Below are positions 1 through 64,000 of a DNA stretch of 64,000 nucleotides, piece by piece (position 1 is the first letter of the stretch; each line of letters begins with the position of its first letter). Source of the DNA: Alphaproteobacteria bacterium (GTDB lineage Bacteria; Pseudomonadota; Alphaproteobacteria; UBA828); NCBI GenBank assembly GCA_963422645.2, contig CAXXVO010000007.1, forward strand, positions 448,001 to 512,000, given 5' to 3'. The notes below the pieces were generated by a model. The model worked only from the letters and a program-made list of their open reading frames with translations, was not told the origin of the DNA and searched no databases. A program made the translations under genes and the position numbers.

Positions 1-9
1 GGGCCTGTA

Positions 10-3000
10 TTGGAATCTTTCAAGGACAGCGCCTCGTGGCTTGCGGAAGTACTAGTTGCAGCTTTCGAACATGCTGGCGGTACGGCGACAGAGCACTGGA
101 CTGATCGGTTCCTGGAACATTGGGCGCTGACATGGTCAGACCTTGAAAAGGGAATGAAAAGCTTAGGCTCGGCCCCAGAGGAGCGGCACGCGTGGGAACT
201 CTTGCGGCTAGCAGGGATCCCGGTTCCCGCGCGCGAAAGTGATACCGAAAACCCATTCCTGCAAACCCCAGTTGCGCGACTTCGTGGACTTGAAGTTGGT
301 AGCGTGCGCTTCACCCGCTTTATCCAGTGGTGGCAGCTGGTCATCGACGAGTTCGTAATCCCTCGGGGCGGGATCGAAACGCTCTTGATGGCCTTGGATC
401 TCCAAGTGCCAGGAGCCCAGAAACCTACGCCCTGGCGCGGGCTGGATTGGACGCGGGCGCTCGACATGACATCGGGAAGCCCTGCGCCAGTAGTGGCACG
501 CCGTGTGTTTGCCTGCGCGCCTTCTCCAACCGTTCTCATGCCCAACCCGCCGGCCTTTCCCGTTGCCCCTGTTCCGGCATGGTGGGGCGTTAACGCCCAC
601 CAGATCGCACGTGCGCAGAAGGCTCTGCATGAAGCCCGCGGATTAGTGAGCAACCCATCATGTACCAGCCTTACTGTTCTTCCCGGAAGGGAGGCCGCGC
701 TCATCTTGTTGACACGGGCCGGCGCTGTTTCCGAGGAGACGTTGGCCAGGAAGTGGCGGGCGTCATTATCTCTTTCCGGTTTGTCATTACGACTCAAGGA
801 GCCATGGACTTCGCTCCTCGTCGCGCACTCACCGCCGCCTCAAGGAGCCCATGGGACAACTGCAATAGAGCCGGACAGTGTGAAGTTGCACGTTTCGGGG
901 ACTGGTGTGAAAGCCGAGGTCCGCGCGGTCCGCGTTTCGTCGGGCGAGCACCTTCAGGTGGAGTTCGATACTACGATCACTTACTCGGCTGCCGTTGATT
1001 CTCGTGGTACGAAATCCGGCTCGTGGCATCCTGTTCGGGCGTTGCGCCTTACAGCGAGCGCCCGCGATGGCAATGGAACCGGTTGGGGTGAACTTCGCAC
1101 CGTAGACCACTCGGTAGAGGTGGTTGTTCCGTCGTGCTTTTCGCCCACGTTACTGTCCTATAGTGGAAGTCGGGGCAAGATTGTGGTTGCACCGGACCGC
1201 GGGGACACCTTTGTTCGCGTTGGGCCCGGCGACGCGAACTGGAACGCGAGTTCCACGCCGGATTTGTTGCTTGCCGAGGAAGGCTCGTATGACCTCGTCG
1301 GTTACGATGGCAGAATCATTGGCGGAGGTTCGTTCGGTGCGGAAGCGGTGATCGAAGTTGAAGGTCGCTCATTCACCTTGATCGGCGGGTTGCAACATGT
1401 CGAGGCGAGGTTAGACGAGGGCGATCAAGTAACAGGATCGACTACGGGCGTTATAGCAGTTGCAAAGGTTAGGCAACGTTCGCGCTCTGTTACGTCGGGC
1501 CTTGTGGCGGCGATAAGGAAGTCGGGACCGGGGCGAAAGCCTCCCTCTTCGAGCGCGCGCTCTAGCGTTCTGGGCCGCTTTCAGAGTGCGGTCGCCAGCT
1601 CGGTTCGGGGATCCAGCGACGACACTCACAGTAGCTTGTTTCAGTACGTCCTCGGGACAGCTCAAACCATCACTGAATGGCCGCCGCTCTGTTCAGGCAC
1701 AGCGCCAACCGTCATGGCTAATCTCCCAGTGGGCTTCCAATTGCCTGGAGTCGGGAACGGTCTGAGCCCCTCCGTGGTTGCGAGTACCACGTGGATAGAA
1801 TTCATGGCCGCCGCGCATGCTGTGCTGGATCACCTCGGTGTGCGCCAAGCAGGAGAAGAGATCTGGCTTTCAGCGATGAATCCTGGCGAGTTGCCAGGCG
1901 TTGTTGTTTGGGCTCTTGTCGAAGCACACCGTAACTTGATCGCTGATGTTCGGGCCGCGTCCGCGGGAGATGCGTTCTGGGCGAGCTACCCCTTTTCGGT
2001 CATCGTGGTAGACGACACACCTGGCGCGAATCTTGGACAGGTTCAAGCGGTCTTTCTTTCGCCGCTCCATCCCGTTCGGTTAGCGTGGGCGTTTTCTGTG
2101 GCGCGCCTTGCCCAAAGCCCCGGTGTCGACCGTACACTGCTCGGGCTAGCGGAGGGATGGAATCTGCCGCTGACAGGTACAACGATCTCAGTTACTGGCC
2201 AGCCAATCCCGATGGTAGCTTTACCCCTTGATCCCGGGGAGGACGCCGACTTCGCTACCTGGAGCGCCCTCGCCATCCTCGGAAATGATGGTCTTGTCCG
2301 TGCGCCAAGACTTGCCGCAGGTCTCGAGCTTCCCTGGGGTGGTCCTAGCGGTATTAATGAGAAGGTAGTTAGTCAGGCGATCACCGACTACCTCTCCATC
2401 CATCCGTACCTGAACTCTCTCGAGATAGATGTCCGATCAGTGTCGCGGGCGCCTCGGGCCCGTGAAATTGATGACGCCCTTATCCGCACGGTTGGAGGAG
2501 CCACGGTAAACGAAGTTTCTCTACTGGGTGGAGCAACGCGCGTTTGGGATTCCCGAAATAGACTGGGAGAACCACCCTCGCGCGATCAACTACTGAAACT
2601 GCGCGATACAAATCGGCGGGACCGTCCGTTCGAATGGCGTCGTTACTCGGAGACAAGCGCGGCGCCAGTTTCCGATATCGCACTTATCGAGAGCGCCAGC
2701 GCCCACATGGGGGCTGTCGAAGCACAAACTACCGGCGTACTCGGACCATTACCGCTTCGGCGATTCACTGTTCCCGCGATATCAGGCCAAGTGCTTGACC
2801 AGCAGTACGCGGCGTACCCCGGAGATGACGTGTTGGGTATCTCGCGATTGCTGGCCGAGATCGAGCATACCTTGCCAAGCGGACTTGCCGCTCTCCGCGT
2901 TGCGCCACAGGCGAATGCCCTCGGTATAGGTAGCGGTGCTCGATGGGAGGTACTTGGCACGCTCAACGTAGATCCCGCTCTCTTGTCGAGAATCATTAGG

Positions 3001-5496
3001 TCGAGTGGCCACGCTGACCGCATGCTCTGGGAATGGCGCCCGTCTTGGCTTGCGAGTGGCCATGGGGATCGAGATGAAATTGCGAAGCGAGCCCATTACG
3101 TCGTAGCGCGCGTGCCGGCATCGCTCGCAAGAGGCCTTGCCATCCGGCAAGGGCTAACGGAGTCACGCGCTCGAGAAATGATTACCGAGTTAGGACGTCG
3201 CGGTATTGGCCTGGCTTCGTTGCAGGCTACCGGCGGTACGCAGGAGAGTGCAGCGGCAGGCCACTTCTATGCAACTCGGCTGTTGCTTCCCCCCGAGGGA
3301 CATGCACAGCCACAAAGCTGGTTTACTCCCGCCAACAATACATATTCTGGACTTCTGCCCATAGACCCAGTGTCAGAAATCTTGTGCGCCATTGCCGGGG
3401 AGTCCCCTAATCGCCGTGCCGATCTGCTCGTGTTCAAGGTGATTATCGAGGGCGATGCGGTCCGCGTCAAAATCTTACCCATCGAGGTGAAGCACCATGG
3501 CCAACCCCAGTCACCGAGCCCGCTCCCCGCAGATTCTGATCGGGAGCTCAAGCGCGCCAGGGAACAACTGAAGGAGGCTTCGAAGCTCGTTCGAGCATTG
3601 TCAGCAGCGCTAGATCCAGGTCCGGAACTCGCTGACGATCCCGCAGCCGCGGTTACGCGCAGACAAGCTTGCGCAGTTCTCCTCGATCTTGCACTCAGTT
3701 TCGCCGACGAGGAGGTAGACCCTCGGGCTCGAGCGATGATCCTAAGATGCGTGGTCCAAGGGCGAGTGGTCGTCGATGCGGCACCCGCAATGCTGCTTTG
3801 GTTCGCCCCCGGTTCCATGGCTTCAAGCGGAGCGGCGTGCATAGTTCGCCCCGGCACGGGGGGAAGCCGCGAAGCCTTCATTGACCCTGCGGTGGTTCCT
3901 GGCACCTGGTGGCAAGATACACCGCCAGGACCTGACGACGCTGCTTTGAGAAGTGCGATTGACGACGCACTGCGGGAGATGCTCAGGGCAAGAAAGGACA
4001 TCCCCGCGGAACCAGAAACCGATCTCACCGCAGCGCTCTTGGGAATGCTTGATCTGGCGTCTGACACGGCAAGTGAACCCGCACCTGCCGGACCGACTGA
4101 GGGTGAACCTACCGGATTGCTGCCAGCGGACCGAGAAGCGGACCAATCAGGAACGGCCGATCCGAAAACGAGTGAACTCGCAGCGCGAGTAATCGAAGCT
4201 AGGGTAGATGCAAATTCCGCCACCACTTCCCACGCTGATATTAAGGCTTCCAATGAGCCTGCGTCGTCCGTCTTTGTACCTGCCAACATGGCACCTCCGG
4301 CAGCTTATGTTGGTTGGGATAAGCCCGCTACACGATATTGTCTCTTGGGAAATCTTGTTGATACCGGCGAGAAGGTGGGACTTGACCTTGATAATCCGAA
4401 GGCGATTGGGGTTTTCGGATATATGGGTTCAGGCAAGAGCTATCTGCTTGGAACGCTGGTCGAGTCGTGCCTTGTCCCGATAGCGGGTATCAACTCGCTA
4501 CCGGCACCTCTCGCCGTTGTCATCTTCAATTACCGCCGCCACTCCGCCGATCGTTTCGAGTTAAGCTCTCTTGCGCACCCCAATCCCGATCAGAAAGACC
4601 GCGAGCGCCTCGAACGGATGTATCAAGCGTCACCTCAGGCAGTGGACGATATTCATATACTGTGCCTCCCCGGCCAACTAACTCCGGAGCGGGTCGCCGA
4701 GTACGGCGGCTTGCCGACTACGGAGCTCTTTTTCGATCCATCCGCGCTTGGCGTGGAGGATTGGGAGCTCCTCATGGGTGAACCTGGGAGCAACGCCGTA
4801 TTTGCCAGGGCAATCAGAAATTCATTGATGGATCTGCAGGCGGCCGGCGATGTCAGCCTCGAAAGCCTCGAGCGAAGCATCGCCAATACGCTGAACAGGG
4901 CGAGTCAATCGGCGGCTCAGCTTAGGTTGGACTTCATGCGTAGGTATCTCTCTGCGGAGCGAGGTCTACGATTTGGCGAAATTCTGAGACCAGGGCGAAC
5001 TGTGATTTTCGACCTTCGCCAACCTTTGTTCAACAAGGATGATGCCCTCCGTTTTTTCTTGGTATGCTCAAATCATATCAGCCGGGTACAAGGCGGGTTC
5101 AACAAGCTCGTCGTATTTGATGAAGCGCACGAATACTTGAGCGAGGCATTCGGAGAGAAGATAGAAGCGCGAATCCGTTTAATGCGACATGAGGGTACGT
5201 CGTACGTCTTTGCTACACAGGACGTGGGGTCAATCCCCCTCCAGGTCAGGCGGTTCATCACCACGAGGTTTGTCTTTGGCCTGGGGACTCGCGACAACGT
5301 CAATGATCTGGTGCGATTTGCGCCAGAATTTGCAAACCTGCCGTTGCAACAGCTCGCACCAGGAACTTGCTATGTCCAATCAGCCCCCTCACAACGCAAT
5401 TTGTTTGAGCGCCCGCGATTGGTTCAGGTGCGCCCGCGAGTGACACAGCATGGTGGAACAAGCCGGATCTTCCCAGTCGCGGCTGAAGACAAGTAG
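10..5496 (+). CDS. Large defence-type protein: PD-(D/E)xK nuclease domain plus C-terminal HerA/FtsK-type P-loop ATPase (DndH/DptH-like); probably 5'-truncated by the window edge
   Basis: 1828-aa ORF whose frame is open to base 1. Nuclease-like motif RRADLLVF...ILPIEVKH...AREQL (~nt 3410-3570), acidic/Pro linker, Walker A GYMGSGKS (nt 4417), Walker B LVVFDEAH (nt ~5107-5130), then R-H-x-G...FATQ typical of HerA/FtsK ATPases. Lower GC than the rest of the window. Confidence 0.7.
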   Translation: MESFKDSASWLAEVLVAAFEHAGGTATEHWTDRFLEHWALTWSDLEKGMKSLGSAPEERHAWELLRLAGIPVPARESDTENPFLQTPVARLRGLEVGSVRFTRFIQWWQLVIDEFVIPRGGIETLLMALDLQVPGAQKPTPWRGLDWTRALDMTSGSPAPVVARRVFACAPSPTVLMPNPPAFPVAPVPAWWGVNAHQIARAQKALHEARGLVSNPSCTSLTVLPGREAALILLTRAGAVSEETLARKWRASLSLSGLSLRLKEPWTSLLVAHSPPPQGAHGTTAIEPDSVKLHVSGTGVKAEVRAVRVSSGEHLQVEFDTTITYSAAVDSRGTKSGSWHPVRALRLTASARDGNGTGWGELRTVDHSVEVVVPSCFSPTLLSYSGSRGKIVVAPDRGDTFVRVGPGDANWNASSTPDLLLAEEGSYDLVGYDGRIIGGGSFGAEAVIEVEGRSFTLIGGLQHVEARLDEGDQVTGSTTGVIAVAKVRQRSRSVTSGLVAAIRKSGPGRKPPSSSARSSVLGRFQSAVASSVRGSSDDTHSSLFQYVLGTAQTITEWPPLCSGTAPTVMANLPVGFQLPGVGNGLSPSVVASTTWIEFMAAAHAVLDHLGVRQAGEEIWLSAMNPGELPGVVVWALVEAHRNLIADVRAASAGDAFWASYPFSVIVVDDTPGANLGQVQAVFLSPLHPVRLAWAFSVARLAQSPGVDRTLLGLAEGWNLPLTGTTISVTGQPIPMVALPLDPGEDADFATWSALAILGNDGLVRAPRLAAGLELPWGGPSGINEKVVSQAITDYLSIHPYLNSLEIDVRSVSRAPRAREIDDALIRTVGGATVNEVSLLGGATRVWDSRNRLGEPPSRDQLLKLRDTNRRDRPFEWRRYSETSAAPVSDIALIESASAHMGAVEAQTTGVLGPLPLRRFTVPAISGQVLDQQYAAYPGDDVLGISRLLAEIEHTLPSGLAALRVAPQANALGIGSGARWEVLGTLNVDPALLSRIIRSSGHADRMLWEWRPSWLASGHGDRDEIAKRAHYVVARVPASLARGLAIRQGLTESRAREMITELGRRGIGLASLQATGGTQESAAAGHFYATRLLLPPEGHAQPQSWFTPANNTYSGLLPIDPVSEILCAIAGESPNRRADLLVFKVIIEGDAVRVKILPIEVKHHGQPQSPSPLPADSDRELKRAREQLKEASKLVRALSAALDPGPELADDPAAAVTRRQACAVLLDLALSFADEEVDPRARAMILRCVVQGRVVVDAAPAMLLWFAPGSMASSGAACIVRPGTGGSREAFIDPAVVPGTWWQDTPPGPDDAALRSAIDDALREMLRARKDIPAEPETDLTAALLGMLDLASDTASEPAPAGPTEGEPTGLLPADREADQSGTADPKTSELAARVIEARVDANSATTSHADIKASNEPASSVFVPANMAPPAAYVGWDKPATRYCLLGNLVDTGEKVGLDLDNPKAIGVFGYMGSGKSYLLGTLVESCLVPIAGINSLPAPLAVVIFNYRRHSADRFELSSLAHPNPDQKDRERLERMYQASPQAVDDIHILCLPGQLTPERVAEYGGLPTTELFFDPSALGVEDWELLMGEPGSNAVFARAIRNSLMDLQAAGDVSLESLERSIANTLNRASQSAAQLRLDFMRRYLSAERGLRFGEILRPGRTVIFDLRQPLFNKDDALRFFLVCSNHISRVQGGFNKLVVFDEAHEYLSEAFGEKIEARIRLMRHEGTSYVFATQDVGSIPLQVRRFITTRFVFGLGTRDNVNDLVRFAPEFANLPLQQLAPGTCYVQSAPSQRNLFERPRLVQVRPRVTQHGGTSRIFPVAAEDK

Positions 5497-5497
5497 C

Positions 5498-6193
5498 GTG
5501 ACCAGTCGGGCGATTCCTTTGGATGCGCCAACCCTCAATAAGGCTCGTTGGTGTCGCCGTCAACTCCTCGCGTGGTATGTTCGACATGGTCGCGAATTTC
5601 CATGGCGTTCGTGCAATGCGAGTCTCTACCAGCAGGTCGTCGCCGAGGTCCTGCTTCAGCGAACACAAGCTTCGACAGTCAGCAAGTTCTTTGACTCTTT
5701 CTTTCAGAAGTTCAAGACTTGGAATGACATCGACATGGCTCCGATTGGGCAGTTGGAGAATGCGCTTAGACCTATCGGTCTTTGGCGACGAAGAGCAACC
5801 GCCCTGAAGGCACTTGCTAGGGAACTGGTAGTGCGAGGGGGCAGTTTTCCACCATCGCGCGAGGAACTTGAGGCCTTGCCCGCTGTCGGGCAGTATGTCG
5901 CGAGCTCTGTGCTATTGTTCGCATACAATCGTGCAGAGCCTTTGCTTGATGAAAGCATGGCGCGCGTCATTGAACGTGTATTCGAGCCGCGACGTCTGGT
6001 GGACATTCGCTATGACCGGCGCCTGCAAGCTCTGGCGCGGTTATTGGTGCGGTCGCGCAATCCAGCTCGGGTCAACTGGGCGCTGCTCGATGTGGCCGCT
6101 CGAAACTGCCTCCGTCGAACACCGAATTGCAATGAGTGTCCCCTGAAACGACATTGCAATTTCGCGAATGGCATTAAGGTGCCGACGTACTGA
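5498..6193 (+). CDS. HhH-GPD DNA glycosylase with [4Fe-4S] cluster (MutY/Mig-TDG family, no MutT-like C-terminal domain)
   Basis: WY..HGREFPWR, AEVLLQRT, HhH LPAVGQYVA, catalytic-Asp region PLLDESMARV, C-x6-C-x2-C-x5-C (CLRRTPNCNECPLKRHC). GTG start 1 nt after the upstream TAG (the ORF track start at 5450 overlaps the upstream gene). Confidence 0.85.
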   Translation: MTSRAIPLDAPTLNKARWCRRQLLAWYVRHGREFPWRSCNASLYQQVVAEVLLQRTQASTVSKFFDSFFQKFKTWNDIDMAPIGQLENALRPIGLWRRRATALKALARELVVRGGSFPPSREELEALPAVGQYVASSVLLFAYNRAEPLLDESMARVIERVFEPRRLVDIRYDRRLQALARLLVRSRNPARVNWALLDVAARNCLRRTPNCNECPLKRHCNFANGIKVPTY

Positions 6194-6386
6194 ACATCTG
6201 CGTCTGCCGTTTAATGGCGCGGGTTTGTTTAGAGGTACCTGTCACCATAAGGGCAAGAGCGCGACACGCTCACACCGCGTATGAAGGTAGCCTAATGTTT
6301 GTGCGGATCTCGAACGAAAACACTGCGAGGCTCACGAAATACGTGGCCCAAGAATGTCGAACCTCTTCCGGGAGTGGAAGGAAGAA

Positions 6387-7073
6387 TTATTTGTCGGACA
6401 GTCGCCGCCCGTGAGCCTCCACAATACGCGATATTCCTTTGTCTAGAATTTCTATATTGATGCGTGCTTTCCGATATAGAGCAATATGCATTTTGACAAA
6501 TATATTGAATAAGTTCGCTTGATGGACCATGGTCCCGAAGAAGAGTTGATTTACAGCTTCTTCGTCATCGACGAGAAATGGTGCGATCGATCCCAAGTTT
6601 CCGTCCGTTGGCTTGAACTGAGTTCTGGCTCCGGCGAAAAGCAGTCGGACACCAAGCTTGTCGAATGAGTCGTACCGAGCCATTTGTGTGGCAACATCGG
6701 GAGAACGTCCGAAATGTCTCGCTCGGTCTAAGGGATTTTGAAGAACGAGTTGAGGTCCATGTTTGAGCTTGTTGTAAGCAATCGAAACTCTCGGAATTTG
6801 TGTCTCAACGTGGAACGAATTAGCAACTCGCCGGAGCTCGCTGGGAAGCTGTCTCCAAAACTCAATATGGCGTTTGGGAATGAGCCTTGTGCTCGGAATT
6901 GCTCGCCATTTGTACCCGAGAAAGAACTCGACGATCTCCGCATCGGTCTTTTCGCATACTTCCTGAAAAAACGATCTTCGGTTTACCTGAACGCTTGTGG
7001 ATTTGTTGCTCTTTAGTTTTGTGTGTACCTCTTGTATCTCGGACCCATCTTTTATCGTCAATTGGTGCCTCAT
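6387..7073 (-). pseudogene. Low-GC hypothetical protein, possible HEPN-like domain; probably the 3' remnant of a gene cut by IS66
   Basis: 228-aa ORF with AYNKLKHG (N-x-x-K-H, HEPN-like). Its ATG lies 1 nt from the IS66 end at 7075, leaving no native RBS or promoter. Confidence 0.4.
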
Positions 7074-7074
7074 G

Positions 7075-7687
7075 GTAACTGCCCAGGTACCCCCTCTCTC
7101 TTATGGAACAAGCCAGTTCCTTTTGCGTCAACGCCCCCACGCCGCGGGGGTGCCTACTCTCTTGAGCGCGAGAGGATGATGAACGCCGCGTCGCGAACAA
7201 GATGAGAGGACAGCGATACTCAGGATGAGCCGGAGAAGTTCAGGAGCGCAGTATAGGGATCAGCTGCATCGGTTCCGGGTGCGCCAGGATTTGCAGGATG
7301 TTCCAGCCTTGCTTTCGAGCGGTGACGATGACGCTGCGCATTCCGGCGAAGTTGCAGGCGCCTTGCAGGGAGCGGAAGCCGCCTGAGATCTTCTCATGCA
7401 CTTTGTTCATACGGATGTCACGCTCCGCCTCGTTATTCGTGAACGGCGTGCGCAGGTCGGTGAGGAAGCGCAGGCAGCCCTCCTTATGCTTTTGAAGGCG
7501 GCGCGCGAGGTTGTGGCCGATGCGGCGTTTCTTTCGCCCTCGCTTTGCGATCTGGAGCGGCGGTTGGGCCTCATGGAAGGCGATGGCTTCTTCGAGGATA
7601 CGGTCCCATGCCCTTGAGATGCGGGCCACCAGGGAGGCGGGGACTTGACGGTCTTTCTCACGGGCGAAGCGGGCGGCCCTGCGCGCG
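7075..7687 (-). mobile_element. Truncated IS66 (right end plus 3' tnpC fragment), inverted copy of 28395-29007
   Basis: Starts with TIR GTAACTGCCCAGGTACCCC. The 613 bp match the reverse complement of 28395-29007 by eye, and ORF 7240-7629 equals the C-terminus of the transposase ending at 28842. Identity stops abruptly at 7687. Confidence 0.93.
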
Positions 7688-7843
7688 AAACCGACCCGAT
7701 TTGCCGCCGTCGCAAGACCCCTGAAACGCCCCGAAAATCGCCGTTTCCAGCCAATTCACGGCCTCTGCACGGCCCGATTCGCAAAGACTTCCGTCCGCAC
7801 GCCAGCCGCCGCACCGCCACCGTGCCGCCGCGCATCCCCTTGA

Positions 7844-7898
7844 GATTCCGCCACCTTCCGCCCGATTCCGCCTGATTCCACCCCTTGACCCGATTCAC
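7844..7898. repeat. Degenerate ~10-bp tandem repeat (GATTCCGCCN)
   Basis: gattccgcca ccttccgccc gattccgcct gattccaccc cttgaccc gattcac. Confidence 0.55.
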
Positions 7899-7919
7899 AA
7901 CGACTTTCGTCCGTCTACA

Positions 7920-9005
7920 ATGGCGATCACCGCTGATCCCCCGTCAACGGCACCGGACCTGCTGAGTGCGGATGGCTCGGGAACGCCCGCCGACAACACA
8001 ATGCTCGAGGAGACGGCCGACGCGGCCAGAACGAAGATCGTCGACTGGGCCGACACTGTGTACGAGCGAACGACTGCGTCGGATTCAACCGATACGTTCG
8101 TGATTTACAGCAACAAGGGCGGGCCAACGCCCACGGCGTTTCACATGGTCCACCCGCTCGACAGCAATGGGGCGTTGGTCCTCGACAACTCGAAATTGGG
8201 GTTGGTCAGCGGCGTGGCCGGGTTCCCGTCGGCAGTCAATCAGGTGGACGTGCCGTTCATGGACGACGATGAGTTCACGGGCATGTTCGACGATGCGCCG
8301 GGCACCTACACGTGCGTCTCGATGTGCACCCTCTCAACCGATGTGGACGGCGAGTTGGTCGACGTCGACGGCGATTGGCAGTTTGCGCCCGATGACGACG
8401 AGTTCCCGGTGCCGGTGGACGACAGCGACTACGTCCATTTCGGCTATTGGATGAATGAGTCAGGAGAAGACGACCAGCCCGTCATCATGGCGGCCGCCAT
8501 CGCCGGCGGAACCGCCGAGTCCGCGATCGGCACCGTTCAAGACCTGGAAGGCCACGCGACCTACACCGGGGCGGCGACAGGTCTCTATGTGATCAGGACC
8601 TACACGCTGGACGGTGATATCGATAGCCGAAGGGGCGGACAGTTCACCGCCGACGCGATGCTGACGGCCTACTTCGGCGGTGACGACGTGGCGGTCAACA
8701 AACATTACTCGATCGTTGGCTCGATCAAGGACTTCGTGGACCGGCACGGTAGAGCCATCGACTCCAGCTGGACTGTGGACCTGGCAGCGCAGTTCGGCAG
8801 CCAACAGGGCGCCATGTTCGAAGGAGATACCGTGGGCGACACAGTCGAAGGTACGGGCTCCTGGGATGGCCGGTTCTTCGGGCCCAGCAACGCCGCGACG
8901 CCCGGCAATCAGTCCACGTTCCCGAGCGCCGTGGCTGGCACCTTCGACGCTCAGTTCACCAACGGCGCCGTCATCGGCGCCTTCGGCGCGGTGAACGACG
9001 AGTAG
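7920..9005 (+). CDS. Acidic TbpB-like / Slam-dependent surface protein beta-barrel domain; probably N-terminally truncated
   Basis: Motifs YVHFGYW, GHATYTGAATGLY, GGQFTADAMLTAYFG, GSWDGRFFG and terminal AVAGTFDAQFTNGAVIGAFGA. No signal peptide or lipobox at the available start. Confidence 0.65.
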   Translation: MAITADPPSTAPDLLSADGSGTPADNTMLEETADAARTKIVDWADTVYERTTASDSTDTFVIYSNKGGPTPTAFHMVHPLDSNGALVLDNSKLGLVSGVAGFPSAVNQVDVPFMDDDEFTGMFDDAPGTYTCVSMCTLSTDVDGELVDVDGDWQFAPDDDEFPVPVDDSDYVHFGYWMNESGEDDQPVIMAAAIAGGTAESAIGTVQDLEGHATYTGAATGLYVIRTYTLDGDIDSRRGGQFTADAMLTAYFGGDDVAVNKHYSIVGSIKDFVDRHGRAIDSSWTVDLAAQFGSQQGAMFEGDTVGDTVEGTGSWDGRFFGPSNAATPGNQSTFPSAVAGTFDAQFTNGAVIGAFGAVNDE

Positions 9006-9073
9006 CGCAGACGGAGCGGGCGCGCGACGGCGAAGACGTCAATTGATCCCGACGGCGCCTTTCGCCCCTCTCT

Positions 9074-9832
9074 TCAGTACCGCCCCACGGTAACCCCGCC
9101 ATCGACGATGATGGTCTGGCCGCTGACATAGCGCGCGCCGTCGGAGCAGAGGAAGAAGATCACGTCGGCGATGTCGTCCGCTTCGCCGTAGCGGCCGAGC
9201 GGGATGTACTCGGCGGCTGCCTCCAGCCCCGCGAGCCCGAGCGAGTGCACGGTCGAGAGCGCCTGCGCGGTCTTGATGAAGCCGGGTGCGATGCCGTTGA
9301 CTCGGATGCCGTCGCCGCCCAGGTCGCAGGCCATGCCGCGCACCAGCCCGACCACGCCGGACTTGGCCGCGTTGTACTGCACGTGATCGTGCCAGCCCCA
9401 GGTGGTGCCCATCACCGAGGAGACGGCCACCATCGCGCCGCGCTTTGCCTCGCGCATCCCCGGCGCCGCGGCGCGCAGCAGGCGGAACACGCCTGAGAGG
9501 TCGACATCGAGGGTGTGGTTCCATTTCTCGTCGCTCATCTCGGTGAGCGACACCTTGTGAGCGATACCGGCATTGGCGACCACGACGTCCAGAGCGCCAG
9601 TGGCGGCCTCGGCAGCCGCGACCGCATCGTTCACATTGGCGCTGTCGGTCACGTCCACATGGCTGAAGCTCGCGCTGCCGCCTTCCGCCTCGATCGCAGC
9701 GACGGTTCCCTGCCCTTCCTCGTCTAGCAGGTCGGTGACGTAGACGTGATATCCGGCCCGGCCGAAGGCCAGGCCCGTGGCCTTGCCGATGCCGATTCCG
9801 GCGCCCGTAATCATGACTGTCGGCTTGCTCAT
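9074..9832 (-). CDS. SDR family oxidoreductase (FabG-like)
   Basis: TGAGIGIG, ANAG, YNAAK, RVNGIAPG. Confidence 0.9.
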   Translation of the reverse strand: MSKPTVMITGAGIGIGKATGLAFGRAGYHVYVTDLLDEEGQGTVAAIEAEGGSASFSHVDVTDSANVNDAVAAAEAATGALDVVVANAGIAHKVSLTEMSDEKWNHTLDVDLSGVFRLLRAAAPGMREAKRGAMVAVSSVMGTTWGWHDHVQYNAAKSGVVGLVRGMACDLGGDGIRVNGIAPGFIKTAQALSTVHSLGLAGLEAAAEYIPLGRYGEADDIADVIFFLCSDGARYVSGQTIIVDGGVTVGRY

Positions 9833-9913
9833 GTAAGACTCCCGTGCCCGCGCGTTGGTGTGAGTTCGGCCCCCTGATAGTGCATATCCCCGGCACTCTC
9901 AACGCGCCGGGAG

Positions 9914-11038
9914 CTAACCTGGGATCAGCACGCTCTGGCCGGTGGTGCGCCTTGCTTCGAGGTCGCGATGGGCGTCTGCTGCATCGGCGAGCGCATAGCG
10001 CCGCTCGACAAGGGGGGCGACCGCCCCGCTCTCCAGCACCTCGAAGAGCGCCCTGGCGCGGGCCTGGAGCGCCGCCGGCGTGTCGTTCTCCTGGAAGAGG
10101 CCTGGGCGCACGACTCTGATGGACTTCGCCGCCGCTGCGGCAAGCGCGCTCTGCGAAGGAGCGCCCGATGAGCTGCCGTAGAGCACCAGCGTGCCGCCGG
10201 GGCGAAGGCAGGCGACCGAGGCCTCGGCGGTATCCCGACCGACGGAATCGTAGACCGCGGCAAGCCCCTCGCCACCGGTGAGCGCCGTGACGCGGGCCGC
10301 AACGTCCTCCCGCCGGTAGTCGATGGCGTGGCGGCAGCCGTGGGCTTCGGCGAGCCTGCGCTTCTCGTCGCTGCCGGCGCAGCCGATGACGGTGGCGCCC
10401 GTATGCGCGAGCCATTGGCAGAGCAGCAGGCCGGTGCCGCCCGCCGCCGCATGGACCAGCACGGCATCGCCCGGCTGCACCGCGCCGCTCTTGTGGACCA
10501 GGTATTCCGCGGTCATGCCCTTGAGCATGGTGGCGGCGGCCTGCTCGAAGCCGATGGCGTCGGGCAGTCTGACCAGCGCATCGGCCGCGATGGTGCGAAG
10601 CCCCGCATAGGCGCCGGGCGGGGCGCTCGCGTAGGCAACGCGGTCGCCCTCCTTGAGCGTCGTCACCGCGCCGCCGACGGCCTCGACCATGCCCGCGCCC
10701 TCGAAGCCGATGACCCAGGGCAGCCCCGGCGAGGGGAAGGTGCCGCGCCGCTGATAGGTGTCGAGGAAGTTGAGGCCGATCGCCCGCTGCGCAATTCGTA
10801 CCTCGGTGGCGCCGGGGTCCGGCACCCAGAGATCCTCGACGCGCAGCACCTCCGGCCCGCCGGCCTCGTGCATCCGCACGGCTTGGGTCTTGACCGGAAG
10901 CCGGGTCCGAGCGCGGTGCTTCTGCCCGTACATCGTGGTGAAGATGCGGGTGAACTGGCGCTCGCGGGTGTGGATCGCGCTGAGGGGCACGGCTTGTGCC
11001 GCTGGGGTTGGAGGCTCGACAGACGTTAGCGTGGTCAT
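9914..11038 (-). CDS. qor: NADPH:quinone oxidoreductase (zeta-crystallin/Qor family); start uncertain
   Basis: GGPEVL, AIGLNFLD, GFEGAG, LKGMTAEYL, HAAAGGTG, YDSVG, RRTTGQSVL. The catalytic domain begins ~10890. Confidence 0.85.
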   Translation of the reverse strand: MTTLTSVEPPTPAAQAVPLSAIHTRERQFTRIFTTMYGQKHRARTRLPVKTQAVRMHEAGGPEVLRVEDLWVPDPGATEVRIAQRAIGLNFLDTYQRRGTFPSPGLPWVIGFEGAGMVEAVGGAVTTLKEGDRVAYASAPPGAYAGLRTIAADALVRLPDAIGFEQAAATMLKGMTAEYLVHKSGAVQPGDAVLVHAAAGGTGLLLCQWLAHTGATVIGCAGSDEKRRLAEAHGCRHAIDYRREDVAARVTALTGGEGLAAVYDSVGRDTAEASVACLRPGGTLVLYGSSSGAPSQSALAAAAAKSIRVVRPGLFQENDTPAALQARARALFEVLESGAVAPLVERRYALADAADAHRDLEARRTTGQSVLIPG

Positions 11039-11063
11039 TGTGCGGCGCGCTCGAGGTGCAGGG

Positions 11064-11858
11064 TCAGATCCGGGGCAGGTCGGCGCCCCCCGTCACGTTG
11101 AGGTTGGCGCCGGTGATGAAGCTGCCGGCATCCGAACACAGCAGGAGCGCGGCACCCGCGAGGTCCTCCGGCAGTCCGGCGCGTCCCATCGGGCTCGCCC
11201 GCTCGATCGTCGCCTGCCACTCGGCTTTGGAGTGCTGCAGAAAACGGTTGCGATCCGTATCGATCAGGCCCGGGGAGAGGTTGTTGATGGTGACCCCCGA
11301 CTTGTCGTATTCGCGGCTCAAATTCACGACCAGGTTGTACTGGGCGCTCTTCAGCCCCGCATAGACCGCGAGCTCGATCATCGGGGCGGACTGCTGCACG
11401 CTGCCGATGGTCAAGACCCGGCCCCAGCCGCGTTCCGCCATCGGGGGCAGCGCGCGCTGGAGGAGCTGGATGGGCATGCGGTAATTCATCCGGCATTGCA
11501 GGTCGATCTGCTCGGCCGTCACCTCGTCGAAGGCGCAGGGGATCTGGATGTTGGCGTTGCTCACAAGGATATCGACGCGCCCCAGCGCCGAGACCGCCCG
11601 GTCGAACGCATCGAATACGGCGCCGTCGACCGAGAGGTCGCCTTCGATCGCGAAGGCTTCGACCCCGTGGGATCTCGCCTCGTCGACCAGGTCTCGCGCA
11701 GCGTCCGGAAAGCCCACCTCGGCATCGAAGGCCGAGGTGTGGTTGATCGCGACGTCGGCGCCCTGCTCGGCCAACGCGAGCGCGATGGCGCGGCCGATTC
11801 CCCGGCTCGCCCCGGTAACGAATGCGGTTCGACCGGAAACATCGAAACGGTCCTTCAA
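11064..11858 (-). CDS. SDR family oxidoreductase
   Basis: TGASRGIG, YAGLK, NNLSPG. TTG start at 11858 preceded by a GAGGAG RBS. Confidence 0.88.
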   Translation of the reverse strand: MKDRFDVSGRTAFVTGASRGIGRAIALALAEQGADVAINHTSAFDAEVGFPDAARDLVDEARSHGVEAFAIEGDLSVDGAVFDAFDRAVSALGRVDILVSNANIQIPCAFDEVTAEQIDLQCRMNYRMPIQLLQRALPPMAERGWGRVLTIGSVQQSAPMIELAVYAGLKSAQYNLVVNLSREYDKSGVTINNLSPGLIDTDRNRFLQHSKAEWQATIERASPMGRAGLPEDLAGAALLLCSDAGSFITGANLNVTGGADLPRI

Positions 11859-12024
11859 GCTCTCCTCCTCTCGGCGGCCCTGAGACAAGCTCCAGTATGC
11901 CACACCGTCCGAGCCATCGACCTACAGCCTGACCACGCTTAGCGTCCCTGGTTCCGCCGCTGCGGAGCCGAAAGCTCGACGGTCGTCGGCGTATTCATCG
12001 GGCGCCGCGCTCGCCCCGGCGTGT

Positions 12025-12477
12025 TCAGGCGGTTTCGGGGAAGCGCTCGCCGCCTTCAGGCGCGCGGCCCGGCAGCCAGGTCTCGTGGACGTGCAGCCAC
12101 GTCACGCCGCAGGGCGTCGCCTCCGCGCGGCGGAAGAGCGCCGTCGAGAGACGCGCCGATTCCGCGCCCTGCCGCCGGTGCCACTCTTCGTAGGTGACCA
12201 GCGCATGATCGCCCACGGCCCAGCGGCAGCGAAAATTCTCGATCCAGATCTCGAATGCGTCGGCGTCGGCGGCGAGCTCTCCGTGCAGCCCTTCGAACTC
12301 GGTGACCAGCGCCTCCCGCCCGGTCACCGTCCCACGCGGGCCGATGACCTCGAGCCCATCGCCCATCACGCCGGAAAAGCGGGCGAAGCTCTCGGCTGTG
12401 CGCGGCACCGCACCGGCCAGCCAATCCCGCAGGAAGGCATGGAACCCCCGCACCTCCCCCTCGCAGTTCTTCTCCAT
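12025..12477 (-). CDS. NTF2/SnoaL-like (DUF4440-type) protein
   Basis: EVRGFHAFLRDWL...LVTYEEW...RLSTALF...WLHVHETW pattern. ATG at 12477. Confidence 0.65.
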   Translation of the reverse strand: MEKNCEGEVRGFHAFLRDWLAGAVPRTAESFARFSGVMGDGLEVIGPRGTVTGREALVTEFEGLHGELAADADAFEIWIENFRCRWAVGDHALVTYEEWHRRQGAESARLSTALFRRAEATPCGVTWLHVHETWLPGRAPEGGERFPETA

Positions 12478-12626
12478 CCTCAGGCCTCCGCTTCGGCAAA
12501 GATCGTAACTGTGCGCCGCAGATGGGGTAGTGTGGGGCAGCGGATATCGCGCGGCAACGGTCCGGCCCGGCCGATCAAGGGAGCGCCGTGGTGCCGGCAC
12601 CGACCGCGCCTATAAGGGAGGCAACC

Positions 12627-14075
12627 ATGTCGACGCTGATCAGGGGCGGCACGGTGGTGACCGCAGACGAGCGCTACCCGGCCGATGTCTATTGCGCGGA
12701 CGGCAAGATTCAGGAGATCGGGACCGGCCTCGACGTGCCCGCGGGCACGGCGACGGTCGATGCCGGAGAGGCGCTGGTCATGCCAGGAGGCATCGACCCC
12801 CACACCCATATGGAAACGCCCTTCATGGATACCGTGACTGGCGATGACTTCTATACCGGCCCCGCCGCCGGGCTCTCGGGCGGCACCACCATGATCATCG
12901 ACTTCGTCATCCCGGCGCCCGACCAGCGGCCGATGGACGCCTACCGCATCTGGCAGCAGCGCGCGGCGAAGGCGCCGTCGGACTATTCCTTCCACGTCGC
13001 GATCACCAACTGGAACGACGAGATTCACGAGGATATGGAGACGCTGACCCGCGATCACGGCGTCAACAGCTTCAAGCACTTCATGGCCTACAAGGGCGAG
13101 GTCATGCTCGACGCGGAGAAGATGATGAACAGCTTCGCGCGGGCGCGGGATCTCGGCGCGCTCTGCACCGTTCACTGCGAGGACGGCCATCTGGTCTGGA
13201 TGATGCAGCAGGAGCTGCTCAAGGCCGGCGTCACCGGGCCGGAGGGCCACCCCCAGTCGCGCCCGCCCGAGGTCGAGGGCGAGGCGACCAACCGCGCGAT
13301 CCGCATCGCCCAGCTGCTCAAGGCGCCGATCTACATCGTCCACGTGACCTGCCGGGAGTCGCTGGAGGCGATCACGCGCGCGCGCCTGGAGGGGCAGCGG
13401 GTCTATGGCGAGTGTCTGGCGCAGCACCTGGTGATCGACGATAGCGTCTATTACGACCCCGACCCGGAGGTCGCCCGCGGCTACGTGATGAGCCCGCCCT
13501 TCCGGCCCAAGGACCATCAGGAGGACCTCTGGCGCGGCCTGCAATCGGGCAACCTGCAGACCACGGCGACCGATCACTGCGCCTACTGCAACTGGCAGAA
13601 GGAGAAGGGCAAGGATGACTTTTCCAGGATCCCGAACGGCACCAGCGGCATCGAGGACCGCATGTCGGTGCTCTGGGACCAGGGCGTCGAGACCGGCCGG
13701 ATCACGGCCAACGAGTACGTCGCGATCACGTCGGCCAACGCCGCGAAGATTTTCAACGTCTATCCGCGCAAGGGGGCGATCAAGGTGGGCGCGGACGCGG
13801 ACATCGTTGTCTGGGACCCCAAGGCCACGCGCACGATCTCGGCCAAGACCCATCTCCAGAACAACGATTTCAATATCTATGAGGGGATGACCGTGACCGG
13901 CGTCGCCCGCGCCACCGTGAGCCGGGGCCGGCACGTGTGGGACGGCTCGGAGATCCGCGCCGACCAGGGCGACGGCGCCTACGTCGAGCGGCCGACCTTC
14001 CCGGCCGTGTTCGACGCCGTGAACACGCTGCGCGCCCGCCACCCCTTCCGCAGCGTCGATCGCCCGGCCGGCTAG
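12627..14075 (+). CDS. hydA: Dihydropyrimidinase / D-hydantoinase
   Basis: LIRGGTVV, PGGIDPHTH, GVNSFKHFMAYK (carbamylated Lys), VHCEDG, YVMSPPFR, TATDHC, GADADIVVWDP. RBS GGGAGG. Confidence 0.93.
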   Translation: MSTLIRGGTVVTADERYPADVYCADGKIQEIGTGLDVPAGTATVDAGEALVMPGGIDPHTHMETPFMDTVTGDDFYTGPAAGLSGGTTMIIDFVIPAPDQRPMDAYRIWQQRAAKAPSDYSFHVAITNWNDEIHEDMETLTRDHGVNSFKHFMAYKGEVMLDAEKMMNSFARARDLGALCTVHCEDGHLVWMMQQELLKAGVTGPEGHPQSRPPEVEGEATNRAIRIAQLLKAPIYIVHVTCRESLEAITRARLEGQRVYGECLAQHLVIDDSVYYDPDPEVARGYVMSPPFRPKDHQEDLWRGLQSGNLQTTATDHCAYCNWQKEKGKDDFSRIPNGTSGIEDRMSVLWDQGVETGRITANEYVAITSANAAKIFNVYPRKGAIKVGADADIVVWDPKATRTISAKTHLQNNDFNIYEGMTVTGVARATVSRGRHVWDGSEIRADQGDGAYVERPTFPAVFDAVNTLRARHPFRSVDRPAG

Positions 14076-14198
14076 AGCGCGTCCGTCTTTGACCGACGCG
14101 CGACAGGCCGCGACCGCGGCCCGCCGCGAATGCGGCGCCCTCGCGGAGGCGCCGGCCACAGGCCGGCTGCCGTGAGCGACAAATTGCTGGAGCCCTTC

Positions 14199-15503
14199 TT
14201 AGACGGCTGCGCTCCAGCTCCGTTCGCAGACGATCTCCGGGTCCTCCCTGAACACCTTGAGCGGCGAGCAGGGCGGCGGGACCGAGATCGCCTGAATCAC
14301 GGTCAGGGGCTCGCGCAGGTAGTCGCCGAGCGCGCAGTCTTCGGCGCTCCGCTCCGGGGTTTCGATATGCGTGCCCAGGCGGCGGCCGAAGCGGACCAGG
14401 GCGCGGCCGTAGCGGGTCCGCTCCTCGTCGTAGGCCGAAAGCGCGCTCCCGAGATCGCCAGGATGGGCCTCGATGGCCCGGGTGAGGCAGTTCGCATCGC
14501 CGGTCGCCTTGACCACGCCCATGCCGGTGTGGGGCCTGGCGGAGAACGCCGAATCGCCCAGCATGGCGACGCGCCCCTGCACCATCCGGGGCACCTCCAG
14601 GTCCACGATGGTCTGGAAGAAGAGCCCTTCCGCCAGGCTCATCGGCTCCGCGAGCGAAGGCGGCAGGCGCTCGGCCGCCGTTCGATGGACCTCATCGATG
14701 AACGAAGGGAGGATAAGGTGCGGCGCGATCCCCCCCTCGTGATAGTGGCCGGTGGCGTCGGTCTGCATCCGCCGCAGCTTCTCGGCCGGGGTCAGCGTGT
14801 ACCAGACGATGTTGAAGCGGCGCTTGCCGGGGCTCAGCTCGCCCTCCGGGCCCGCCACCGGGTAGGCGACCACGTGCTCGCCGGGCGGCAGGTAGACGAT
14901 GAAATGCGACATCAGCATGTCGCGCCACTCGGCCGAGAGCCGGTTCTCGTCGACGATGCCGCGCCAGGCGACATAGCCCGCGTACTGCGGCGCCGCATCC
15001 GGCCAGACCTGGGGGCGAACTGTGGAGCGCACGCCGTCGGCGCCGATCAGAAGATCGGCCTCGATGCTGGTGCCGTCGGCGAAGTGCGCAAGCACGCCCT
15101 CGCCGTGGGGCTCGAAGCCTGTAAAGTTGGCGCCAGAGATGTAGCGCTCGCCGGGAAAGTTGCTGCGCAGCAGGCCGAATAGATGCCCCCAGGACGCCTG
15201 GATCTGCGGCAGGCGGTAGCGCGCGAGAATGCTGCCGTCGGCGCCGAGGGTGATGCGCTCCTCGAGCCTCACGCCATAGGCCTCGTCGATGGACAGCCCC
15301 AGGCTCTCGAGCGCGGCGTGAAGCTCCGGGTGGGTCGCGATGCCGACGCCCCGCTCGGCAAGCTCGGTGCCGATCCGCTCGTGCACCGTCACGTCGCAGC
15401 CGGCGCGGTAGAGCATGTTGCCGGCGAGCAAGCCGCCCATCGACCCGCCGACGACAACCACGCGGGGGCTTCGGGCACCTTGCCCGACAGAACCCTTTGT
15501 CAT
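14199..15503 (-). CDS. FAD-dependent monooxygenase (2,6-dihydroxypyridine 3-hydroxylase-like class A flavoprotein)
   Basis: VVVGGSMGGL, DLLIGADGVRSTVR, YAGYVAWRG, LGDSAFSARPHTGMGVVKA. Confidence 0.85.
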   Translation of the reverse strand: MTKGSVGQGARSPRVVVVGGSMGGLLAGNMLYRAGCDVTVHERIGTELAERGVGIATHPELHAALESLGLSIDEAYGVRLEERITLGADGSILARYRLPQIQASWGHLFGLLRSNFPGERYISGANFTGFEPHGEGVLAHFADGTSIEADLLIGADGVRSTVRPQVWPDAAPQYAGYVAWRGIVDENRLSAEWRDMLMSHFIVYLPPGEHVVAYPVAGPEGELSPGKRRFNIVWYTLTPAEKLRRMQTDATGHYHEGGIAPHLILPSFIDEVHRTAAERLPPSLAEPMSLAEGLFFQTIVDLEVPRMVQGRVAMLGDSAFSARPHTGMGVVKATGDANCLTRAIEAHPGDLGSALSAYDEERTRYGRALVRFGRRLGTHIETPERSAEDCALGDYLREPLTVIQAISVPPPCSPLKVFREDPEIVCERSWSAAV

Positions 15504-15774
15504 GGAAACTGACTCCGTTCCAAGCGTTACTTACCGCTCGGGCGGGCGGCCCCGAAGCCGGCCCGCCGCGAACGAATTTCCGGGCACAAGCCTACGCCAT
15601 GCGCGCGCCGCTCGCCATTCGGCAGCGTGCGTGCCGGCTCTCTTGCGCCACACTTTTCCTTCACACGCCTCGCGGTATACCCTCTCCGCGATTGCCCACC
15701 GGGGCGTCGATTACAGGGGTCTGGGCGCCGGCCTGGTCCCAAAGCGTGTCGCGAGCGAGAGGGAGTGGGGGCTT

Positions 15775-16086
15775 ATGCATCTCACTGTGCGGGAAGAAGA
15801 ACGGATACAGATTTGGGCCGCGGCGGAGATGGCCAGGCGGCGTCTCGATCGGGGCGTCAAGCTGAACTACCCCGAGGCGATCGCTCTGATCTGCGACGAG
15901 ATTCTCGAGCGGGCGCGCGAGGGCAGCATCCCGATGCTGACCGACATGATGGAATACGGCGCCACCATCCTGAAGCGGGACGACGTGATGACCGGCGTGC
16001 CCGAGATGATGAAGATCGTCCAGGTCGAGGCCATGTTCCCGGACGGGACGAAGCTCGTCACGGTGATGAACCCGATCCGCGAGTAG
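15775..16086 (+). CDS. ureA: Urease subunit gamma
   Basis: MHLTVREEER...RGVKLNYPEAIALI...QVEAMFPDGTKLVTV; ATG at 15775. Confidence 0.95.
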   Translation: MHLTVREEERIQIWAAAEMARRRLDRGVKLNYPEAIALICDEILERAREGSIPMLTDMMEYGATILKRDDVMTGVPEMMKIVQVEAMFPDGTKLVTVMNPIRE

Positions 16087-16111
16087 CGCGGGCCAAGCGT
16101 GGAGAAGAGCC

Positions 16112-16621
16112 ATGGCTGAGAGAAAATGGAGCCCGCCGCCTATCCCGGAATCGATCGTGCCGGACGAGGCGTTCGAGGTGGGCGAGCCGGAGAAGTGCGG
16201 CGCCATCGACTTCGCCGACGACGACATCGAGATCAATGCCGGTCGCCCCGCGATAGAGGTCGTCATGGTCAACACCGGCGACCGCCCGATCCAGATCGGC
16301 GCCCACTACCACCTCGCCGAGTGCAACAGGGCGATGGCCTTCGACCGGGCGGCCGCCTTCGGCATGCGCCTCGACGTGCCGAGCGGCAGCGCCGTGCGCT
16401 TCGAGCCCGGCCAGAGCCGCAAGGTGCAGATCACCGGCTACGTCGGCCGCCAGGTCGCCTACGGCATGAACAACATGACCAACGGCTCGGTCCGCTCCGG
16501 CATCATCAAGGAGCAGACCATGCGTCGCCTCAGGGCCGAGGGCTATTGCTTCGAGGGCGAGCGTTTTCCGGTGCAAACGCCGCCCGACGAGAAGTTCGGC
16601 GGCGGCAAGGACGGCGACTGA
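16112..16621 (+). CDS. ureB: Urease subunit beta with terminal extensions
   Basis: IEINAGR, NTGDRPIQIGAHYH, GMRLDVPSGSAVRFEPG. Confidence 0.95.
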   Translation: MAERKWSPPPIPESIVPDEAFEVGEPEKCGAIDFADDDIEINAGRPAIEVVMVNTGDRPIQIGAHYHLAECNRAMAFDRAAAFGMRLDVPSGSAVRFEPGQSRKVQITGYVGRQVAYGMNNMTNGSVRSGIIKEQTMRRLRAEGYCFEGERFPVQTPPDEKFGGGKDGD

Positions 16622-16678
16622 GGTTGGCAGCGCCGGCCTGAGAAGGCGCCGGCCGCGCCAGGAGTGGGGAAGCAAAGC

Positions 16679-18385
16679 ATGAGCATGAAGATCGCCCGCC
16701 CGGACTACGCCGCGCAGTACGGGCCGACCACCGGAGACAAGATCCACCTCGCCGACACCGGCCTCGTGGCCGAGATCGAGCACGACTACACCACCTATGG
16801 CGACGAGTTGGTTTTCGGCGGCGGCAAGACCATCCGCGACGGCATGGGCCAGGCGTCGAAGTGGAAGCAGAGCGACGGCGGGCTCGACATGGTGATCACG
16901 AACGCCGTGATCATCGACCCCGTCCTCGGCGTCGTGAAGGGCGACATCGGGGTGCTGGACGGCGAGATCGTCGGCGTCGGCAAGGCCGGCAACCCCGACA
17001 CCATGAACATCACGCCGGGGCTCATCGTCTCGCCCAACACCGACATCCTCTCGGTGGAGGGGATGATCTGCACGCCGGGCTTCGTCGACATCCATCCCCA
17101 CTTCGATTCCGTGCAACAGCTCTACGAGTATCAGAACGCGGGCTTCACCACGGTGATCGGCGGCGGCTCGGGACCGAAGACGGTGGGCATCGAGTGCCCC
17201 GGCGTCTTCAACATCCAGCGCATGCTGGAGGCGATGGCGGACATCCCGCTCAACTTCGGCAACTTCGGCAAGGGCAACGCGGCGACGCCGGGCTCGCTGG
17301 TGGAGCAGATCCTCGCTGGCGCCACGGGGCTGAAGATCCACGAGGACTGGTCGTCCTCGCCCGCCGCCATCGAGACCACGATGGAGCTTGCGGACGAGTA
17401 CGACTTCCAGGTCCAGATCCACGCCGACACGCTGAACGAGACCGGCTACTACGAGGACACCATCGCCGCGATCAACGGCCGCGTCATGCACATCTACCAC
17501 TGCGAGGGCGCCGGCGGCGGCAACGCGCCCGACATGATGCGAGTCTGCGGCGAGCCGAACCTGCTGCCAAGCTCGACCAACCCGACCAACCCCTTCTCGA
17601 TCAACACGTACGACGAAGAGATCGACATGTTGATCACCTGCCACAACCTGAACAAGAGCGTGCCGACGGACATCGCCTTCATCCAGGGCCGCGCACGCGC
17701 GGAGACCATGCGGGCCGAGGACGTGCTGCACGACATGGGCGCGATCAGCATGATCGGCTCCGACAGCCAGGGCGTGGGCCGCGCGGCGGAGAGCGCGCAG
17801 CGCTCCTTCCAGCTCGCGGCGGTCAACAAGGTGCGCTTCGGGCGGCTCTCGGAGGACGGTTCGGGCAACGACAACTTCAGGATCAAGCGCTATCTCGCCA
17901 AGGTCACGATCAACCCCTCGATCTGCTTCGGCGTCGACTCTTACGTGGGCTCGATCACGCCGGGCAAGCTCGCGGACCTGGTGTTCTGGCGGCCCGAGTT
18001 CTTCATCGCCAAGCCCGAGGTGACGCTGAAGGGCGGCTTCATCTCGCACGCGGTGATGGGCGACCCGGCGGGCTCGCTGATGACCGGCCAGCCGCTCAAG
18101 TACCGCCCGCAGTACGGCTCCCTCGGCGTCAACCCGAAGCGGACCTGCTACTCCTTCGTGACCAAGGCGGCGCTCGACAACGGCCTCGCGGACCAGATCG
18201 AGACCCAGAGGCTGGTGCCGGTGAAGCGCTGCCGCACGATCTCCAAGCGCGACATGATCCACAACGACGCGCTGCCGGATATCGAGATCGACCCAGAGAC
18301 CTACAACGTCTACGTCGATGGCGAGCGCGTCACGGTGAAGCCGGCAAAGACCCTGCCGCTGACCCAGCTCTTCTACTTCCGCTAG
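16679..18385 (+). CDS. ureC: Urease subunit alpha, divergent active-site pocket
   Basis: YGPTTGDKIHLADT, FGGGKTIRDGMGQ, DIHPH, GLKIHEDW, IHADTLNE, HIYHCEGAGGG, LPSSTNPT, CHNL, SDSQ, terminal LPLTQLFYF. Confidence 0.95.
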   Translation: MSMKIARPDYAAQYGPTTGDKIHLADTGLVAEIEHDYTTYGDELVFGGGKTIRDGMGQASKWKQSDGGLDMVITNAVIIDPVLGVVKGDIGVLDGEIVGVGKAGNPDTMNITPGLIVSPNTDILSVEGMICTPGFVDIHPHFDSVQQLYEYQNAGFTTVIGGGSGPKTVGIECPGVFNIQRMLEAMADIPLNFGNFGKGNAATPGSLVEQILAGATGLKIHEDWSSSPAAIETTMELADEYDFQVQIHADTLNETGYYEDTIAAINGRVMHIYHCEGAGGGNAPDMMRVCGEPNLLPSSTNPTNPFSINTYDEEIDMLITCHNLNKSVPTDIAFIQGRARAETMRAEDVLHDMGAISMIGSDSQGVGRAAESAQRSFQLAAVNKVRFGRLSEDGSGNDNFRIKRYLAKVTINPSICFGVDSYVGSITPGKLADLVFWRPEFFIAKPEVTLKGGFISHAVMGDPAGSLMTGQPLKYRPQYGSLGVNPKRTCYSFVTKAALDNGLADQIETQRLVPVKRCRTISKRDMIHNDALPDIEIDPETYNVYVDGERVTVKPAKTLPLTQLFYFR

Positions 18386-18410
18386 GCGGCCGGCTCGGGC
18401 CGCGACGCGC

Positions 18411-18887
18411 ATGGCGGTCGTCACCGCGGTCCTCGGCACCGTCGAATCCCTGCGCGGCCGCTTCGAGAACGAGGACCCGGTCCTGCTCAACTCGGAGGAG
18501 CGCGCGAGCGCCCACCTCGTGGGCCGCTCAGAAGGCGGGCGCAACGTTCGCATCTCGCTGCCGCGCGGCACCGAGATCAACGACGGCGACGTGCTCACGC
18601 TGGAGGGAACCACGGCCGTGGTGGCGCGCGCGGCGCCGGAGGCGCTCTACGTGGTCAGCCCCGACGACGCCTACACCTGGGGCGTCGCCGGCTACCAGCT
18701 CGGCAATCTGCACCGGCCCGTGCGCTTCACGGACGATGGCATGCTGACGCCGGCCGACCCCATGGTGGCCGATCTTCTCACGCGCCTCGGCATCGCCTTC
18801 GAGGAGCGGACCATGCCCTTCGTCGGCCGCCGCTACGGTGCCCACGGCGCGCACCATCATCTCCACGACCACCACCATGACCACTGA
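18411..18887 (+). CDS. ureE: Urease accessory protein UreE (Ni chaperone)
   Basis: GYQLGNLHRP motif and a His-rich C-terminus. Confidence 0.92.
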   Translation: MAVVTAVLGTVESLRGRFENEDPVLLNSEERASAHLVGRSEGGRNVRISLPRGTEINDGDVLTLEGTTAVVARAAPEALYVVSPDDAYTWGVAGYQLGNLHRPVRFTDDGMLTPADPMVADLLTRLGIAFEERTMPFVGRRYGAHGAHHHLHDHHHDH

Positions 18888-19575
18888 CGCGCCCGACCGT
18901 CTCCTTTACCTGCTGCAGGTGGCGAACGCCTCGTTCCCGACCGGCGCGTTCAATCACTCCTACGGCTTCGAGACCTGGATCGACTCAGGCGCACTCGACA
19001 ACGCCGCAAGCTTCGAGAGCGCCTGCCGGGACTGGCTCCGCTACGCCGCCGTGCCGACGGACGGGGCCGCCGTCGCCCTCGCCCACCGACACGCCGCCGC
19101 CGGCGATCTCGACGGGCTCGTGGACCTCGACCACATCGTCTGCGCGCTCAAGCTCAGCCGTGAGGCGCGCGAGGCGTCGTTCAAGACCGGCCGCGCGCTG
19201 CTCGGCGCCTACCGCGACATCTTCTCGGCCGATTCCCTCGCTCCCTTCGCCGAGGCGACGCGCGACGGGCGCTGCGAGGGGCATCAGGCGGTCATCTTCG
19301 GCGCGGCGGCTGAGGCGCAGGGTATCGGCGTGGAAGACGCGGTGCTTGCCTTCCTTCACGCGGCGCTCTCCAACCTGGTCAGCGTCGGCGCGCGGCTGAT
19401 CCCCCTCGGCCAAATCGAGAGCCAGCGCATCGTGCGGGAGGCTTGGCCGCTGCTGACCCGAGGGGCCGACCAGGCCTGCGCCATGGAGATCGACACGCTC
19501 GGCAGCGCCACCGCCGGCCTCGATGTCGCCAGCATGCGGCACGAGCGCCTGCACACGCGGCTCTGCATGTCATGA
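18877..19575 (+). CDS. ureF: Urease accessory protein UreF
   Basis: [20 protein letters not shown], terminal [11 protein letters not shown]; overlaps the ureE end. Confidence 0.93.
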
Positions 19576-19612
19576 TAGGTTAGCCACGGAACAGCCGGGG
19601 AGGTCTTGGGGT

Positions 19613-20257
19613 ATGCGCAAGCCGGTCAGGATCGGCATCGGCGGGCCGGTGGGCTCGGGCAAGACGGCGCTGCTGGTGTCGCTCTGCCGCAGCATGGGCG
19701 GGCACCATTCGCTGGCCGCCATCACCAACGACATCTACACCAAGGAAGACGCCGAGTTCGTCGTCAAGTCCGGCGCCATCGCGCCCGAGCGCGTGGCCGG
19801 CGTCGAGACCGGCGGCTGCCCCCACACCGCGATCCGCGAGGATGTCTCGATGAACGCCCACGCCATCGAGGAGATGGCGGCGCTGCATCCCGACCTCGAC
19901 ATCGTCTTCGTCGAGAGCGGCGGCGACAATCTCGCGGCGACCTTCAGCCCCGAGCTGGTGGACAGCTACATTTACGTGATCGACGTGGCGGAGGGCGACA
20001 AGATCCCGCGCAAGGGCGGCCCCGGCATCACCAAGTCGCCGCTGCTGGTCATCAACAAGATCGACCTCGCGCCCTTCGTCGGTGCCGACCTGGGGGTGAT
20101 GGAGCGCGATTCCAAGAAGATGCGGGGCGCGCGGCCCTTCCTCTTCACCAACCTGCGCGCCGGCGACGGCCTTGCCGAGGTGATCGCCTGGATCGAGCGC
20201 GACGTTCTCCTGATGGATGGGCATGACGGAGCCGAGCAGCGCGCCCATTCAGCCTGA
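19613..20257 (+). CDS. ureG: Urease accessory GTPase UreG
   Basis: [33 protein letters not shown]. Confidence 0.97.
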
Positions 20258-21095
20258 TCCCGAATGGATCGTCGGCAAGTACGCGCTGATGAACGTCCGC
20301 GCGATGAGCCGGCTCGGGCGCACGGAAATCGACCCGCTCTGCTGGCGCATCCCCTTCCAATGGCAGGGCTATCACTACCAGGATCACGACGACCAGCCCT
20401 TCATGCTGCTGCTCAACAGCGGCGGCGGCTTCGTCGAGGGCGACGTCTCGCACTTCAATGCCGTGCTGGAGCCCGGCACCCGCGCCCTCTTCACCACCAC
20501 GGCATCGAGCAAGTTCTACAAGTGCCCGGGCGGGGCGATCTCGCGCGAGATCGTGGACCTCCATGTGGGCGAAGACGCGCTGCTGGAGTTCTGCCCGGAC
20601 GAGGCGATCCCCTTTGCCCGCAGCCGGGTGCACCGAATCAACCGCATCGCGCTGGAGCCCTCGTCGCGGCTCTTCGCCACCGACATGGTCTCGGCAGGCC
20701 GGGTGCACTATGGCGACGGCGAGATCTTCCGCTTCCACCGCCTGGTCTCCGAGTTCCGCATCGCCATCGGTGGCCGGCTGGTCGCCCTCGACCGCCTGAT
20801 CGCGACCACGCCCGAGACCATCGCCGCGCTGCAGAGGCTGTGGCAGGAGCGGCTGCACATGGCGATGGCGTTCGCCTACGCGCCGGACCTGGCGCCCGGC
20901 GTCGAGGACGACGTGCACGAGGCGATCGAAGGCGTCGACGGCACCGAGGCGGGCGTCACCCGCATCGGCAACCTGGTGATCGTCCGCATCCTGAGCCACG
21001 AGACCTGGCAGGCCCACGAGACCCTCTTCAACGCGTGGGCCGCGCTCCGCCCCGCCATCGCAGGCAAGAACGCCCGCCCGATACGCAAGTGCTAG
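20217..21095 (+). CDS. ureD: Urease accessory protein UreD
   Basis: [46 protein letters not shown], terminal RPIRK. Confidence 0.88.
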
Positions 21096-21315
21096 CCCCG
21101 ACTTCTCGCCCTTGCGCACCATCCGATCATCCCGGTTCACGGCGACCCGAACGACACCCACCTCCCCATTCACCCTGCCGAACCAATTTCGCAGAGGAAT
21201 CCTATTAGGGGGGAGAGGGACGGGGAGAGGTGAGTGTGCGGCCGTATCGGCACCGGTTGTCAGCGCCCGCGCGCTCTCATAGTCTCCGCGCCAGTCAAGT
21301 GGAGAGGAGGTCGCG

Positions 21316-22221
21316 ATGGCCAAGAAGGAAATCTTCGTCGCAATCGGCGTGGACGTCGATTCGGTGGCGGGGCAGATCGGTTCCTACGCGGGCGGCGATT
21401 CGCCGAGCGACATTTCGCGGGGCGTGTTCGCCTCCGAGGTCGGAACCCCCCGCATGCTCAAGCTCTTCGACCGGGCGGGAATCCAGACCAGCTGGTTCAT
21501 CCCCGGCCACTCGATCGAGACCTTCCCGAGAGAGATGAAGGCGGTCGCGGCGGCAGGGCACGAGATCGGGCTGCACGGCTACACTCACGAGAACCCGATC
21601 TCGATGACGCCAGAGCAGGAGGCGGACGTCCTCGACAAGACCCTCGATCTGGTGACCAAGCTCGCCGGCAAGGCGCCCACGGGCTACGTCGCGCCCTGGT
21701 GGGAGATGAGCCCGTTCACGCCCCACCTCCTGATGGAGCGCGGCATCAAGTACGACCACAGCCAGATGCACAACGACTTCGAGCCCTATTGGATGCGGAT
21801 CAACGAGGAGTGGACGTTGATCGACTATTCCAAGCCGGCGAAGTCGTGGATGAAGCCGATGAAGAAGGGCACCACCTTCCCCATCGTGCAGATCCCCGGC
21901 AGCTGGTACCTCGACGACCTGCCGCCGATGATGTTCATGAAGAAGGTGCCGAACTCCGGCGGCTGGACCAACCCGCGCGATATCGAGGACTGGTGGCGCG
22001 ATCAGTTCGACTGGGTCTATCGGGAGATGGACTACGCGGTCTACACGCTGACCATCCACCCCGACATCTCGGGCCGGCCGCAGACGCTGCTGATGCTGGA
22101 GCGCATCATCGCCCACATCGCCGCCCATGAAGGGGTGACCTGGGCGACCTTCGACGAGATCGCCGACGACTTCATCAAGCGCCGGCCCTTCAAGGGCAAG
22201 AGGGCACCCAAGAAGAAGTAA
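21316..22221 (+). CDS. CE4 polysaccharide-deacetylase-family metallohydrolase (HP0310/PgdA-PuuE-like subgroup)
   Basis: [49 protein letters not shown]; strong GGAGG RBS. Confidence 0.85.
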
Positions 22222-22235
22222 GCCGCAGGCCCGCG

Positions 22236-22598
22236 ATGTGCGCGCTCTGCGGCGTGCTCACCGACGGCCCGCATTGGACTGAGGCAGGCACCGATGCGGG
22301 CCGGAGCGCCGAGGCGCCCACCGGCCGGGAGCGGCACCTGGAGCGCGCGCGGCGCCTCGCGCTGCTGAACCGCGTGCTGAGCGCTTACGGCTGCACCGCA
22401 GACGACTGGGCCGGCGCGCAATACATGGTGCACCGGCGGAGCGGCGGCGCGACCGAGATGGCGGCCGACCTGCCCACGCTCTGGGCCGCGGTCGAAGGCT
22501 TGGTCGGCTATGCGCCCGATCCGCTAGACCCCGCCCTGGTCGCGCGGCTCGAGGCTGCGCCATCCGCCGGGGGGCGCGCGGCCCGGCGGCGGGCTTGA
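22236..22598 (+). CDS. Small protein with N-terminal CxxC...HW motif
   Basis: MCALCGVLTDGPHWTE; fills the gap between the CE4 gene and the COG0523 gene. Confidence 0.7.
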   Translation: MCALCGVLTDGPHWTEAGTDAGRSAEAPTGRERHLERARRLALLNRVLSAYGCTADDWAGAQYMVHRRSGGATEMAADLPTLWAAVEGLVGYAPDPLDPALVARLEAAPSAGGRAARRRA

Positions 22599-22603
22599 GG
22601 GCG

Positions 22604-23653
<1,050 letters not shown>

Positions 23654-23663
23654 GGAGAGCATC

Positions 23664-24596
23664 ATGCCCGACAAGATCGCGATCATCGGCGCCGGCCTGG
23701 TGGGCAGCGCCTGGGCGATCGTCTTCGCCCGTGCCGGCCACCGGGTCGCGCTCTACGACGGGACGGAGGGCCAGTGCGAAGCCGCGCTCGCGCGCATCGA
23801 GACCAACCTCGAGGCCCTCGAAGGCCACGGGCTGATCAACGACCCTGCTGCCGCCCGGGCGCGCATCTCGATCGCCGCCGGTCTCGCCGACGCGTTGGAC
23901 GGTGCGGCCTACGCGCAAGAGAGCGTGTTCGAGCGCGCCGACGTGAAGCGCGAGGTCTACGAACAGATCGACGGCATCGCCGGGCCCGAGATTATCTTTG
24001 GCTCGTCGTCTTCAGGGATTCCCGCCTCGACCTTCACAGAAGGCCTGGGCATAGCCCCGCGCTGCCTGATCGCACACCCCATCAACCCACCCTACGTGAT
24101 CCCCCTGGTCGAGATCGTGCCGGCGCCCTGGACCGAGGAGGAGACGGTCACGCGCTGCTGGGCGCTGATGGAAGCCGCCGGCATGGAGCCGGTCAGGCTC
24201 ACGCGGGAGATCGACGGCTTCATCGCCAACCGGCTGCAAGCGGCGCTCCTGTGGGAGGCCTTCCGCCTGCTGGAAGGCGGCTACGCCACGGCGAAGGACA
24301 TCGACACCACGATCTCGGCCGGCCTCGGCCGGCGCTGGTCCTTCATCGGGCCCTTCGAGACCATCGACCTGAACGCGCCGGGCGGCCTCGCCGACTTCTG
24401 TGCGCGCCTGGGCGAGGGCTTCTACGAGTTCGTGAAGCAGGGGGAGCCGGCCCAGCCCTGGTCCGACGCGGTGGTCGCCAAGGCGCACGAGGAGCGCCGG
24501 GGCAGGCTGCCCATGGAGGTTCACGGCGACCGCCAGGCATGGCGCGACCGCCGCCTCATGGGCCTCGCCGCGCACCTCCGCGACGCGGGGGATTAG
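23664..24596 (+). CDS. 3-hydroxyacyl-CoA dehydrogenase family (lambda-crystallin/L-gulonate or carnitine dehydrogenase-like)
   Basis: GAGLVGSAWA, QESVFE, SSSSG, AHPINPP, GFIANRLQ, GLGRRWSFIGPFET. Confidence 0.88.
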   Translation: MPDKIAIIGAGLVGSAWAIVFARAGHRVALYDGTEGQCEAALARIETNLEALEGHGLINDPAAARARISIAAGLADALDGAAYAQESVFERADVKREVYEQIDGIAGPEIIFGSSSSGIPASTFTEGLGIAPRCLIAHPINPPYVIPLVEIVPAPWTEEETVTRCWALMEAAGMEPVRLTREIDGFIANRLQAALLWEAFRLLEGGYATAKDIDTTISAGLGRRWSFIGPFETIDLNAPGGLADFCARLGEGFYEFVKQGEPAQPWSDAVVAKAHEERRGRLPMEVHGDRQAWRDRRLMGLAAHLRDAGD

Positions 24597-24613
24597 ATCG
24601 GCTTACTCTTTTG

Positions 24614-26499
24614 GTAACTGCCCAGGTCGTCTGATTTGTCATTTTGGGCCAGTGGATTGAGGCGTTTCTCGTTCGGAGTTGGTGGAAAGGGCTTGACGGG
24701 AATTTCGGGAAATGACTCAACAACGACATGAGCAATCCCGAGTCGCCGCGCGGCCCTTCGACGGGAGCAGCGCCCGAAACGCCCGCGCAGAAGATCGCCC
24801 GCCTGGAGGAGGAGAACGCCCGGCTTCGGGAGGAAAATGCCTGGCTTCGGCAGCAGAACGCGCGGCTGGAAGAGCAAGTCGCGCGTCTCGTCGAGCGCAT
24901 CGAGGAGTTGGAGCGCCGTCTCGGCCTCAACAGCGGCAACAGCGGCAAGCCGCCTTCGAGCGATGGGCTGAGGAAGCCGAATTCGAAGCGGCGAACCCGA
25001 AGCCTGCGCGGCAAATCGGGCCGCAAGCCCGGTGGCCAGCCCGGCCACAAGGGCAAGACGCTGCGCCGCGCCGATCACCCGGATCGGGTGAAGGATCACG
25101 TCCCGGCTTCCTGCAAGGGATGCGGTTCGCCGCTTTCGGACGCGGCCAGGGCGGGAACGCCCGTCGCCCGCCAGGTGTTCGATCTGCCCGAGCCGAGCCC
25201 CCTGGAGGTGACCGAGCACCGGGCGCATGCCAAGTGCTGCGGGCATTGCGGGACGGTGACCCGGGCGGCGTTCCCCGACGGGGTGTCGGCGCCGGTGCAG
25301 TACGGCCCGCGCATTGCCGGGGTGGCGGTCTACCTTCAGCACGCTCACTTCCTGCCGGAGGATCGGCTGTCGCAGGTGATGGCCGAGCTCTTCGGCGCGC
25401 CGGTGACGGCTGCGACGTTGGCGACGATGAGCGAGAGGGCGGCCGAGCGGCTGCGGGACGCGGCCTTGCACATACAGGACCTGGCGGCGGGCACGGCGCG
25501 GGTGAAACACATGGACGAGACCGGCTTGCGGATCGGCGGTCAGACGCAGTGGCTTCATGTGATCTGCACGCCGCTGCTGGCGGCGTACCGGGTCAGCGGC
25601 AAGCGCGGCGCCCTGCTCTCGGGTGTCTCCGGCATCGTCGTGCACGATCACTGGAAGCCGTACTTCGCGATGGAAGGGGTGGAGCACGGCCTGTGCAACG
25701 CCCATCACCTGCGGGAGTTGCAGGCGCTGGTGGACATCGAAGGGGAGGCTTGGGCCCGGCGGATGCAGCAGCTCCTGCGCCGAGCCAATCGCGCCGCCCG
25801 CATCGCGCTGGACAAGGATATCGCCGTTCCGGCGAGGCTTGTGGCGCTGATCGAGCGCCGATACGACGAGATCATCGCCGATGCGCTGGCCTTTCACGAG
25901 AGCCAACCACCGTTCTCGCCTGGCAAGAGGAAGAAGCGCCGGAAGCGAAGGATCGGTCACAATCTGGCCTTGAGGCTGCGCGACCACAAATGCGCGGTGC
26001 TCCGGTTCCTGATCGACCTCGAGGTCGGGTTCACGAACAACGAGGCCGAGCGCGACCTTCGGATGATGAAGCTGCGCCAGAAGATCTCCGGGGGCTTCCG
26101 GTCCGCGCAGGGGGCCGAGAACTTCGCCATCCTGCGCAGCGTCATCACCACCGCCAGAAAGCAGGGCTGGAATATCATCGAAGCCCTGACCAGCCCATCG
26201 GATCGGCTCATCGCCACCGTCAAGTGCGCGTAAGCTCACCTGGCACGGGTTCTCCAACAGCGGAGCCATTCTCATAAACGATCATGGTCGACGCCGTGCT
26301 GGACCACCCCATAGAATGAAAATCGGTGCCCGTCGCGCGGGCGGACTTCGGGCCACATCGGGGTAGCTTACCGGTCGCAGTCCGCAAGAGGGGCATCGTG
26401 AGCTGTGAAACCCGGCGACCCCAGAGGAGCACACGGGCGTCGCGTGGGTAGCGTTGTGCCGAATCCCAGAGAATTTTCACAGCAAGAACCTGGGCAGTT
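24614..26499 (+). mobile_element. Single-ORF IS66-family element (ISBst12-like organisation); right TIR lacks the terminal AC
   Basis: Left TIR GTAACTGCCCAGG at 24614; right CCTGGGCAGTT ends at 26499 and abuts the next IS. No tnpA/tnpB and no TSD seen. Confidence 0.9.
24728..26233 (+). CDS. tnpC: IS66 transposase TnpC
   Basis: Leucine zipper, NSGKPPSSDG, GGQPGHKG, CxxC pairs, HMDETG, HDHW, CNAHHLREL, FTNNEAERDLR. Confidence 0.95.
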   Translation: MSNPESPRGPSTGAAPETPAQKIARLEEENARLREENAWLRQQNARLEEQVARLVERIEELERRLGLNSGNSGKPPSSDGLRKPNSKRRTRSLRGKSGRKPGGQPGHKGKTLRRADHPDRVKDHVPASCKGCGSPLSDAARAGTPVARQVFDLPEPSPLEVTEHRAHAKCCGHCGTVTRAAFPDGVSAPVQYGPRIAGVAVYLQHAHFLPEDRLSQVMAELFGAPVTAATLATMSERAAERLRDAALHIQDLAAGTARVKHMDETGLRIGGQTQWLHVICTPLLAAYRVSGKRGALLSGVSGIVVHDHWKPYFAMEGVEHGLCNAHHLRELQALVDIEGEAWARRMQQLLRRANRAARIALDKDIAVPARLVALIERRYDEIIADALAFHESQPPFSPGKRKKRRKRRIGHNLALRLRDHKCAVLRFLIDLEVGFTNNEAERDLRMMKLRQKISGGFRSAQGAENFAILRSVITTARKQGWNIIEALTSPSDRLIATVKCA

Positions 26500-26584
26500 G
26501 TAACTACCCAGGTACCCCAATCCTGAGTTGAGGACGGTGATTATGGCGGCGGCCGCGGCCTGGTTCTGCCACCGCGATTGGTTC

Positions 26585-26613
26585 TTGACCTCATAGAGTT
26601 GCGGGACTATGGA
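26585..26613 (+). promoter_or_regulatory. Putative sigma70 promoter for the MTase-tnpC unit
   Basis: TTGACC-17 nt-TATGGA inside the IS left end, 28 nt before the MTase ATG. Confidence 0.4.
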
Positions 26614-26641
26614 CTGCTCTCTCGCGTGACGGGAGCGGTCC

Positions 26642-27307
26642 ATGGGGTATTTCGGCTCGAAGGCGACAGCAGGTCTGTGCCAAGCGCTGATTGCGCTGAT
26701 GCCGCCGCACTCCGTCTACATCGAAAGCCACCTTGGGGGCGGGGCGCTGATGAAGCGCAAGCCGCCGGCCGTGCGTTCGATCGGCATCGACCGCGATGCG
26801 CAGGCGCTCGAGGCCTTCGTCTGCGACTACCCGGTCGATCTGGTTCACGGCTGTGCCCATGACTTCCTGGCCTCGTTCCCGTTCCTGGGCCCGGAGCTGG
26901 TTTACAGCGATCCGCCCTATCTGCACGCGACCCGCCGCTCGGCGCAGCGCTACCGCTTCGAGTACGAGGAGGCCGGCCACGTCGCGCTTCTCGCGCTGCT
27001 CAAGGCTCTGCCCTGCCAGGTCATGATCTCGGGCCATCCGTCGGCGCTCTATGACGAGGTGCTGGCGGGATGGCGCCGGCTGGCGCTGCAGGTCACGACC
27101 CAGGGTCTGGTGCGAACCGAGGTCGTCTGGTTCAACTACGCCCCCGACCGGATGCATTGGGCCAGCCACGCAGGCCGGAACTTCACCGACCGCCAGCGCA
27201 TCAAGCGCAAGGCAGCCAACTGGGGCCGGCGCTACCAGGCCTTGCCGCCGGGCGAACGCCTCGCCGTGCTCGCCGCCATGATGGCCGTCGAGGCCGAAGA
27301 CACGTGA
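26642..27307 (+). CDS. Small Dam-like (alpha-group) DNA adenine methyltransferase
   Basis: YFGSK (motif X), YIESHLGGGA (motif I variant), GIDRD, VYSDPPY (motif IV), MISG, RTEVVWFNY. Confidence 0.88.
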   Translation: MGYFGSKATAGLCQALIALMPPHSVYIESHLGGGALMKRKPPAVRSIGIDRDAQALEAFVCDYPVDLVHGCAHDFLASFPFLGPELVYSDPPYLHATRRSAQRYRFEYEEAGHVALLALLKALPCQVMISGHPSALYDEVLAGWRRLALQVTTQGLVRTEVVWFNYAPDRMHWASHAGRNFTDRQRIKRKAANWGRRYQALPPGERLAVLAAMMAVEAEDT

Positions 27308-28842
27308 CGGTGTCGCACTGGCACGAAGACCTCGCCGCCCGTAACGAGGCCTTCTGCTGCCTGAAGGAGCTTCTCGAGCCATCATCCCTCGCAACCACTG
27401 TCGTCGTTGCCGTCCGGGAATGGGGGCAGGGGCTGCTGCGATCAGCCACCGCGCTCGCCCGGGAAAATGCCGCACTCGAGCAGGAGAACGCGGCCCTGCG
27501 CGAGCGCATCGCCGAACTCGAGCGCAGCGCGGCCCTCAACAGCACCACAAGCAGCAAGCCCCCCGCCAGCGACGGGCTCAAGAAGAAAAGCGGAGCCCAG
27601 AGGCGCACCCAAAGCCAGCGCGGAAAGTCCGGCGGGCCCAGTGGCGGCCAGCCCGGCCACAAGGGAACCACCCTCGCGCGGAGCGACAGCCCGGACCGTG
27701 TCGTCGATCACCACCCCTCCACCTGTTCCGGCTGTGGCGTCGAGCTCTCGGACGCCGACCGGCAAGGCGCGCCCGCCTGTCGGCAGGTCTTCGACGTACC
27801 CGAGCCGCAGCCTCTCGAGGTCACCGAACACCGCGCCCATCGCTGCCTCTGCGGCGCATGCGGCACGCTGACACGAGCCGCCTTCCCGCCGGGCGTCACC
27901 GCCCCGGTCCAGTACGGCCCTCGCATCACCGCTTGGGTGAGTTACCTGCTGTACGCCCAGTTCGTGCCCGAGAAGCGTCTGGCCGAACTCATGAGCGACA
28001 TCTTCGCGGTGTCCATCTCCACTGCCACGATCGCCGCCATGGGCCGGCGCACAGCGCAGCGCTTCGAGGGCTTCCTCGACCATGTCGCCGATCTGATCCG
28101 CACGCAGGCGCCGGTCAAGCACCTCGACGAGACCGGCCTGCGTATCGCCGCCCGTACCCGCTGGCTCCATGTGCTGTGCACCCCGTTGCTCACCGTCCTG
28201 CGCATCGGCGAGGGACGCGGCGATGTCGAAAAGAACCTGAAAGGCATCCTCGTCCACGACGACTTCGCCCCCTACTTCACCATCAAGGGCGTCCGCCACG
28301 GCGCCTGCAACGCACATCACCTGCGCGAACTCCAGGCCCTGATCGACATCGAGAAGGAGGAATGGGCGGCGAGCATGCACCGCCTGCTTCAGCGCGCGCG
28401 CAGGGCCGCCCGCTTCGCCCGTGAGAAAGACCGTCAAGTCCCCGCCTCCCTGGTGGCCCGCATCTCAAGGGCATGGGACCGTATCCTCGAAGAAGCCATC
28501 GCCTTCCATGAGGCCCAACCGCCGCTCCAGATCGCAAAGCGAGGGCGAAAGAAACGCCGCATCGGCCACAACCTCGCGCGCCGCCTTCAAAAGCATAAGG
28601 AGGGCTGCCTGCGCTTCCTCACCGACCTGCGCACGCCGTTCACGAATAACGAGGCGGAGCGTGACATCCGTATGAACAAAGTGCATGAGAAGATCTCAGG
28701 CGGCTTCCGCTCCCTGCAAGGCGCCTGCAACTTCGCCGGAATGCGCAGCGTCATCGTCACCGCTCGAAAGCAAGGCTGGAACATCCTGCAAATCCTGGCG
28801 CACCCGGAACCGATGCAGCTGATCCCTATACTGCGCTCCTGA
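27304..28842 (+). CDS. tnpC: IS66 transposase TnpC
   Basis: GTG start overlapping the MTase TGA (GTGA); SSKPPASDG, GGQPGHKG, HLDETG, HDDF, CNAHHLREL, FTNNEAERDIR. Confidence 0.93.
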   Translation: MTVSHWHEDLAARNEAFCCLKELLEPSSLATTVVVAVREWGQGLLRSATALARENAALEQENAALRERIAELERSAALNSTTSSKPPASDGLKKKSGAQRRTQSQRGKSGGPSGGQPGHKGTTLARSDSPDRVVDHHPSTCSGCGVELSDADRQGAPACRQVFDVPEPQPLEVTEHRAHRCLCGACGTLTRAAFPPGVTAPVQYGPRITAWVSYLLYAQFVPEKRLAELMSDIFAVSISTATIAAMGRRTAQRFEGFLDHVADLIRTQAPVKHLDETGLRIAARTRWLHVLCTPLLTVLRIGEGRGDVEKNLKGILVHDDFAPYFTIKGVRHGACNAHHLRELQALIDIEKEEWAASMHRLLQRARRAARFAREKDRQVPASLVARISRAWDRILEEAIAFHEAQPPLQIAKRGRKKRRIGHNLARRLQKHKEGCLRFLTDLRTPFTNNEAERDIRMNKVHEKISGGFRSLQGACNFAGMRSVIVTARKQGWNILQILAHPEPMQLIPILRS

Positions 28843-29036
28843 ACTTCTCCGGCTCATCCTGAGTATCGCTGTCCTCTCATCTTGTTCGCGACGCGGCGTT
28901 CATCATCCTCTCGCGCTCAAGAGAGTAGGCACCCCCGCGGCGTGGGGGCGTTGACGCAAAAGGAACTGGCTTGTTCCATAAGAGAGAGGGGGTACCTGGG
29001 CAGTTACGTATTCACTGCACAAGGATCCTTGACTCC

Positions 29037-29481
29037 ATGCACACGAATCTACAGCGCCCGCAACGCCTTTTCGCCCAGCCAGTCCGTTACGAGATGCCCG
29101 CATTTCAGCGCCGTTATGTGTGGGAGCAGGAGGAGCAGTGGGAGCCGTTGTGGAACGACATCGAAGAGCTTGCACAATCGATTCTGGAAGACGGCCAGAT
29201 AGAACCCCACTTCATGGGCGCTGTGGTTCTTCAGCAGATGCAATATCCCGTGGGCACGATTGAGCGCCGTATTGTCGTTGATGGCCAACAGCGGCTGATC
29301 ACTCTTCAACTTCTCATCGATGCGATCCAGGAGGTGCTGGAGGGGCGAGGCCACTCCGATCCGGCCAAGCGTCTTGCGGCTCTCGTAGACAACCAGGAGG
29401 AATTCCGGGACGGCGACGCTGACAACGCCTTCAAGGTATGGCACACGCTCATAGACCGGGATGCGTTTCGGCAAGCGATGA
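29037..29481 (+). pseudogene. N-terminal fragment of a DUF262 (GmrS/ParB-like) protein, interrupted by IS3
   Basis: RYEMPAFQRRYVW, HFMGAVVL, VVDGQQRLITL. Homology ends at the IS3 TIR at 29482 and the remainder is not found in the window. Confidence 0.85.
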
Positions 29482-29958
29482 TGACCTGCCCCCGTCGACT
29501 GGTCCGGTTTGAATTTTAGTGCATTGACGGTTTCTCGGCCAAGCTGGATGGCCGGCGGAGCGTAGCGGAGCCGGGCGGCCAGCTTGGCATGACGATCGTT
29601 TCCGGGGCCGGCGGCCGGTATCCCAGGCTGCTGTGTGGGCGTATAGCGTTGTAATGGCGCCGCCAAGATTCGATGAGAACCTGGGCTTCCTTCAGGGTAT
29701 AGAAAATCTCCCCGTTCAGGAGCTCGTCGCGCAGCCGCGCATTGAAGCTCTCGATATAGCCGTTCTCCCAAGGAGAACCAGGCTCGATGAAGGCGGTCCG
29801 GGCCCCGACCGCGGCAATCCATCCCCGGACGGCCTCAGCGACAAACTCCGGGCCGTTATCGGAGCGGATATAGGCCGGAATACCGCGCAGGATGAACAGG
29901 TCGGTCAGCGCGTCGATGACATCGGTCGAGGAGAGCTTGCGCCGGACACGGATCGCTA

Positions 29959-31141
29959 GTCACCTGGCACTGAAGCAGGGTTCATTGTAAGGTGGCTCTC
30001 CGGGTCGGACAGAGGAGGTCATCTCGATGGCGCGCGGTACGGGACGGCCGCTGGCGGCCCTGGTCTTGAGCGGTGAGGAGCGGTCGTTTCTGGAAGCGCA
30101 GGTTCGCCGCCACCGTGTGGCGCGCTCCATGTCGGATCGCTGCCGCATGATCCTGCTTTGCGCGGACGGGCTTGGCAACAAGGCGGTGGCCGCAGAGATC
30201 GGCGTGCACGAACACACCGTCGGCAAGTGGCGGAGGCGCTTCGTCAAGGACCGCATCGAGGGTCTGTCGGACGAACCCCGGCCGGGACGGCCGCGGACCA
30301 TCGCGGACGAGAAGGTGGCGCAAGTGATCGAGCGGACGCTCACCTCGACGCCTGCGGACGCCACCCACTGGTCGCTGCGCTCGATGGCGAAGGAGGCGGG
30401 GCTGTCGCACACGTCGATCTGGCGCATCTGGGGCGCCTTCGGCCTGCAGCCCCATCGGGCCGAGACCTTCAAGCTGTCGGCCGATCCGCACTTCGTGGAG
30501 AAGGTCCGCGACATCGTAGGCCTCTACATGTCGCCGCCGGATCGCGCGCTGGTGCTCTGTGTCGACGAAAAGAGCCAGATCCAGGCGCTCGACCGCAGCC
30601 AGCCGGTCCTGCCGATGCTGCCGGGCATCCCTGAGCGGCGCACCCATGACTACAAGCGCAACGGCACGACCTCGCTCTTCGCCGCCCTCGACGTTGCCAC
30701 CGGCTCGGTCATAGGCAAGTGCTATCGCCGCCACCGGGCCAGGGAGTTCCTCGACTTCCTGAAGGTGATCGATCGCAATGTCCCGGACGGACTGGACATC
30801 CACGTCGTCATGGACAACTACGCCACCCACAAGACGGCGGGGGTCAAGGCCTGGCTGGCGCGGCGTCCGCATTGGCACGTCCACTTCACGCCGACATCGG
30901 CGTCGTGGCTCAACCAGGTCGAGCGCTGGTTCGCCGAGCTGACACGCAAGCAGCTGCAACGCGGGGTGCACACATCCACCCGCCAGCTCGAAGCCGACAT
31001 CCACGCCTTCATCGAAACCCACAACGAAAATCCCCGACCCTTCAGGTGGACCAAATCAGCCGACGACATCCTCGCTGCCGTCAAGCGCTTCTGCCTTCGG
31101 GTCGAACAAAACTTATGCCACGAACTTTAGATTCAGGTGAC
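29959..31141 (+). mobile_element. IS630-family element inserted at TA within IS3 orfB
   Basis: TA duplicated at 29957-58 and 31142-43, TIR GTCACCTG/CAGGTGAC. Removing it restores orfB DEFTRESLAIRV. Confidence 0.95.
30027..31130 (+). CDS. IS630 transposase
   Basis: [52 protein letters not shown]. Confidence 0.95.
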
Positions 31142-31828
31142 TAGGCTCTCGCGGGTGAACTCGTCCAGGACATTGAGCATGCGGAAGGCCCGGCCGTCAT
31201 GGGTCTGGTGATGCACGAAGTCATAGGACCAGACATGGTTTGCCTACTCGGCGCGCAGCCGGACGCAGGAACCGTCGTTGAGCCGGAGCCGGCCCCGCTT
31301 GGGTTGTTTGCCGGGCACCTTCAGCCCCTCGCGCCGCCACAGGCGCTCGACCCGCTTGTCATTGACCTGCCAGCCGGCGTCGCGCAGCAGGGCTGCGATC
31401 CGCCGGTATCCGTAGCGGCCATACTGGCGGGCCAGCTCGATCATGTCCGCTACCAGGCGATCCTCGTCGGCACGGCCGCGCGGGATGCGGCGCTGGGTCG
31501 AGCGATGCTGCCCCAGCACCCGGCAAGCGCGGCGCTCCGAGATCCCGAGCCGGTCGCAGACATGATCGATGCACTGACGGCGGCGCGAGGGGCTCACAAG
31601 TTTCCCTGGGCTGCCTCCTTGAGGATCTGCTTGTCCAGCGTCAGGTCCGAGACCGCACGGCGCAGCCGCTCGTTCTCTTTCTCAAGCGCCGCTGAGACGA
31701 CGGAGCTGGTCGCCGCTCATCCCGCCATACTCCTTGCGCCAGCGGTAGTGCGTGACCCAGCCTACTCCAACAAATTCCTGCCCAAACCAGCCAATCCGGC
31801 CGCAACTGGCCGGCGCTACGGAAGCCTG

Positions 31829-32458
31829 CTAGCTCGCCGGCGGCCGGCGCGCGATCACGAACCTCACGACATCGTCGATCAGAAATCGGCTCTCGGCGAG
31901 TTCGAGGCCAGCAGGCTCGACATGGCGATGCGGCTCGCGGTCGAAGCCCGCGCCGTAGGCCCACCGCACCCAGGGCGCCCAGAGCCCCATGACGAAGCGC
32001 CGCCACGGCCGCTTGGACCACGTGTAGTCGAGCAGGCGGATCTCGCCGCCGGGCCTCACGATCCGCCCGAGCTCTTCGAGCGCCGCCTGCTGCCGATCCG
32101 GCTTCAGAACACAGAAGACGAAGCTCGCGACCACGGCGTCGAAGCTTGAGTCGGCGAAGCCGGTCCGCAGCACGTCCATCGCCGCAAGCGGCACGTCCCT
32201 GCCGAGCGCATCGCGCCGTGCGCGGGCCTGCGCCAGCATCGCCTGCGAGAGATCGATGCCGACCACCTGAGCCCCGGTGGGATAGTAGGGGACATTGCGG
32301 CCGGTCCCGACGCCGGCGTCCAGAATCCGCCCCGTGAGCCCGGCGAAGAGCGCACCCCGGATCGGCGCGTAGCGCTTGCGCTCGAACGACCCGTCGAGAA
32401 AGTCGTAGAAAGGCGCGATGCGCCGATAGACCCCGCGCGCGTCGCCGGCAGTGTTCAC
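31829..32458 (-). CDS. Class I SAM-dependent methyltransferase (PmtA-like)
   Basis: YRRIAPFYD, ILDAGVGTG, GIDLSQAML, FDAVVASFVFC, RIVRPGG. Confidence 0.8.
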   Translation of the reverse strand: MNTAGDARGVYRRIAPFYDFLDGSFERKRYAPIRGALFAGLTGRILDAGVGTGRNVPYYPTGAQVVGIDLSQAMLAQARARRDALGRDVPLAAMDVLRTGFADSSFDAVVASFVFCVLKPDRQQAALEELGRIVRPGGEIRLLDYTWSKRPWRRFVMGLWAPWVRWAYGAGFDREPHRHVEPAGLELAESRFLIDDVVRFVIARRPPAS

Positions 32459-32482
32459 GGCGAGTGCCGGCGCGGCACAGCG

Positions 32483-33364
32483 CTACTCCCGTGCGCGCAC
32501 CGTCGCCGCGTAGTCCGCCATCAAGGTCCGGGTAACGGGACCGACCTGAAAATTATGGTCGTCGATGGCGCCGACCGGCGTGACCTCGGCGGCGGTGCCG
32601 GTGAGGAAGATCTCGTCGCTCTTCGCAATCTCCTCGGGCATGACGGCGCGCTCCACCACTTCGTAGCCGCGCTTTCCCGCAAGCTCGATGACCGTGCGCC
32701 GGGTGATTCCATCGAGGAAGCAATCCGGCGTCGGCGTGTGGATGACTCCGTCCTGGACGAGGAAAATGTTGGCGCCCGTGGCTTCGGAAACCTGCCCGCG
32801 CCAGTCGAGCATGAGCGCGTCGTGGCAGCCTTCCCTCTCTGCTTCGTGCTTGCTGAGAGTGCAGATCATATAGAGACCGGCGCACTTCGCCGTCACCGGC
32901 GCTGTGTCCGGCGCGGGCCGGCGCCAGCGCGCTGTCTTAAGCTTGATGCCTCGCGTGACCGCATCCTCGCCGAAATAGGCCGGCCACGCCCAGGCGGCGA
33001 TGGCCACGTGAATCGTGTTGTGCTGCGCCGAGACGCCCATCATCTCGGCCCCTCGCCAGGCCACCGGCCGCACGTAGCCGTCGCCGAGGCCGTGCGCCGC
33101 GACGACCTCATTCGAAGCTTCGACCAGAACCTCCAGGCTGTAGGGTATCTCGAAGCCCAGGTCGTGGGCGGAATTGAGGAGACGCTGAGTGTGCTCCTCC
33201 ACCTTGAAGATGCGCCCGTCGTAGACCCGCTCGCCTTCGAACACGCAGCTCGCATAGTGCAGGCCGTGGCTCAGCACGTGCAGCTTCGCGTCGCGCCACG
33301 GCACGAGCGCGCCGTTGTACCAGATGACTCCGTCGCGATCGTCGTAGGGGATGAGGTCGGCCAT
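32483..33364 (-). CDS. ilvE: Branched-chain amino acid aminotransferase
   Basis: PYDDRDGVIW, HGLHYASCVFEG, AKCAGLY, EATGANIF, LDGITRRTV, TGTAAEVTPV. Confidence 0.95.
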   Translation of the reverse strand: MADLIPYDDRDGVIWYNGALVPWRDAKLHVLSHGLHYASCVFEGERVYDGRIFKVEEHTQRLLNSAHDLGFEIPYSLEVLVEASNEVVAAHGLGDGYVRPVAWRGAEMMGVSAQHNTIHVAIAAWAWPAYFGEDAVTRGIKLKTARWRRPAPDTAPVTAKCAGLYMICTLSKHEAEREGCHDALMLDWRGQVSEATGANIFLVQDGVIHTPTPDCFLDGITRRTVIELAGKRGYEVVERAVMPEEIAKSDEIFLTGTAAEVTPVGAIDDHNFQVGPVTRTLMADYAATVRARE

Positions 33365-33437
33365 GGTGCTCACGGATGGTCGGCGGGTGGGAAGAAAGCT
33401 GTTGCGCTCCCTATCATCGGCCTGCATATAAGTCAAC

Positions 33438-33920
33438 GTGACTGACGTAAAGGCCGGGCCGAATCCCCTTTATCTGCGTGAAGACCAGCTTCACGAGGCG
33501 ATGGAGCTGCTCTTCTTCGCCTACCGGGATTTCACGACCGAATGCGATACGATCCTCGAGTCGTACGGTTTTGGGCGCGCGCATCACCGGGTCGTTTATT
33601 TCGTTGGCCGCAATCCGGACATCTCCGTCACGGCATTGCTGGAAATTCTGAGAATCACCAAGCAGAGCCTGTCGCGGGTGCTTGGCCCGCTGGTGAGAGA
33701 GGGATTCGTGACGACCAGACAAGACCCTGCCGACGGGCGCCGCCGGTTGCTCGCCCTCACGGCGAAAGGCCGAAGTTTGGAGAGCCGCCTGTCCGCGACC
33801 CAGCGCGCCCGCATCGCCAAGGCTTACCGCAGCGCAGGCGGCGTCGCCGTGGAAGGATATCGGGAGGTGTTGATGGGAATCATCGACGAGGCTGATCGGC
33901 GCCGCTTCGACCGGCCCTGA
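33438..33920 (+). CDS. MarR-family regulator (PetP-like)
   Basis: ELLFFAYRDFT, FGRAHHR, LRITKQSLSRVL, DGRRRLLALT. Confidence 0.9.
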   Translation: MTDVKAGPNPLYLREDQLHEAMELLFFAYRDFTTECDTILESYGFGRAHHRVVYFVGRNPDISVTALLEILRITKQSLSRVLGPLVREGFVTTRQDPADGRRRLLALTAKGRSLESRLSATQRARIAKAYRSAGGVAVEGYREVLMGIIDEADRRRFDRP

Positions 33921-33965
33921 GGCTGGCGGGTCGAATTGGCCTGTCCGGCGAGGGACGATGCGTCG

Positions 33966-34700
33966 ATGAAGGGCGAGAGCGCGGCAACCGTCACCCCCCA
34001 CCGGGAGGCACCGCCGGCCGAGGCGGAGCACATCCTGATGGTGGACGACGACGACCGCCTGCGCACATTGCTCGGCCGCTATCTTCGGGATAACGGCTAC
34101 CTCGTCTCCACCGCGAGCACCGCCGCCGAGGCGCGGGCCAAGCTCGACGGCATGACCTTCGACCTGATCGTGCTCGACGTGATGATGCCGGGCGAATCGG
34201 GCGTCGAGTTCACGCGCGGGCTGCGTCGCTCCGACACGGTTCCGGTCTTGCTGCTCACGGCCATGGCCGAGCCGGAAGACCGCATCACCGGGCTGGAGAG
34301 CGGTGCGGACGACTACTTGACCAAGCCCTTCGAGCCGCGCGAGCTGCTGCTGCGCGTTGCCACCATCCTGCGGCGCACGGCCGCGACGCCCCCCGCGACG
34401 CCCGAGACCTGCATCGTAATGGGGGAGGCTCGGTATTTTCCGGCGCGGGATCAGCTCCTGCGGGGCGACGATCCGGTGCGGCTGACCACGGCCGAGGCCG
34501 ACCTCCTCCGCGTCTTCGCCGCCAATCCGGGAGAGACGATGAGCCGGCACGTGCTGGGCGAGCGCCTCGGCGGCGGCGCCTCGCGCCGCGCGATCGACGT
34601 TCAAATCGCCCGGCTGAGGCGCAAGATCGAGCCGGAACCCCAAAATCCTCGTTACCTGCAGACCGTCTGGGGCCGGGGCTATGTGCTGCGAGCCGACTGA
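33966..34700 (+). CDS. OmpR-family response regulator
   Basis: ILMVDDD, LDVMMPGESG, GADDYLTKPF, DVQIARLRRKIE, TVWGRGY. Confidence 0.93.
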   Translation: MKGESAATVTPHREAPPAEAEHILMVDDDDRLRTLLGRYLRDNGYLVSTASTAAEARAKLDGMTFDLIVLDVMMPGESGVEFTRGLRRSDTVPVLLLTAMAEPEDRITGLESGADDYLTKPFEPRELLLRVATILRRTAATPPATPETCIVMGEARYFPARDQLLRGDDPVRLTTAEADLLRVFAANPGETMSRHVLGERLGGGASRRAIDVQIARLRRKIEPEPQNPRYLQTVWGRGYVLRAD

Positions 34701-34730
34701 GCTGCGGCGTCCGCCAGGGAAGCGTGCGCC

Positions 34731-36059
34731 GTGAACCCGCTGCGGAGATTCCTGCCGCGCGGCCTCTTCTGGCGGGCCTTCCTGATCATGTTCATTCCAC
34801 TGATCCTGGTTCAAGCGACGGTGGTCTACATCTTCTTCGAACGTCACTGGGACACGGTGAGCCACCAGCTGGCGCTGGATGTCAGTGGCGATGTCCTCTC
34901 CATCATGCGTATGGCCGATGGCGTGACGGATCCCGCAGAGCGCGCCCGGATCGACGAGATCGCCCGGCGGGAAATGCAGTTCGGTGTCGTCTTCGAGGAT
35001 GGCGCAGTACTGCCTGACGAAGCTCCGCCGCAGAGCAGTGGCATCTCTTACGAAATGCTGCACCGGCAGCTCGACCGCCGCATCGGAGCCTCCTACCATC
35101 TCGATAGCAACTTGCCCAACAAGGGGATGACAATTCGGGTCCAGCGCCCCGATGGTGTGTTGACCCTGATCACGACGACCAGGCGCACGCGGGAATCGAC
35201 TACAGTCCTGCCCTTCCTGTGGATGGCAGGGATGGCGCTATTGGTTACGACGATCGCCGTCATGTTTCTGCGTAACCAGGTTCGTCCGATCAGGCGGCTG
35301 GCAGCCGCTGCCGACGCGCTGGGCAAGGGCCGGCCAGTGACCGACCTCAAACCCGCGGGCGCGTCCGAGGTTCGTCTCGCGGGCGCCGCCTTCCTGGAGA
35401 TGCAGGGGCGGATTCAGCGCCAGATCACGCAGCGCACCGAGATGCTGGCCGGGGTCTCTCACGATCTTCGCACTCCGCTCACCCGGGTGAGGCTGCAGCT
35501 CGCCATGTTGGCCGATTCGCACCCGGACTCGCGGGCCGAGATTGGTGAATCCGAGCAGGACCTGCTGCTCATGGAACACATGATCGACGAATACATGGCC
35601 TTCGCCCGGGGTCAGGGCGCGGAGGCGCCGGTCAGCACCGACCTCGCCGAGATCATCGACGATGTCACCGCCGATGCCCGCAGCAAGGGCAGCCCGATCA
35701 CTCTTGAGCTCGAGCGACCCCTGGTCATGGCGCTCCGGCCGAACGCCATCCGCCGCTGCCTCACCAATCTGGTCGAGAACGCCGTGCATCATGGCAGACA
35801 GGTCGCGATCAGCGCCGTGCGCCGGGATGACGTCGTCTCGATCGCGGTCGAGGACGACGGGCCGGGCATTCCCGAGGACCAGCGGGAAGAGGTGTTCAAG
35901 CCCTTCTTCCGGCTCGATGACGCGCGCAACCCGCGCACCGGCGGCGCCGGCCTCGGCCTCGCGATCGCGCGCGACGTCGCCCGCGGGCATGGCGGCGAAA
36001 TCCGCATGAGCGGAGCCTCGCTCGGCGGCCTGCGCGCCGAGCTCCGACTACCGGTCTAG
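34731..36059 (+). CDS. EnvZ-like sensor histidine kinase
   Basis: Two TM segments, HAMP, SHDLRTPL, NLVENA, DDGPG, GAGLGLAI. Confidence 0.93.
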   Translation: MNPLRRFLPRGLFWRAFLIMFIPLILVQATVVYIFFERHWDTVSHQLALDVSGDVLSIMRMADGVTDPAERARIDEIARREMQFGVVFEDGAVLPDEAPPQSSGISYEMLHRQLDRRIGASYHLDSNLPNKGMTIRVQRPDGVLTLITTTRRTRESTTVLPFLWMAGMALLVTTIAVMFLRNQVRPIRRLAAAADALGKGRPVTDLKPAGASEVRLAGAAFLEMQGRIQRQITQRTEMLAGVSHDLRTPLTRVRLQLAMLADSHPDSRAEIGESEQDLLLMEHMIDEYMAFARGQGAEAPVSTDLAEIIDDVTADARSKGSPITLELERPLVMALRPNAIRRCLTNLVENAVHHGRQVAISAVRRDDVVSIAVEDDGPGIPEDQREEVFKPFFRLDDARNPRTGGAGLGLAIARDVARGHGGEIRMSGASLGGLRAELRLPV

Positions 36060-36068
36060 GTTAGGAAC

Positions 36069-36713
36069 CTAACCGGCTTCTGCAGGCTGGGTGTCGCGCC
36101 ACTCGCGTCTTGGCGCGAGACGGCAGAGCGCGCGCGTCATTCGGTCGAGGCGCTTGAGCCTGCGGTCGAGCACGGCCATGGTGCGCGCCATGTCTTCGCT
36201 GTTGTCCCGGAGCCAGACCGGGAGCATGGAGAGATAAAGCGCACAGAGCGCCTTGACTCGGAGCCTGCCCTGCAGGCCCGCGCTGCTCAAATCGGCGGCT
36301 TCGAGCATCCAGCGCATCGAACGCCGCAGCGTCAGCGGGCCGCACAGGATCGCTTCGGGGTTCGACGGGCAGCTTCGCAGGATCGCGCCTACCCCATCCT
36401 TGTTGGCATTGAGAAGATCGAAGCGCTTCATGAGCACATCGAACAGACGCTCTGTGGCCGGTCGCCCCGCCATCTCGGGGTCCCGCGCGGCCAGAACCTC
36501 GCGGTCGATCGCCGCCGCATAGGCCGCGACGATAGCGTGTTTGGCCGCGAACTCTGCTCGCATCTCAGCCAGGGAGACCCCGGCCGCCTCGGCGATGTCG
36601 CCGAGCCCAACCCGCGCCCAGCCTCGGCTCGCGGCCAAAGCCAGAGCACTCTCGATGATGGTCTGGGACGCGTCCTTGCGCTTGCCGGCCCCCGCTGCAG
36701 CTTTCCTCGGCAT
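36069..36713 (-). CDS. TetR-family regulator-like protein
   Basis: N-terminal HTH (DIAEAAGVS), ERLFDVLMKRFD, TMAVLDRRL. Confidence 0.8.
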   Translation of the reverse strand: MPRKAAAGAGKRKDASQTIIESALALAASRGWARVGLGDIAEAAGVSLAEMRAEFAAKHAIVAAYAAAIDREVLAARDPEMAGRPATERLFDVLMKRFDLLNANKDGVGAILRSCPSNPEAILCGPLTLRRSMRWMLEAADLSSAGLQGRLRVKALCALYLSMLPVWLRDNSEDMARTMAVLDRRLKRLDRMTRALCRLAPRREWRDTQPAEAG

Positions 36714-36796
36714 GGTCCTGCGCCTCGTCGCCGTCTCCAGTGCCTGAAGTGTAGGCCGCCCGAAATCCGGGGGTCAACGCGCTCTCTGTGGGCCAC

Positions 36797-37618
36797 CTAC
36801 GACGGGGCGAGGGCGCGCCCTCGCTCGGTGGCGGCGCGAACCGCGCGGGTCATGAGGGGGCTGAGCCCCTCCGCCGCCATCAGGACCGAGAGCGCGGCCT
36901 CGGTGGTGCCGCCGGGACTGGTCACGTTGCGGCGAAGCTGGGCGGCGTCGTCCTGTGCCTGAGCAAGCAGGGCACCGGCGCCGCTCACCGTGCGCTCGGC
37001 CAACAAGCGCGCGAGATCCGCGGACAGTCCGGCTTCGACCGCGGCCTCGGCCAGGCATTCCGCGAGCAGGAAGACGTAGGCCGGGCCGCTGCCGGAGACC
37101 GCTGTCACCGCATCCATGTGGTACTCGTCGTCGATCCAGGCGACGGCGCCCACGGCCTCCAGCAATCCCTCGCAGAGCGCCCGCTGATCGCGGTTTGCGG
37201 CTGAATTGGCCCAGGCGACGGTCATGCCCTCGCCAATGGCGGCCGGCGTATTGGGCATGGCACGAACGATGGCAACCTCGCCGAGATCCCGCGCCAGCAG
37301 GGAGGAGGGCCAGCCGGCGGCGATGGAAAGATGCACACAGTCCGCGCCGCCGAAGCCCGCGTACTGGGGCACGACCTCCGCCATGACTTGCGGCTTGACC
37401 GCAAAGACGATCGCCGCGGGCTCGAGCGTGGCGGGCAAGGCGGCGTGCTCGGCCACGCGTTCCGCCCCGAGCGGAGCGAGGCGCGCGGCCACGCCGTCGT
37501 CGGGCTCGACGATGCGGAGTTGGGCTGCATCCAGCGGCCCGCGCAGCCACCCGGCCGCGAGCGCGCCGCCCATCCTGCCGCCGCCGACCAGGACGATAGG
37601 GCCGGAAGACATTGCCAT
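36797..37618 (-). CDS. proC: Pyrroline-5-carboxylate reductase
   Basis: GGGRMG, FAVKPQ, SIAAG, RAMPNTP, TAVSGSGPAY, VTSPGGTT. Confidence 0.96.
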   Translation of the reverse strand: MAMSSGPIVLVGGGRMGGALAAGWLRGPLDAAQLRIVEPDDGVAARLAPLGAERVAEHAALPATLEPAAIVFAVKPQVMAEVVPQYAGFGGADCVHLSIAAGWPSSLLARDLGEVAIVRAMPNTPAAIGEGMTVAWANSAANRDQRALCEGLLEAVGAVAWIDDEYHMDAVTAVSGSGPAYVFLLAECLAEAAVEAGLSADLARLLAERTVSGAGALLAQAQDDAAQLRRNVTSPGGTTEAALSVLMAAEGLSPLMTRAVRAATERGRALAPS

Positions 37619-38121
37619 CAGGCGTTCCCTCGCGGTTCCATGAGCGCCGCCCCGAAGGCTTCCTCGGGCGCGAGGCCCGCCTGGACCACTTGCTGGAACG
37701 CCGGATAGAAGCGCTCGCACTCGGCGACGCCCACGGTCACAACCTCGACGATCTGGGAGTCCTCCACGCCCTGGGTGCCGCGCAGCAGGAGCGCGTGGCG
37801 CCACGTCGGCTGGCCTTCCTCGGCCCAGAGATCGAAGTGGCCGATCCACAGGCTTTCGTTGATCAGGTTGACCAGGGCGCCGACCGCCGGCCGGCAGCCA
37901 GCGGGGATGCCCATGTCGAATCCGCTGGCAAAGTGCAGGACGTCGAGATCCGAGCGGTAGGCGAACCAGAGCTGGTAATCGCACCAGCCTCCGGCGAGCG
38001 AGCCGGTGATGTCCTCGTCGCCCATGCGCTCGAACGAGAGCCGGCTCGCCATCATCACCCGCTCGACCGCGTCGAGCGCGTCGCACGAAAGGCGCTCCGG
38101 TTCCACAAGCGACACCGCCAT
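37618..38121 (-). CDS. YbjN-domain protein
   Basis: GGWCDYQL, INESLWIGHFDLW, CERFYPAFQ, MEPRGNA; typical position upstream of proC; ATG at 38121. Confidence 0.85.
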   Translation of the reverse strand: MAVSLVEPERLSCDALDAVERVMMASRLSFERMGDEDITGSLAGGWCDYQLWFAYRSDLDVLHFASGFDMGIPAGCRPAVGALVNLINESLWIGHFDLWAEEGQPTWRHALLLRGTQGVEDSQIVEVVTVGVAECERFYPAFQQVVQAGLAPEEAFGAALMEPRGNA

Positions 38122-38267
38122 CTCATCGCCCCGTCGTAGTGCCGGCACAGGCGGCAGGCGCCGATGCCTACCACATGTGACGCTAACCACAATAAGGTGC
38201 GATGGCGAGAGAAAAAAACCCAAAATGTTGCGTTTTGCGTGTATCCGATGGCGTTGGCGCCCCAGCC

Positions 38268-38825
38268 CTAATTGGGAAGCTGCGGTGCCGCCCCCTCCGG
38301 CAGGGGGACGCGATGCTCGTTCAGCGTCATCGCGATCATCGCGTAGTAGCCATTCAGCGCCGTGAGCTCGACCACACCCGCCGGGGCCAGCAGCGCGAGC
38401 GCCTTGTCGTAGGTCTCGTCGCTCACGACACGGTTCATTTGCAGCTCGCAAGTGAAGTCGTAGACCGTCACCTCGTCCTCTGCCGAGAGCGGCGGCGGGC
38501 GCCGGTGCTTGATCGCCTCGATCACCGCCTCCGGCAGGCCGGCGCGCGCCGCTTCGGGCGCGTGCCAGTGCCATTCGTACTGGCACGACCAGTGGCGGGC
38601 GACCGCCAGGATCGCGAGCTCGCTGAGCCTGGGCTCCAGGCTGGTCTGGTAGCGCAACAGGGCGCCCAGCGCCTGCACACGGTCCGCAAGCTCGGCGTTG
38701 TGCAGGAATGCCATGAAGAGCTCGGGCACCGTGCCGCGCGGGCCGCTCGCGATCGCGTCGTAGACGCGGCGCTGGTCCGCCGACAGGCTCTCGACGCTGG
38801 GCCGCGGCAGGCGGGTTGCGGTCAT
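38268..38825 (-). CDS. Carboxymuconolactone decarboxylase / AhpD-like protein
   Basis: [35 protein letters not shown]. Confidence 0.8.
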
Positions 38826-39322
38826 GCCGCTCCCTGCCCCTCTTGGGCGGCTTCGCGCTCGGCAATCGGCGGCACGAATTGCAGGTCGGTGTCCCAGGGG
38901 AAGAAGATCCAGGTGTCCTGGCTGACCTCGGTGACGAAGGTGTGCGCCTCGCTCCGGCCCGCGGGCTTGGCATAGACGCAGGCGAAGTGGGCCTTGGGCA
39001 GCATCTCGCGCACGATGCGGGCCGTGGCCCCAGTATCGGCGAGATCGTCAACGATCAGGACCCCCTCGCCGTCGCCTTCGACCGGCTTCAGGACATGCGC
39101 CGAGCGCTGGTCCTGGTGGTCGTAGGAGGAGATGCAGACGGTGTCGATCAAGCGGATGTCCAACTCGCGGGCGACGATCGTCGCCGGCACCAGCCCGCCC
39201 CGGGTGACCGCGACGATACTCTGCCAAGGGCCGAGCTCCGCCAGCCGCCAGGCGAGCGCGCGGGCGTCTCGATGAAGTTGATCCCACGATACGGGGAAGC
39301 CTTTTGCATATCCTTCCGTCAT
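38822..39322 (-). CDS. gpt: Xanthine phosphoribosyltransferase
   Basis: [49 protein letters not shown]. Confidence 0.95.
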
Positions 39323-39535
39323 CTCCTGCACCGTCCTGAGCCGTTTTCCTGCCGGCGCCATGCAAGCGGACATCGCGCGGTTGGGCAAGGGGTCGCGCCG
39401 GAGGGCGCGCAGAAACATGAGTGGAGCCGGAAGGCGCCGTATCATGAGCAGAGCCGGAAGGCGCGCGAACTTCTGAGTGGAGCCAGAAAGCGCGCCGCCT
39501 TTCGATCCCTGCCCGATCCGGGTAAGAAACGACGC

Positions 39536-40444
39536 ATGGTCGACCACGTACGCGCGCTGCCGGGCAGCGAAATCGAGACGCGGGCGCTCCTCGAGGAGAG
39601 ACGCTATGTCGCGGACGACGCGCTGGTCAAGACCCTCTACCTGAGCTTCGCCCTCGGTCGCCCGCTGCTCTTGGAGGGCGAGGCCGGCTGCGGCAAGACC
39701 CAGCTCGCCGCGACCTTGGCCGAAACGCTCGGCCGCCGCCTGCTGCGCCTGCAGTGCCACGAGGGCCTCGACTCGGCCGCCGCCGTCTACGAGTGGAACT
39801 ACGCCGCCCAGATGCTCGCGATTCGGCTGGCCGAGCGCGGCGGGACCGAGCGCGATGCCTTGGCGGAGGACATCTTCGGCGAGCGCTTCCTGGTCAAGCG
39901 CCCGCTGCTCACGGCGCTCGAGCCCGATCCCCTTGGGCCCCCGGTCCTGCTGATCGACGAGCTCGACCGCGCCGATGCCCCCTTCGAGGCCTACCTGCTG
40001 GAGGTGCTCTCCGAGTTTCAGGTGAGCGTGCCCGAGATGGGCAGGGTGACCGCCGCCGAGCGACCTATCGTCGTCATCACATCGAACCGCACGCGCGAGG
40101 TGCACGACGCCCTCAAGCGGCGCTGCCTCTACCACTGGGTCGACTATCCCGATGCCGCGCACGAGAAGGCGATCCTGCGCGCACGCCTGCCGGGGATCGA
40201 GCAACGGTTGAGCGACAACATCGCCGCCTTCATCGAGCGCATGCAGAAAGCCGATCTCTCCACGGTGCCCGCGCTCGGCGAGGTGATCGCGTGGTCGAGC
40301 GCCGTGGTCCAGCTCGATCGGATCGAGCTCGACCCCGAGACCATCCGGGCCAATCTCGAGCGCCTGCTGGCCTACCAACGGGGCCTCGCTGAGGCCAGCG
40401 GCCGTGCCCCGGCGGGGCCCCACCAGCCAGGGCAAGGGCCGTGA
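39536..40444 (+). CDS. MoxR-family AAA+ ATPase (CoxD-like)
   Basis: [43 protein letters not shown]. Confidence 0.9.
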
Positions 40445-41655
40445 CGGTCTGGCAACAGACGGTCGAGCACGAGGCGGGCGGCACGCTCGCCTACAACGTC
40501 ATGCACTTCGTGCGCGGCCTGCGCGGCGCCGGCCTGCCGGCGGGGCCCGGCAAGACCATCGAGGCGGTGCGCGCCGTCGAAGCGGTCGATCCCATCCGCC
40601 GCAGCGATCTCTACTGGGCGCTCCACGCGGTCCTTGTCGAGCGACGCGATCAGCACGACCTCTTCGACCAGGCGTTTCGGCTCTTCTGGCGTGAAATCCG
40701 GATGGAGAGCGCGGTCCAGGGACCGGTCATGGGGTCCGACAAACTGCCCCAGCCGGAGGCGCCGCCGGCGAGCCGCCGGGCGAGCGAGGCCATCACCCCG
40801 CGCCTGCCGGAGGAAGAGGAAAACCAGGAAAACGTCGAGATCGAGCTCGACGCGGTGCTCACCTTCTCGCCCCAGGAGGTGCTGCAGGAGATGGACTTCG
40901 AGGACATGTCGGCGGACGAGCTGGCCGAGGCGAAGCGGGCGATCGCGGCGCTGCGGTTGCCGATCAAGCCGGTGCCGACGCGGCGCTTCCGGCCCGACCC
41001 GCTGGGCCGGCGCATCGACATGCGGGCCACGCTCCGCGCGAGCCTGCGCTCCAGCGGCGACATGATGCCGCTCAAGCGCCGCTCCCGCGCCGAGCGGCTG
41101 CCGGCACTGGTGGTGCTGTGCGACGTGTCGGGCTCCATGAGCCGTTATTCGCGCATGTTCCTGCACTTCGTCCACGCCGTGACCAACGACCGCGACCGGG
41201 TGCACAGCTTCCTCTTCGGCACCCGGCTCACCAACATCACGCGCCATCTCCGGCACCGCGACGTGGACGTCGCCGTCGGCCGCTCGAGCGGCGCCGTGCG
41301 CGACTGGTCCGGCGGCACGCGCATCGGCCCCTGCCTCAAGGAGTTCAACCATTTCTGGTCCAGGCGCGTGCTCGCCCAGGGCGCGCTGGTGCTGCTGATC
41401 ACCGACGGGCTCGACCGCGACGATCTCGGCATCCTGCAGGCCGAGGTGGAGCGGCTGCACAAGTCCTGCCGCCGCCTGATCTGGCTCAACCCGCTGCTCC
41501 GCTACGAGGGCTTCAAGCCCGAGGCCGGCGGGGTGCGCACGATCCTGCCGCACATCGACGAGTTCCGGCCGGTCCACAACATAGCCAGCCTGACGGACAT
41601 CGCCGCCGCACTGAGCGAGCCGATGGCCGCCGACCCGAGTGCCGCCTGGGCCTGA
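40441..41655 (+). CDS. VWA-domain protein (CoxE-like)
   Basis: [31 protein letters not shown]; GTGA overlap with the ATPase. Confidence 0.9.
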
Positions 41656-41755
41656 GCCGGACCGCGGGCCGCCGCGACGGCAGCCCGCGGCACGTCCAAC
41701 ACGACTTTCGTCCATGGGCGCGAGCATACGATGCGGGCGCAGCACAAATTTTGAG

Positions 41756-41820
41756 GTGGGATTCGCGGGATAAGTGGGATTTAAGTGGGATAAGTGGGAT
41801 AAGTGGGATTTTGCGGGATA
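41756..41820. repeat. Seven tandem copies of G(T/C)GGGAT with ~9-11 bp period
   Basis: gtgggattc gcgggataa gtgggatttaa gtgggataa gtgggataa gtgggatttt gcgggata. Confidence 0.85.
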
Positions 41821-41980
41821 CAGTCCTGCAAGCCTGCAGAGAGAGCACCCTCATCCCGTCCACCGCCATCCATCCGTTCACGCCTGCGCTTCATGACACG
41901 ATGCTGACGCGCCCGGCGCGCGCCGTGCAGCGCACCATAGTCCAGGCTAAGATCGGCGCCGGAACAAGGGACGGGGAGCC

Positions 41981-42736
41981 ATGAAGCTCGAAGGCAAGGT
42001 CGCTATCGTCACCGGCTCATCGCGCGGCATCGGCGCCTGCATCGCGCGCCGCTACGGGCGGGAGGGCGCCACCCTTGCCGTGGTCGGCAACACCAGGCGG
42101 GAGCGCGCCGAGGCGGTGGTGGCCGAGATCGAGGCCGCCGGCGGCAGGGCCCAGGCCTTCATGGCCGACGTCGGCGTGGTCGCCGACTGCGAGCGCCTGG
42201 GGCGGGAGGTGATCGACGCCTTCGGCACGGTGGACATCCTGGTGAACAACGCCGGCATCTTCACGCCAATGCCGATCGAAGAAGTCACGGAGGAGAACTG
42301 GGACGCCCAGCACGCGCTCAACCTCAAGGGCGCATTCTTCATGACCAAGGCGGTCGTGCCCACCATGAAGGCCAAGGGCGCCGGCAAGATCGTCAACATC
42401 TCCTCCATCGCAGGCTGCGGCGGGTTCCCGAACTCCAGCGCCTACTGCGCGACGAAGGGCGGCCTCACCAACATGACCAGGGCGCTCTGCCTGGAGCTCG
42501 CGGGCGATGGCATTAACGTCAACACGCTCTCGCCCGGCAACATCCAGACCGACATGAACGCCGCGTTCCGCGCGGATCCGGAATACGACGCGCGCCAGGT
42601 GGAACTCACGCCCGCCGGCATCGGCCACATGGACCCGGAGCAGCTCACCGGCGCCGCCGTCTTCCTCGCGTCTGCCGATTCGGACTCGGTCCACGGCGCG
42701 GACCTCCTGGTGGACAACGGCTGGGCCGCCTGGTAG
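41981..42736 (+). CDS. SDR family oxidoreductase
   Basis: TGSSRGIG, NNAG, YCATK. Confidence 0.9.
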   Translation: MKLEGKVAIVTGSSRGIGACIARRYGREGATLAVVGNTRRERAEAVVAEIEAAGGRAQAFMADVGVVADCERLGREVIDAFGTVDILVNNAGIFTPMPIEEVTEENWDAQHALNLKGAFFMTKAVVPTMKAKGAGKIVNISSIAGCGGFPNSSAYCATKGGLTNMTRALCLELAGDGINVNTLSPGNIQTDMNAAFRADPEYDARQVELTPAGIGHMDPEQLTGAAVFLASADSDSVHGADLLVDNGWAAW

Positions 42737-42758
42737 CGGCGCGGGAACCGAACAACCC

Positions 42759-43556
<798 letters not shown>

Positions 43557-43593
43557 AACAAGCGCTACCGTTCGGAACTGCCGGGCCCCGGCG

Positions 43594-44694
43594 TCACTCG
43601 GATCGGAATTCTTCGTGTTGAGGGTGGAAGAGGACCTTCCCTTCCCCATCGAAGAGCAGGCAGTGCTCGGGGTTTGGCGCCGCATGGAGCCGGTCGCCGA
43701 CCCGGCCCGCGAAGCCGGGCTCGACCAGAGCGTGCAGCTTGTTCCGCTCGTTGTCCTCCAGAATCACCACCGATTCCCGCCCCAGGTGCTCGACGGCGAA
43801 GACGGTGACCGGAATCGCGGCCTCCGTGGCATCGGCTTGAATGTGCAGATGCTGCGGCCGGACTCCCAGGGTTGCCGGCCCGACGGCACCGACGGGCGTT
43901 CCCGGCACGAATGCGAAGTCCTTGGCGACGAAGGGAGTCCGGCCTTCCTCCGCGACGATCTCGCCTGCGATCAGGTTCATCGGGGGCGAGCCCACGAAGC
44001 CGGCGACGAAGAGCGTGGCCGGGCGGTTGTAGATCTCGTCCGGCGTGCCGATCTGCTCCAGCCGCCCTTCGTTCATGACCGCAATGCGGTCTCCCATGGT
44101 CATCGCCTCCACCTGATCGTGGGTGACGACGGCCATGGTGGTGCCCAGGCGCTTCTGCAGGTTGACCAGCTCGGCGCGGAGCGTGAGGCGGAGCCCGGCG
44201 TCGAGGGCTGCGAGCGGCTCGTCGAGAAGGAACGCCGTCGGCTGGCGGACAATGGCCTTGGCGGTGGCCACCCGCTGGCGCTCGCCGCCGGAGAGCTGGC
44301 TCGGCAGCTTGTCGAGCAGAGCGTCGATGCCGAGGATCGACGATGCCTCGTCGATCCGCCGGTTCGTCTCGCCCCGATCCAGCCTTTGCTTGGCGAGGCT
44401 GGTGCGGATGTTCTGCCGCGCCGTCATGTGCGGGTAGAGCAGCGACGACTGGAACACCATCGCGATGTTGCGCTGGTGCGGCGAGGCCGCGGTGACGTCC
44501 TCGTCGTCGAACAGGATTCGCCCGGAGGTCGGCATCTCCAGGCCGGCGATGCAGTTGAGCGTCGTCGTCTTGCCGCAGCCGGATGGTCCCAGCAGCACCA
44601 GGAGCTCGCCGTTCTCGATCGTCAGATCGAGCTCGCGCACGGCGACGTGGCGATGGAAGGTTTTATGCAGGCGATCGATCTGGATGCGGGACAT
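43594..44694 (-). CDS. Carbohydrate-type ABC transporter ATPase (MalK-like)
   Basis: GPSGCGKT, LSGGERQR, LLDEP, VTHDQ, TOBE tail. Confidence 0.93.
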   Translation of the reverse strand: MSRIQIDRLHKTFHRHVAVRELDLTIENGELLVLLGPSGCGKTTTLNCIAGLEMPTSGRILFDDEDVTAASPHQRNIAMVFQSSLLYPHMTARQNIRTSLAKQRLDRGETNRRIDEASSILGIDALLDKLPSQLSGGERQRVATAKAIVRQPTAFLLDEPLAALDAGLRLTLRAELVNLQKRLGTTMAVVTHDQVEAMTMGDRIAVMNEGRLEQIGTPDEIYNRPATLFVAGFVGSPPMNLIAGEIVAEEGRTPFVAKDFAFVPGTPVGAVGPATLGVRPQHLHIQADATEAAIPVTVFAVEHLGRESVVILEDNERNKLHALVEPGFAGRVGDRLHAAPNPEHCLLFDGEGKVLFHPQHEEFRSE

Positions 44695-44697
44695 GGC

Positions 44698-45564
44698 TCA
44701 ACGGACCGGGTCGACGAGGTTCATTTCGGCAATATGCCGCTGCAGGAAGAACGCGACCAGTGCCGGCGGCACCATGGTCAGCATCACCGCTGCTGCGAGA
44801 TGGGACGCCTCCGGATGCTGGAAGAGGAAGCCGGAAACGGCGGTGGGCAGGGTATTGGCGGTGGTGCCGTTCACCAGAAACAGCGCGTAGGTGTACTCGT
44901 TCCAGGAGAACAGAAAAGCGATGACCGCCGCCACCGCGACGCCGCTCCGCCCCAGCGGCACGATGATCTTGAGGAAGGTCTCGAAGCGCGAGAACCCGTC
45001 GATCCGGGCCAATCGCTCCACGTCCGGTAGATTACGGAAGTAGCCAATCAGCATCCAGGTCACGAAGGGAATGGTGATCGTGAGGGTGACGATGATGAGG
45101 CCGATCAGCGTCCCGGAGAGCCCGAGCTGCACGTACATGGCGTAGAAGGGGATGAGCGTCGAGACCGGCGGCAGCGCGACCGCCAACAGGATCGCGAACA
45201 GGAGCTTGTTCTTGTGGGGGAAGTCGAGGCGCGCGAAGACGTAGGCGAGCGGCAGCACCACCACAAGCGTTACCAGCGTGACGACAGCCGACACGATGAG
45301 GCTGTTGTAGAACCCGCGGATGATCTGATTGGCCTGGCCCGAGCCGCGGCGGACGAGCCCATCGGCCATTTCGTACTCGAAGCCGAAGATGTTGAAGAAG
45401 GCGGCGGGCGTCGGCTCCAGGGGGTAGAGCGGCGGCGGAAAGCGCGCGATCTCGCCAGGCGTCAGCAGGGAGTTCTTCAGGAACCAGTAGATCGGCAGCA
45501 GGGTCCAGATCAGGACCACCGCCAGCGCGAGCCACGACCAGATCGAGGAGAGGCGAATTCTCAT
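44698..45564 (-). CDS. CUT1 ABC permease (MalG-like)
   Basis: TM helices, EAA loop (ARIDG), FSWNEY; ATG at 45564. Confidence 0.9.
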   Translation of the reverse strand: MRIRLSSIWSWLALAVVLIWTLLPIYWFLKNSLLTPGEIARFPPPLYPLEPTPAAFFNIFGFEYEMADGLVRRGSGQANQIIRGFYNSLIVSAVVTLVTLVVVLPLAYVFARLDFPHKNKLLFAILLAVALPPVSTLIPFYAMYVQLGLSGTLIGLIIVTLTITIPFVTWMLIGYFRNLPDVERLARIDGFSRFETFLKIIVPLGRSGVAVAAVIAFLFSWNEYTYALFLVNGTTANTLPTAVSGFLFQHPEASHLAAAVMLTMVPPALVAFFLQRHIAEMNLVDPVR

Positions 45565-46460
45565 ATCGACCTCGCCTCCCGCCGGCCCCACAGGAAGTAG
45601 AGCAGCAGCGTGGTGCCCAGGATCAGGCCGAGCAGCATGAACGACATGGCCGCGCCGTAGCCGAGGTCGAGGTCTTTGAAGCTCTCCTTGTAGATGCGGT
45701 AGGTCAGCGTCGCCGATGCCGTGCCCGGCCCGCCGCCGGAGAGCACGAAGATGAAGTCGAAGAGCTTCATCGAGAGCACGGTCGTGATGCAGGTGAAGAC
45801 GAAGATCGTGAAACGAAGCGGCGGCAGGGTGACGTTCAAAAAGGTCTCGAACCGCGACATGCGGTCGATGGCGGCGAGGTCGTAAAGCCGGCTCGGGATG
45901 GTCTTGAGGTTGGCCAGCAGGAAGAAGGCGACCAGCGGCGCCATGTTCCACGCGTTGCCGACCGCCAGGACCTCGATCACCCAGGCGCGGTTGACCACGT
46001 TCACCGCCTCCTCGATCCCGAGCGCATAGGCAATGGCGGTGCCGATGCCCGTCTGCCCCTTGGCCATGTAGGAGAAGATGACCCCGGTGCCGTAGAGAGA
46101 GATGCACCAGGGGAGGATCACGATGGTGCGCACCAGACCGGCGAAGCGGAACTTGCGGTTGAGCACCAGGGCGATCAGAAGACCGGCCACCATCGCCAGC
46201 GCGACCGATTCGAGGGTGAACCGGACCGTGATCCAGAGCGACTTCTTGAACTTCCGGTCGTCTATGACGTCGGAGAAATTTTCGGCGCCGACGAAGGTCG
46301 CCTTGTAGCCTCCGAAGAAGCTGATCTCGTGAAGGCTCATCCAGAGCGCGTAGCCCAGCGGATAGGCGACCACCAGGACGAGAAAAACCAGAACCGGTAG
46401 CGCGAGCAGCAGAGAGAACTGAAAGTTCGTCAGCTCGGCAGTGCGCTTTGCGGCGCTCAT
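45561..46460 (-). CDS. CUT1 ABC permease (MalF-like)
   Basis: FVGAENF, LYDLAAID, GGGPG, GYGAAMS. Confidence 0.9.
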   Translation of the reverse strand: MSAAKRTAELTNFQFSLLLALPVLVFLVLVVAYPLGYALWMSLHEISFFGGYKATFVGAENFSDVIDDRKFKKSLWITVRFTLESVALAMVAGLLIALVLNRKFRFAGLVRTIVILPWCISLYGTGVIFSYMAKGQTGIGTAIAYALGIEEAVNVVNRAWVIEVLAVGNAWNMAPLVAFFLLANLKTIPSRLYDLAAIDRMSRFETFLNVTLPPLRFTIFVFTCITTVLSMKLFDFIFVLSGGGPGTASATLTYRIYKESFKDLDLGYGAAMSFMLLGLILGTTLLLYFLWGRREARSI

Positions 46461-46478
46461 CGCGGCAAGAAGGCCGGA

Positions 46479-46510
46479 CCGGCGGGCGGGCTCACCGAGC
46501 CGCCCGCCGG
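46479..46510 (-). terminator. GC-rich stem-loop between the SBP and permease genes (mRNA stabiliser or partial terminator)
   Basis: CCGGCGGGCGG(G)CTC-acc-GAGCCGCCCGCCGG. Confidence 0.55.
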
Positions 46511-46520
46511 CTGCTTGGCG

Positions 46521-47855
46521 CTAGAGGCCGTACTTCTTGTTCAGATCGACGATCTCCTCGTTGATCGCCTCGATGGTCTCGACGATGTCGCCATCGTCCT
46601 GCAGGTACTCCTGCAGCGTCTCCTTGAGCCAGCTATTGAACTCCTCGGCCCAGACGACGCTCCAGACGCCCTTCGGATAGGGCGTGGCGGCGTAGACCTC
46701 GAGCACTGCTGCAATGTCCTGCTCGCGCGCGAGGGCGTTCCTCATCCGCTCGGCCGCCGCCTCGCTCTCCATCACCGACCTGTAGCCGGAGAAGAGCATG
46801 GATTCCTGCATCCAGCGGTTGCCGACGAAGACGTTGCCGGTCTGGTCCTGGTAGCCGTACCAGCTCGCGAAGCGCTTGACGTCGTCGGTGTGGCCGTCGC
46901 CCCGCTCCCGGCTCGTCATCAGGTAGACGGCGGAATCGAGCAGGCCCCAGCTCTGACCCTGATAGGGCAGGAGGCTGGCGTGGCCGGCGATCTGCGAGCG
47001 GTCCTCGCGGTTGAAGGTCTCCAGATCGTAAAGCTGCTGCGGGCTGAAGACGTAGCGCCCCGAGGCATAGGCATCGATGTAGGAACTCTCGTTGTAGGTC
47101 AGCACTTCTTCCGGCACCAGAGCGTCGTTCCAGATGCGCTTCCAGTCCTCGAGCGTCTTGTAGGCCGGGCCGTCGGGATCGGTGGTCAGCAGCGGTTCAT
47201 GGGTATCGGGATGCGCGACCTCGCCGCCCCGGTTCATCACCTCGAAGTTGAACCCCCAGGAGATGCCGTACCACTCGTTGATCCAGTGCGGCAGGAGGGG
47301 TTGGTCGACGCCCTTCTCCCGAATTTCGTAGAGCTGGTCGTAGAGCTCATCCCAGTTCGCAGGGAAGTCCGCGTCGGTGTAGCCGAGCTCGTAATACGCC
47401 TTGAGGTTGACGTGCATCACTCCGCGAGTGCTGACGAAATAGGAGAGCCCCAGCAGCTGACCCTTGTAGGACCAGGCATCGAGGATGTTGGGGTACATGT
47501 CCGCCTTGATCGCATCGATGTTCGGCAGAGCCTCGGCCGGCATGATCCAACCACCGTCGAAATAGCGGCCGGCCTGGGACGGGTTGGCGTAGAGCACGTC
47601 AAGCTCTGCACCCGCCATCAGGTTCTGCTCCATGATCGCCGGGTAGTCGCCGGTGACGGTCGCGTAATCGACATTGCCGCCCTGCTCACCGTTATAGCGA
47701 TCGACATTGTCCTGCACGATGTCGGTCTTGTACTGCCAGCCGCGGAAGAACACCGTCTCCTCGCTTTGGGCCTCGAGGCCGCCTTGGGCGAGCGCGGTGC
47801 CGCTCACAAGCATGAGCGCCCCTGTGACTGCCAGTGCTGTTGCGCGGAGCTTCAT
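46521..47855 (-). CDS. ABC transporter substrate-binding protein (family 1)
   Basis: Signal peptide MKLRATALAVTGALMLVSGTALA; first gene of the CUT1 operon. Confidence 0.88.
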   Translation of the reverse strand: MKLRATALAVTGALMLVSGTALAQGGLEAQSEETVFFRGWQYKTDIVQDNVDRYNGEQGGNVDYATVTGDYPAIMEQNLMAGAELDVLYANPSQAGRYFDGGWIMPAEALPNIDAIKADMYPNILDAWSYKGQLLGLSYFVSTRGVMHVNLKAYYELGYTDADFPANWDELYDQLYEIREKGVDQPLLPHWINEWYGISWGFNFEVMNRGGEVAHPDTHEPLLTTDPDGPAYKTLEDWKRIWNDALVPEEVLTYNESSYIDAYASGRYVFSPQQLYDLETFNREDRSQIAGHASLLPYQGQSWGLLDSAVYLMTSRERGDGHTDDVKRFASWYGYQDQTGNVFVGNRWMQESMLFSGYRSVMESEAAAERMRNALAREQDIAAVLEVYAATPYPKGVWSVVWAEEFNSWLKETLQEYLQDDGDIVETIEAINEEIVDLNKKYGL

Positions 47856-48050
47856 TAACCAATCTCCCCTTTCGCCAATGATTTGATGGCTTGGTCCGTC
47901 CAATTCGACTTCGCGATCGCGAAGTCCCGCTCTGACGCGGATACTAGCGCGGGCGGAAGATATCATCGGCGTCAGGACGCATACAAGGTGCCGACAAGGC
48001 GGCCCAAACGAGGCCCTCGTCCAGGCCGCGAGCGTGGTCAGAATTTTCGG

Positions 48051-49457
48051 CTATGGCGTCGGGCCGGTCATCTTGGTGGGATCGATCCAGCGCTCGAAGT
48101 CGGCATCGCTCACCACGCCGAGGGCGAGCGCGGCGTCCTTCAGCGTCGTGCCATCGGCGTGGGCCTTCTTCGCCACCTTGGCGGCATTGTCGTAGCCGAT
48201 GTGGGGGTTGAGCGCGGTCACCAGCATCAGCGATTCGTGCAGCAGCTGGTCGATGCGCGCGCGATTCGGCTCGATGCCGGCGACGCAGTTGTCGGTGAAG
48301 CTGCGGGCGCCGTCGCCGATTAGACGGATCGACTGGAGCAGGTTGTAGATCATCACCGGCTTGAACACGTTGAGCTCGAAGTGGCCGTTGGCGCCGCCCA
48401 CGGATATGGCGACGTGATTGCCCATGACCTGGGCCGCGACCATGGTGAGCGCCTCGGCCTGGGTCGGGTTGACCTTGCCCGGCATGATCGAGGAGCCGGG
48501 CTCGTTGGCCGGCAATTCCAGCTCGCCGAGCCCGCAGCGCGGGCCCGACGCCAGCAGCCGGATGTCGTTCGCGATCTTCATCAGGCTTGCGGCGACGGTG
48601 TTGAGCGCGCCCGACATCTCGACCACAGCATCGTTGGCAGCGATGGCCTCGAACTTGTTCTCGGCGGTGCGGAAGGGGAGGCCGGTGAGCGCCGCCACCT
48701 CGGCCGCGAAGCGCGCATCGAAGCCCGCCTTGGTGTTGAGCCCGGTGCCGACGGCGGTGCCGCCCTGGGCGAGCGCACAGAGCCTGGGCAGCGCCCCGCG
48801 CACGCGCTCGATCCCGTATTCGACCTGCGTCGCGTAGCCGGAGAACTCCTGGCCGAGGGTGAGCGGCGTCGCATCCTGCAGGTGAGTCCGGCCGATCTTC
48901 ACGATCTCGGCGAAGGCTTCGGACTTCGCGGCGAGCGCGCCCTGCAGGTGCTCCAGCGCCGGCAGCAGCAGGTGGTGGCACTGCTCCACGGCGGCGATGT
49001 GCATCGCAGTCGGAAAGGTGTCGTTGGAGGACTGGCTGCGGTTGACGTGGTCGTTGGGATGGACCGGGGTTTTTTGGCCCATCGGCTGACCCACAATCTC
49101 GCACGCCCGGTTGGCGATCACCTCGTTGGCGTTCATGTTGCTCTGGGTGCCCGAGCCGGTCTGCCAGACGACGAGGGGGAAGTGATCGTCGAGCTTGCCG
49201 CCGATCACCTCGCCGGCCGCCTCGTCGATCGCCGCGCCGACCTCAGGGTCGAGCGAACCGGCCTCGACGTTCACCCGCGCCGCCGCCTGCTTGATGATGC
49301 CGAGCGCGCGGATCAGCGGCGCCGGCATGCGTTCACCGCCGATCCTGAAGTTCTGCAGGCTGCGCTGGGTCTGAGCGCCCCAATAGGCGTCGGCCGGCAC
49401 GTCGATCACGCCGATCGAGTCCGTCTCGCGCCGAGTTTCCGCCGATGTGTCGGTCAT
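48051..49457 (-). CDS. fumC: Class II fumarate hydratase
   Basis: [35 protein letters not shown]. Confidence 0.97.
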
Positions 49458-49527
49458 GGCCGTGCCCTCTCCGGTTGCGGGCCTCCTTTACCACGCCGGC
49501 GGCCTGCGGCGCGCGCCCTCGTGTCGC

Positions 49528-51000
49528 TCACTCGGGGGATGTCTCTGAAGAAAGACCCCGCGCCGTCTCGACGATGAGCGCCCAGGCTCTCTCGACATGC
49601 GGGCGGCGGGTCGCGGACGAGCCGACTGCAAGGCGCAGCACGAGCCGGTCGTCGAGCCGGGTGTGGGTGAGATAGAGCACGCCGGATTCGTTGAGCCGGT
49701 TCATCAGGGCCTCGTTGAACGCATCGCCCGCGCGGTGGCGAAAGCATACCAACCCGACCGAAACCGGGGCCGCCAGCTCGAAATCCGCATTCTCCTCCAC
49801 CTGCGCGGCAAAGCGGTCGGCCAACACGACACAGTGCCGCACATGGGCGCGCAGACCCTCCGCGCCGTAATGGCGGATCACGAACCAGAGCTTGAGCGCG
49901 CGGAAGCGGCGGCCGAGCGGGATCTGCCAGTCGCGGTAGTCGATCACCGCGCCGGATTCCGTCGCGCGGTTGCGCAGGTACTCCGGGAGCACGCTCAGCG
50001 CCTGGATCAGCGAGGCCCGGTCGGCGACCCAGAAGCAGCTGCAATCGAAGTTGGTGAGCAGCCACTTGTGCGGGTTGAAGGTGTAGCTGTCGGCATGCTC
50101 CAGCCCGTCGATGAGGCCCCGGTGTTCCGGGCAGATGGTGGCGCTGCCGGCGTGCGCGGCATCGACGTGGAGCCAGATGCCCTCGCGGCGGCAGAGCTCG
50201 CCGATGGCGCGGAGCTGATCCACGGCGCCGGAGGAGGTGGTGCCCACGGTCGCGCACACCATGGCGGGCACCGCACTGGCCGCGCGATCCGCGGCGATCG
50301 CGGCCTCCAGAGAGTCGACCCGCATGGCATGGCATTCGTCGGCATCGACGAGCCGAAGGCTGTCGCGCCCCAGGCCCGCGATCTTCACTCCCTTCTCGAT
50401 GGAGGAGTGAGCGTGCCGGGAGGTGTAGACCGCGAGCTGATGCCCCTCAGCGCCCCCCGGGCCGCGGCCGGCACCATGCTCGTTGACCGCACCGGCGCTC
50501 GCGCGCTCGCGCGCCGCAATGAGCGCGGTGAGCGTGCTGCTCGACGCGCTGTCCTGGATCACGCCGCCGCCGGCCGTGCTCGACCGGTAGCCCTCCGGCA
50601 GCCCGCACAGATCGACCAGCCAGTCGAGCACATGGGTCTCGAGCTCGGTGCACGCCGGGCTCGTCGCCCAGAGCATGCCCTGCACCCCGAGCCCGGAAGA
50701 GAGCAGATCGCCCAAGATCGAGGGGCCGGAGGCGTTGGCCGGGAAGTAGGCGTAGAAGTTGGGCGACTGCCAATGGGTGAGCCCGGGGAGGACGATCTCG
50801 TCGATGTCGCGCAGCATGTCGGCGAAGGGCTCGCCCTGCTCGGGCGCGGCGCGCGGCAGGCGCGCACGAACCGATCCGGGCTCAGCCTGGGAGAGCACGG
50901 GATACTGCTCCACCTCCTCCATGTAGCGGGCGATGCGTTCGATGAGCGCGGTTCCGCAGCGGCGAAACTCGTCAGGCGTCATGTGCGGAGCTTGGTCCAT
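49528..51000 (-). CDS. Group II PLP decarboxylase, aromatic-L-amino-acid (DOPA/tryptophan) decarboxylase-like
   Basis: PGLTHWQSPNFYAYFP, SPACTELE, GGGVIQDSAS, HSSIEK, WLHVDAA, FNPHKWL, DYRDWQIPLGRRFRALKLW; ATG at 51000. Confidence 0.9.
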   Translation of the reverse strand: MDQAPHMTPDEFRRCGTALIERIARYMEEVEQYPVLSQAEPGSVRARLPRAAPEQGEPFADMLRDIDEIVLPGLTHWQSPNFYAYFPANASGPSILGDLLSSGLGVQGMLWATSPACTELETHVLDWLVDLCGLPEGYRSSTAGGGVIQDSASSSTLTALIAARERASAGAVNEHGAGRGPGGAEGHQLAVYTSRHAHSSIEKGVKIAGLGRDSLRLVDADECHAMRVDSLEAAIAADRAASAVPAMVCATVGTTSSGAVDQLRAIGELCRREGIWLHVDAAHAGSATICPEHRGLIDGLEHADSYTFNPHKWLLTNFDCSCFWVADRASLIQALSVLPEYLRNRATESGAVIDYRDWQIPLGRRFRALKLWFVIRHYGAEGLRAHVRHCVVLADRFAAQVEENADFELAAPVSVGLVCFRHRAGDAFNEALMNRLNESGVLYLTHTRLDDRLVLRLAVGSSATRRPHVERAWALIVETARGLSSETSPE

Positions 51001-51223
51001 CAGGAAGCCCTTCCCCTTGACCGCGGTGGCTGGGTCGCCACTCGGGCACGATGATGACCTAGTGGCGCCCGGCTCGCGGTGCAATTGCGCGCGCACCGGG
51101 GTCACGCCCAAGTGAAGCCAGTTGACGCAGGGTGATACGAAGCGCAAGGGCATGGAGGATTTGGCGGGTGACCACAGCCTTACTATCCTCGCGCCGTCAT
51201 TATAGGGAGCCCAGGAGCCCGCC

Positions 51224-51997
51224 ATGGCGAGCGAGACCCCACAGGCCGTGATGGTCACTGGCGCCGGCCGTAGCATCGGCCGCGCCGTTGCCGAGCGCTT
51301 CCACGCCGCCGGCGCCCGCGTCCACATCTGCTGCGTCACCGATGAGAGCTTGGACGACGTGCTCGGCGCGAATCCCGGCATGTCCGGCAGCATCGCGGAC
51401 GTGGGCTCGGCGAAGGCGGTCGCGCGCTGGTTCGAGGAGGGGCTCACGGCGCTCGGGGGGCTCGACGTGCTGGTGAACAACGCCGGCATCAGCGGCCCGC
51501 GCGCACCGGTAGAGGAGATCGACGACGACGAGTGGCACCGGGTGATCGACGTCAACCTCAACGGCATGTTCCACTGCATCAAGCGGGCGGTCCCGGTGAT
51601 GAAGGCGCAAGGCTCGGGCGCGATCATCAACATCTCGAGCGCGTCCACCCGGGTCGGGATGCCGCTCAGGACCTCCTACATCACAACCAAGTGCGCCGTG
51701 GACGGCATGACCATGAACCTCGCGCGCGAGCTTGGCCCCGCCGGCATCCGCTGCAACGCCATCCTGCCCGGCATCATCGACAATCCGCGTGGGCGGCGCC
51801 TGATCACGCACCTCGCGAGGGAGCGAGAGCAGACGGTCGAGGAGGCGCACGAGCGCTACGTGAGCTTCATTTCCACGCGTTCGCTGATCAGCTGCGAGGA
51901 GGTCGCCGACGCCGCGTTCTTCCTGGCGCAGGATTCGGCGCGGAACATCACCGGGCAGCTGATCGGGGTCTGCGGCAACCTGGAGTGGGAGGAGTAG
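51224..51997 (+). CDS. SDR family oxidoreductase
   Basis: TGAGRSIG, NNAGISGP, YITTK, RCNAILPG. Confidence 0.9.
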   Translation: MASETPQAVMVTGAGRSIGRAVAERFHAAGARVHICCVTDESLDDVLGANPGMSGSIADVGSAKAVARWFEEGLTALGGLDVLVNNAGISGPRAPVEEIDDDEWHRVIDVNLNGMFHCIKRAVPVMKAQGSGAIINISSASTRVGMPLRTSYITTKCAVDGMTMNLARELGPAGIRCNAILPGIIDNPRGRRLITHLAREREQTVEEAHERYVSFISTRSLISCEEVADAAFFLAQDSARNITGQLIGVCGNLEWEE

Positions 51998-52591
51998 CTA
52001 CTTCTTGCGGAACCGGTCGAGCGCGACGACTTTTTCGCCGCCCGCCTCTGTCGAGACCTCCCCGCCTGCCTCTGTCGCGACGTCTCCGCTCGCCTCTGTA
52101 GAGACCTCTGCGCTTTCCTCCGGCAAATCCTCCGGGTCCGGCACCACCTTCTCGCCGTTCGCCTTGGGCGCGTCCTCTTGGGAGACCGCCGCCGGAGCCT
52201 GACGCGGCTTTGCGCCGGCCTTCTTGGCCAGCTCTTGCGCCTGCCCGAACTGCAGGCCGAACTTGATCGACGGATCGGCGTAGCTGGCGAGCGCCGCGAA
52301 GGGCACGACGATGCGGTGGCCGACCTTGTTGAATGTCAGCGTCACGGAGAAGGAGTCGTCCTCGACCTCCAGGCCCCAAAATTGGTGCTGAAGCACGATC
52401 GTCAGCTCGTCCGGGTAGCGCGTGCGCAGGAAATCCGGCACCTCGACGCCAGGCGCGGCGGTCTTGAAGGTGATGTAGGCGTGGTGGGTGCCGGGCCAGC
52501 CCTCCGCTGCGACACGGCGGAGCGCCTCTCGAACCACCGAACGCAGGCCGTTTTCGACCAGTGCGCTGTAGCCGATGAGATCCTTGCTCAT
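51998..52591 (-). CDS. sspB: ClpXP adaptor SspB (alphaproteobacterial type)
   Basis: IGYSALV...PGTHHAYITFKT, YPDELTIVLQHQFW, DPSIKFGLQF, C-terminal VVALDRFRKK; directly downstream of tmRNA. Confidence 0.93.
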   Translation of the reverse strand: MSKDLIGYSALVENGLRSVVREALRRVAAEGWPGTHHAYITFKTAAPGVEVPDFLRTRYPDELTIVLQHQFWGLEVEDDSFSVTLTFNKVGHRIVVPFAALASYADPSIKFGLQFGQAQELAKKAGAKPRQAPAAVSQEDAPKANGEKVVPDPEDLPEESAEVSTEASGDVATEAGGEVSTEAGGEKVVALDRFRKK

Positions 52592-52723
52592 TCCCGCGTC
52601 CGTGCCCGCCCGCTCAAGCGGGTCTTCCGTTGCCCGACGCCCCAAACCACGCTGGTCTGGCGACACTGGTTAGCTTAGCCCGGATGCCTCGCCACGGTCA
52701 CGGCCCCATCGGGATTTCCGGGT

Positions 52724-53007
52724 TAGCGGGGGGCTTCTGTTGCCCGGCGCCCCCCAAGCCGCGCTTACCTAGCGATGCTAGGCAGCGAGTGCGACTTCAT
52801 TGTCATTCGCACCTAAGAGTTGGCCCGATAACGGCGGTACCATGCCGGGCGAAAACCACACCTTTACCACGCACGTCGATCCTGGTTCGCCCCCGCAACT
52901 TGAGCCGTCGGCCCGATGGGTGGTGGAGGCGCCGGGTACTGCCCCCGGGTCCGCAACGCTTATTCCGAGCAGCGTTTATCGCCATAGTCGACGGTCGCCC
53001 GCCGACC
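52724..53007 (-). ncRNA. ssrA: Permuted (two-piece) tmRNA
   Basis: Acceptor piece ends ...CCCGGCGCCTCCACCA at 52921. After a short intervening segment the coding piece starts GGGGGCGAACCAGGATCGAC at 52894 (7-bp acceptor stem with G3.U). Tag ORF ANDNEVALAA* at 52810-52778. Outer ends approximate. Confidence 0.95.
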
Positions 53008-53012
53008 CCGAC

Positions 53013-53041
53013 AATATAGGTGCTAACGGCGCGCATTGGAA
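53013..53041 (-). promoter_or_regulatory. Putative ssrA promoter
   Basis: Minus strand TTCCAA-17 nt-TATATT just upstream of the acceptor piece. Confidence 0.5.
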
Positions 53042-53056
53042 GCGCTTGCCGCACCT

Positions 53057-53085
53057 CTGCACGCGACTGCGGGACGGGGTATAAT
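53057..53085 (+). promoter_or_regulatory. Putative thyX promoter
   Basis: CTGCAC-17 nt-TATAAT, 46 nt upstream of the thyX ATG. Confidence 0.5.
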
Positions 53086-53131
53086 CGCAACGCGGATTGC
53101 CGCCTGAAATCACCGGAGATACCCCTCGCCC

Positions 53132-54175
53132 ATGCCGATCGACGACCAAGAGCGGGCGGAGATCGAGGCCCAACGCGCTGCCTCGCACGAAACAAGGCGC
53201 GCCACGGTGCCGGCCCTGGAGTCGATCCTCGACGAGCGCTTCGACGTGCTCGACCACGGCTTCGTCCGCGTGATCGACTACATGGGCGACGATTCCGCCA
53301 TCGTGCAGGCGGCGCGGGTCTCCTACGGCGCGGGCACGCGGCACGTGCGGAAGGACCGCGCGCTGATCCGCTACCTCCTGCGCCATCGCCACACCACACC
53401 CTTCGAGATGTGCGAGCTCAAGCTGCACATCAAGGCGCCGATCTTCGTCGCCCGGCAGTGGCTTCGCCACCGCACCGCCAGCGTCAACGAGTACTCCGCA
53501 CGCTATTCCAAGTTGGATCGAGAGTTCTATGTGCCGGACGTGGAGCACCTCCAATCCGTCCTGGAGGAGCAAGTCGGTCGTCGGCGGGCTAGCACTAGCG
53601 GCATGGACGACTTGTTTACCGTGAACTCGTCGGTAACGGAGCCCCTGGCGCTCGCTGCCCAGTCCAGCACCAACAAGCAAGGTCGGGATGATGTACTGAC
53701 GGGCGACGAAGCCAAGCAAGCACTTTCCGCCATCAATTGGATTTCCAAGAACGCGTACGGCATCTATCGGAGCCTGCTCAACGAGAACAAGAGAGGCAAC
53801 ACGAAGGACCCCAATCATGTGGGGCTCGCCCGCGAGCTCGCGCGCGCGGCGCTGCCGGTCAATTACTACACCCAGTTCTACTGGAAGATCGACCTGCACA
53901 ACCTGCTGCACTTCCTGTCACTGCGGGCCGATGCCCACGCCCAGTACGAAATCCGCGCCTATGCCGACGTAATTCTCGACAAGATCGTCGCGAACTGGGT
54001 GCCAGAGACTTACCAAGCCTTCCAGGACTACATGATGAAGGCCGCGTTGCTCTCCGCGAACTCGCTCGCCGCGATCAGGAGGATGCTGGCAGGCGACTCG
54101 TTTGATCAGGCGACGCGCGACCTCCCCGAGCGCGAGCAGCGCGAGCTCAAGGAGATGCTGGACCACGAGCCTTAG
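53132..54175 (+). CDS. thyX: FAD-dependent thymidylate synthase with an internal insertion
   Basis: QAARVSYG, HTTPFE, ThyX motif RQWLRHRTASVNEYSARY, LARELAR, HAQYEIR. Confidence 0.96.
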   Translation: MPIDDQERAEIEAQRAASHETRRATVPALESILDERFDVLDHGFVRVIDYMGDDSAIVQAARVSYGAGTRHVRKDRALIRYLLRHRHTTPFEMCELKLHIKAPIFVARQWLRHRTASVNEYSARYSKLDREFYVPDVEHLQSVLEEQVGRRRASTSGMDDLFTVNSSVTEPLALAAQSSTNKQGRDDVLTGDEAKQALSAINWISKNAYGIYRSLLNENKRGNTKDPNHVGLARELARAALPVNYYTQFYWKIDLHNLLHFLSLRADAHAQYEIRAYADVILDKIVANWVPETYQAFQDYMMKAALLSANSLAAIRRMLAGDSFDQATRDLPEREQRELKEMLDHEP

Positions 54176-54194
54176 ACAGACTTTCTTACCTACC

Positions 54195-55463
54195 TCACCG
54201 CTTGTCCTGCGATGCGGTGAGCGGCACCAGGAGGGCGGCGGAAACCACCAGGGCGAGCCACCAGTTCTGCCACGTGCCATGCGCCACGGAGGCAACAGCC
54301 AAGGCAGCGACGAAGAGGGACTGCCCGAACCTCCGCTTCTGGCCGCTTGCACCGTCGAGCCGCATCGCAATGAGCCACAGCAGCGCCAGCGCGATCACCG
54401 CGCCGACGGCGCCGAGCTCCAGCATGATCTGCAGCGGCGCGCTGTGCGGATGCAATGCCGCGAGTTCGCGACCCGTGCTGCCGAGGTCCGGGTAAAGCGC
54501 CTGCAGGTGTCGGGAGCCGTCGAAGCCCCATCCGAGTGCGGGTCTCTCGGCGATCCGCCGAACCGAGAACTCCCATATCTCGATGCGATGTTGGGCCGAT
54601 GCAGCCAGCCAATCGGCCCGGTGCCACCCGTGACGGTGCATCTCGCGTGCGGCGAAGGGCATGGCGACGAACGCCACCACGCTCGCGGCAAGCGTGACCG
54701 CAAGCCCCGCCTTGCTGTGCCCGAGAGCCAAAAACAAGGTGGCAACACCTGCGACGAGGCCAAGGGTCGCCGCCGCACTCTCAAGGAAGAGAGAGGCGAT
54801 GGCCAACGCGACGGGAAGTGCGAGTGCCGTCCAGCGAAGGCCTCTGGCCCAGAGCAAGGCTGTCACGGGCCAGACGATCAGCGCCAGAGCAATCGCGCCC
54901 CGATTGAACCAGACCGCTTCCCGACCGGCCACGGCCGTCTTGAATACGCGAAGCATCGGGTAATCGAGCCCGATCTCCACGGCCATGAGAGCAAGGCTCA
55001 CACCGAACCCGGCGACCAGCCATTGGCCGATGCGTTTCCTCGCCGCGTCGTCCAACGCGGCCACGATGGGGAATAGCACCAGGCCCGTCGCGAGAATCAC
55101 GGCGACGCGGAGCGCGAGCACGAGAGAGCGGACGCTGTCCTCGCTCCAGGCGGAGGCGATCGCGCACCAAACGACGAGAAGGGCCAGGAAGATCGCAATC
55201 CGCCAGTCGGGAACCGGAAAGCGGCGCTGGGCCCACCAGTGGATCAGAAGGGCGAGGCCCGCCGCAAGCAGCAGGATCGCCACGGTGCCCTTGGGCGCCA
55301 CGACGCCGACGATCGGCAGCAGCGCGGCGAAGGCGCAAAACACCCCGGTCAGGAGCGCCCGCGGCCGGCTCAGGAGCCGCGTTCCGGCGCGCTCGCGGCT
55401 GCTACTCAGCGCAAGCGGTGGCGCGTCTCGGCTGATGGTCGAAAATCGATCGCCGCGCGGCAT
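54195..55463 (-). CDS. O-antigen ligase (Wzy_C) family membrane protein
   Basis: Many TM helices, SAQHRIEIW, GWGFD, LHPHSAPLQIMLELG; start uncertain. Confidence 0.82.
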   Translation of the reverse strand: MPRGDRFSTISRDAPPLALSSSRERAGTRLLSRPRALLTGVFCAFAALLPIVGVVAPKGTVAILLLAAGLALLIHWWAQRRFPVPDWRIAIFLALLVVWCAIASAWSEDSVRSLVLALRVAVILATGLVLFPIVAALDDAARKRIGQWLVAGFGVSLALMAVEIGLDYPMLRVFKTAVAGREAVWFNRGAIALALIVWPVTALLWARGLRWTALALPVALAIASLFLESAAATLGLVAGVATLFLALGHSKAGLAVTLAASVVAFVAMPFAAREMHRHGWHRADWLAASAQHRIEIWEFSVRRIAERPALGWGFDGSRHLQALYPDLGSTGRELAALHPHSAPLQIMLELGAVGAVIALALLWLIAMRLDGASGQKRRFGQSLFVAALAVASVAHGTWQNWWLALVVSAALLVPLTASQDKR

Positions 55464-55521
55464 AGGAAAAACGTGTTCACATGATGGAAGTCTTCGGATC
55501 GTCGCGGTTATTGCGTTGTGA

Positions 55522-55986
55522 TTACGATGCGTCGCGCCAGCGCTTGGCAGCGCGGTCGTCCGCGGCACGCGCCTCGACCCAGCGCTCGCCGTCGGCAGTC
55601 TCCTCGCGCTTCCAGAACGGCGCCTTGGTCTTGAGCCAGTCGATGAGGAAGGCGCAGGCATCGAGCGCGGCGCGGCGGTGGGCTGCCGCGGTCACCACGA
55701 GCACGATCCGATCGCCCGGCTCGAGCCGCCCGTAGCGGTGGACGATCAGCGAGGCGGTGAGGTCCCAGCGCCGGCATGCCTCGGCCTCGATATCCGAGAG
55801 CTGCTTCTCGGTCATCGCCGGGTAGTGCTCCAGCGTCATCGCGGTAACCGCGTCGCCGGCGCCCTTGGGCGCGTCGGCGCGGGTGATGCCGACGAAGGAC
55901 GCAACGGCGCCGACGTCGTCCCTGCCCTCCGAGAGCGCCTCGATCTCGGCGCCGATATCGAAGTCCTCGCGCTGGACGCGGATCAT
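55522..55986 (-). CDS. moaE: Molybdopterin synthase large subunit
   Basis: LEHYPAMT, HRYGRL, HRRAA, LKTKAPFWKRE. Confidence 0.96.
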   Translation of the reverse strand: MIRVQREDFDIGAEIEALSEGRDDVGAVASFVGITRADAPKGAGDAVTAMTLEHYPAMTEKQLSDIEAEACRRWDLTASLIVHRYGRLEPGDRIVLVVTAAAHRRAALDACAFLIDWLKTKAPFWKREETADGERWVEARAADDRAAKRWRDAS

Positions 55987-56243
55987 GGCCGGGCTCCGCC
56001 TGTCACAGGCGGGAAGAGCGCGACCTCGTCGCCATCGGCGACCACGTGGTCCGGCGCGGCGAACTCCTGGTTGACCGCGACGCGGACCACCGACAGGTCT
56101 TCGAGAGCCTGGGCATAGCCGCCGCCCCGGCTCCGCAGCCAGTCGAGCAACGCCGCCACCGTCTGCACATCGGCGGGAAGCGCGATCTCCTCCGAATCGC
56201 GGCCGATCCGCTCCCGCACCCAGGCGAAATAAAGCAATGTCAT
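55983..56243 (-). CDS. moaD: Molybdopterin synthase sulfur carrier
   Basis: LLYFAWVRE...EVALFPPVTGG; the GG is followed by a 3-aa extension ARP. Confidence 0.93.
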   Translation of the reverse strand: MTLLYFAWVRERIGRDSEEIALPADVQTVAALLDWLRSRGGGYAQALEDLSVVRVAVNQEFAAPDHVVADGDEVALFPPVTGGARP

Positions 56244-57496
56244 CGGTACATCTCGTTGAATGGGAGAAAGTCCACCATCGTGCCTGCGCTGAGTGTGGTG
56301 AGTTCTTCCGGCAGCTCGATCAACCCGTCGGCGAACACCGCCGACGTGAGGATCCCGGCCCCGTCACGGGCGAATTTCTCCGCCCCGAGCGTTCCGTCCG
56401 GCTGCGTCGAGAGCCGCGCGCGCAGCCATTCGCGGCGCCCCCGCTTCTTCTTATAGTCGAAGCCCGCCGGCACCCGATAGTGCGCGGGCTCCACCTCGGT
56501 GCAGCCGCCGAGCCGCAGGATCAACGGGCGCGCGAAGCGCAGGAAGGTGACCATGACGGCCACCGGGTTGCCGGGCAGCCCGATGAAGGCTACGCGCCCG
56601 ACCTGGCCGAGCGCGATGGGCCGCCCGGGGCGAATGGCGAGGCGCCAGAAGTGAAGATGGCCGAGGGCCTCCACCGCCGCCTTGACGTGGTCCTCGTCGC
56701 CGGTCGACATCCCGCCGGAGGTGAGCAGCAGATCGTGGTCGCGGCTCCGCTCGGCCAGCGCGTCGGTAATCGCGTCGAGCTTGTCGGGCAGGATGCCCAT
56801 GTCGGTGACGGCACAGCCCAGCCGCTCCGCAAGGCCGGCGATGACATAGCGGTTGGAATCGTAGATGCCGCCTTCGCCGAGTGCCGCGCCCGGCTCATAG
56901 ACCTCGTCGCCGGTGGAAAAGATCGCCACCCTGAGCCGCCGGAAGACCGTGAGCTCGGTCCGTCCAATGGAGGCTGCAAGGCCCACATCCTGCGGCCTGA
57001 GCGCCCGGCCGGCGGTGAGGATGGTCGTGCCGGGTGCGATGTCTTCCCCCACGCGCCTGCGGTTGGCACCGCGCTTGATCCCGGGCGGCACGATGACCGC
57101 ATCACCGTCCTCGCGGCAGTCCTCCTGCATCAGCACGGTGTCGGGACCGGGCGGCATCGGGGCGCCGGTGAAGACCCGGATCGCCTCGCCCCTCTCGGCG
57201 GGCCGCCCGAGGGGGTGCCCGGCCGCAGCCCGCCCGGTGCAGGGGAGGCGCGTGTCGTCTGCGGCATTGAGGTCGTCGAAGAAGACCGCGTAGCCGTCGA
57301 CCGCGGCATTGTCGTGCGGCGGCACCGCGCGTTCCGAGACCACGGTCTCCGCCAGGATGCGCCCGTTCGCAGCCTTCAGGCCCTCGGTCTCGGTCTCGGC
57401 GATGGGATGGACGACGCTCTCAAGCTGCGCGAGCGCATCCGCCGCCGGAGTCAGCGCGCCGCCAAAGGCGAAGCAGTCGTCGCTAAGCTGTGCCAT
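56240..57496 (-). CDS. moeA: Molybdopterin molybdenumtransferase
   Basis: MAQLSDDCFAFGG, AVDGYA, FTGAPMP, STGDE, SGGMSTGDED, GLPGNP. Confidence 0.95.
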   Translation of the reverse strand: MAQLSDDCFAFGGALTPAADALAQLESVVHPIAETETEGLKAANGRILAETVVSERAVPPHDNAAVDGYAVFFDDLNAADDTRLPCTGRAAAGHPLGRPAERGEAIRVFTGAPMPPGPDTVLMQEDCREDGDAVIVPPGIKRGANRRRVGEDIAPGTTILTAGRALRPQDVGLAASIGRTELTVFRRLRVAIFSTGDEVYEPGAALGEGGIYDSNRYVIAGLAERLGCAVTDMGILPDKLDAITDALAERSRDHDLLLTSGGMSTGDEDHVKAAVEALGHLHFWRLAIRPGRPIALGQVGRVAFIGLPGNPVAVMVTFLRFARPLILRLGGCTEVEPAHYRVPAGFDYKKKRGRREWLRARLSTQPDGTLGAEKFARDGAGILTSAVFADGLIELPEELTTLSAGTMVDFLPFNEMYR

Positions 57497-58031
57497 GGGC
57501 CAACATCGCTTCGTTGCTTCTGGCGACGGCGCAATGCGCCACCACGAACGCGGCGATCGCATCCACGTCGTCGACATCGAACACCGGGACCGCGCGCCCG
57601 AGCGAGGCCGCGGCCGGCACCGGCCGGTCGCTCGCGATGGCGACCACGGTGGGGTCCGCGGCAGCAAGCAGCGGCGCCTCGTCCGCGCCGCGGCGCACCT
57701 CGATCTTGTCGTGGCCGCCCCGCTTGTAGCCCTCGATCAGCACGAGATCGGCCGGCTTCATTTGCTCGAGCAGCCGGTCCAGCGGCGGCTCGCCGTCGTC
57801 GCCCGTTTCGCGGAGATGGGCGAAGCGGTCGGGTGCCGCCAGCACGATGTCGCGGGCGCCGGCGGCGCGCCACGCCTGGGCGGGATGCCCCTCCGGCAGC
57901 AGATCGAATCCGTGGTGGGCATGCTTCACGGTGGCCACGCGCAGGCCGCGCGACCGCAGCTGCGGCAGCAGCCGGCAAACCAGCGTGGTCTTGCCGCTGT
58001 CGCTCAGCCCCGTGACCCCGAACCGCTGCAC
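57483..58031 (-). CDS. mobB: Molybdopterin-guanine dinucleotide biosynthesis protein B
   Basis: GLSDSGKTTL, TVKHAHH, DLVLIEGYK. Confidence 0.92.
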   Translation of the reverse strand: MQRFGVTGLSDSGKTTLVCRLLPQLRSRGLRVATVKHAHHGFDLLPEGHPAQAWRAAGARDIVLAAPDRFAHLRETGDDGEPPLDRLLEQMKPADLVLIEGYKRGGHDKIEVRRGADEAPLLAAADPTVVAIASDRPVPAAASLGRAVPVFDVDDVDAIAAFVVAHCAVARSNEAMLAHGTA

Positions 58032-58682
58032 CTAGTCCTCCCGCTTGGGGCGCGCGGCGCGCAGGCCGCGCACGCTTGCCCGAACATAGCCGATCGCGCT
58101 GGCCCAGGTCAGCACCACTGCGAGCCATAACAGCCCTTCACCGGCGTTGGCGAGGCCTGCGCCTGCGGCCTCGGGCAGCCAGGGCGCGATGGCCGGAGCC
58201 AGCAGCAGCAGGGCGATGGCGGCCATCTGCGCGGCGGTCTTCCACTTGGCGAGCGGCTGGACCGGGAGCGCCACCTTGCCGACGAGCGCCTCCCTGAGTC
58301 CCGAGATCAGGAACTCGCGCAAGAGGATCGCCACCACGGCGATCACCGGCGCGCGCCCGTCGGCGGCCAGCATGACGAGCGCTGCCGCGACCAGGAGCTT
58401 GTCGGCGATGGGATCGAGGATGCGGCCCAGCAGCGAATGCTGATCGAGCCTGCGGGCCAGCCAGCCATCGACAAAATCGCTGAGGGCCGCCACGGCGAAG
58501 ACCGCGAAGCCGAGCCAGAGCCCGCTCGCACTGGCAATGAAGAACGAACCGACGAGCACGGGAACCATGACGATGCGCAGCCCCGTGACCGCGTTGGGCC
58601 AGCTTGCCACACGCAGGGGATCGGCCTCCGACACGGACTCCGAGGCCCCGGCGCCGTCAGCGATCGGCGCGGAAATGGTCAT
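58032..58682 (-). CDS. pgsA: CDP-diacylglycerol--glycerol-3-phosphate 3-phosphatidyltransferase
   Basis: PNAVTGLR, DFVDGWLARR, GRILDPIADK, AKWKTAAQM; follows uvrC. Confidence 0.93.
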   Translation of the reverse strand: MTISAPIADGAGASESVSEADPLRVASWPNAVTGLRIVMVPVLVGSFFIASASGLWLGFAVFAVAALSDFVDGWLARRLDQHSLLGRILDPIADKLLVAAALVMLAADGRAPVIAVVAILLREFLISGLREALVGKVALPVQPLAKWKTAAQMAAIALLLLAPAIAPWLPEAAGAGLANAGEGLLWLAVVLTWASAIGYVRASVRGLRAARPKRED

Positions 58683-60591
58683 GGATCGCGCCCGCGACCG
58701 CGCTCGATATGCCGTCGACGGTCTCGAGATCGGCGAGGCCTGCCTGGCTCACCCCCCGCGCCGAGCCGAAGCGGTGGAGCAGCGCCTTCTTGCGGCGGGG
58801 GCCGACTCCCGGAATCTCGTCGAGCGCCGAGCGGGCGCGCGACTTGGCGCGCTTGGCCCGATGGGTGCCGATGGCGAAGCGATGCGCCTCGTCCCGCAGG
58901 CGTTGCAGGAAGTAGAGCAGCGGGTCGCGCGCGCCGAGCGAGATCGGCGGCTTGTCAGGAAGGAAGATGCGCTCGCGGCCGGCGTTGCGCTCGGGCCCCT
59001 TGGCGATCGCCGCGACCGCGAGATTGGCGATGCCGAGATCGTCGAATACGCGCCGCGCCTCGCCGAGCTGGCCGGCGCCGCCGTCGATCAGCACCAGGTC
59101 CGGCCACGATTCACCGGCACGGCTGGGGTCCTCCTTGATCAGGCGGGAGAAGCGGCGGGTAAGCACCTCGCGCATCATGGCGTAATCGTCGCCGGGCGCG
59201 GCCGGCTCCGGCGCCGCCGTCGCGCGAATCGTGAACTTGCGATAGCCGTTCTTGATGAAGCCCTCCGGCCCCGCGACGATCAGGCTGCCGACCGCATCGG
59301 TGCCCGAGATGTGGCTGTTGTCGTAGACCTCGATCCGGTCGGGGGCGCTCTCCAGCCCTAATTCTTGAGCCAGGGTCTCCAACAGGCGCCGCTGCGCCGT
59401 GCTTTCGCCGAGCCTGCGGGCGAGCGCCTCCCGCGCATTGCGCTCGGCATCCTCGATCAGCTTGCGCTTCTCGCCACGTAGCGGGCGATGGAGTTTGACC
59501 CGTCGCTCAGCCTTGAGCGTGAGCGCCTCGGCGATCAGGGGAGCCTCCGCCAGGGACCGGTTCACCATGACCAGCGGCGGCGCCTCCCGCGCGCTGTAGA
59601 ACTGCCCGATGAAGGCACGGAGGATGGCGTCCGTCGGCTCGTCCGCCGCGTGGCGCGGGAAGAATGCCCGGTTGCCGTAGTTCTGCCCGGAGCGGAAGAA
59701 GAAGACCTGCACGCAGGCTTGGCCAGCCTCCTCGTGAATGGCGACGACATCGGCATCGCCCATGGAGGGCAGGTTGATACCCTGGCGCATCTGGATATGG
59801 GCGAGAGCCTTGATGCGGTCGCGGTAAGCCGCGGCGGTCTCGAATTCGAGCGCATCGCTCGCCGCGGTCATCCGATCGGTGAGCCGGCGCTGGACCTCCC
59901 GGCTGCGCCCGGCGAGGAAGGCCCGCGCCTCCTCCACCAGCCCGTCGTAGTCGGTCTTGCTGATGCGGCCGACGCAGGGCGCGGTGCAGCGCTTGATCTG
60001 GTACTGCAGGCAGGGCCGGGTGCGGCCTTCCAGCACCGAATCCGAGCACGAGCGCAAGGGAAACGCGCGCTGGAGCGCGTTGATCGTGAGGTCCACGGCG
60101 CCGGCCGAGGCGAAGGGGCCGAAGTAGTCCCCCTGCCCGCTCTTGGCGCCGCGATATTTCGTGATCTGCGGCCAGACGTGGCCCCGGCGGAGCAGGATGT
60201 AGGGGAACGACTTGTCGTCCCGAAGCAGGATGTTGTAGTGCGGCTTGAGCCGCTTGATCAGGTTGCTTTCGAGCAGCAGCGCCTCGACCTCGCCCTCGGT
60301 CGTGATTACCTCGACCGATGCCGTGGCTGCGATCATGCGCTGCAGGCGGACGGAGAGCGTGCGGACGTTGACGTAAGTTGCGACGCGCTTCTTCAGGCTC
60401 TTGGCCTTGCCGACGTAGAGGGGCTTCTCGTGCCGGTCGCGCATGCAGTAGACGCCGGCGCCCGCCGGCATTGTCCCCAGCGCCGCGCGCAGCACCGCGA
60501 CGCCGCGTTCGAGCGAGACGCCGGGGTCGGCAAGCGCCGCCGCATCGTCCGTGACGGACGTGGTCGGCCGCTCGATCTGCACGTCCACCAT
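58657..60591 (-). CDS. uvrC: Excinuclease ABC subunit C
   Basis: GIY-YIG GVYCM..LYVGKAKSL, DDKSFPY, YDNSH, LIDGG, RDEAHRFA, HhH. Confidence 0.97.
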   Translation of the reverse strand: MVDVQIERPTTSVTDDAAALADPGVSLERGVAVLRAALGTMPAGAGVYCMRDRHEKPLYVGKAKSLKKRVATYVNVRTLSVRLQRMIAATASVEVITTEGEVEALLLESNLIKRLKPHYNILLRDDKSFPYILLRRGHVWPQITKYRGAKSGQGDYFGPFASAGAVDLTINALQRAFPLRSCSDSVLEGRTRPCLQYQIKRCTAPCVGRISKTDYDGLVEEARAFLAGRSREVQRRLTDRMTAASDALEFETAAAYRDRIKALAHIQMRQGINLPSMGDADVVAIHEEAGQACVQVFFFRSGQNYGNRAFFPRHAADEPTDAILRAFIGQFYSAREAPPLVMVNRSLAEAPLIAEALTLKAERRVKLHRPLRGEKRKLIEDAERNAREALARRLGESTAQRRLLETLAQELGLESAPDRIEVYDNSHISGTDAVGSLIVAGPEGFIKNGYRKFTIRATAAPEPAAPGDDYAMMREVLTRRFSRLIKEDPSRAGESWPDLVLIDGGAGQLGEARRVFDDLGIANLAVAAIAKGPERNAGRERIFLPDKPPISLGARDPLLYFLQRLRDEAHRFAIGTHRAKRAKSRARSALDEIPGVGPRRKKALLHRFGSARGVSQAGLADLETVDGISSAVAGAIHDHFRADR

Positions 60592-60764
60592 CGCGTCGTC
60601 CGCCTGATGCGCCGCTAGGCCTGAGAGATAGTCCCTGCCCCGCAGCCCGTCAACGCGCGGACCGTCGACGGCGCAGCATCACGCCATTTGATTGGCGTAT
60701 CGTGCTGATCGGCGCGCAACCGAAGCGTCGAACAGCGCCCGGCCTCGCCAAGCAGCTACCACCT

Positions 60765-60799
60765 GGTGAGGGCGCATCGATTCACCGAGCGCCCTCACC
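60765..60799 (-). terminator. Stem-loop downstream of the ABC SBP gene
   Basis: GGTGAGGGCGC ... GCGCCCTCACC 11-bp inverted repeat. Confidence 0.5.
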
Positions 60800-60837
60800 C
60801 TAGTTCCGGCCGAGGTCTGGCCCTGCCGGCCAACTCC

Positions 60838-62025
60838 CTACTGTATCGGGGTCCAGGTGCCGTCGTCTCCAACGCCGTTGAGGGAGTAGACGCCGGCCAC
60901 GTCGCCGCTCTCGTCGAACTCGATGGCGCCGGAAGCGCCCTCGTAGTTGATGTCCTCGCCGGCCGCGATGGCTTCCTTGGCCTTGGCCCACTCGCCGGGG
61001 CGAATGACCGTGCCGGGGGCGTTAGCGACCTCGCGAAGCGCCGCCGAGATCATGCCGCGATCGGCCGAACCCGCCTTCTCGATCGCGAGCGCGGCGAGGA
61101 AGGCGATATCGTAGCCGTGGGCGACGAAGGGGGCGCCCGCGTTTTCGAAGGCGGCGGCGAAGGCCTGGTACGACGCGTTCTCGGTGTCGGACGCGGGCTG
61201 CGAGAGCATGATGTTGCCGCGCAGGTTGTCGGCGCCGATCTGCTCGATAACGGAGTTGTCCATCATGCCGTCCGCCCCGAGGAACTTGCCGAAGAGCGCG
61301 TTCTCCAGGCTGTTGCGCAGGATGGTGATGCCGCTCCCGCCGAAGTAGGCGAAGAGTGCCAGTCCTTCCGCCTCGCCGGCCGCGAGCGTCGCGAGTTCGG
61401 CGCGGTACGATGCCTTGTTCGGCTCGTGCGCCTGGTTGCCGGTGATCGTGCCGCCGAGCTTGGTGAAGGCGGCCGCGAACACGCCGGCAAGGCCGGAGTT
61501 GTAATCGTCGTTGGAGTAAGTGACCGCGAGCTTGCGGTAGCCGTGCTCCCAGGCGAGCTCGGCGAGGGAGCGTCCCTGGTAGGCGTCGGAGGGCGCGACC
61601 CGGAACACAAGGTCGTTGTCGTCGAGCTCCGATATCGAGGGCGCAGTCGCGGTGTCGGAAATCATCACCACGCCCGCCGGAATGGTGACGGACTGGGCCA
61701 TGCCGTTGGTGGCGCCCGAGCAGTTTGGGCCGATGACCGCCACTGCCTGCTCGACGTTGACGAGCTTCGCGCCCGCATCGACCGCGGCCTTCGGGTCACA
61801 CTGCGAATCGCCCTGCACGAGCCGGTAGGTGTCCCCGCCGAGCAGGCCGCCCTGCTCGTTCACGTGGCTCGCGGCGAGGTTGCGGGCGTCGACGATATCT
61901 ACCACCAGCTCCGCGATGGGGCCGGTAACGCCCGCGGCGGAGCCCACACTGATTTCACCCGCGCTGGCGGCGGCGCCGTTCAGGGCGAGCGCGCCCGCAG
62001 CGACGGCTATCATCATTCTCTTCAT
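60838..62025 (-). CDS. Branched-chain amino acid (Liv-type) ABC substrate-binding protein
   Basis: Signal peptide MKRMMIAVAAGALAL, FRVAPSDAYQG, NYEGASGAIEFD; ATG at 62025. Confidence 0.9.
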   Translation of the reverse strand: MKRMMIAVAAGALALNGAAASAGEISVGSAAGVTGPIAELVVDIVDARNLAASHVNEQGGLLGGDTYRLVQGDSQCDPKAAVDAGAKLVNVEQAVAVIGPNCSGATNGMAQSVTIPAGVVMISDTATAPSISELDDNDLVFRVAPSDAYQGRSLAELAWEHGYRKLAVTYSNDDYNSGLAGVFAAAFTKLGGTITGNQAHEPNKASYRAELATLAAGEAEGLALFAYFGGSGITILRNSLENALFGKFLGADGMMDNSVIEQIGADNLRGNIMLSQPASDTENASYQAFAAAFENAGAPFVAHGYDIAFLAALAIEKAGSADRGMISAALREVANAPGTVIRPGEWAKAKEAIAAGEDINYEGASGAIEFDESGDVAGVYSLNGVGDDGTWTPIQ

Positions 62026-62990
62026 GGCGGTTGCTCCCTGTTTGGGGATGAAGGAGCGGTGCGGAAGCGGCGCTCGCGGAAGATGCCGTCCGGGTAACGC
62101 TGCAGGATGAACTGCAATGCAAGGCCCACGAGAAATATCCGCAAGTAAGCCGACTTGACCGCCCACTCCGGGGGTAATCGCGCAATCAGTATCTCGGCTG
62201 CCGACCAGATAGTCCAGATCAGGATGGCACCGAAGATCGCACCCCGATTGTTCGCAGAGCCCCCGACGACGAGCATGACCCAGACCAGGAAGGTGGCGGA
62301 GATCGGCTCTGCCGCGTTCGGCTCGATGAACTTGATGTGGTGCGCCATCAACGCCCCGCCGAGGCCCATGAGAGCACCGCCGAGGACAAAGGCTTCGATG
62401 CGCAAGCGCTCGACGTTCTTTCCCGCAGCGCGCGCCGCCGCCTCGTTTTCGCGGATCGCGGCCATCACCCGTCCCCAGGGGGAGCGCCGCGCCCGTTCCA
62501 GCAGGACGTAGAGCGCGGCGACCACCGCGAAGACCAGCAGCAGCATCCCGACATGGTTCCACGGCTCGGGGTAGTGCTCGAAGGGCTTGGGGATGAGGGA
62601 GATCCCGCGCGGGCCGTTGGTCGCCCACACTTCGTTCTTGAGGACGAGCCGGAAGATCTCGGCGATTCCGAGGGTGGCGATCGCGAGGTAGTCGGCGCGA
62701 AGCCGAATGCAGATTCGCCCCACGCCCCAGGCGATGATCGCGCTCGTGATCATCGCGGCGACCAAGCCCGCCGCCGGCGACAGGCCGAAGCCGCCCAGGT
62801 GCCGCTCGGAGGCAGCGGAGGTCACGATGGCGGAGGTGTAGGCGCCGATCGCGAAGAAGCCCGCCACCCCGGCGTTGAAGAGCCCCGTGAAGCCCCACTG
62901 GATGTTGAGCCCGAGCGTGAGCACCGCGTAGATCCCGCCCATCGTGAGCAGGAACACGGCGTAGAGGAAGATGCCGTAGAGCTGTTCCAT
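62022..62990 (-). CDS. Liv-type ABC permease (LivM-like)
   Basis: GLNIQWGFTGLFN, RLRADYLAIATLG, AIRENE. Confidence 0.9.
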   Translation of the reverse strand: MEQLYGIFLYAVFLLTMGGIYAVLTLGLNIQWGFTGLFNAGVAGFFAIGAYTSAIVTSAASERHLGGFGLSPAAGLVAAMITSAIIAWGVGRICIRLRADYLAIATLGIAEIFRLVLKNEVWATNGPRGISLIPKPFEHYPEPWNHVGMLLLVFAVVAALYVLLERARRSPWGRVMAAIRENEAAARAAGKNVERLRIEAFVLGGALMGLGGALMAHHIKFIEPNAAEPISATFLVWVMLVVGGSANNRGAIFGAILIWTIWSAAEILIARLPPEWAVKSAYLRIFLVGLALQFILQRYPDGIFRERRFRTAPSSPNREQPP

Positions 62991-63056
62991 CTACGCGGCC
63001 CCTCTCTTCCGCGAGGAGTGTGCGCCGTGCGCTATGAGCATCGACCCCGTCATCGT

Positions 63057-63947
63057 CTAGAACACCCGACCCCGGAAGAGCCCGCTCGGCCGCCAGATCA
63101 GGATCGCGACCATGATCGCGAAGGCCACTCCGGTCTTGTAGCCCGGCGGGACGAGGGCGTCGGTGCCGATCCACGGGTAGGTGGAAAGCTCCTCGACGAG
63201 GCCGATCACCAGCCCCCCCGCCATCGCGCCGTAGGGCCGCCCGATTCCCCCAAGCAGGGCGGCGGCGAAGATCGGCAGCAGCAGCTTGAAGCCCAGCTGC
63301 GATTCGATGTGGGTGTCGTAGGCGAGGAAGACCCCGGCCGCGGCCGCAAGCCCCGCGCCGACGATCCAGGTGGTGAGGATCACCCGCTCGGTATCGATGC
63401 CGGTGAGCCGGGCGAGGTCGGGCGAGTCGGCCATTGCGCGCATCGCCTTGCCGGCCCGGCTACGGGTGAGCAGCAGGTGCACAGCCAGCATCAGGACCAG
63501 GGCGGCGCCGACGATGGTGACACGCTTGGGGAAGACGCGCAGCGCGTCGAAGAATATCCAGGGAAGTTGGATACCCGGACCGAAGGATTGGAGCTTCGCG
63601 CCCCAGATGAGCTGCACGAGAGAGCGCACCATCAACATCAGCCCGAAGGAGGAAATCACGAGGATGATGGTCGAGCCGTGGCGGAGAGGCCGGAAGAAGA
63701 GCCGATCCAGGCCGAGCACCGCGAGTGCGGTAAGCGCCATCGCCAGGGGAAGGACGGCGAAGGGGTGCCAGCCGGTGAAGGAGGCGAGCGAGAGGGCGAT
63801 GAAGGCGCCGAGCGTCATCGTCTCCCCGTGCGCGAAGTTCGCAAAGCGCAGGATCCCGAAGGTGAGGGTCACGCCGATCGCGCCGAGCGCGTAGATGCTG
63901 CCGAGCACCAGGCCCGGAATCAGGTAGAAGTTGAGGAACTCGATCAC
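63057..63947 (-). CDS. Liv-type ABC permease (LivH-like)
   Basis: GSIYALGAIG, NFAHGE, GKAMRAMAD, LLGGIG. Confidence 0.9.
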   Translation of the reverse strand: MIEFLNFYLIPGLVLGSIYALGAIGVTLTFGILRFANFAHGETMTLGAFIALSLASFTGWHPFAVLPLAMALTALAVLGLDRLFFRPLRHGSTIILVISSFGLMLMVRSLVQLIWGAKLQSFGPGIQLPWIFFDALRVFPKRVTIVGAALVLMLAVHLLLTRSRAGKAMRAMADSPDLARLTGIDTERVILTTWIVGAGLAAAAGVFLAYDTHIESQLGFKLLLPIFAAALLGGIGRPYGAMAGGLVIGLVEELSTYPWIGTDALVPPGYKTGVAFAIMVAILIWRPSGLFRGRVF

Positions 63948-64000
63948 GGTGCGCCCGCCCCCGGCGCGGGACCGCCTTCACCCGCGTCCGTGTCGTCGCC

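Follow-up and report, generated by a model that had tools for sequence, protein, structure and literature searches.

A horizontally mobile urease lineage with conserved catalytic residues and a re-fixed active-site flap

Urease, the classic example of a nickel enzyme, is considered to act almost exclusively on urea. The ureC gene in the 64,000-nucleotide stretch of DNA analysed here (the window) raises the question of whether this specificity extends to all members of the family, as a sequence-only reading had proposed that its product combines an intact di-nickel site with a remodelled pocket and acts on a substrate other than urea. We find that the gene falls into a separate UreC lineage that spreads horizontally (clade A). 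The best reading, and on balance a probable one, is that it specifies an isozyme that is still a true urease but whose flap gating is altered.

The ureABCEFGD operon and its catalytic subunit

From its sequence and that of its neighbors, ureC is predicted to encode the catalytic subunit of a nickel-dependent urease that is complete and self-sufficient. The genes are arranged in the order ureABCEFGD, with ureA and ureB separate, as in clade A generally:

15504..15774, + strand: intergenic region between a divergent FAD-monooxygenase gene and ureA, presumed promoter region
15775..16086, + strand: ureA, urease gamma subunit, 103 aa; TIGR00193 133.6 bits (cut-off 82.3), NF009712 137.3 bits (cut-off 123)
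16112..16621, + strand: ureB, urease beta subunit, 169 aa; TIGR00192 125.9 bits (cut-off 90.3), residues 29-127
16679..18385, + strand: ureC, urease alpha subunit, clade A, 568 aa (P0001), from translation
18411..18887, + strand: ureE, nickel chaperone; Pfam UreE_C 53.7 bits
18838..19575, + strand: ureF; Pfam UreF 140 bits; start not fixed, the listed ORF overlapping the end of ureE
19523..20257, + strand: ureG, GTPase; TIGR00101 334.3 bits (cut-off 204.2); start not fixed
20217..21095, + strand: ureD; Pfam UreD 151.9 bits

The ureA models match residues 121-222 of ORF 15415-16086, and the ureB product is extended at both its N- and C-terminus. UreE, UreF, UreG and UreD were all recovered by profile matches, in line with the earlier statement that the accessory set is intact. 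UreE, which the NCBIfam UreE models match below cut-off, contains 11 His residues and a His-rich C-terminal tail, and UreG has a P-loop at residue 99, an NKID and a CPH motif. A scan of 15400-22400 found no sigma-70-like site, inspection of 15504-15774 by eye gave no convincing sigma-54 site, and no Rfam riboswitch or other RNA element was seen near the operon in the window or in loci L005, L026 and L046. Other neighbors in the window encode a D-hydantoinase, an FAD monooxygenase, a PuuE-like deacetylase, a COG0523 GTPase and a 3-hydroxyacyl-CoA dehydrogenase. We rejected these as a clue to a pathway and set them aside as evidence, because their conservation is limited to a few near-identical relatives (L005-L008, L058).

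The start codon of ureC is backed by full-length homologues of 567-570 aa. The product scores 749.2 bits against the TIGR01792 equivalog (urease alpha, EC 3.5.1.5; curated cut-off 680) and 780.8 bits against the subfamily model NF009686 (cut-off 354), and its closest solved relative is the urease of Yersinia enterocolitica (4z42_C, E 6.8e-190). All motifs previously listed were found in their places in the translation. Alignment to the Yersinia urease, together with a column table, identified the di-nickel ligands as H139 and H141 (in HPHFDSV), K219 (in GLKIHEDW), H248 (in IHADT), H274 (in HIYH) and D362, and confirmed that the equivalents of H219, D221, C319, H320 and R336 are kept. In UreC the latter are the substrate-binding and flap-lock side chains H221 and D223 (both in GLKIHEDW), H322 and R338, along with C321; they are conserved across clade A. 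Further motifs are GGGNAPD (from nt 17513, carrying N282), DEEIDM (E314), TCHNL (residues 320-324, with C321, H322 and N323) and QGRAR (R338). Within the gene, the following features can be placed:

17159..17203, + strand: short 'Ala167' loop, GGGSGPKTVGIECPG, from the motif reading and the column table
17522..17524, + strand: codon of Asn282 (GGGNAPD), a site that is His in 68/68 reference ureases (groups D, E and G)
17597..17713, + strand: active-site flap, helix-turn-helix plus hinges, residues 307-345, containing 10 of the 23 clade-fixed replacements
17762..17782, + strand: DSQGVGR, with ligand Asp362 kept, Gly365 equivalent to Ala363 and Val366 equivalent to Met364

Compared with the classical ATGTNATTCT-type loop, GGGSGPKTVGIECPG lacks three residues. 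The flap replacements are S307, E314, I315, I319, N323, I335, Q336, G337, M344 and R345, and Cys321, His322 and Arg338 are retained among them.

Clade-wide changes are given below in K. aerogenes numbering, which agrees with the S. pasteurii numbering of PMC7433671 minus 3. In that source, urea in a solved complex is contacted by the side chains of His222, Asp224, His323, Arg339 and Asp363 (S. pasteurii numbering) and by backbone carbonyls at 170, 280 and 366; His222, Asp224, His323 and Arg339 serve in urea binding or flap locking, and the Asp-His-Arg flap lock is pH-dependent (PMC7433671). Of the carbonyl-acceptor positions, Gly277 and Ala363 correspond to Gly279 and Gly365 in UreC, and the loop alignment puts a Gly at Ala167, with the backbone present. 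As the contacts in question are made by backbone carbonyls, replacement of Ala by Gly would leave them in place.

The AF2 model of UreC (pLDDT 88.1, pTM 0.93) contains the flap helices (310-321 and 329-336) and matches K. aerogenes urease (1fwg_C) with a TM of 0.96 and an rmsd of 1.7 Å at ~49% identity. This predicted fold, with its flap helices retained, speaks for a true urease, as do the equivalog score, the apparently complete set of urea contacts and the nickel machinery encoded alongside. Because the first shell is unchanged, UreC most likely still hydrolyzes urea in the usual way, by a di-nickel mechanism with a bridging hydroxide. In four metatranscriptome libraries, contigs include stretches of 93-98% identity to ureB and ureC; their support for expression, and for this reading, is weak, since carried-over DNA could account for them, the contigs show neither level nor strand, and gaps in their coverage carry no meaning.

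Clade A among the short-loop ureases

In the UreC tree, clades A, B and C group together with a support of 0.973, on a stem that is long (0.333 substitutions per site) compared to those of other groups (0.05-0.15). Support reaches 1.0 for A+B+C+D and 0.993 for the whole short-loop group. A library of representatives at 50% identity gave no resolution, because the clade there merges into general urease clusters (best match 54%).

In the sequence-only reading, a series of near-invariant motifs was said to differ in this protein. Some of these differences turned out to be widespread: the 3-residue loop deletion, HxHFDS and DSQ-G (with the Ala363-to-Gly change) are the rule across a large short-loop urease superclade. 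Among its members are the sister groups D and E, which include loci from MAGs of Bifidobacterium and Lachnospiraceae, from cyanobacteria and Methylobacterium, and from the Pseudomonas syringae group. These groups resemble clade A in the short loop, HxHFDS and DSQG but retain GGGHAPD, DEHLDM, CHHL, ESRIR and GMGR. Gly365 is common to the superclade; Val366 was found specifically in A+B. What does hold is the specificity of the flap and pocket set (H280N, H312E, E334Q/S335G, M364V) for the clade. The alignment that had been suggested as a check thus yielded a supported clade defined by its changes, with recurrent neighbors.

Altogether, 23 positions are re-fixed in A+B+C, each of them at least 90% conserved among 68 reference ureases. 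They include H280N, H312E, H321N, E334Q, S335G and M364V, and other changes in the flap or second shell are L313I and I337A. His280 and His312, each His in all 68 references, are both replaced. The flap accounts for 27 of the 243 conserved positions but for ten of the 23 clade-fixed changes. The notion of a remodelled pocket holds for this concentration in the flap and is not supported at the contacts with urea, where all side chains are retained and the backbone carbonyls appear to be. Neither Asn at 280 nor Val at 364 was found in the two Yersinia chains, groups D, E and G or Haloarcula, a comparison that covered, among solved ureases, the Yersinia chains that were aligned. In at least 95% of the 124 clade sequences the new residues are fixed, and the catalytic residues are retained in at least 95% as well. 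Selection on the clade is purifying (dN/dS 0.04-0.18), with the flap and pocket stretch of UreC more tightly constrained than the whole protein. These data agree with the earlier judgement that decay is unlikely.

Such replacements at otherwise invariant positions, clustered in the flap and in several cases toward smaller side chains (M364V, I337A, S335G, H321N, H280N), together with the long stem, are what one would look for in a neofunctionalized homologue, in which the rebuilt flap and second shell would accommodate a physiological substrate other than urea, namely a urea analogue or small amide. We consider this unlikely, and the same goes for the substrates one might propose for it (an N-substituted urea, hydroxyurea, formamide, acetamide, or a ureido or carbamoyl compound). 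The side chains that bind urea are all retained, as the contacting carbonyls appear to be, and the geometry of the di-nickel pocket leaves little room. Half of the changes that had been assigned to the pocket also occur in groups D and E, whose standing as ordinary ureases comes from annotation and score. Position 282 varies within subclade B (9 His, 7 Asn), and because Asn and His alternate within the clade it is unlikely to be a specificity switch. We know of no urease homologue with another physiological substrate. The features shared across the superclade would instead favor a true urease with altered gating, against which the 23 re-fixed positions, ten of them clustered in the flap, would have to be set.

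Like the classical ureases (Klebsiella aerogenes UreABC, Sporosarcina pasteurii), the clade A enzyme has a three-subunit build and UreDEFG maturation, and it matches them in fold, metal ligands, carbamylated-Lys site and the equivalents of His219, Asp221, Cys319, His320 and Arg336. It differs from them in the Ala167 loop, shorter by 3 residues, and in the re-fixed positions. The best solved match, Y. enterocolitica urease (4z42, 6yl3), shares the CHNL motif, which had been attributed to Yersinia-type ureases and is indeed seen in the alignment. It too is without His312 (AELFDM), but unlike clade A it has GGGHAPD, ESRVR, DSQAMGR and the long loop. Clade A branches inside the short-loop superclade, with a CHNL-bearing pair (L116/P0134) on the classical side, which argues against membership in the Yersinia type; because the tree places clade A apart, the CHNL resemblance is convergent.

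The common loss of His312 and gain of Asn at 321 nonetheless allow a narrower version of the preferred reading, one that predicts a specific phenotype: a true urease specialized for pH or affinity, either acid-activated as in the Yersinia type or of high affinity for scarce urea. The pH dependence of the Asp-His-Arg flap lock, as described in PMC7433671, would fit the former, and linkage of the cassette to a high-affinity-type ABC importer (see below) would fit specialization of this kind as well. Clade A is, however, unrelated to the Yersinia type in the tree, and it occurs in free-living, marine or soil-dwelling bacteria, for which no acid niche is apparent. We therefore regard such specialization as quite improbable.

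Distribution, copy number and linked genes

The clade is patchily distributed across phyla, and in one genome its urease cassette is flanked by two IS copies. Among 169 plasmid records with a UreC match, none carried a UreC of clade A grade; 168 of the matches are <60% identical and one falls in the 60-80% band. Within a sample of a Rhodobacteraceae-type family, 1/201 genomes had clade A (the query's own), and the clade is thus rare there. Clade A and groups D/E are often co-resident, and in three genomes they lie 20-38 kb apart. Group E includes an amidase-linked second urease cassette with fused ureAB (Hansschlegelia plantiphila), in contrast to the separate ureA and ureB of clade A.

In 13 of the 15 genomes checked, the clade urease is an additional UreC; in two it is the only one. 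The window's genome has three UreC genes, and three copies are kept in 9/12 genomes of the same genus. Given both observations, extra-copy status argues for a non-redundant role. It also counts against a true urease with altered gating and would be expected of a neofunctionalized paralogue, while the two genomes in which this is the sole UreC, like the low dN/dS, count for a true urease.

Second, divergent urease clusters in a genome have precedents in Brucella ure2 and Helicobacter mustelae UreA2B2 (3qga). The Helicobacter enzyme uses iron and is without accessory genes, as opposed to the full nickel set here. Brucella ure2 is of the Yersinia type, and the cluster is reported as not encoding an active urease. 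By analogy with ure2, the window's ureC could be an inactive or decaying paralogue, retained merely to supply accessory proteins: the only complete ureE, F, G and D set in this genome is that of the window cluster, the other two UreC loci having only ureF (C9) or only ureD (C16) alongside, with a lone ureG on C5. Strong purifying selection, tightest in the flap and pocket stretch, the near-universal retention of catalytic residues and the genomes in which this is the only UreC make such a fate very improbable.

Of the 39 clade loci whose 10-kb flanks are complete, 28 have a five-gene ABC importer next to the cassette; this importer is absent from the window. Among curated models it is nearest to the archaeal-type urea transporter families, and its best solved relatives are urea-binding UrtA proteins (E about 1e-35). 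All components nevertheless score below the cut-offs of the models concerned (TIGR03669/03622/03727 or TIGR03407/03409/03408): 340 vs 494.8 for the binding protein, 252.8 vs 374.25 for UrtB, 327.4 vs 575.55 for UrtC, 235 vs 304 for UrtD and 269.6 vs 285.8 for UrtE. In Prochlorococcus UrtA (8HIC), urea is contacted by W120, S122, Y141, Q144, E146, Y190 and N246 (PMC10392092). Clade-linked binders have Y, G, H, Q, E, Y and V at these positions in 35-36 of 38 sequences.

The urease of Haloarcula hispanica pHH400, with an archaeal-type UrtABCDE, has the same kind of linked importer and served as a control. Its UreC is unlike that of clade A (GGGHAPD, DEHLDM, CHHL, ESRVR, DSQAMGR), and its binding protein, 35.5% identical to the clade-linked ones, has Y, S, Y, Q, E, Y and V at the UrtA positions. 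Tyr and Val at W120 and N246 are common to both and hence normal for archaeal-type urea binders, so we rejected W120Y and N246V as lost urea contacts. Because the control shares Y120 and V246, only S122G and Y141H are special to the clade-linked binders, Ser122 and Tyr141 being retained in Haloarcula.

Genes of other kinds recur beside the cassette. A LuxR-type regulator with an autoinducer-binding domain adjoins 16/39 full loci and is, to our knowledge, not of a kind that usually regulates urease. A HupE/UreJ nickel permease gene is found in 9/39 full-flank loci. HyuA/HyuB occur in 8/65 loci, and with the D-hydantoinase of the window they make up the hydantoin-type flanks of its genus. A recurrent small ORF (cluster c13, 23 loci), antisense to the transporter ATPase gene, was treated as a high-GC artefact.

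In the neofunctionalized case, a co-evolved importer would bring in the substrate and the LuxR-type regulator would sense it, an elaboration that we also find unlikely. The two substitutions in the linked binder, its scores below curated urea-transporter cut-offs and the hydantoin-type enzymes beside the operon in the window's genus are consistent with it; the window's flanking genes, on the other hand, are conserved only in close relatives, and W120Y and N246V in the binder are normal for the archaeal type. In its most far-reaching form, the proposal would make the cassette a portable module, crossing phyla and sometimes bracketed by IS copies, in which a flap-rebuilt di-nickel hydrolase, a co-evolved UrtA-like importer and a LuxR-type ligand sensor handle a non-urea substrate (a slightly larger urea analogue or a small amide), the first such case in the urease family. 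We hold this to be decidedly unlikely.

Probable altered gating and its bearing

The non-urea substrate put forward by the sequence-only reading is therefore not supported and stands as a minority reading: the urea contacts appear to be kept, the loop deletion and the Ala-to-Gly change are shared with ordinary short-loop ureases, the recurrent importer has urea importers as its nearest models and solved relatives, and UreC passes the equivalog cut-off. We favor instead a true urease that has been rebuilt in its mobile flap (helix-turn-helix) and at certain second-shell residues (H280N, H312E/L313I, H321N, E334Q/S335G/I337A, M364V). Gating would be altered as a result, so that kinetics, inhibitor sensitivity or the response to pH would differ, and clade A would not be redundant with the ureases that share its cell. 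The adjacent urea-like importer adds to the case for this isozyme. Against it, the LuxR-type regulator beside 16 of the 39 loci has to be reckoned with, as do the importer's sub-threshold scores and the Gly and His that align with Ser122 and Tyr141 in its binding protein. The literature searched yielded no published assay of any clade member. The substrate question is directly testable, since several hosts that are cultured and harmless (Hansschlegelia, Methylopila, Chelatococcus, Camelimonas) carry the clade urease.

A widespread mobile lineage in which the catalytic core is kept and the gating flap re-fixed amounts to a natural experiment on flap function. If the substrate is urea, the clade would offer comparative enzymology a kinetically distinct urease; if it differs, it would bring to light a new enzyme activity and open a further route in the cycling of organic nitrogen. 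The way in which ureC counts are interpreted for metagenomes from soil, sea and hosts is affected too, because many genomes hold between two and four UreC genes that differ in type.

The urease operon and its active site

The UreC of the window (P0001; 568 residues, translated from 16679-18385 on the + strand) scores 749.2 bits against TIGR01792, the NCBI equivalog model for urease alpha (cut-off 680), and its best solved relative is the urease of Yersinia enterocolitica (E = 6.8e-190). The urease genes are co-directional and form one operon, in the order ureA-ureB-ureC-ureE-ureF-ureG-ureD.

Urease genes of the window
15775-16086, +, ureA
16112-16621, +, ureB
16679-18385, +, ureC
18411-18887, +, ureE (C-terminus histidine-rich)
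18838-19575, +, ureF
19523-20257, +, ureG (P-loop, CPH and NKID motifs present)
20217-21095, +, ureD

Given the UreG motifs, the UreE tail and the accessory genes, the nickel-insertion machinery looks complete. A sequence-only reading had taken this ureC for a candidate non-urea amidohydrolase with a remodelled pocket. The motifs it quoted are all found in the translation, at the coordinates it gave. The six metal ligands are retained (H139, H141, K219, H248, H274 and D362), as are the equivalents of His219, Asp221, Cys319, His320 and Arg336. PMC7433671 describes how S. pasteurii urease binds urea in its urea-fluoride complex: His222 holds the urea oxygen, the main-chain carbonyls of Ala170 and Ala366 hold the Ni-bound NH2, those of Gly280 and Ala366 hold the distal NH2, and Asp224-His323-Arg339 lock the flap. 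All the urea-holding and flap-lock side chains named there are present in P0001; the residues that donate the urea-binding carbonyls are Gly, and the backbone groups remain. Judged from the alignment, the first shell for urea is thus intact, and the changes lie in the second shell and the lid.

An AlphaFold2 model of P0001 (input alignment of 44 sequences; pLDDT 88.1, pTM 0.93) superposes on K. aerogenes urease with a TM score of 0.96 and an rmsd of 1.7 Å at ~49% identity. The model is confident and retains the flap as a helix-turn-helix (helices 310-321 and 329-336).

Could the gene instead be a decaying paralogue? Pairwise dN/dS between the window ureC and clade members is 0.04-0.18 in seven of eight pairs (the eighth is saturated), and dN of the stretch 300-372 is lower than that of the whole gene. 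Decay, which the sequence-only reading had also thought unlikely, is effectively excluded. Contigs of four metatranscriptome libraries match parts of ureB and ureC at 93-98% identity, and one of 782 nt spans the ureB-ureC junction; as evidence of expression this is weak, because DNA carry-over is possible.

Replacements that mark the clade

We aligned 242 distinct UreC sequences (homologues, loci of other genomes and paralogues from the window's own genome) and built a tree. Ureases with three residues fewer in the Ala167 loop form a short-loop superclade (support 0.993). It includes group D (KTVGIDA type), group E (ITVGIDC type, with loci from a Bifidobacterium MAG, Methylobacterium, Rhodopseudomonas, the Pseudomonas syringae group and Paraburkholderia), and related forms of Lachnospiraceae and Oscillospiraceae MAGs and of cyanobacteria. 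All of these have GGGHAPD, CHHL, ESRI/VR and GMGR, and most have DEHLDM. The pocket differences listed in the sequence-only reading therefore divide: the three-residue deletion, HxHFDS and DSQ-G (Ala363 to Gly) belong to the whole superclade, and the remaining ones do mark a narrower lineage. That reading had raised the question whether the changes define a clade. They do: clade A (the lineage of P0001), subclade B nested inside it and group C form A+B+C (support 0.973; A+B, 0.94), whose stem measures 0.333 substitutions per site versus 0.05-0.15 in other groups.

As a reference we used 243 positions at least 90% conserved in 68 ureases of groups D, E and G (the classical ureases). Clade A (124 sequences) keeps the reference residue at 205 of the 243; at 23 positions a different residue is fixed at 95% or more. 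Residues 307-345, the flap with its hinges, hold 27 of the 243 positions and 10 of these 23 replacements (hypergeometric P = 2.4e-5; with related sequences this value is purely descriptive). In K. aerogenes numbering, which we take to be the P0001 number minus 2, the clade-specific changes are H280N, H312E, L313I, H321N, A333I, E334Q, S335G, I342M, A343R and M364V. Outside the flap, one of the 23 is Thr to Ala after His246; the Pro that separates the two HxH histidines is typical of the clade but does not count among them. In subclade B (P0064-P0076 in the tree), 9 of 16 sequences have His at position 282 and the other 7 have Asn, and the flap Cys319 equivalent is mostly Val.

On the sequence evidence, the window ureC probably encodes a true nickel-dependent urease that belongs to a distinct, mobile lineage, and its rebuilt flap most likely alters gating. 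Altered gating would show in the kinetics, in the response to pH or in the sensitivity to inhibitors. The clustering of fixed changes at flap positions that are otherwise invariant keeps a non-urea substrate, as the sequence-only reading had it, in play, but there is no positive sign of any specific alternative, and we consider that reading unlikely. Among the titles and abstracts covered, we found no paper describing or assaying the clade A lineage.

Neighbouring genes and the linked importer

The window operon is flanked by genes for a D-hydantoinase, an FAD monooxygenase, a deacetylase, a COG0523 GTPase and a 3-hydroxyacyl-CoA dehydrogenase, which recur only in near-identical relatives.

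Genes upstream of ureA
12588-14075, +, D-hydantoinase/dihydropyrimidinase (TIGR02033, 564 bits)
14199-15503, -, FAD monooxygenase (PRK07236), just upstream of ureA

Genes for an ATP-dependent hydantoinase, HyuA/HyuB, lie behind ureD in sister genomes (8 of 65 loci; L005:14700-18807), and hydantoin-type enzymes of two kinds adjoin the clade A urease within one genus.

The clade does have conserved neighbours, another point raised by the sequence-only reading. Among 39 clade loci with full 10-kb flanks, a periplasmic binding protein occurs in 28, the permease and ATPase genes of one ABC importer in 27-31, a LuxR-type regulator (Autoind_bind + GerE) in 16 and HupE/UreJ in 9. Such a regulator is unusual beside a urease, which also helps to keep the unlikely reading of a different substrate in play. 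The nearest curated models of the importer are archaeal-type urea transporter families, every component scoring below its cut-off. The best solved relatives of the binding protein are UrtA urea binders (E ~1e-35), followed by the amide sensor AmiC (1e-18).

The urea contacts of Prochlorococcus UrtA, according to PMC10392092, are W120, S122, Y141, Q144, E146, Y190, F192 and N246. At these positions the clade-linked binders have Y, G, H, Q, E, Y, F and V (35-36 of 38 sequences), and the control, an archaeal-type binder adjoining the Haloarcula hispanica urease operon, has Y, S, Y, Q, E, Y, F and V. That leaves S122G and Y141H as the only changes peculiar to the clade. These two changed contacts, a further point that keeps a non-urea substrate in play, hint at a modified binding site and are no proof of another ligand. 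The control (pHH400, L228:9647-10954) has Tyr and Val at the positions of Trp120 and Asn246, residues that PMC10392092 calls strictly conserved in archaea and bacteria.

No such importer adjoins the urease operon in the window. Seven genes of the window's own genome resemble UrtA, but not one exceeds the cut-off of the UrtA model (best 310.8 versus 492.75 bits); the genome has many predicted urea/amide-type binding proteins and no canonical UrtA. The one nearest the clade-linked type (52% identical) is on contig C9, ~40 kb from the second UreC.

UrtA-model matches in the window's genome (contig:coordinates)
C6:126623-127747
C15:300554-301600
C15:365388-366392
C9:622947-623987
C18:16316-17362
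C5:472723-476325

Distribution, mobility and copy number

Clade A is spread, at 78-99% identity, over a wide range of lineages. In Alphaproteobacteria its carriers are numerous MAGs and cultured representatives (Hansschlegelia, Methylopila, Chelatococcus, Camelimonas, Pseudaminobacter, Mesorhizobium and one strain of Rhodobacteraceae); outside that class they are MAGs of Beta- and Gammaproteobacteria and of Thermoleophilia, and two Mycobacterium isolates. Among 201 genomes sampled from the family of one carrier, CP023454.1, only the carrier has clade A; 163 others have a ~50%-identical urease. In CP023454.1 (locus L046), inverted repeats of 1234 nt, 99% alike, at 6582-7815 and 14566-15799 (6750 nt apart) enclose a HupE/UreJ nickel permease gene and ureABCEFGD, an arrangement that is composite-transposon-like. 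L046 also carries an ALIL frameshift pseudoknot (RF01497; 5212-5328). In the window, 3.6 kb separate ureD from a downstream IS66-family transposase gene (24728-26233, +; NF033517, 293 bits); the region that holds HyuAB or the importer in relatives is different in the window.

Three UreC genes are present in the window's genome (100, 54 and 49% identity), and the same number is found in 9 of 12 other genomes of the genus. In 15 carriers outside the genus, a non-random sample chosen as named or well assembled, UreC counts are 3, 4, 3, 2, 1, 2, 1, 2, 2, 2, 2, 4, 4, 3 and 2; clade A is an extra urease in 13 and the sole urease in 2. Its usual status as an extra copy fits a separate substrate, and altered gating of a true urease, the more probable reading, would explain why cells keep clade A beside other ureases.

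Other UreC genes of the window's genome
C9:581768-583468, second UreC, 54% identity, short-loop type, ureF adjoins
C16:113269-114966, third UreC, 49% identity, short-loop type, ureD adjoins

A second ureG stands alone (C5:406267-406857), and ureE, F, G and D occur together only in the window operon; the three ureases may share maturation proteins.

In Hansschlegelia plantiphila, a group-E cassette lies ~38 kb from the clade A operon (20-35 kb in two other genomes). It comprises fused ureAB, ureC, ureG and, in the ureD position, an ORF (6621-7637) that matched no NCBIfam family (L219:1454-7637); an aliphatic amidase gene (NF009802, 711 bits) directly precedes it.

The window also contains a two-piece alphaproteobacterial tmRNA gene (52725-53045, -; RF01849, 234 bits) and a very long ORF of 1828 aa (10-5496, +), where local G+C is 0.55-0.60 versus ~0.68.
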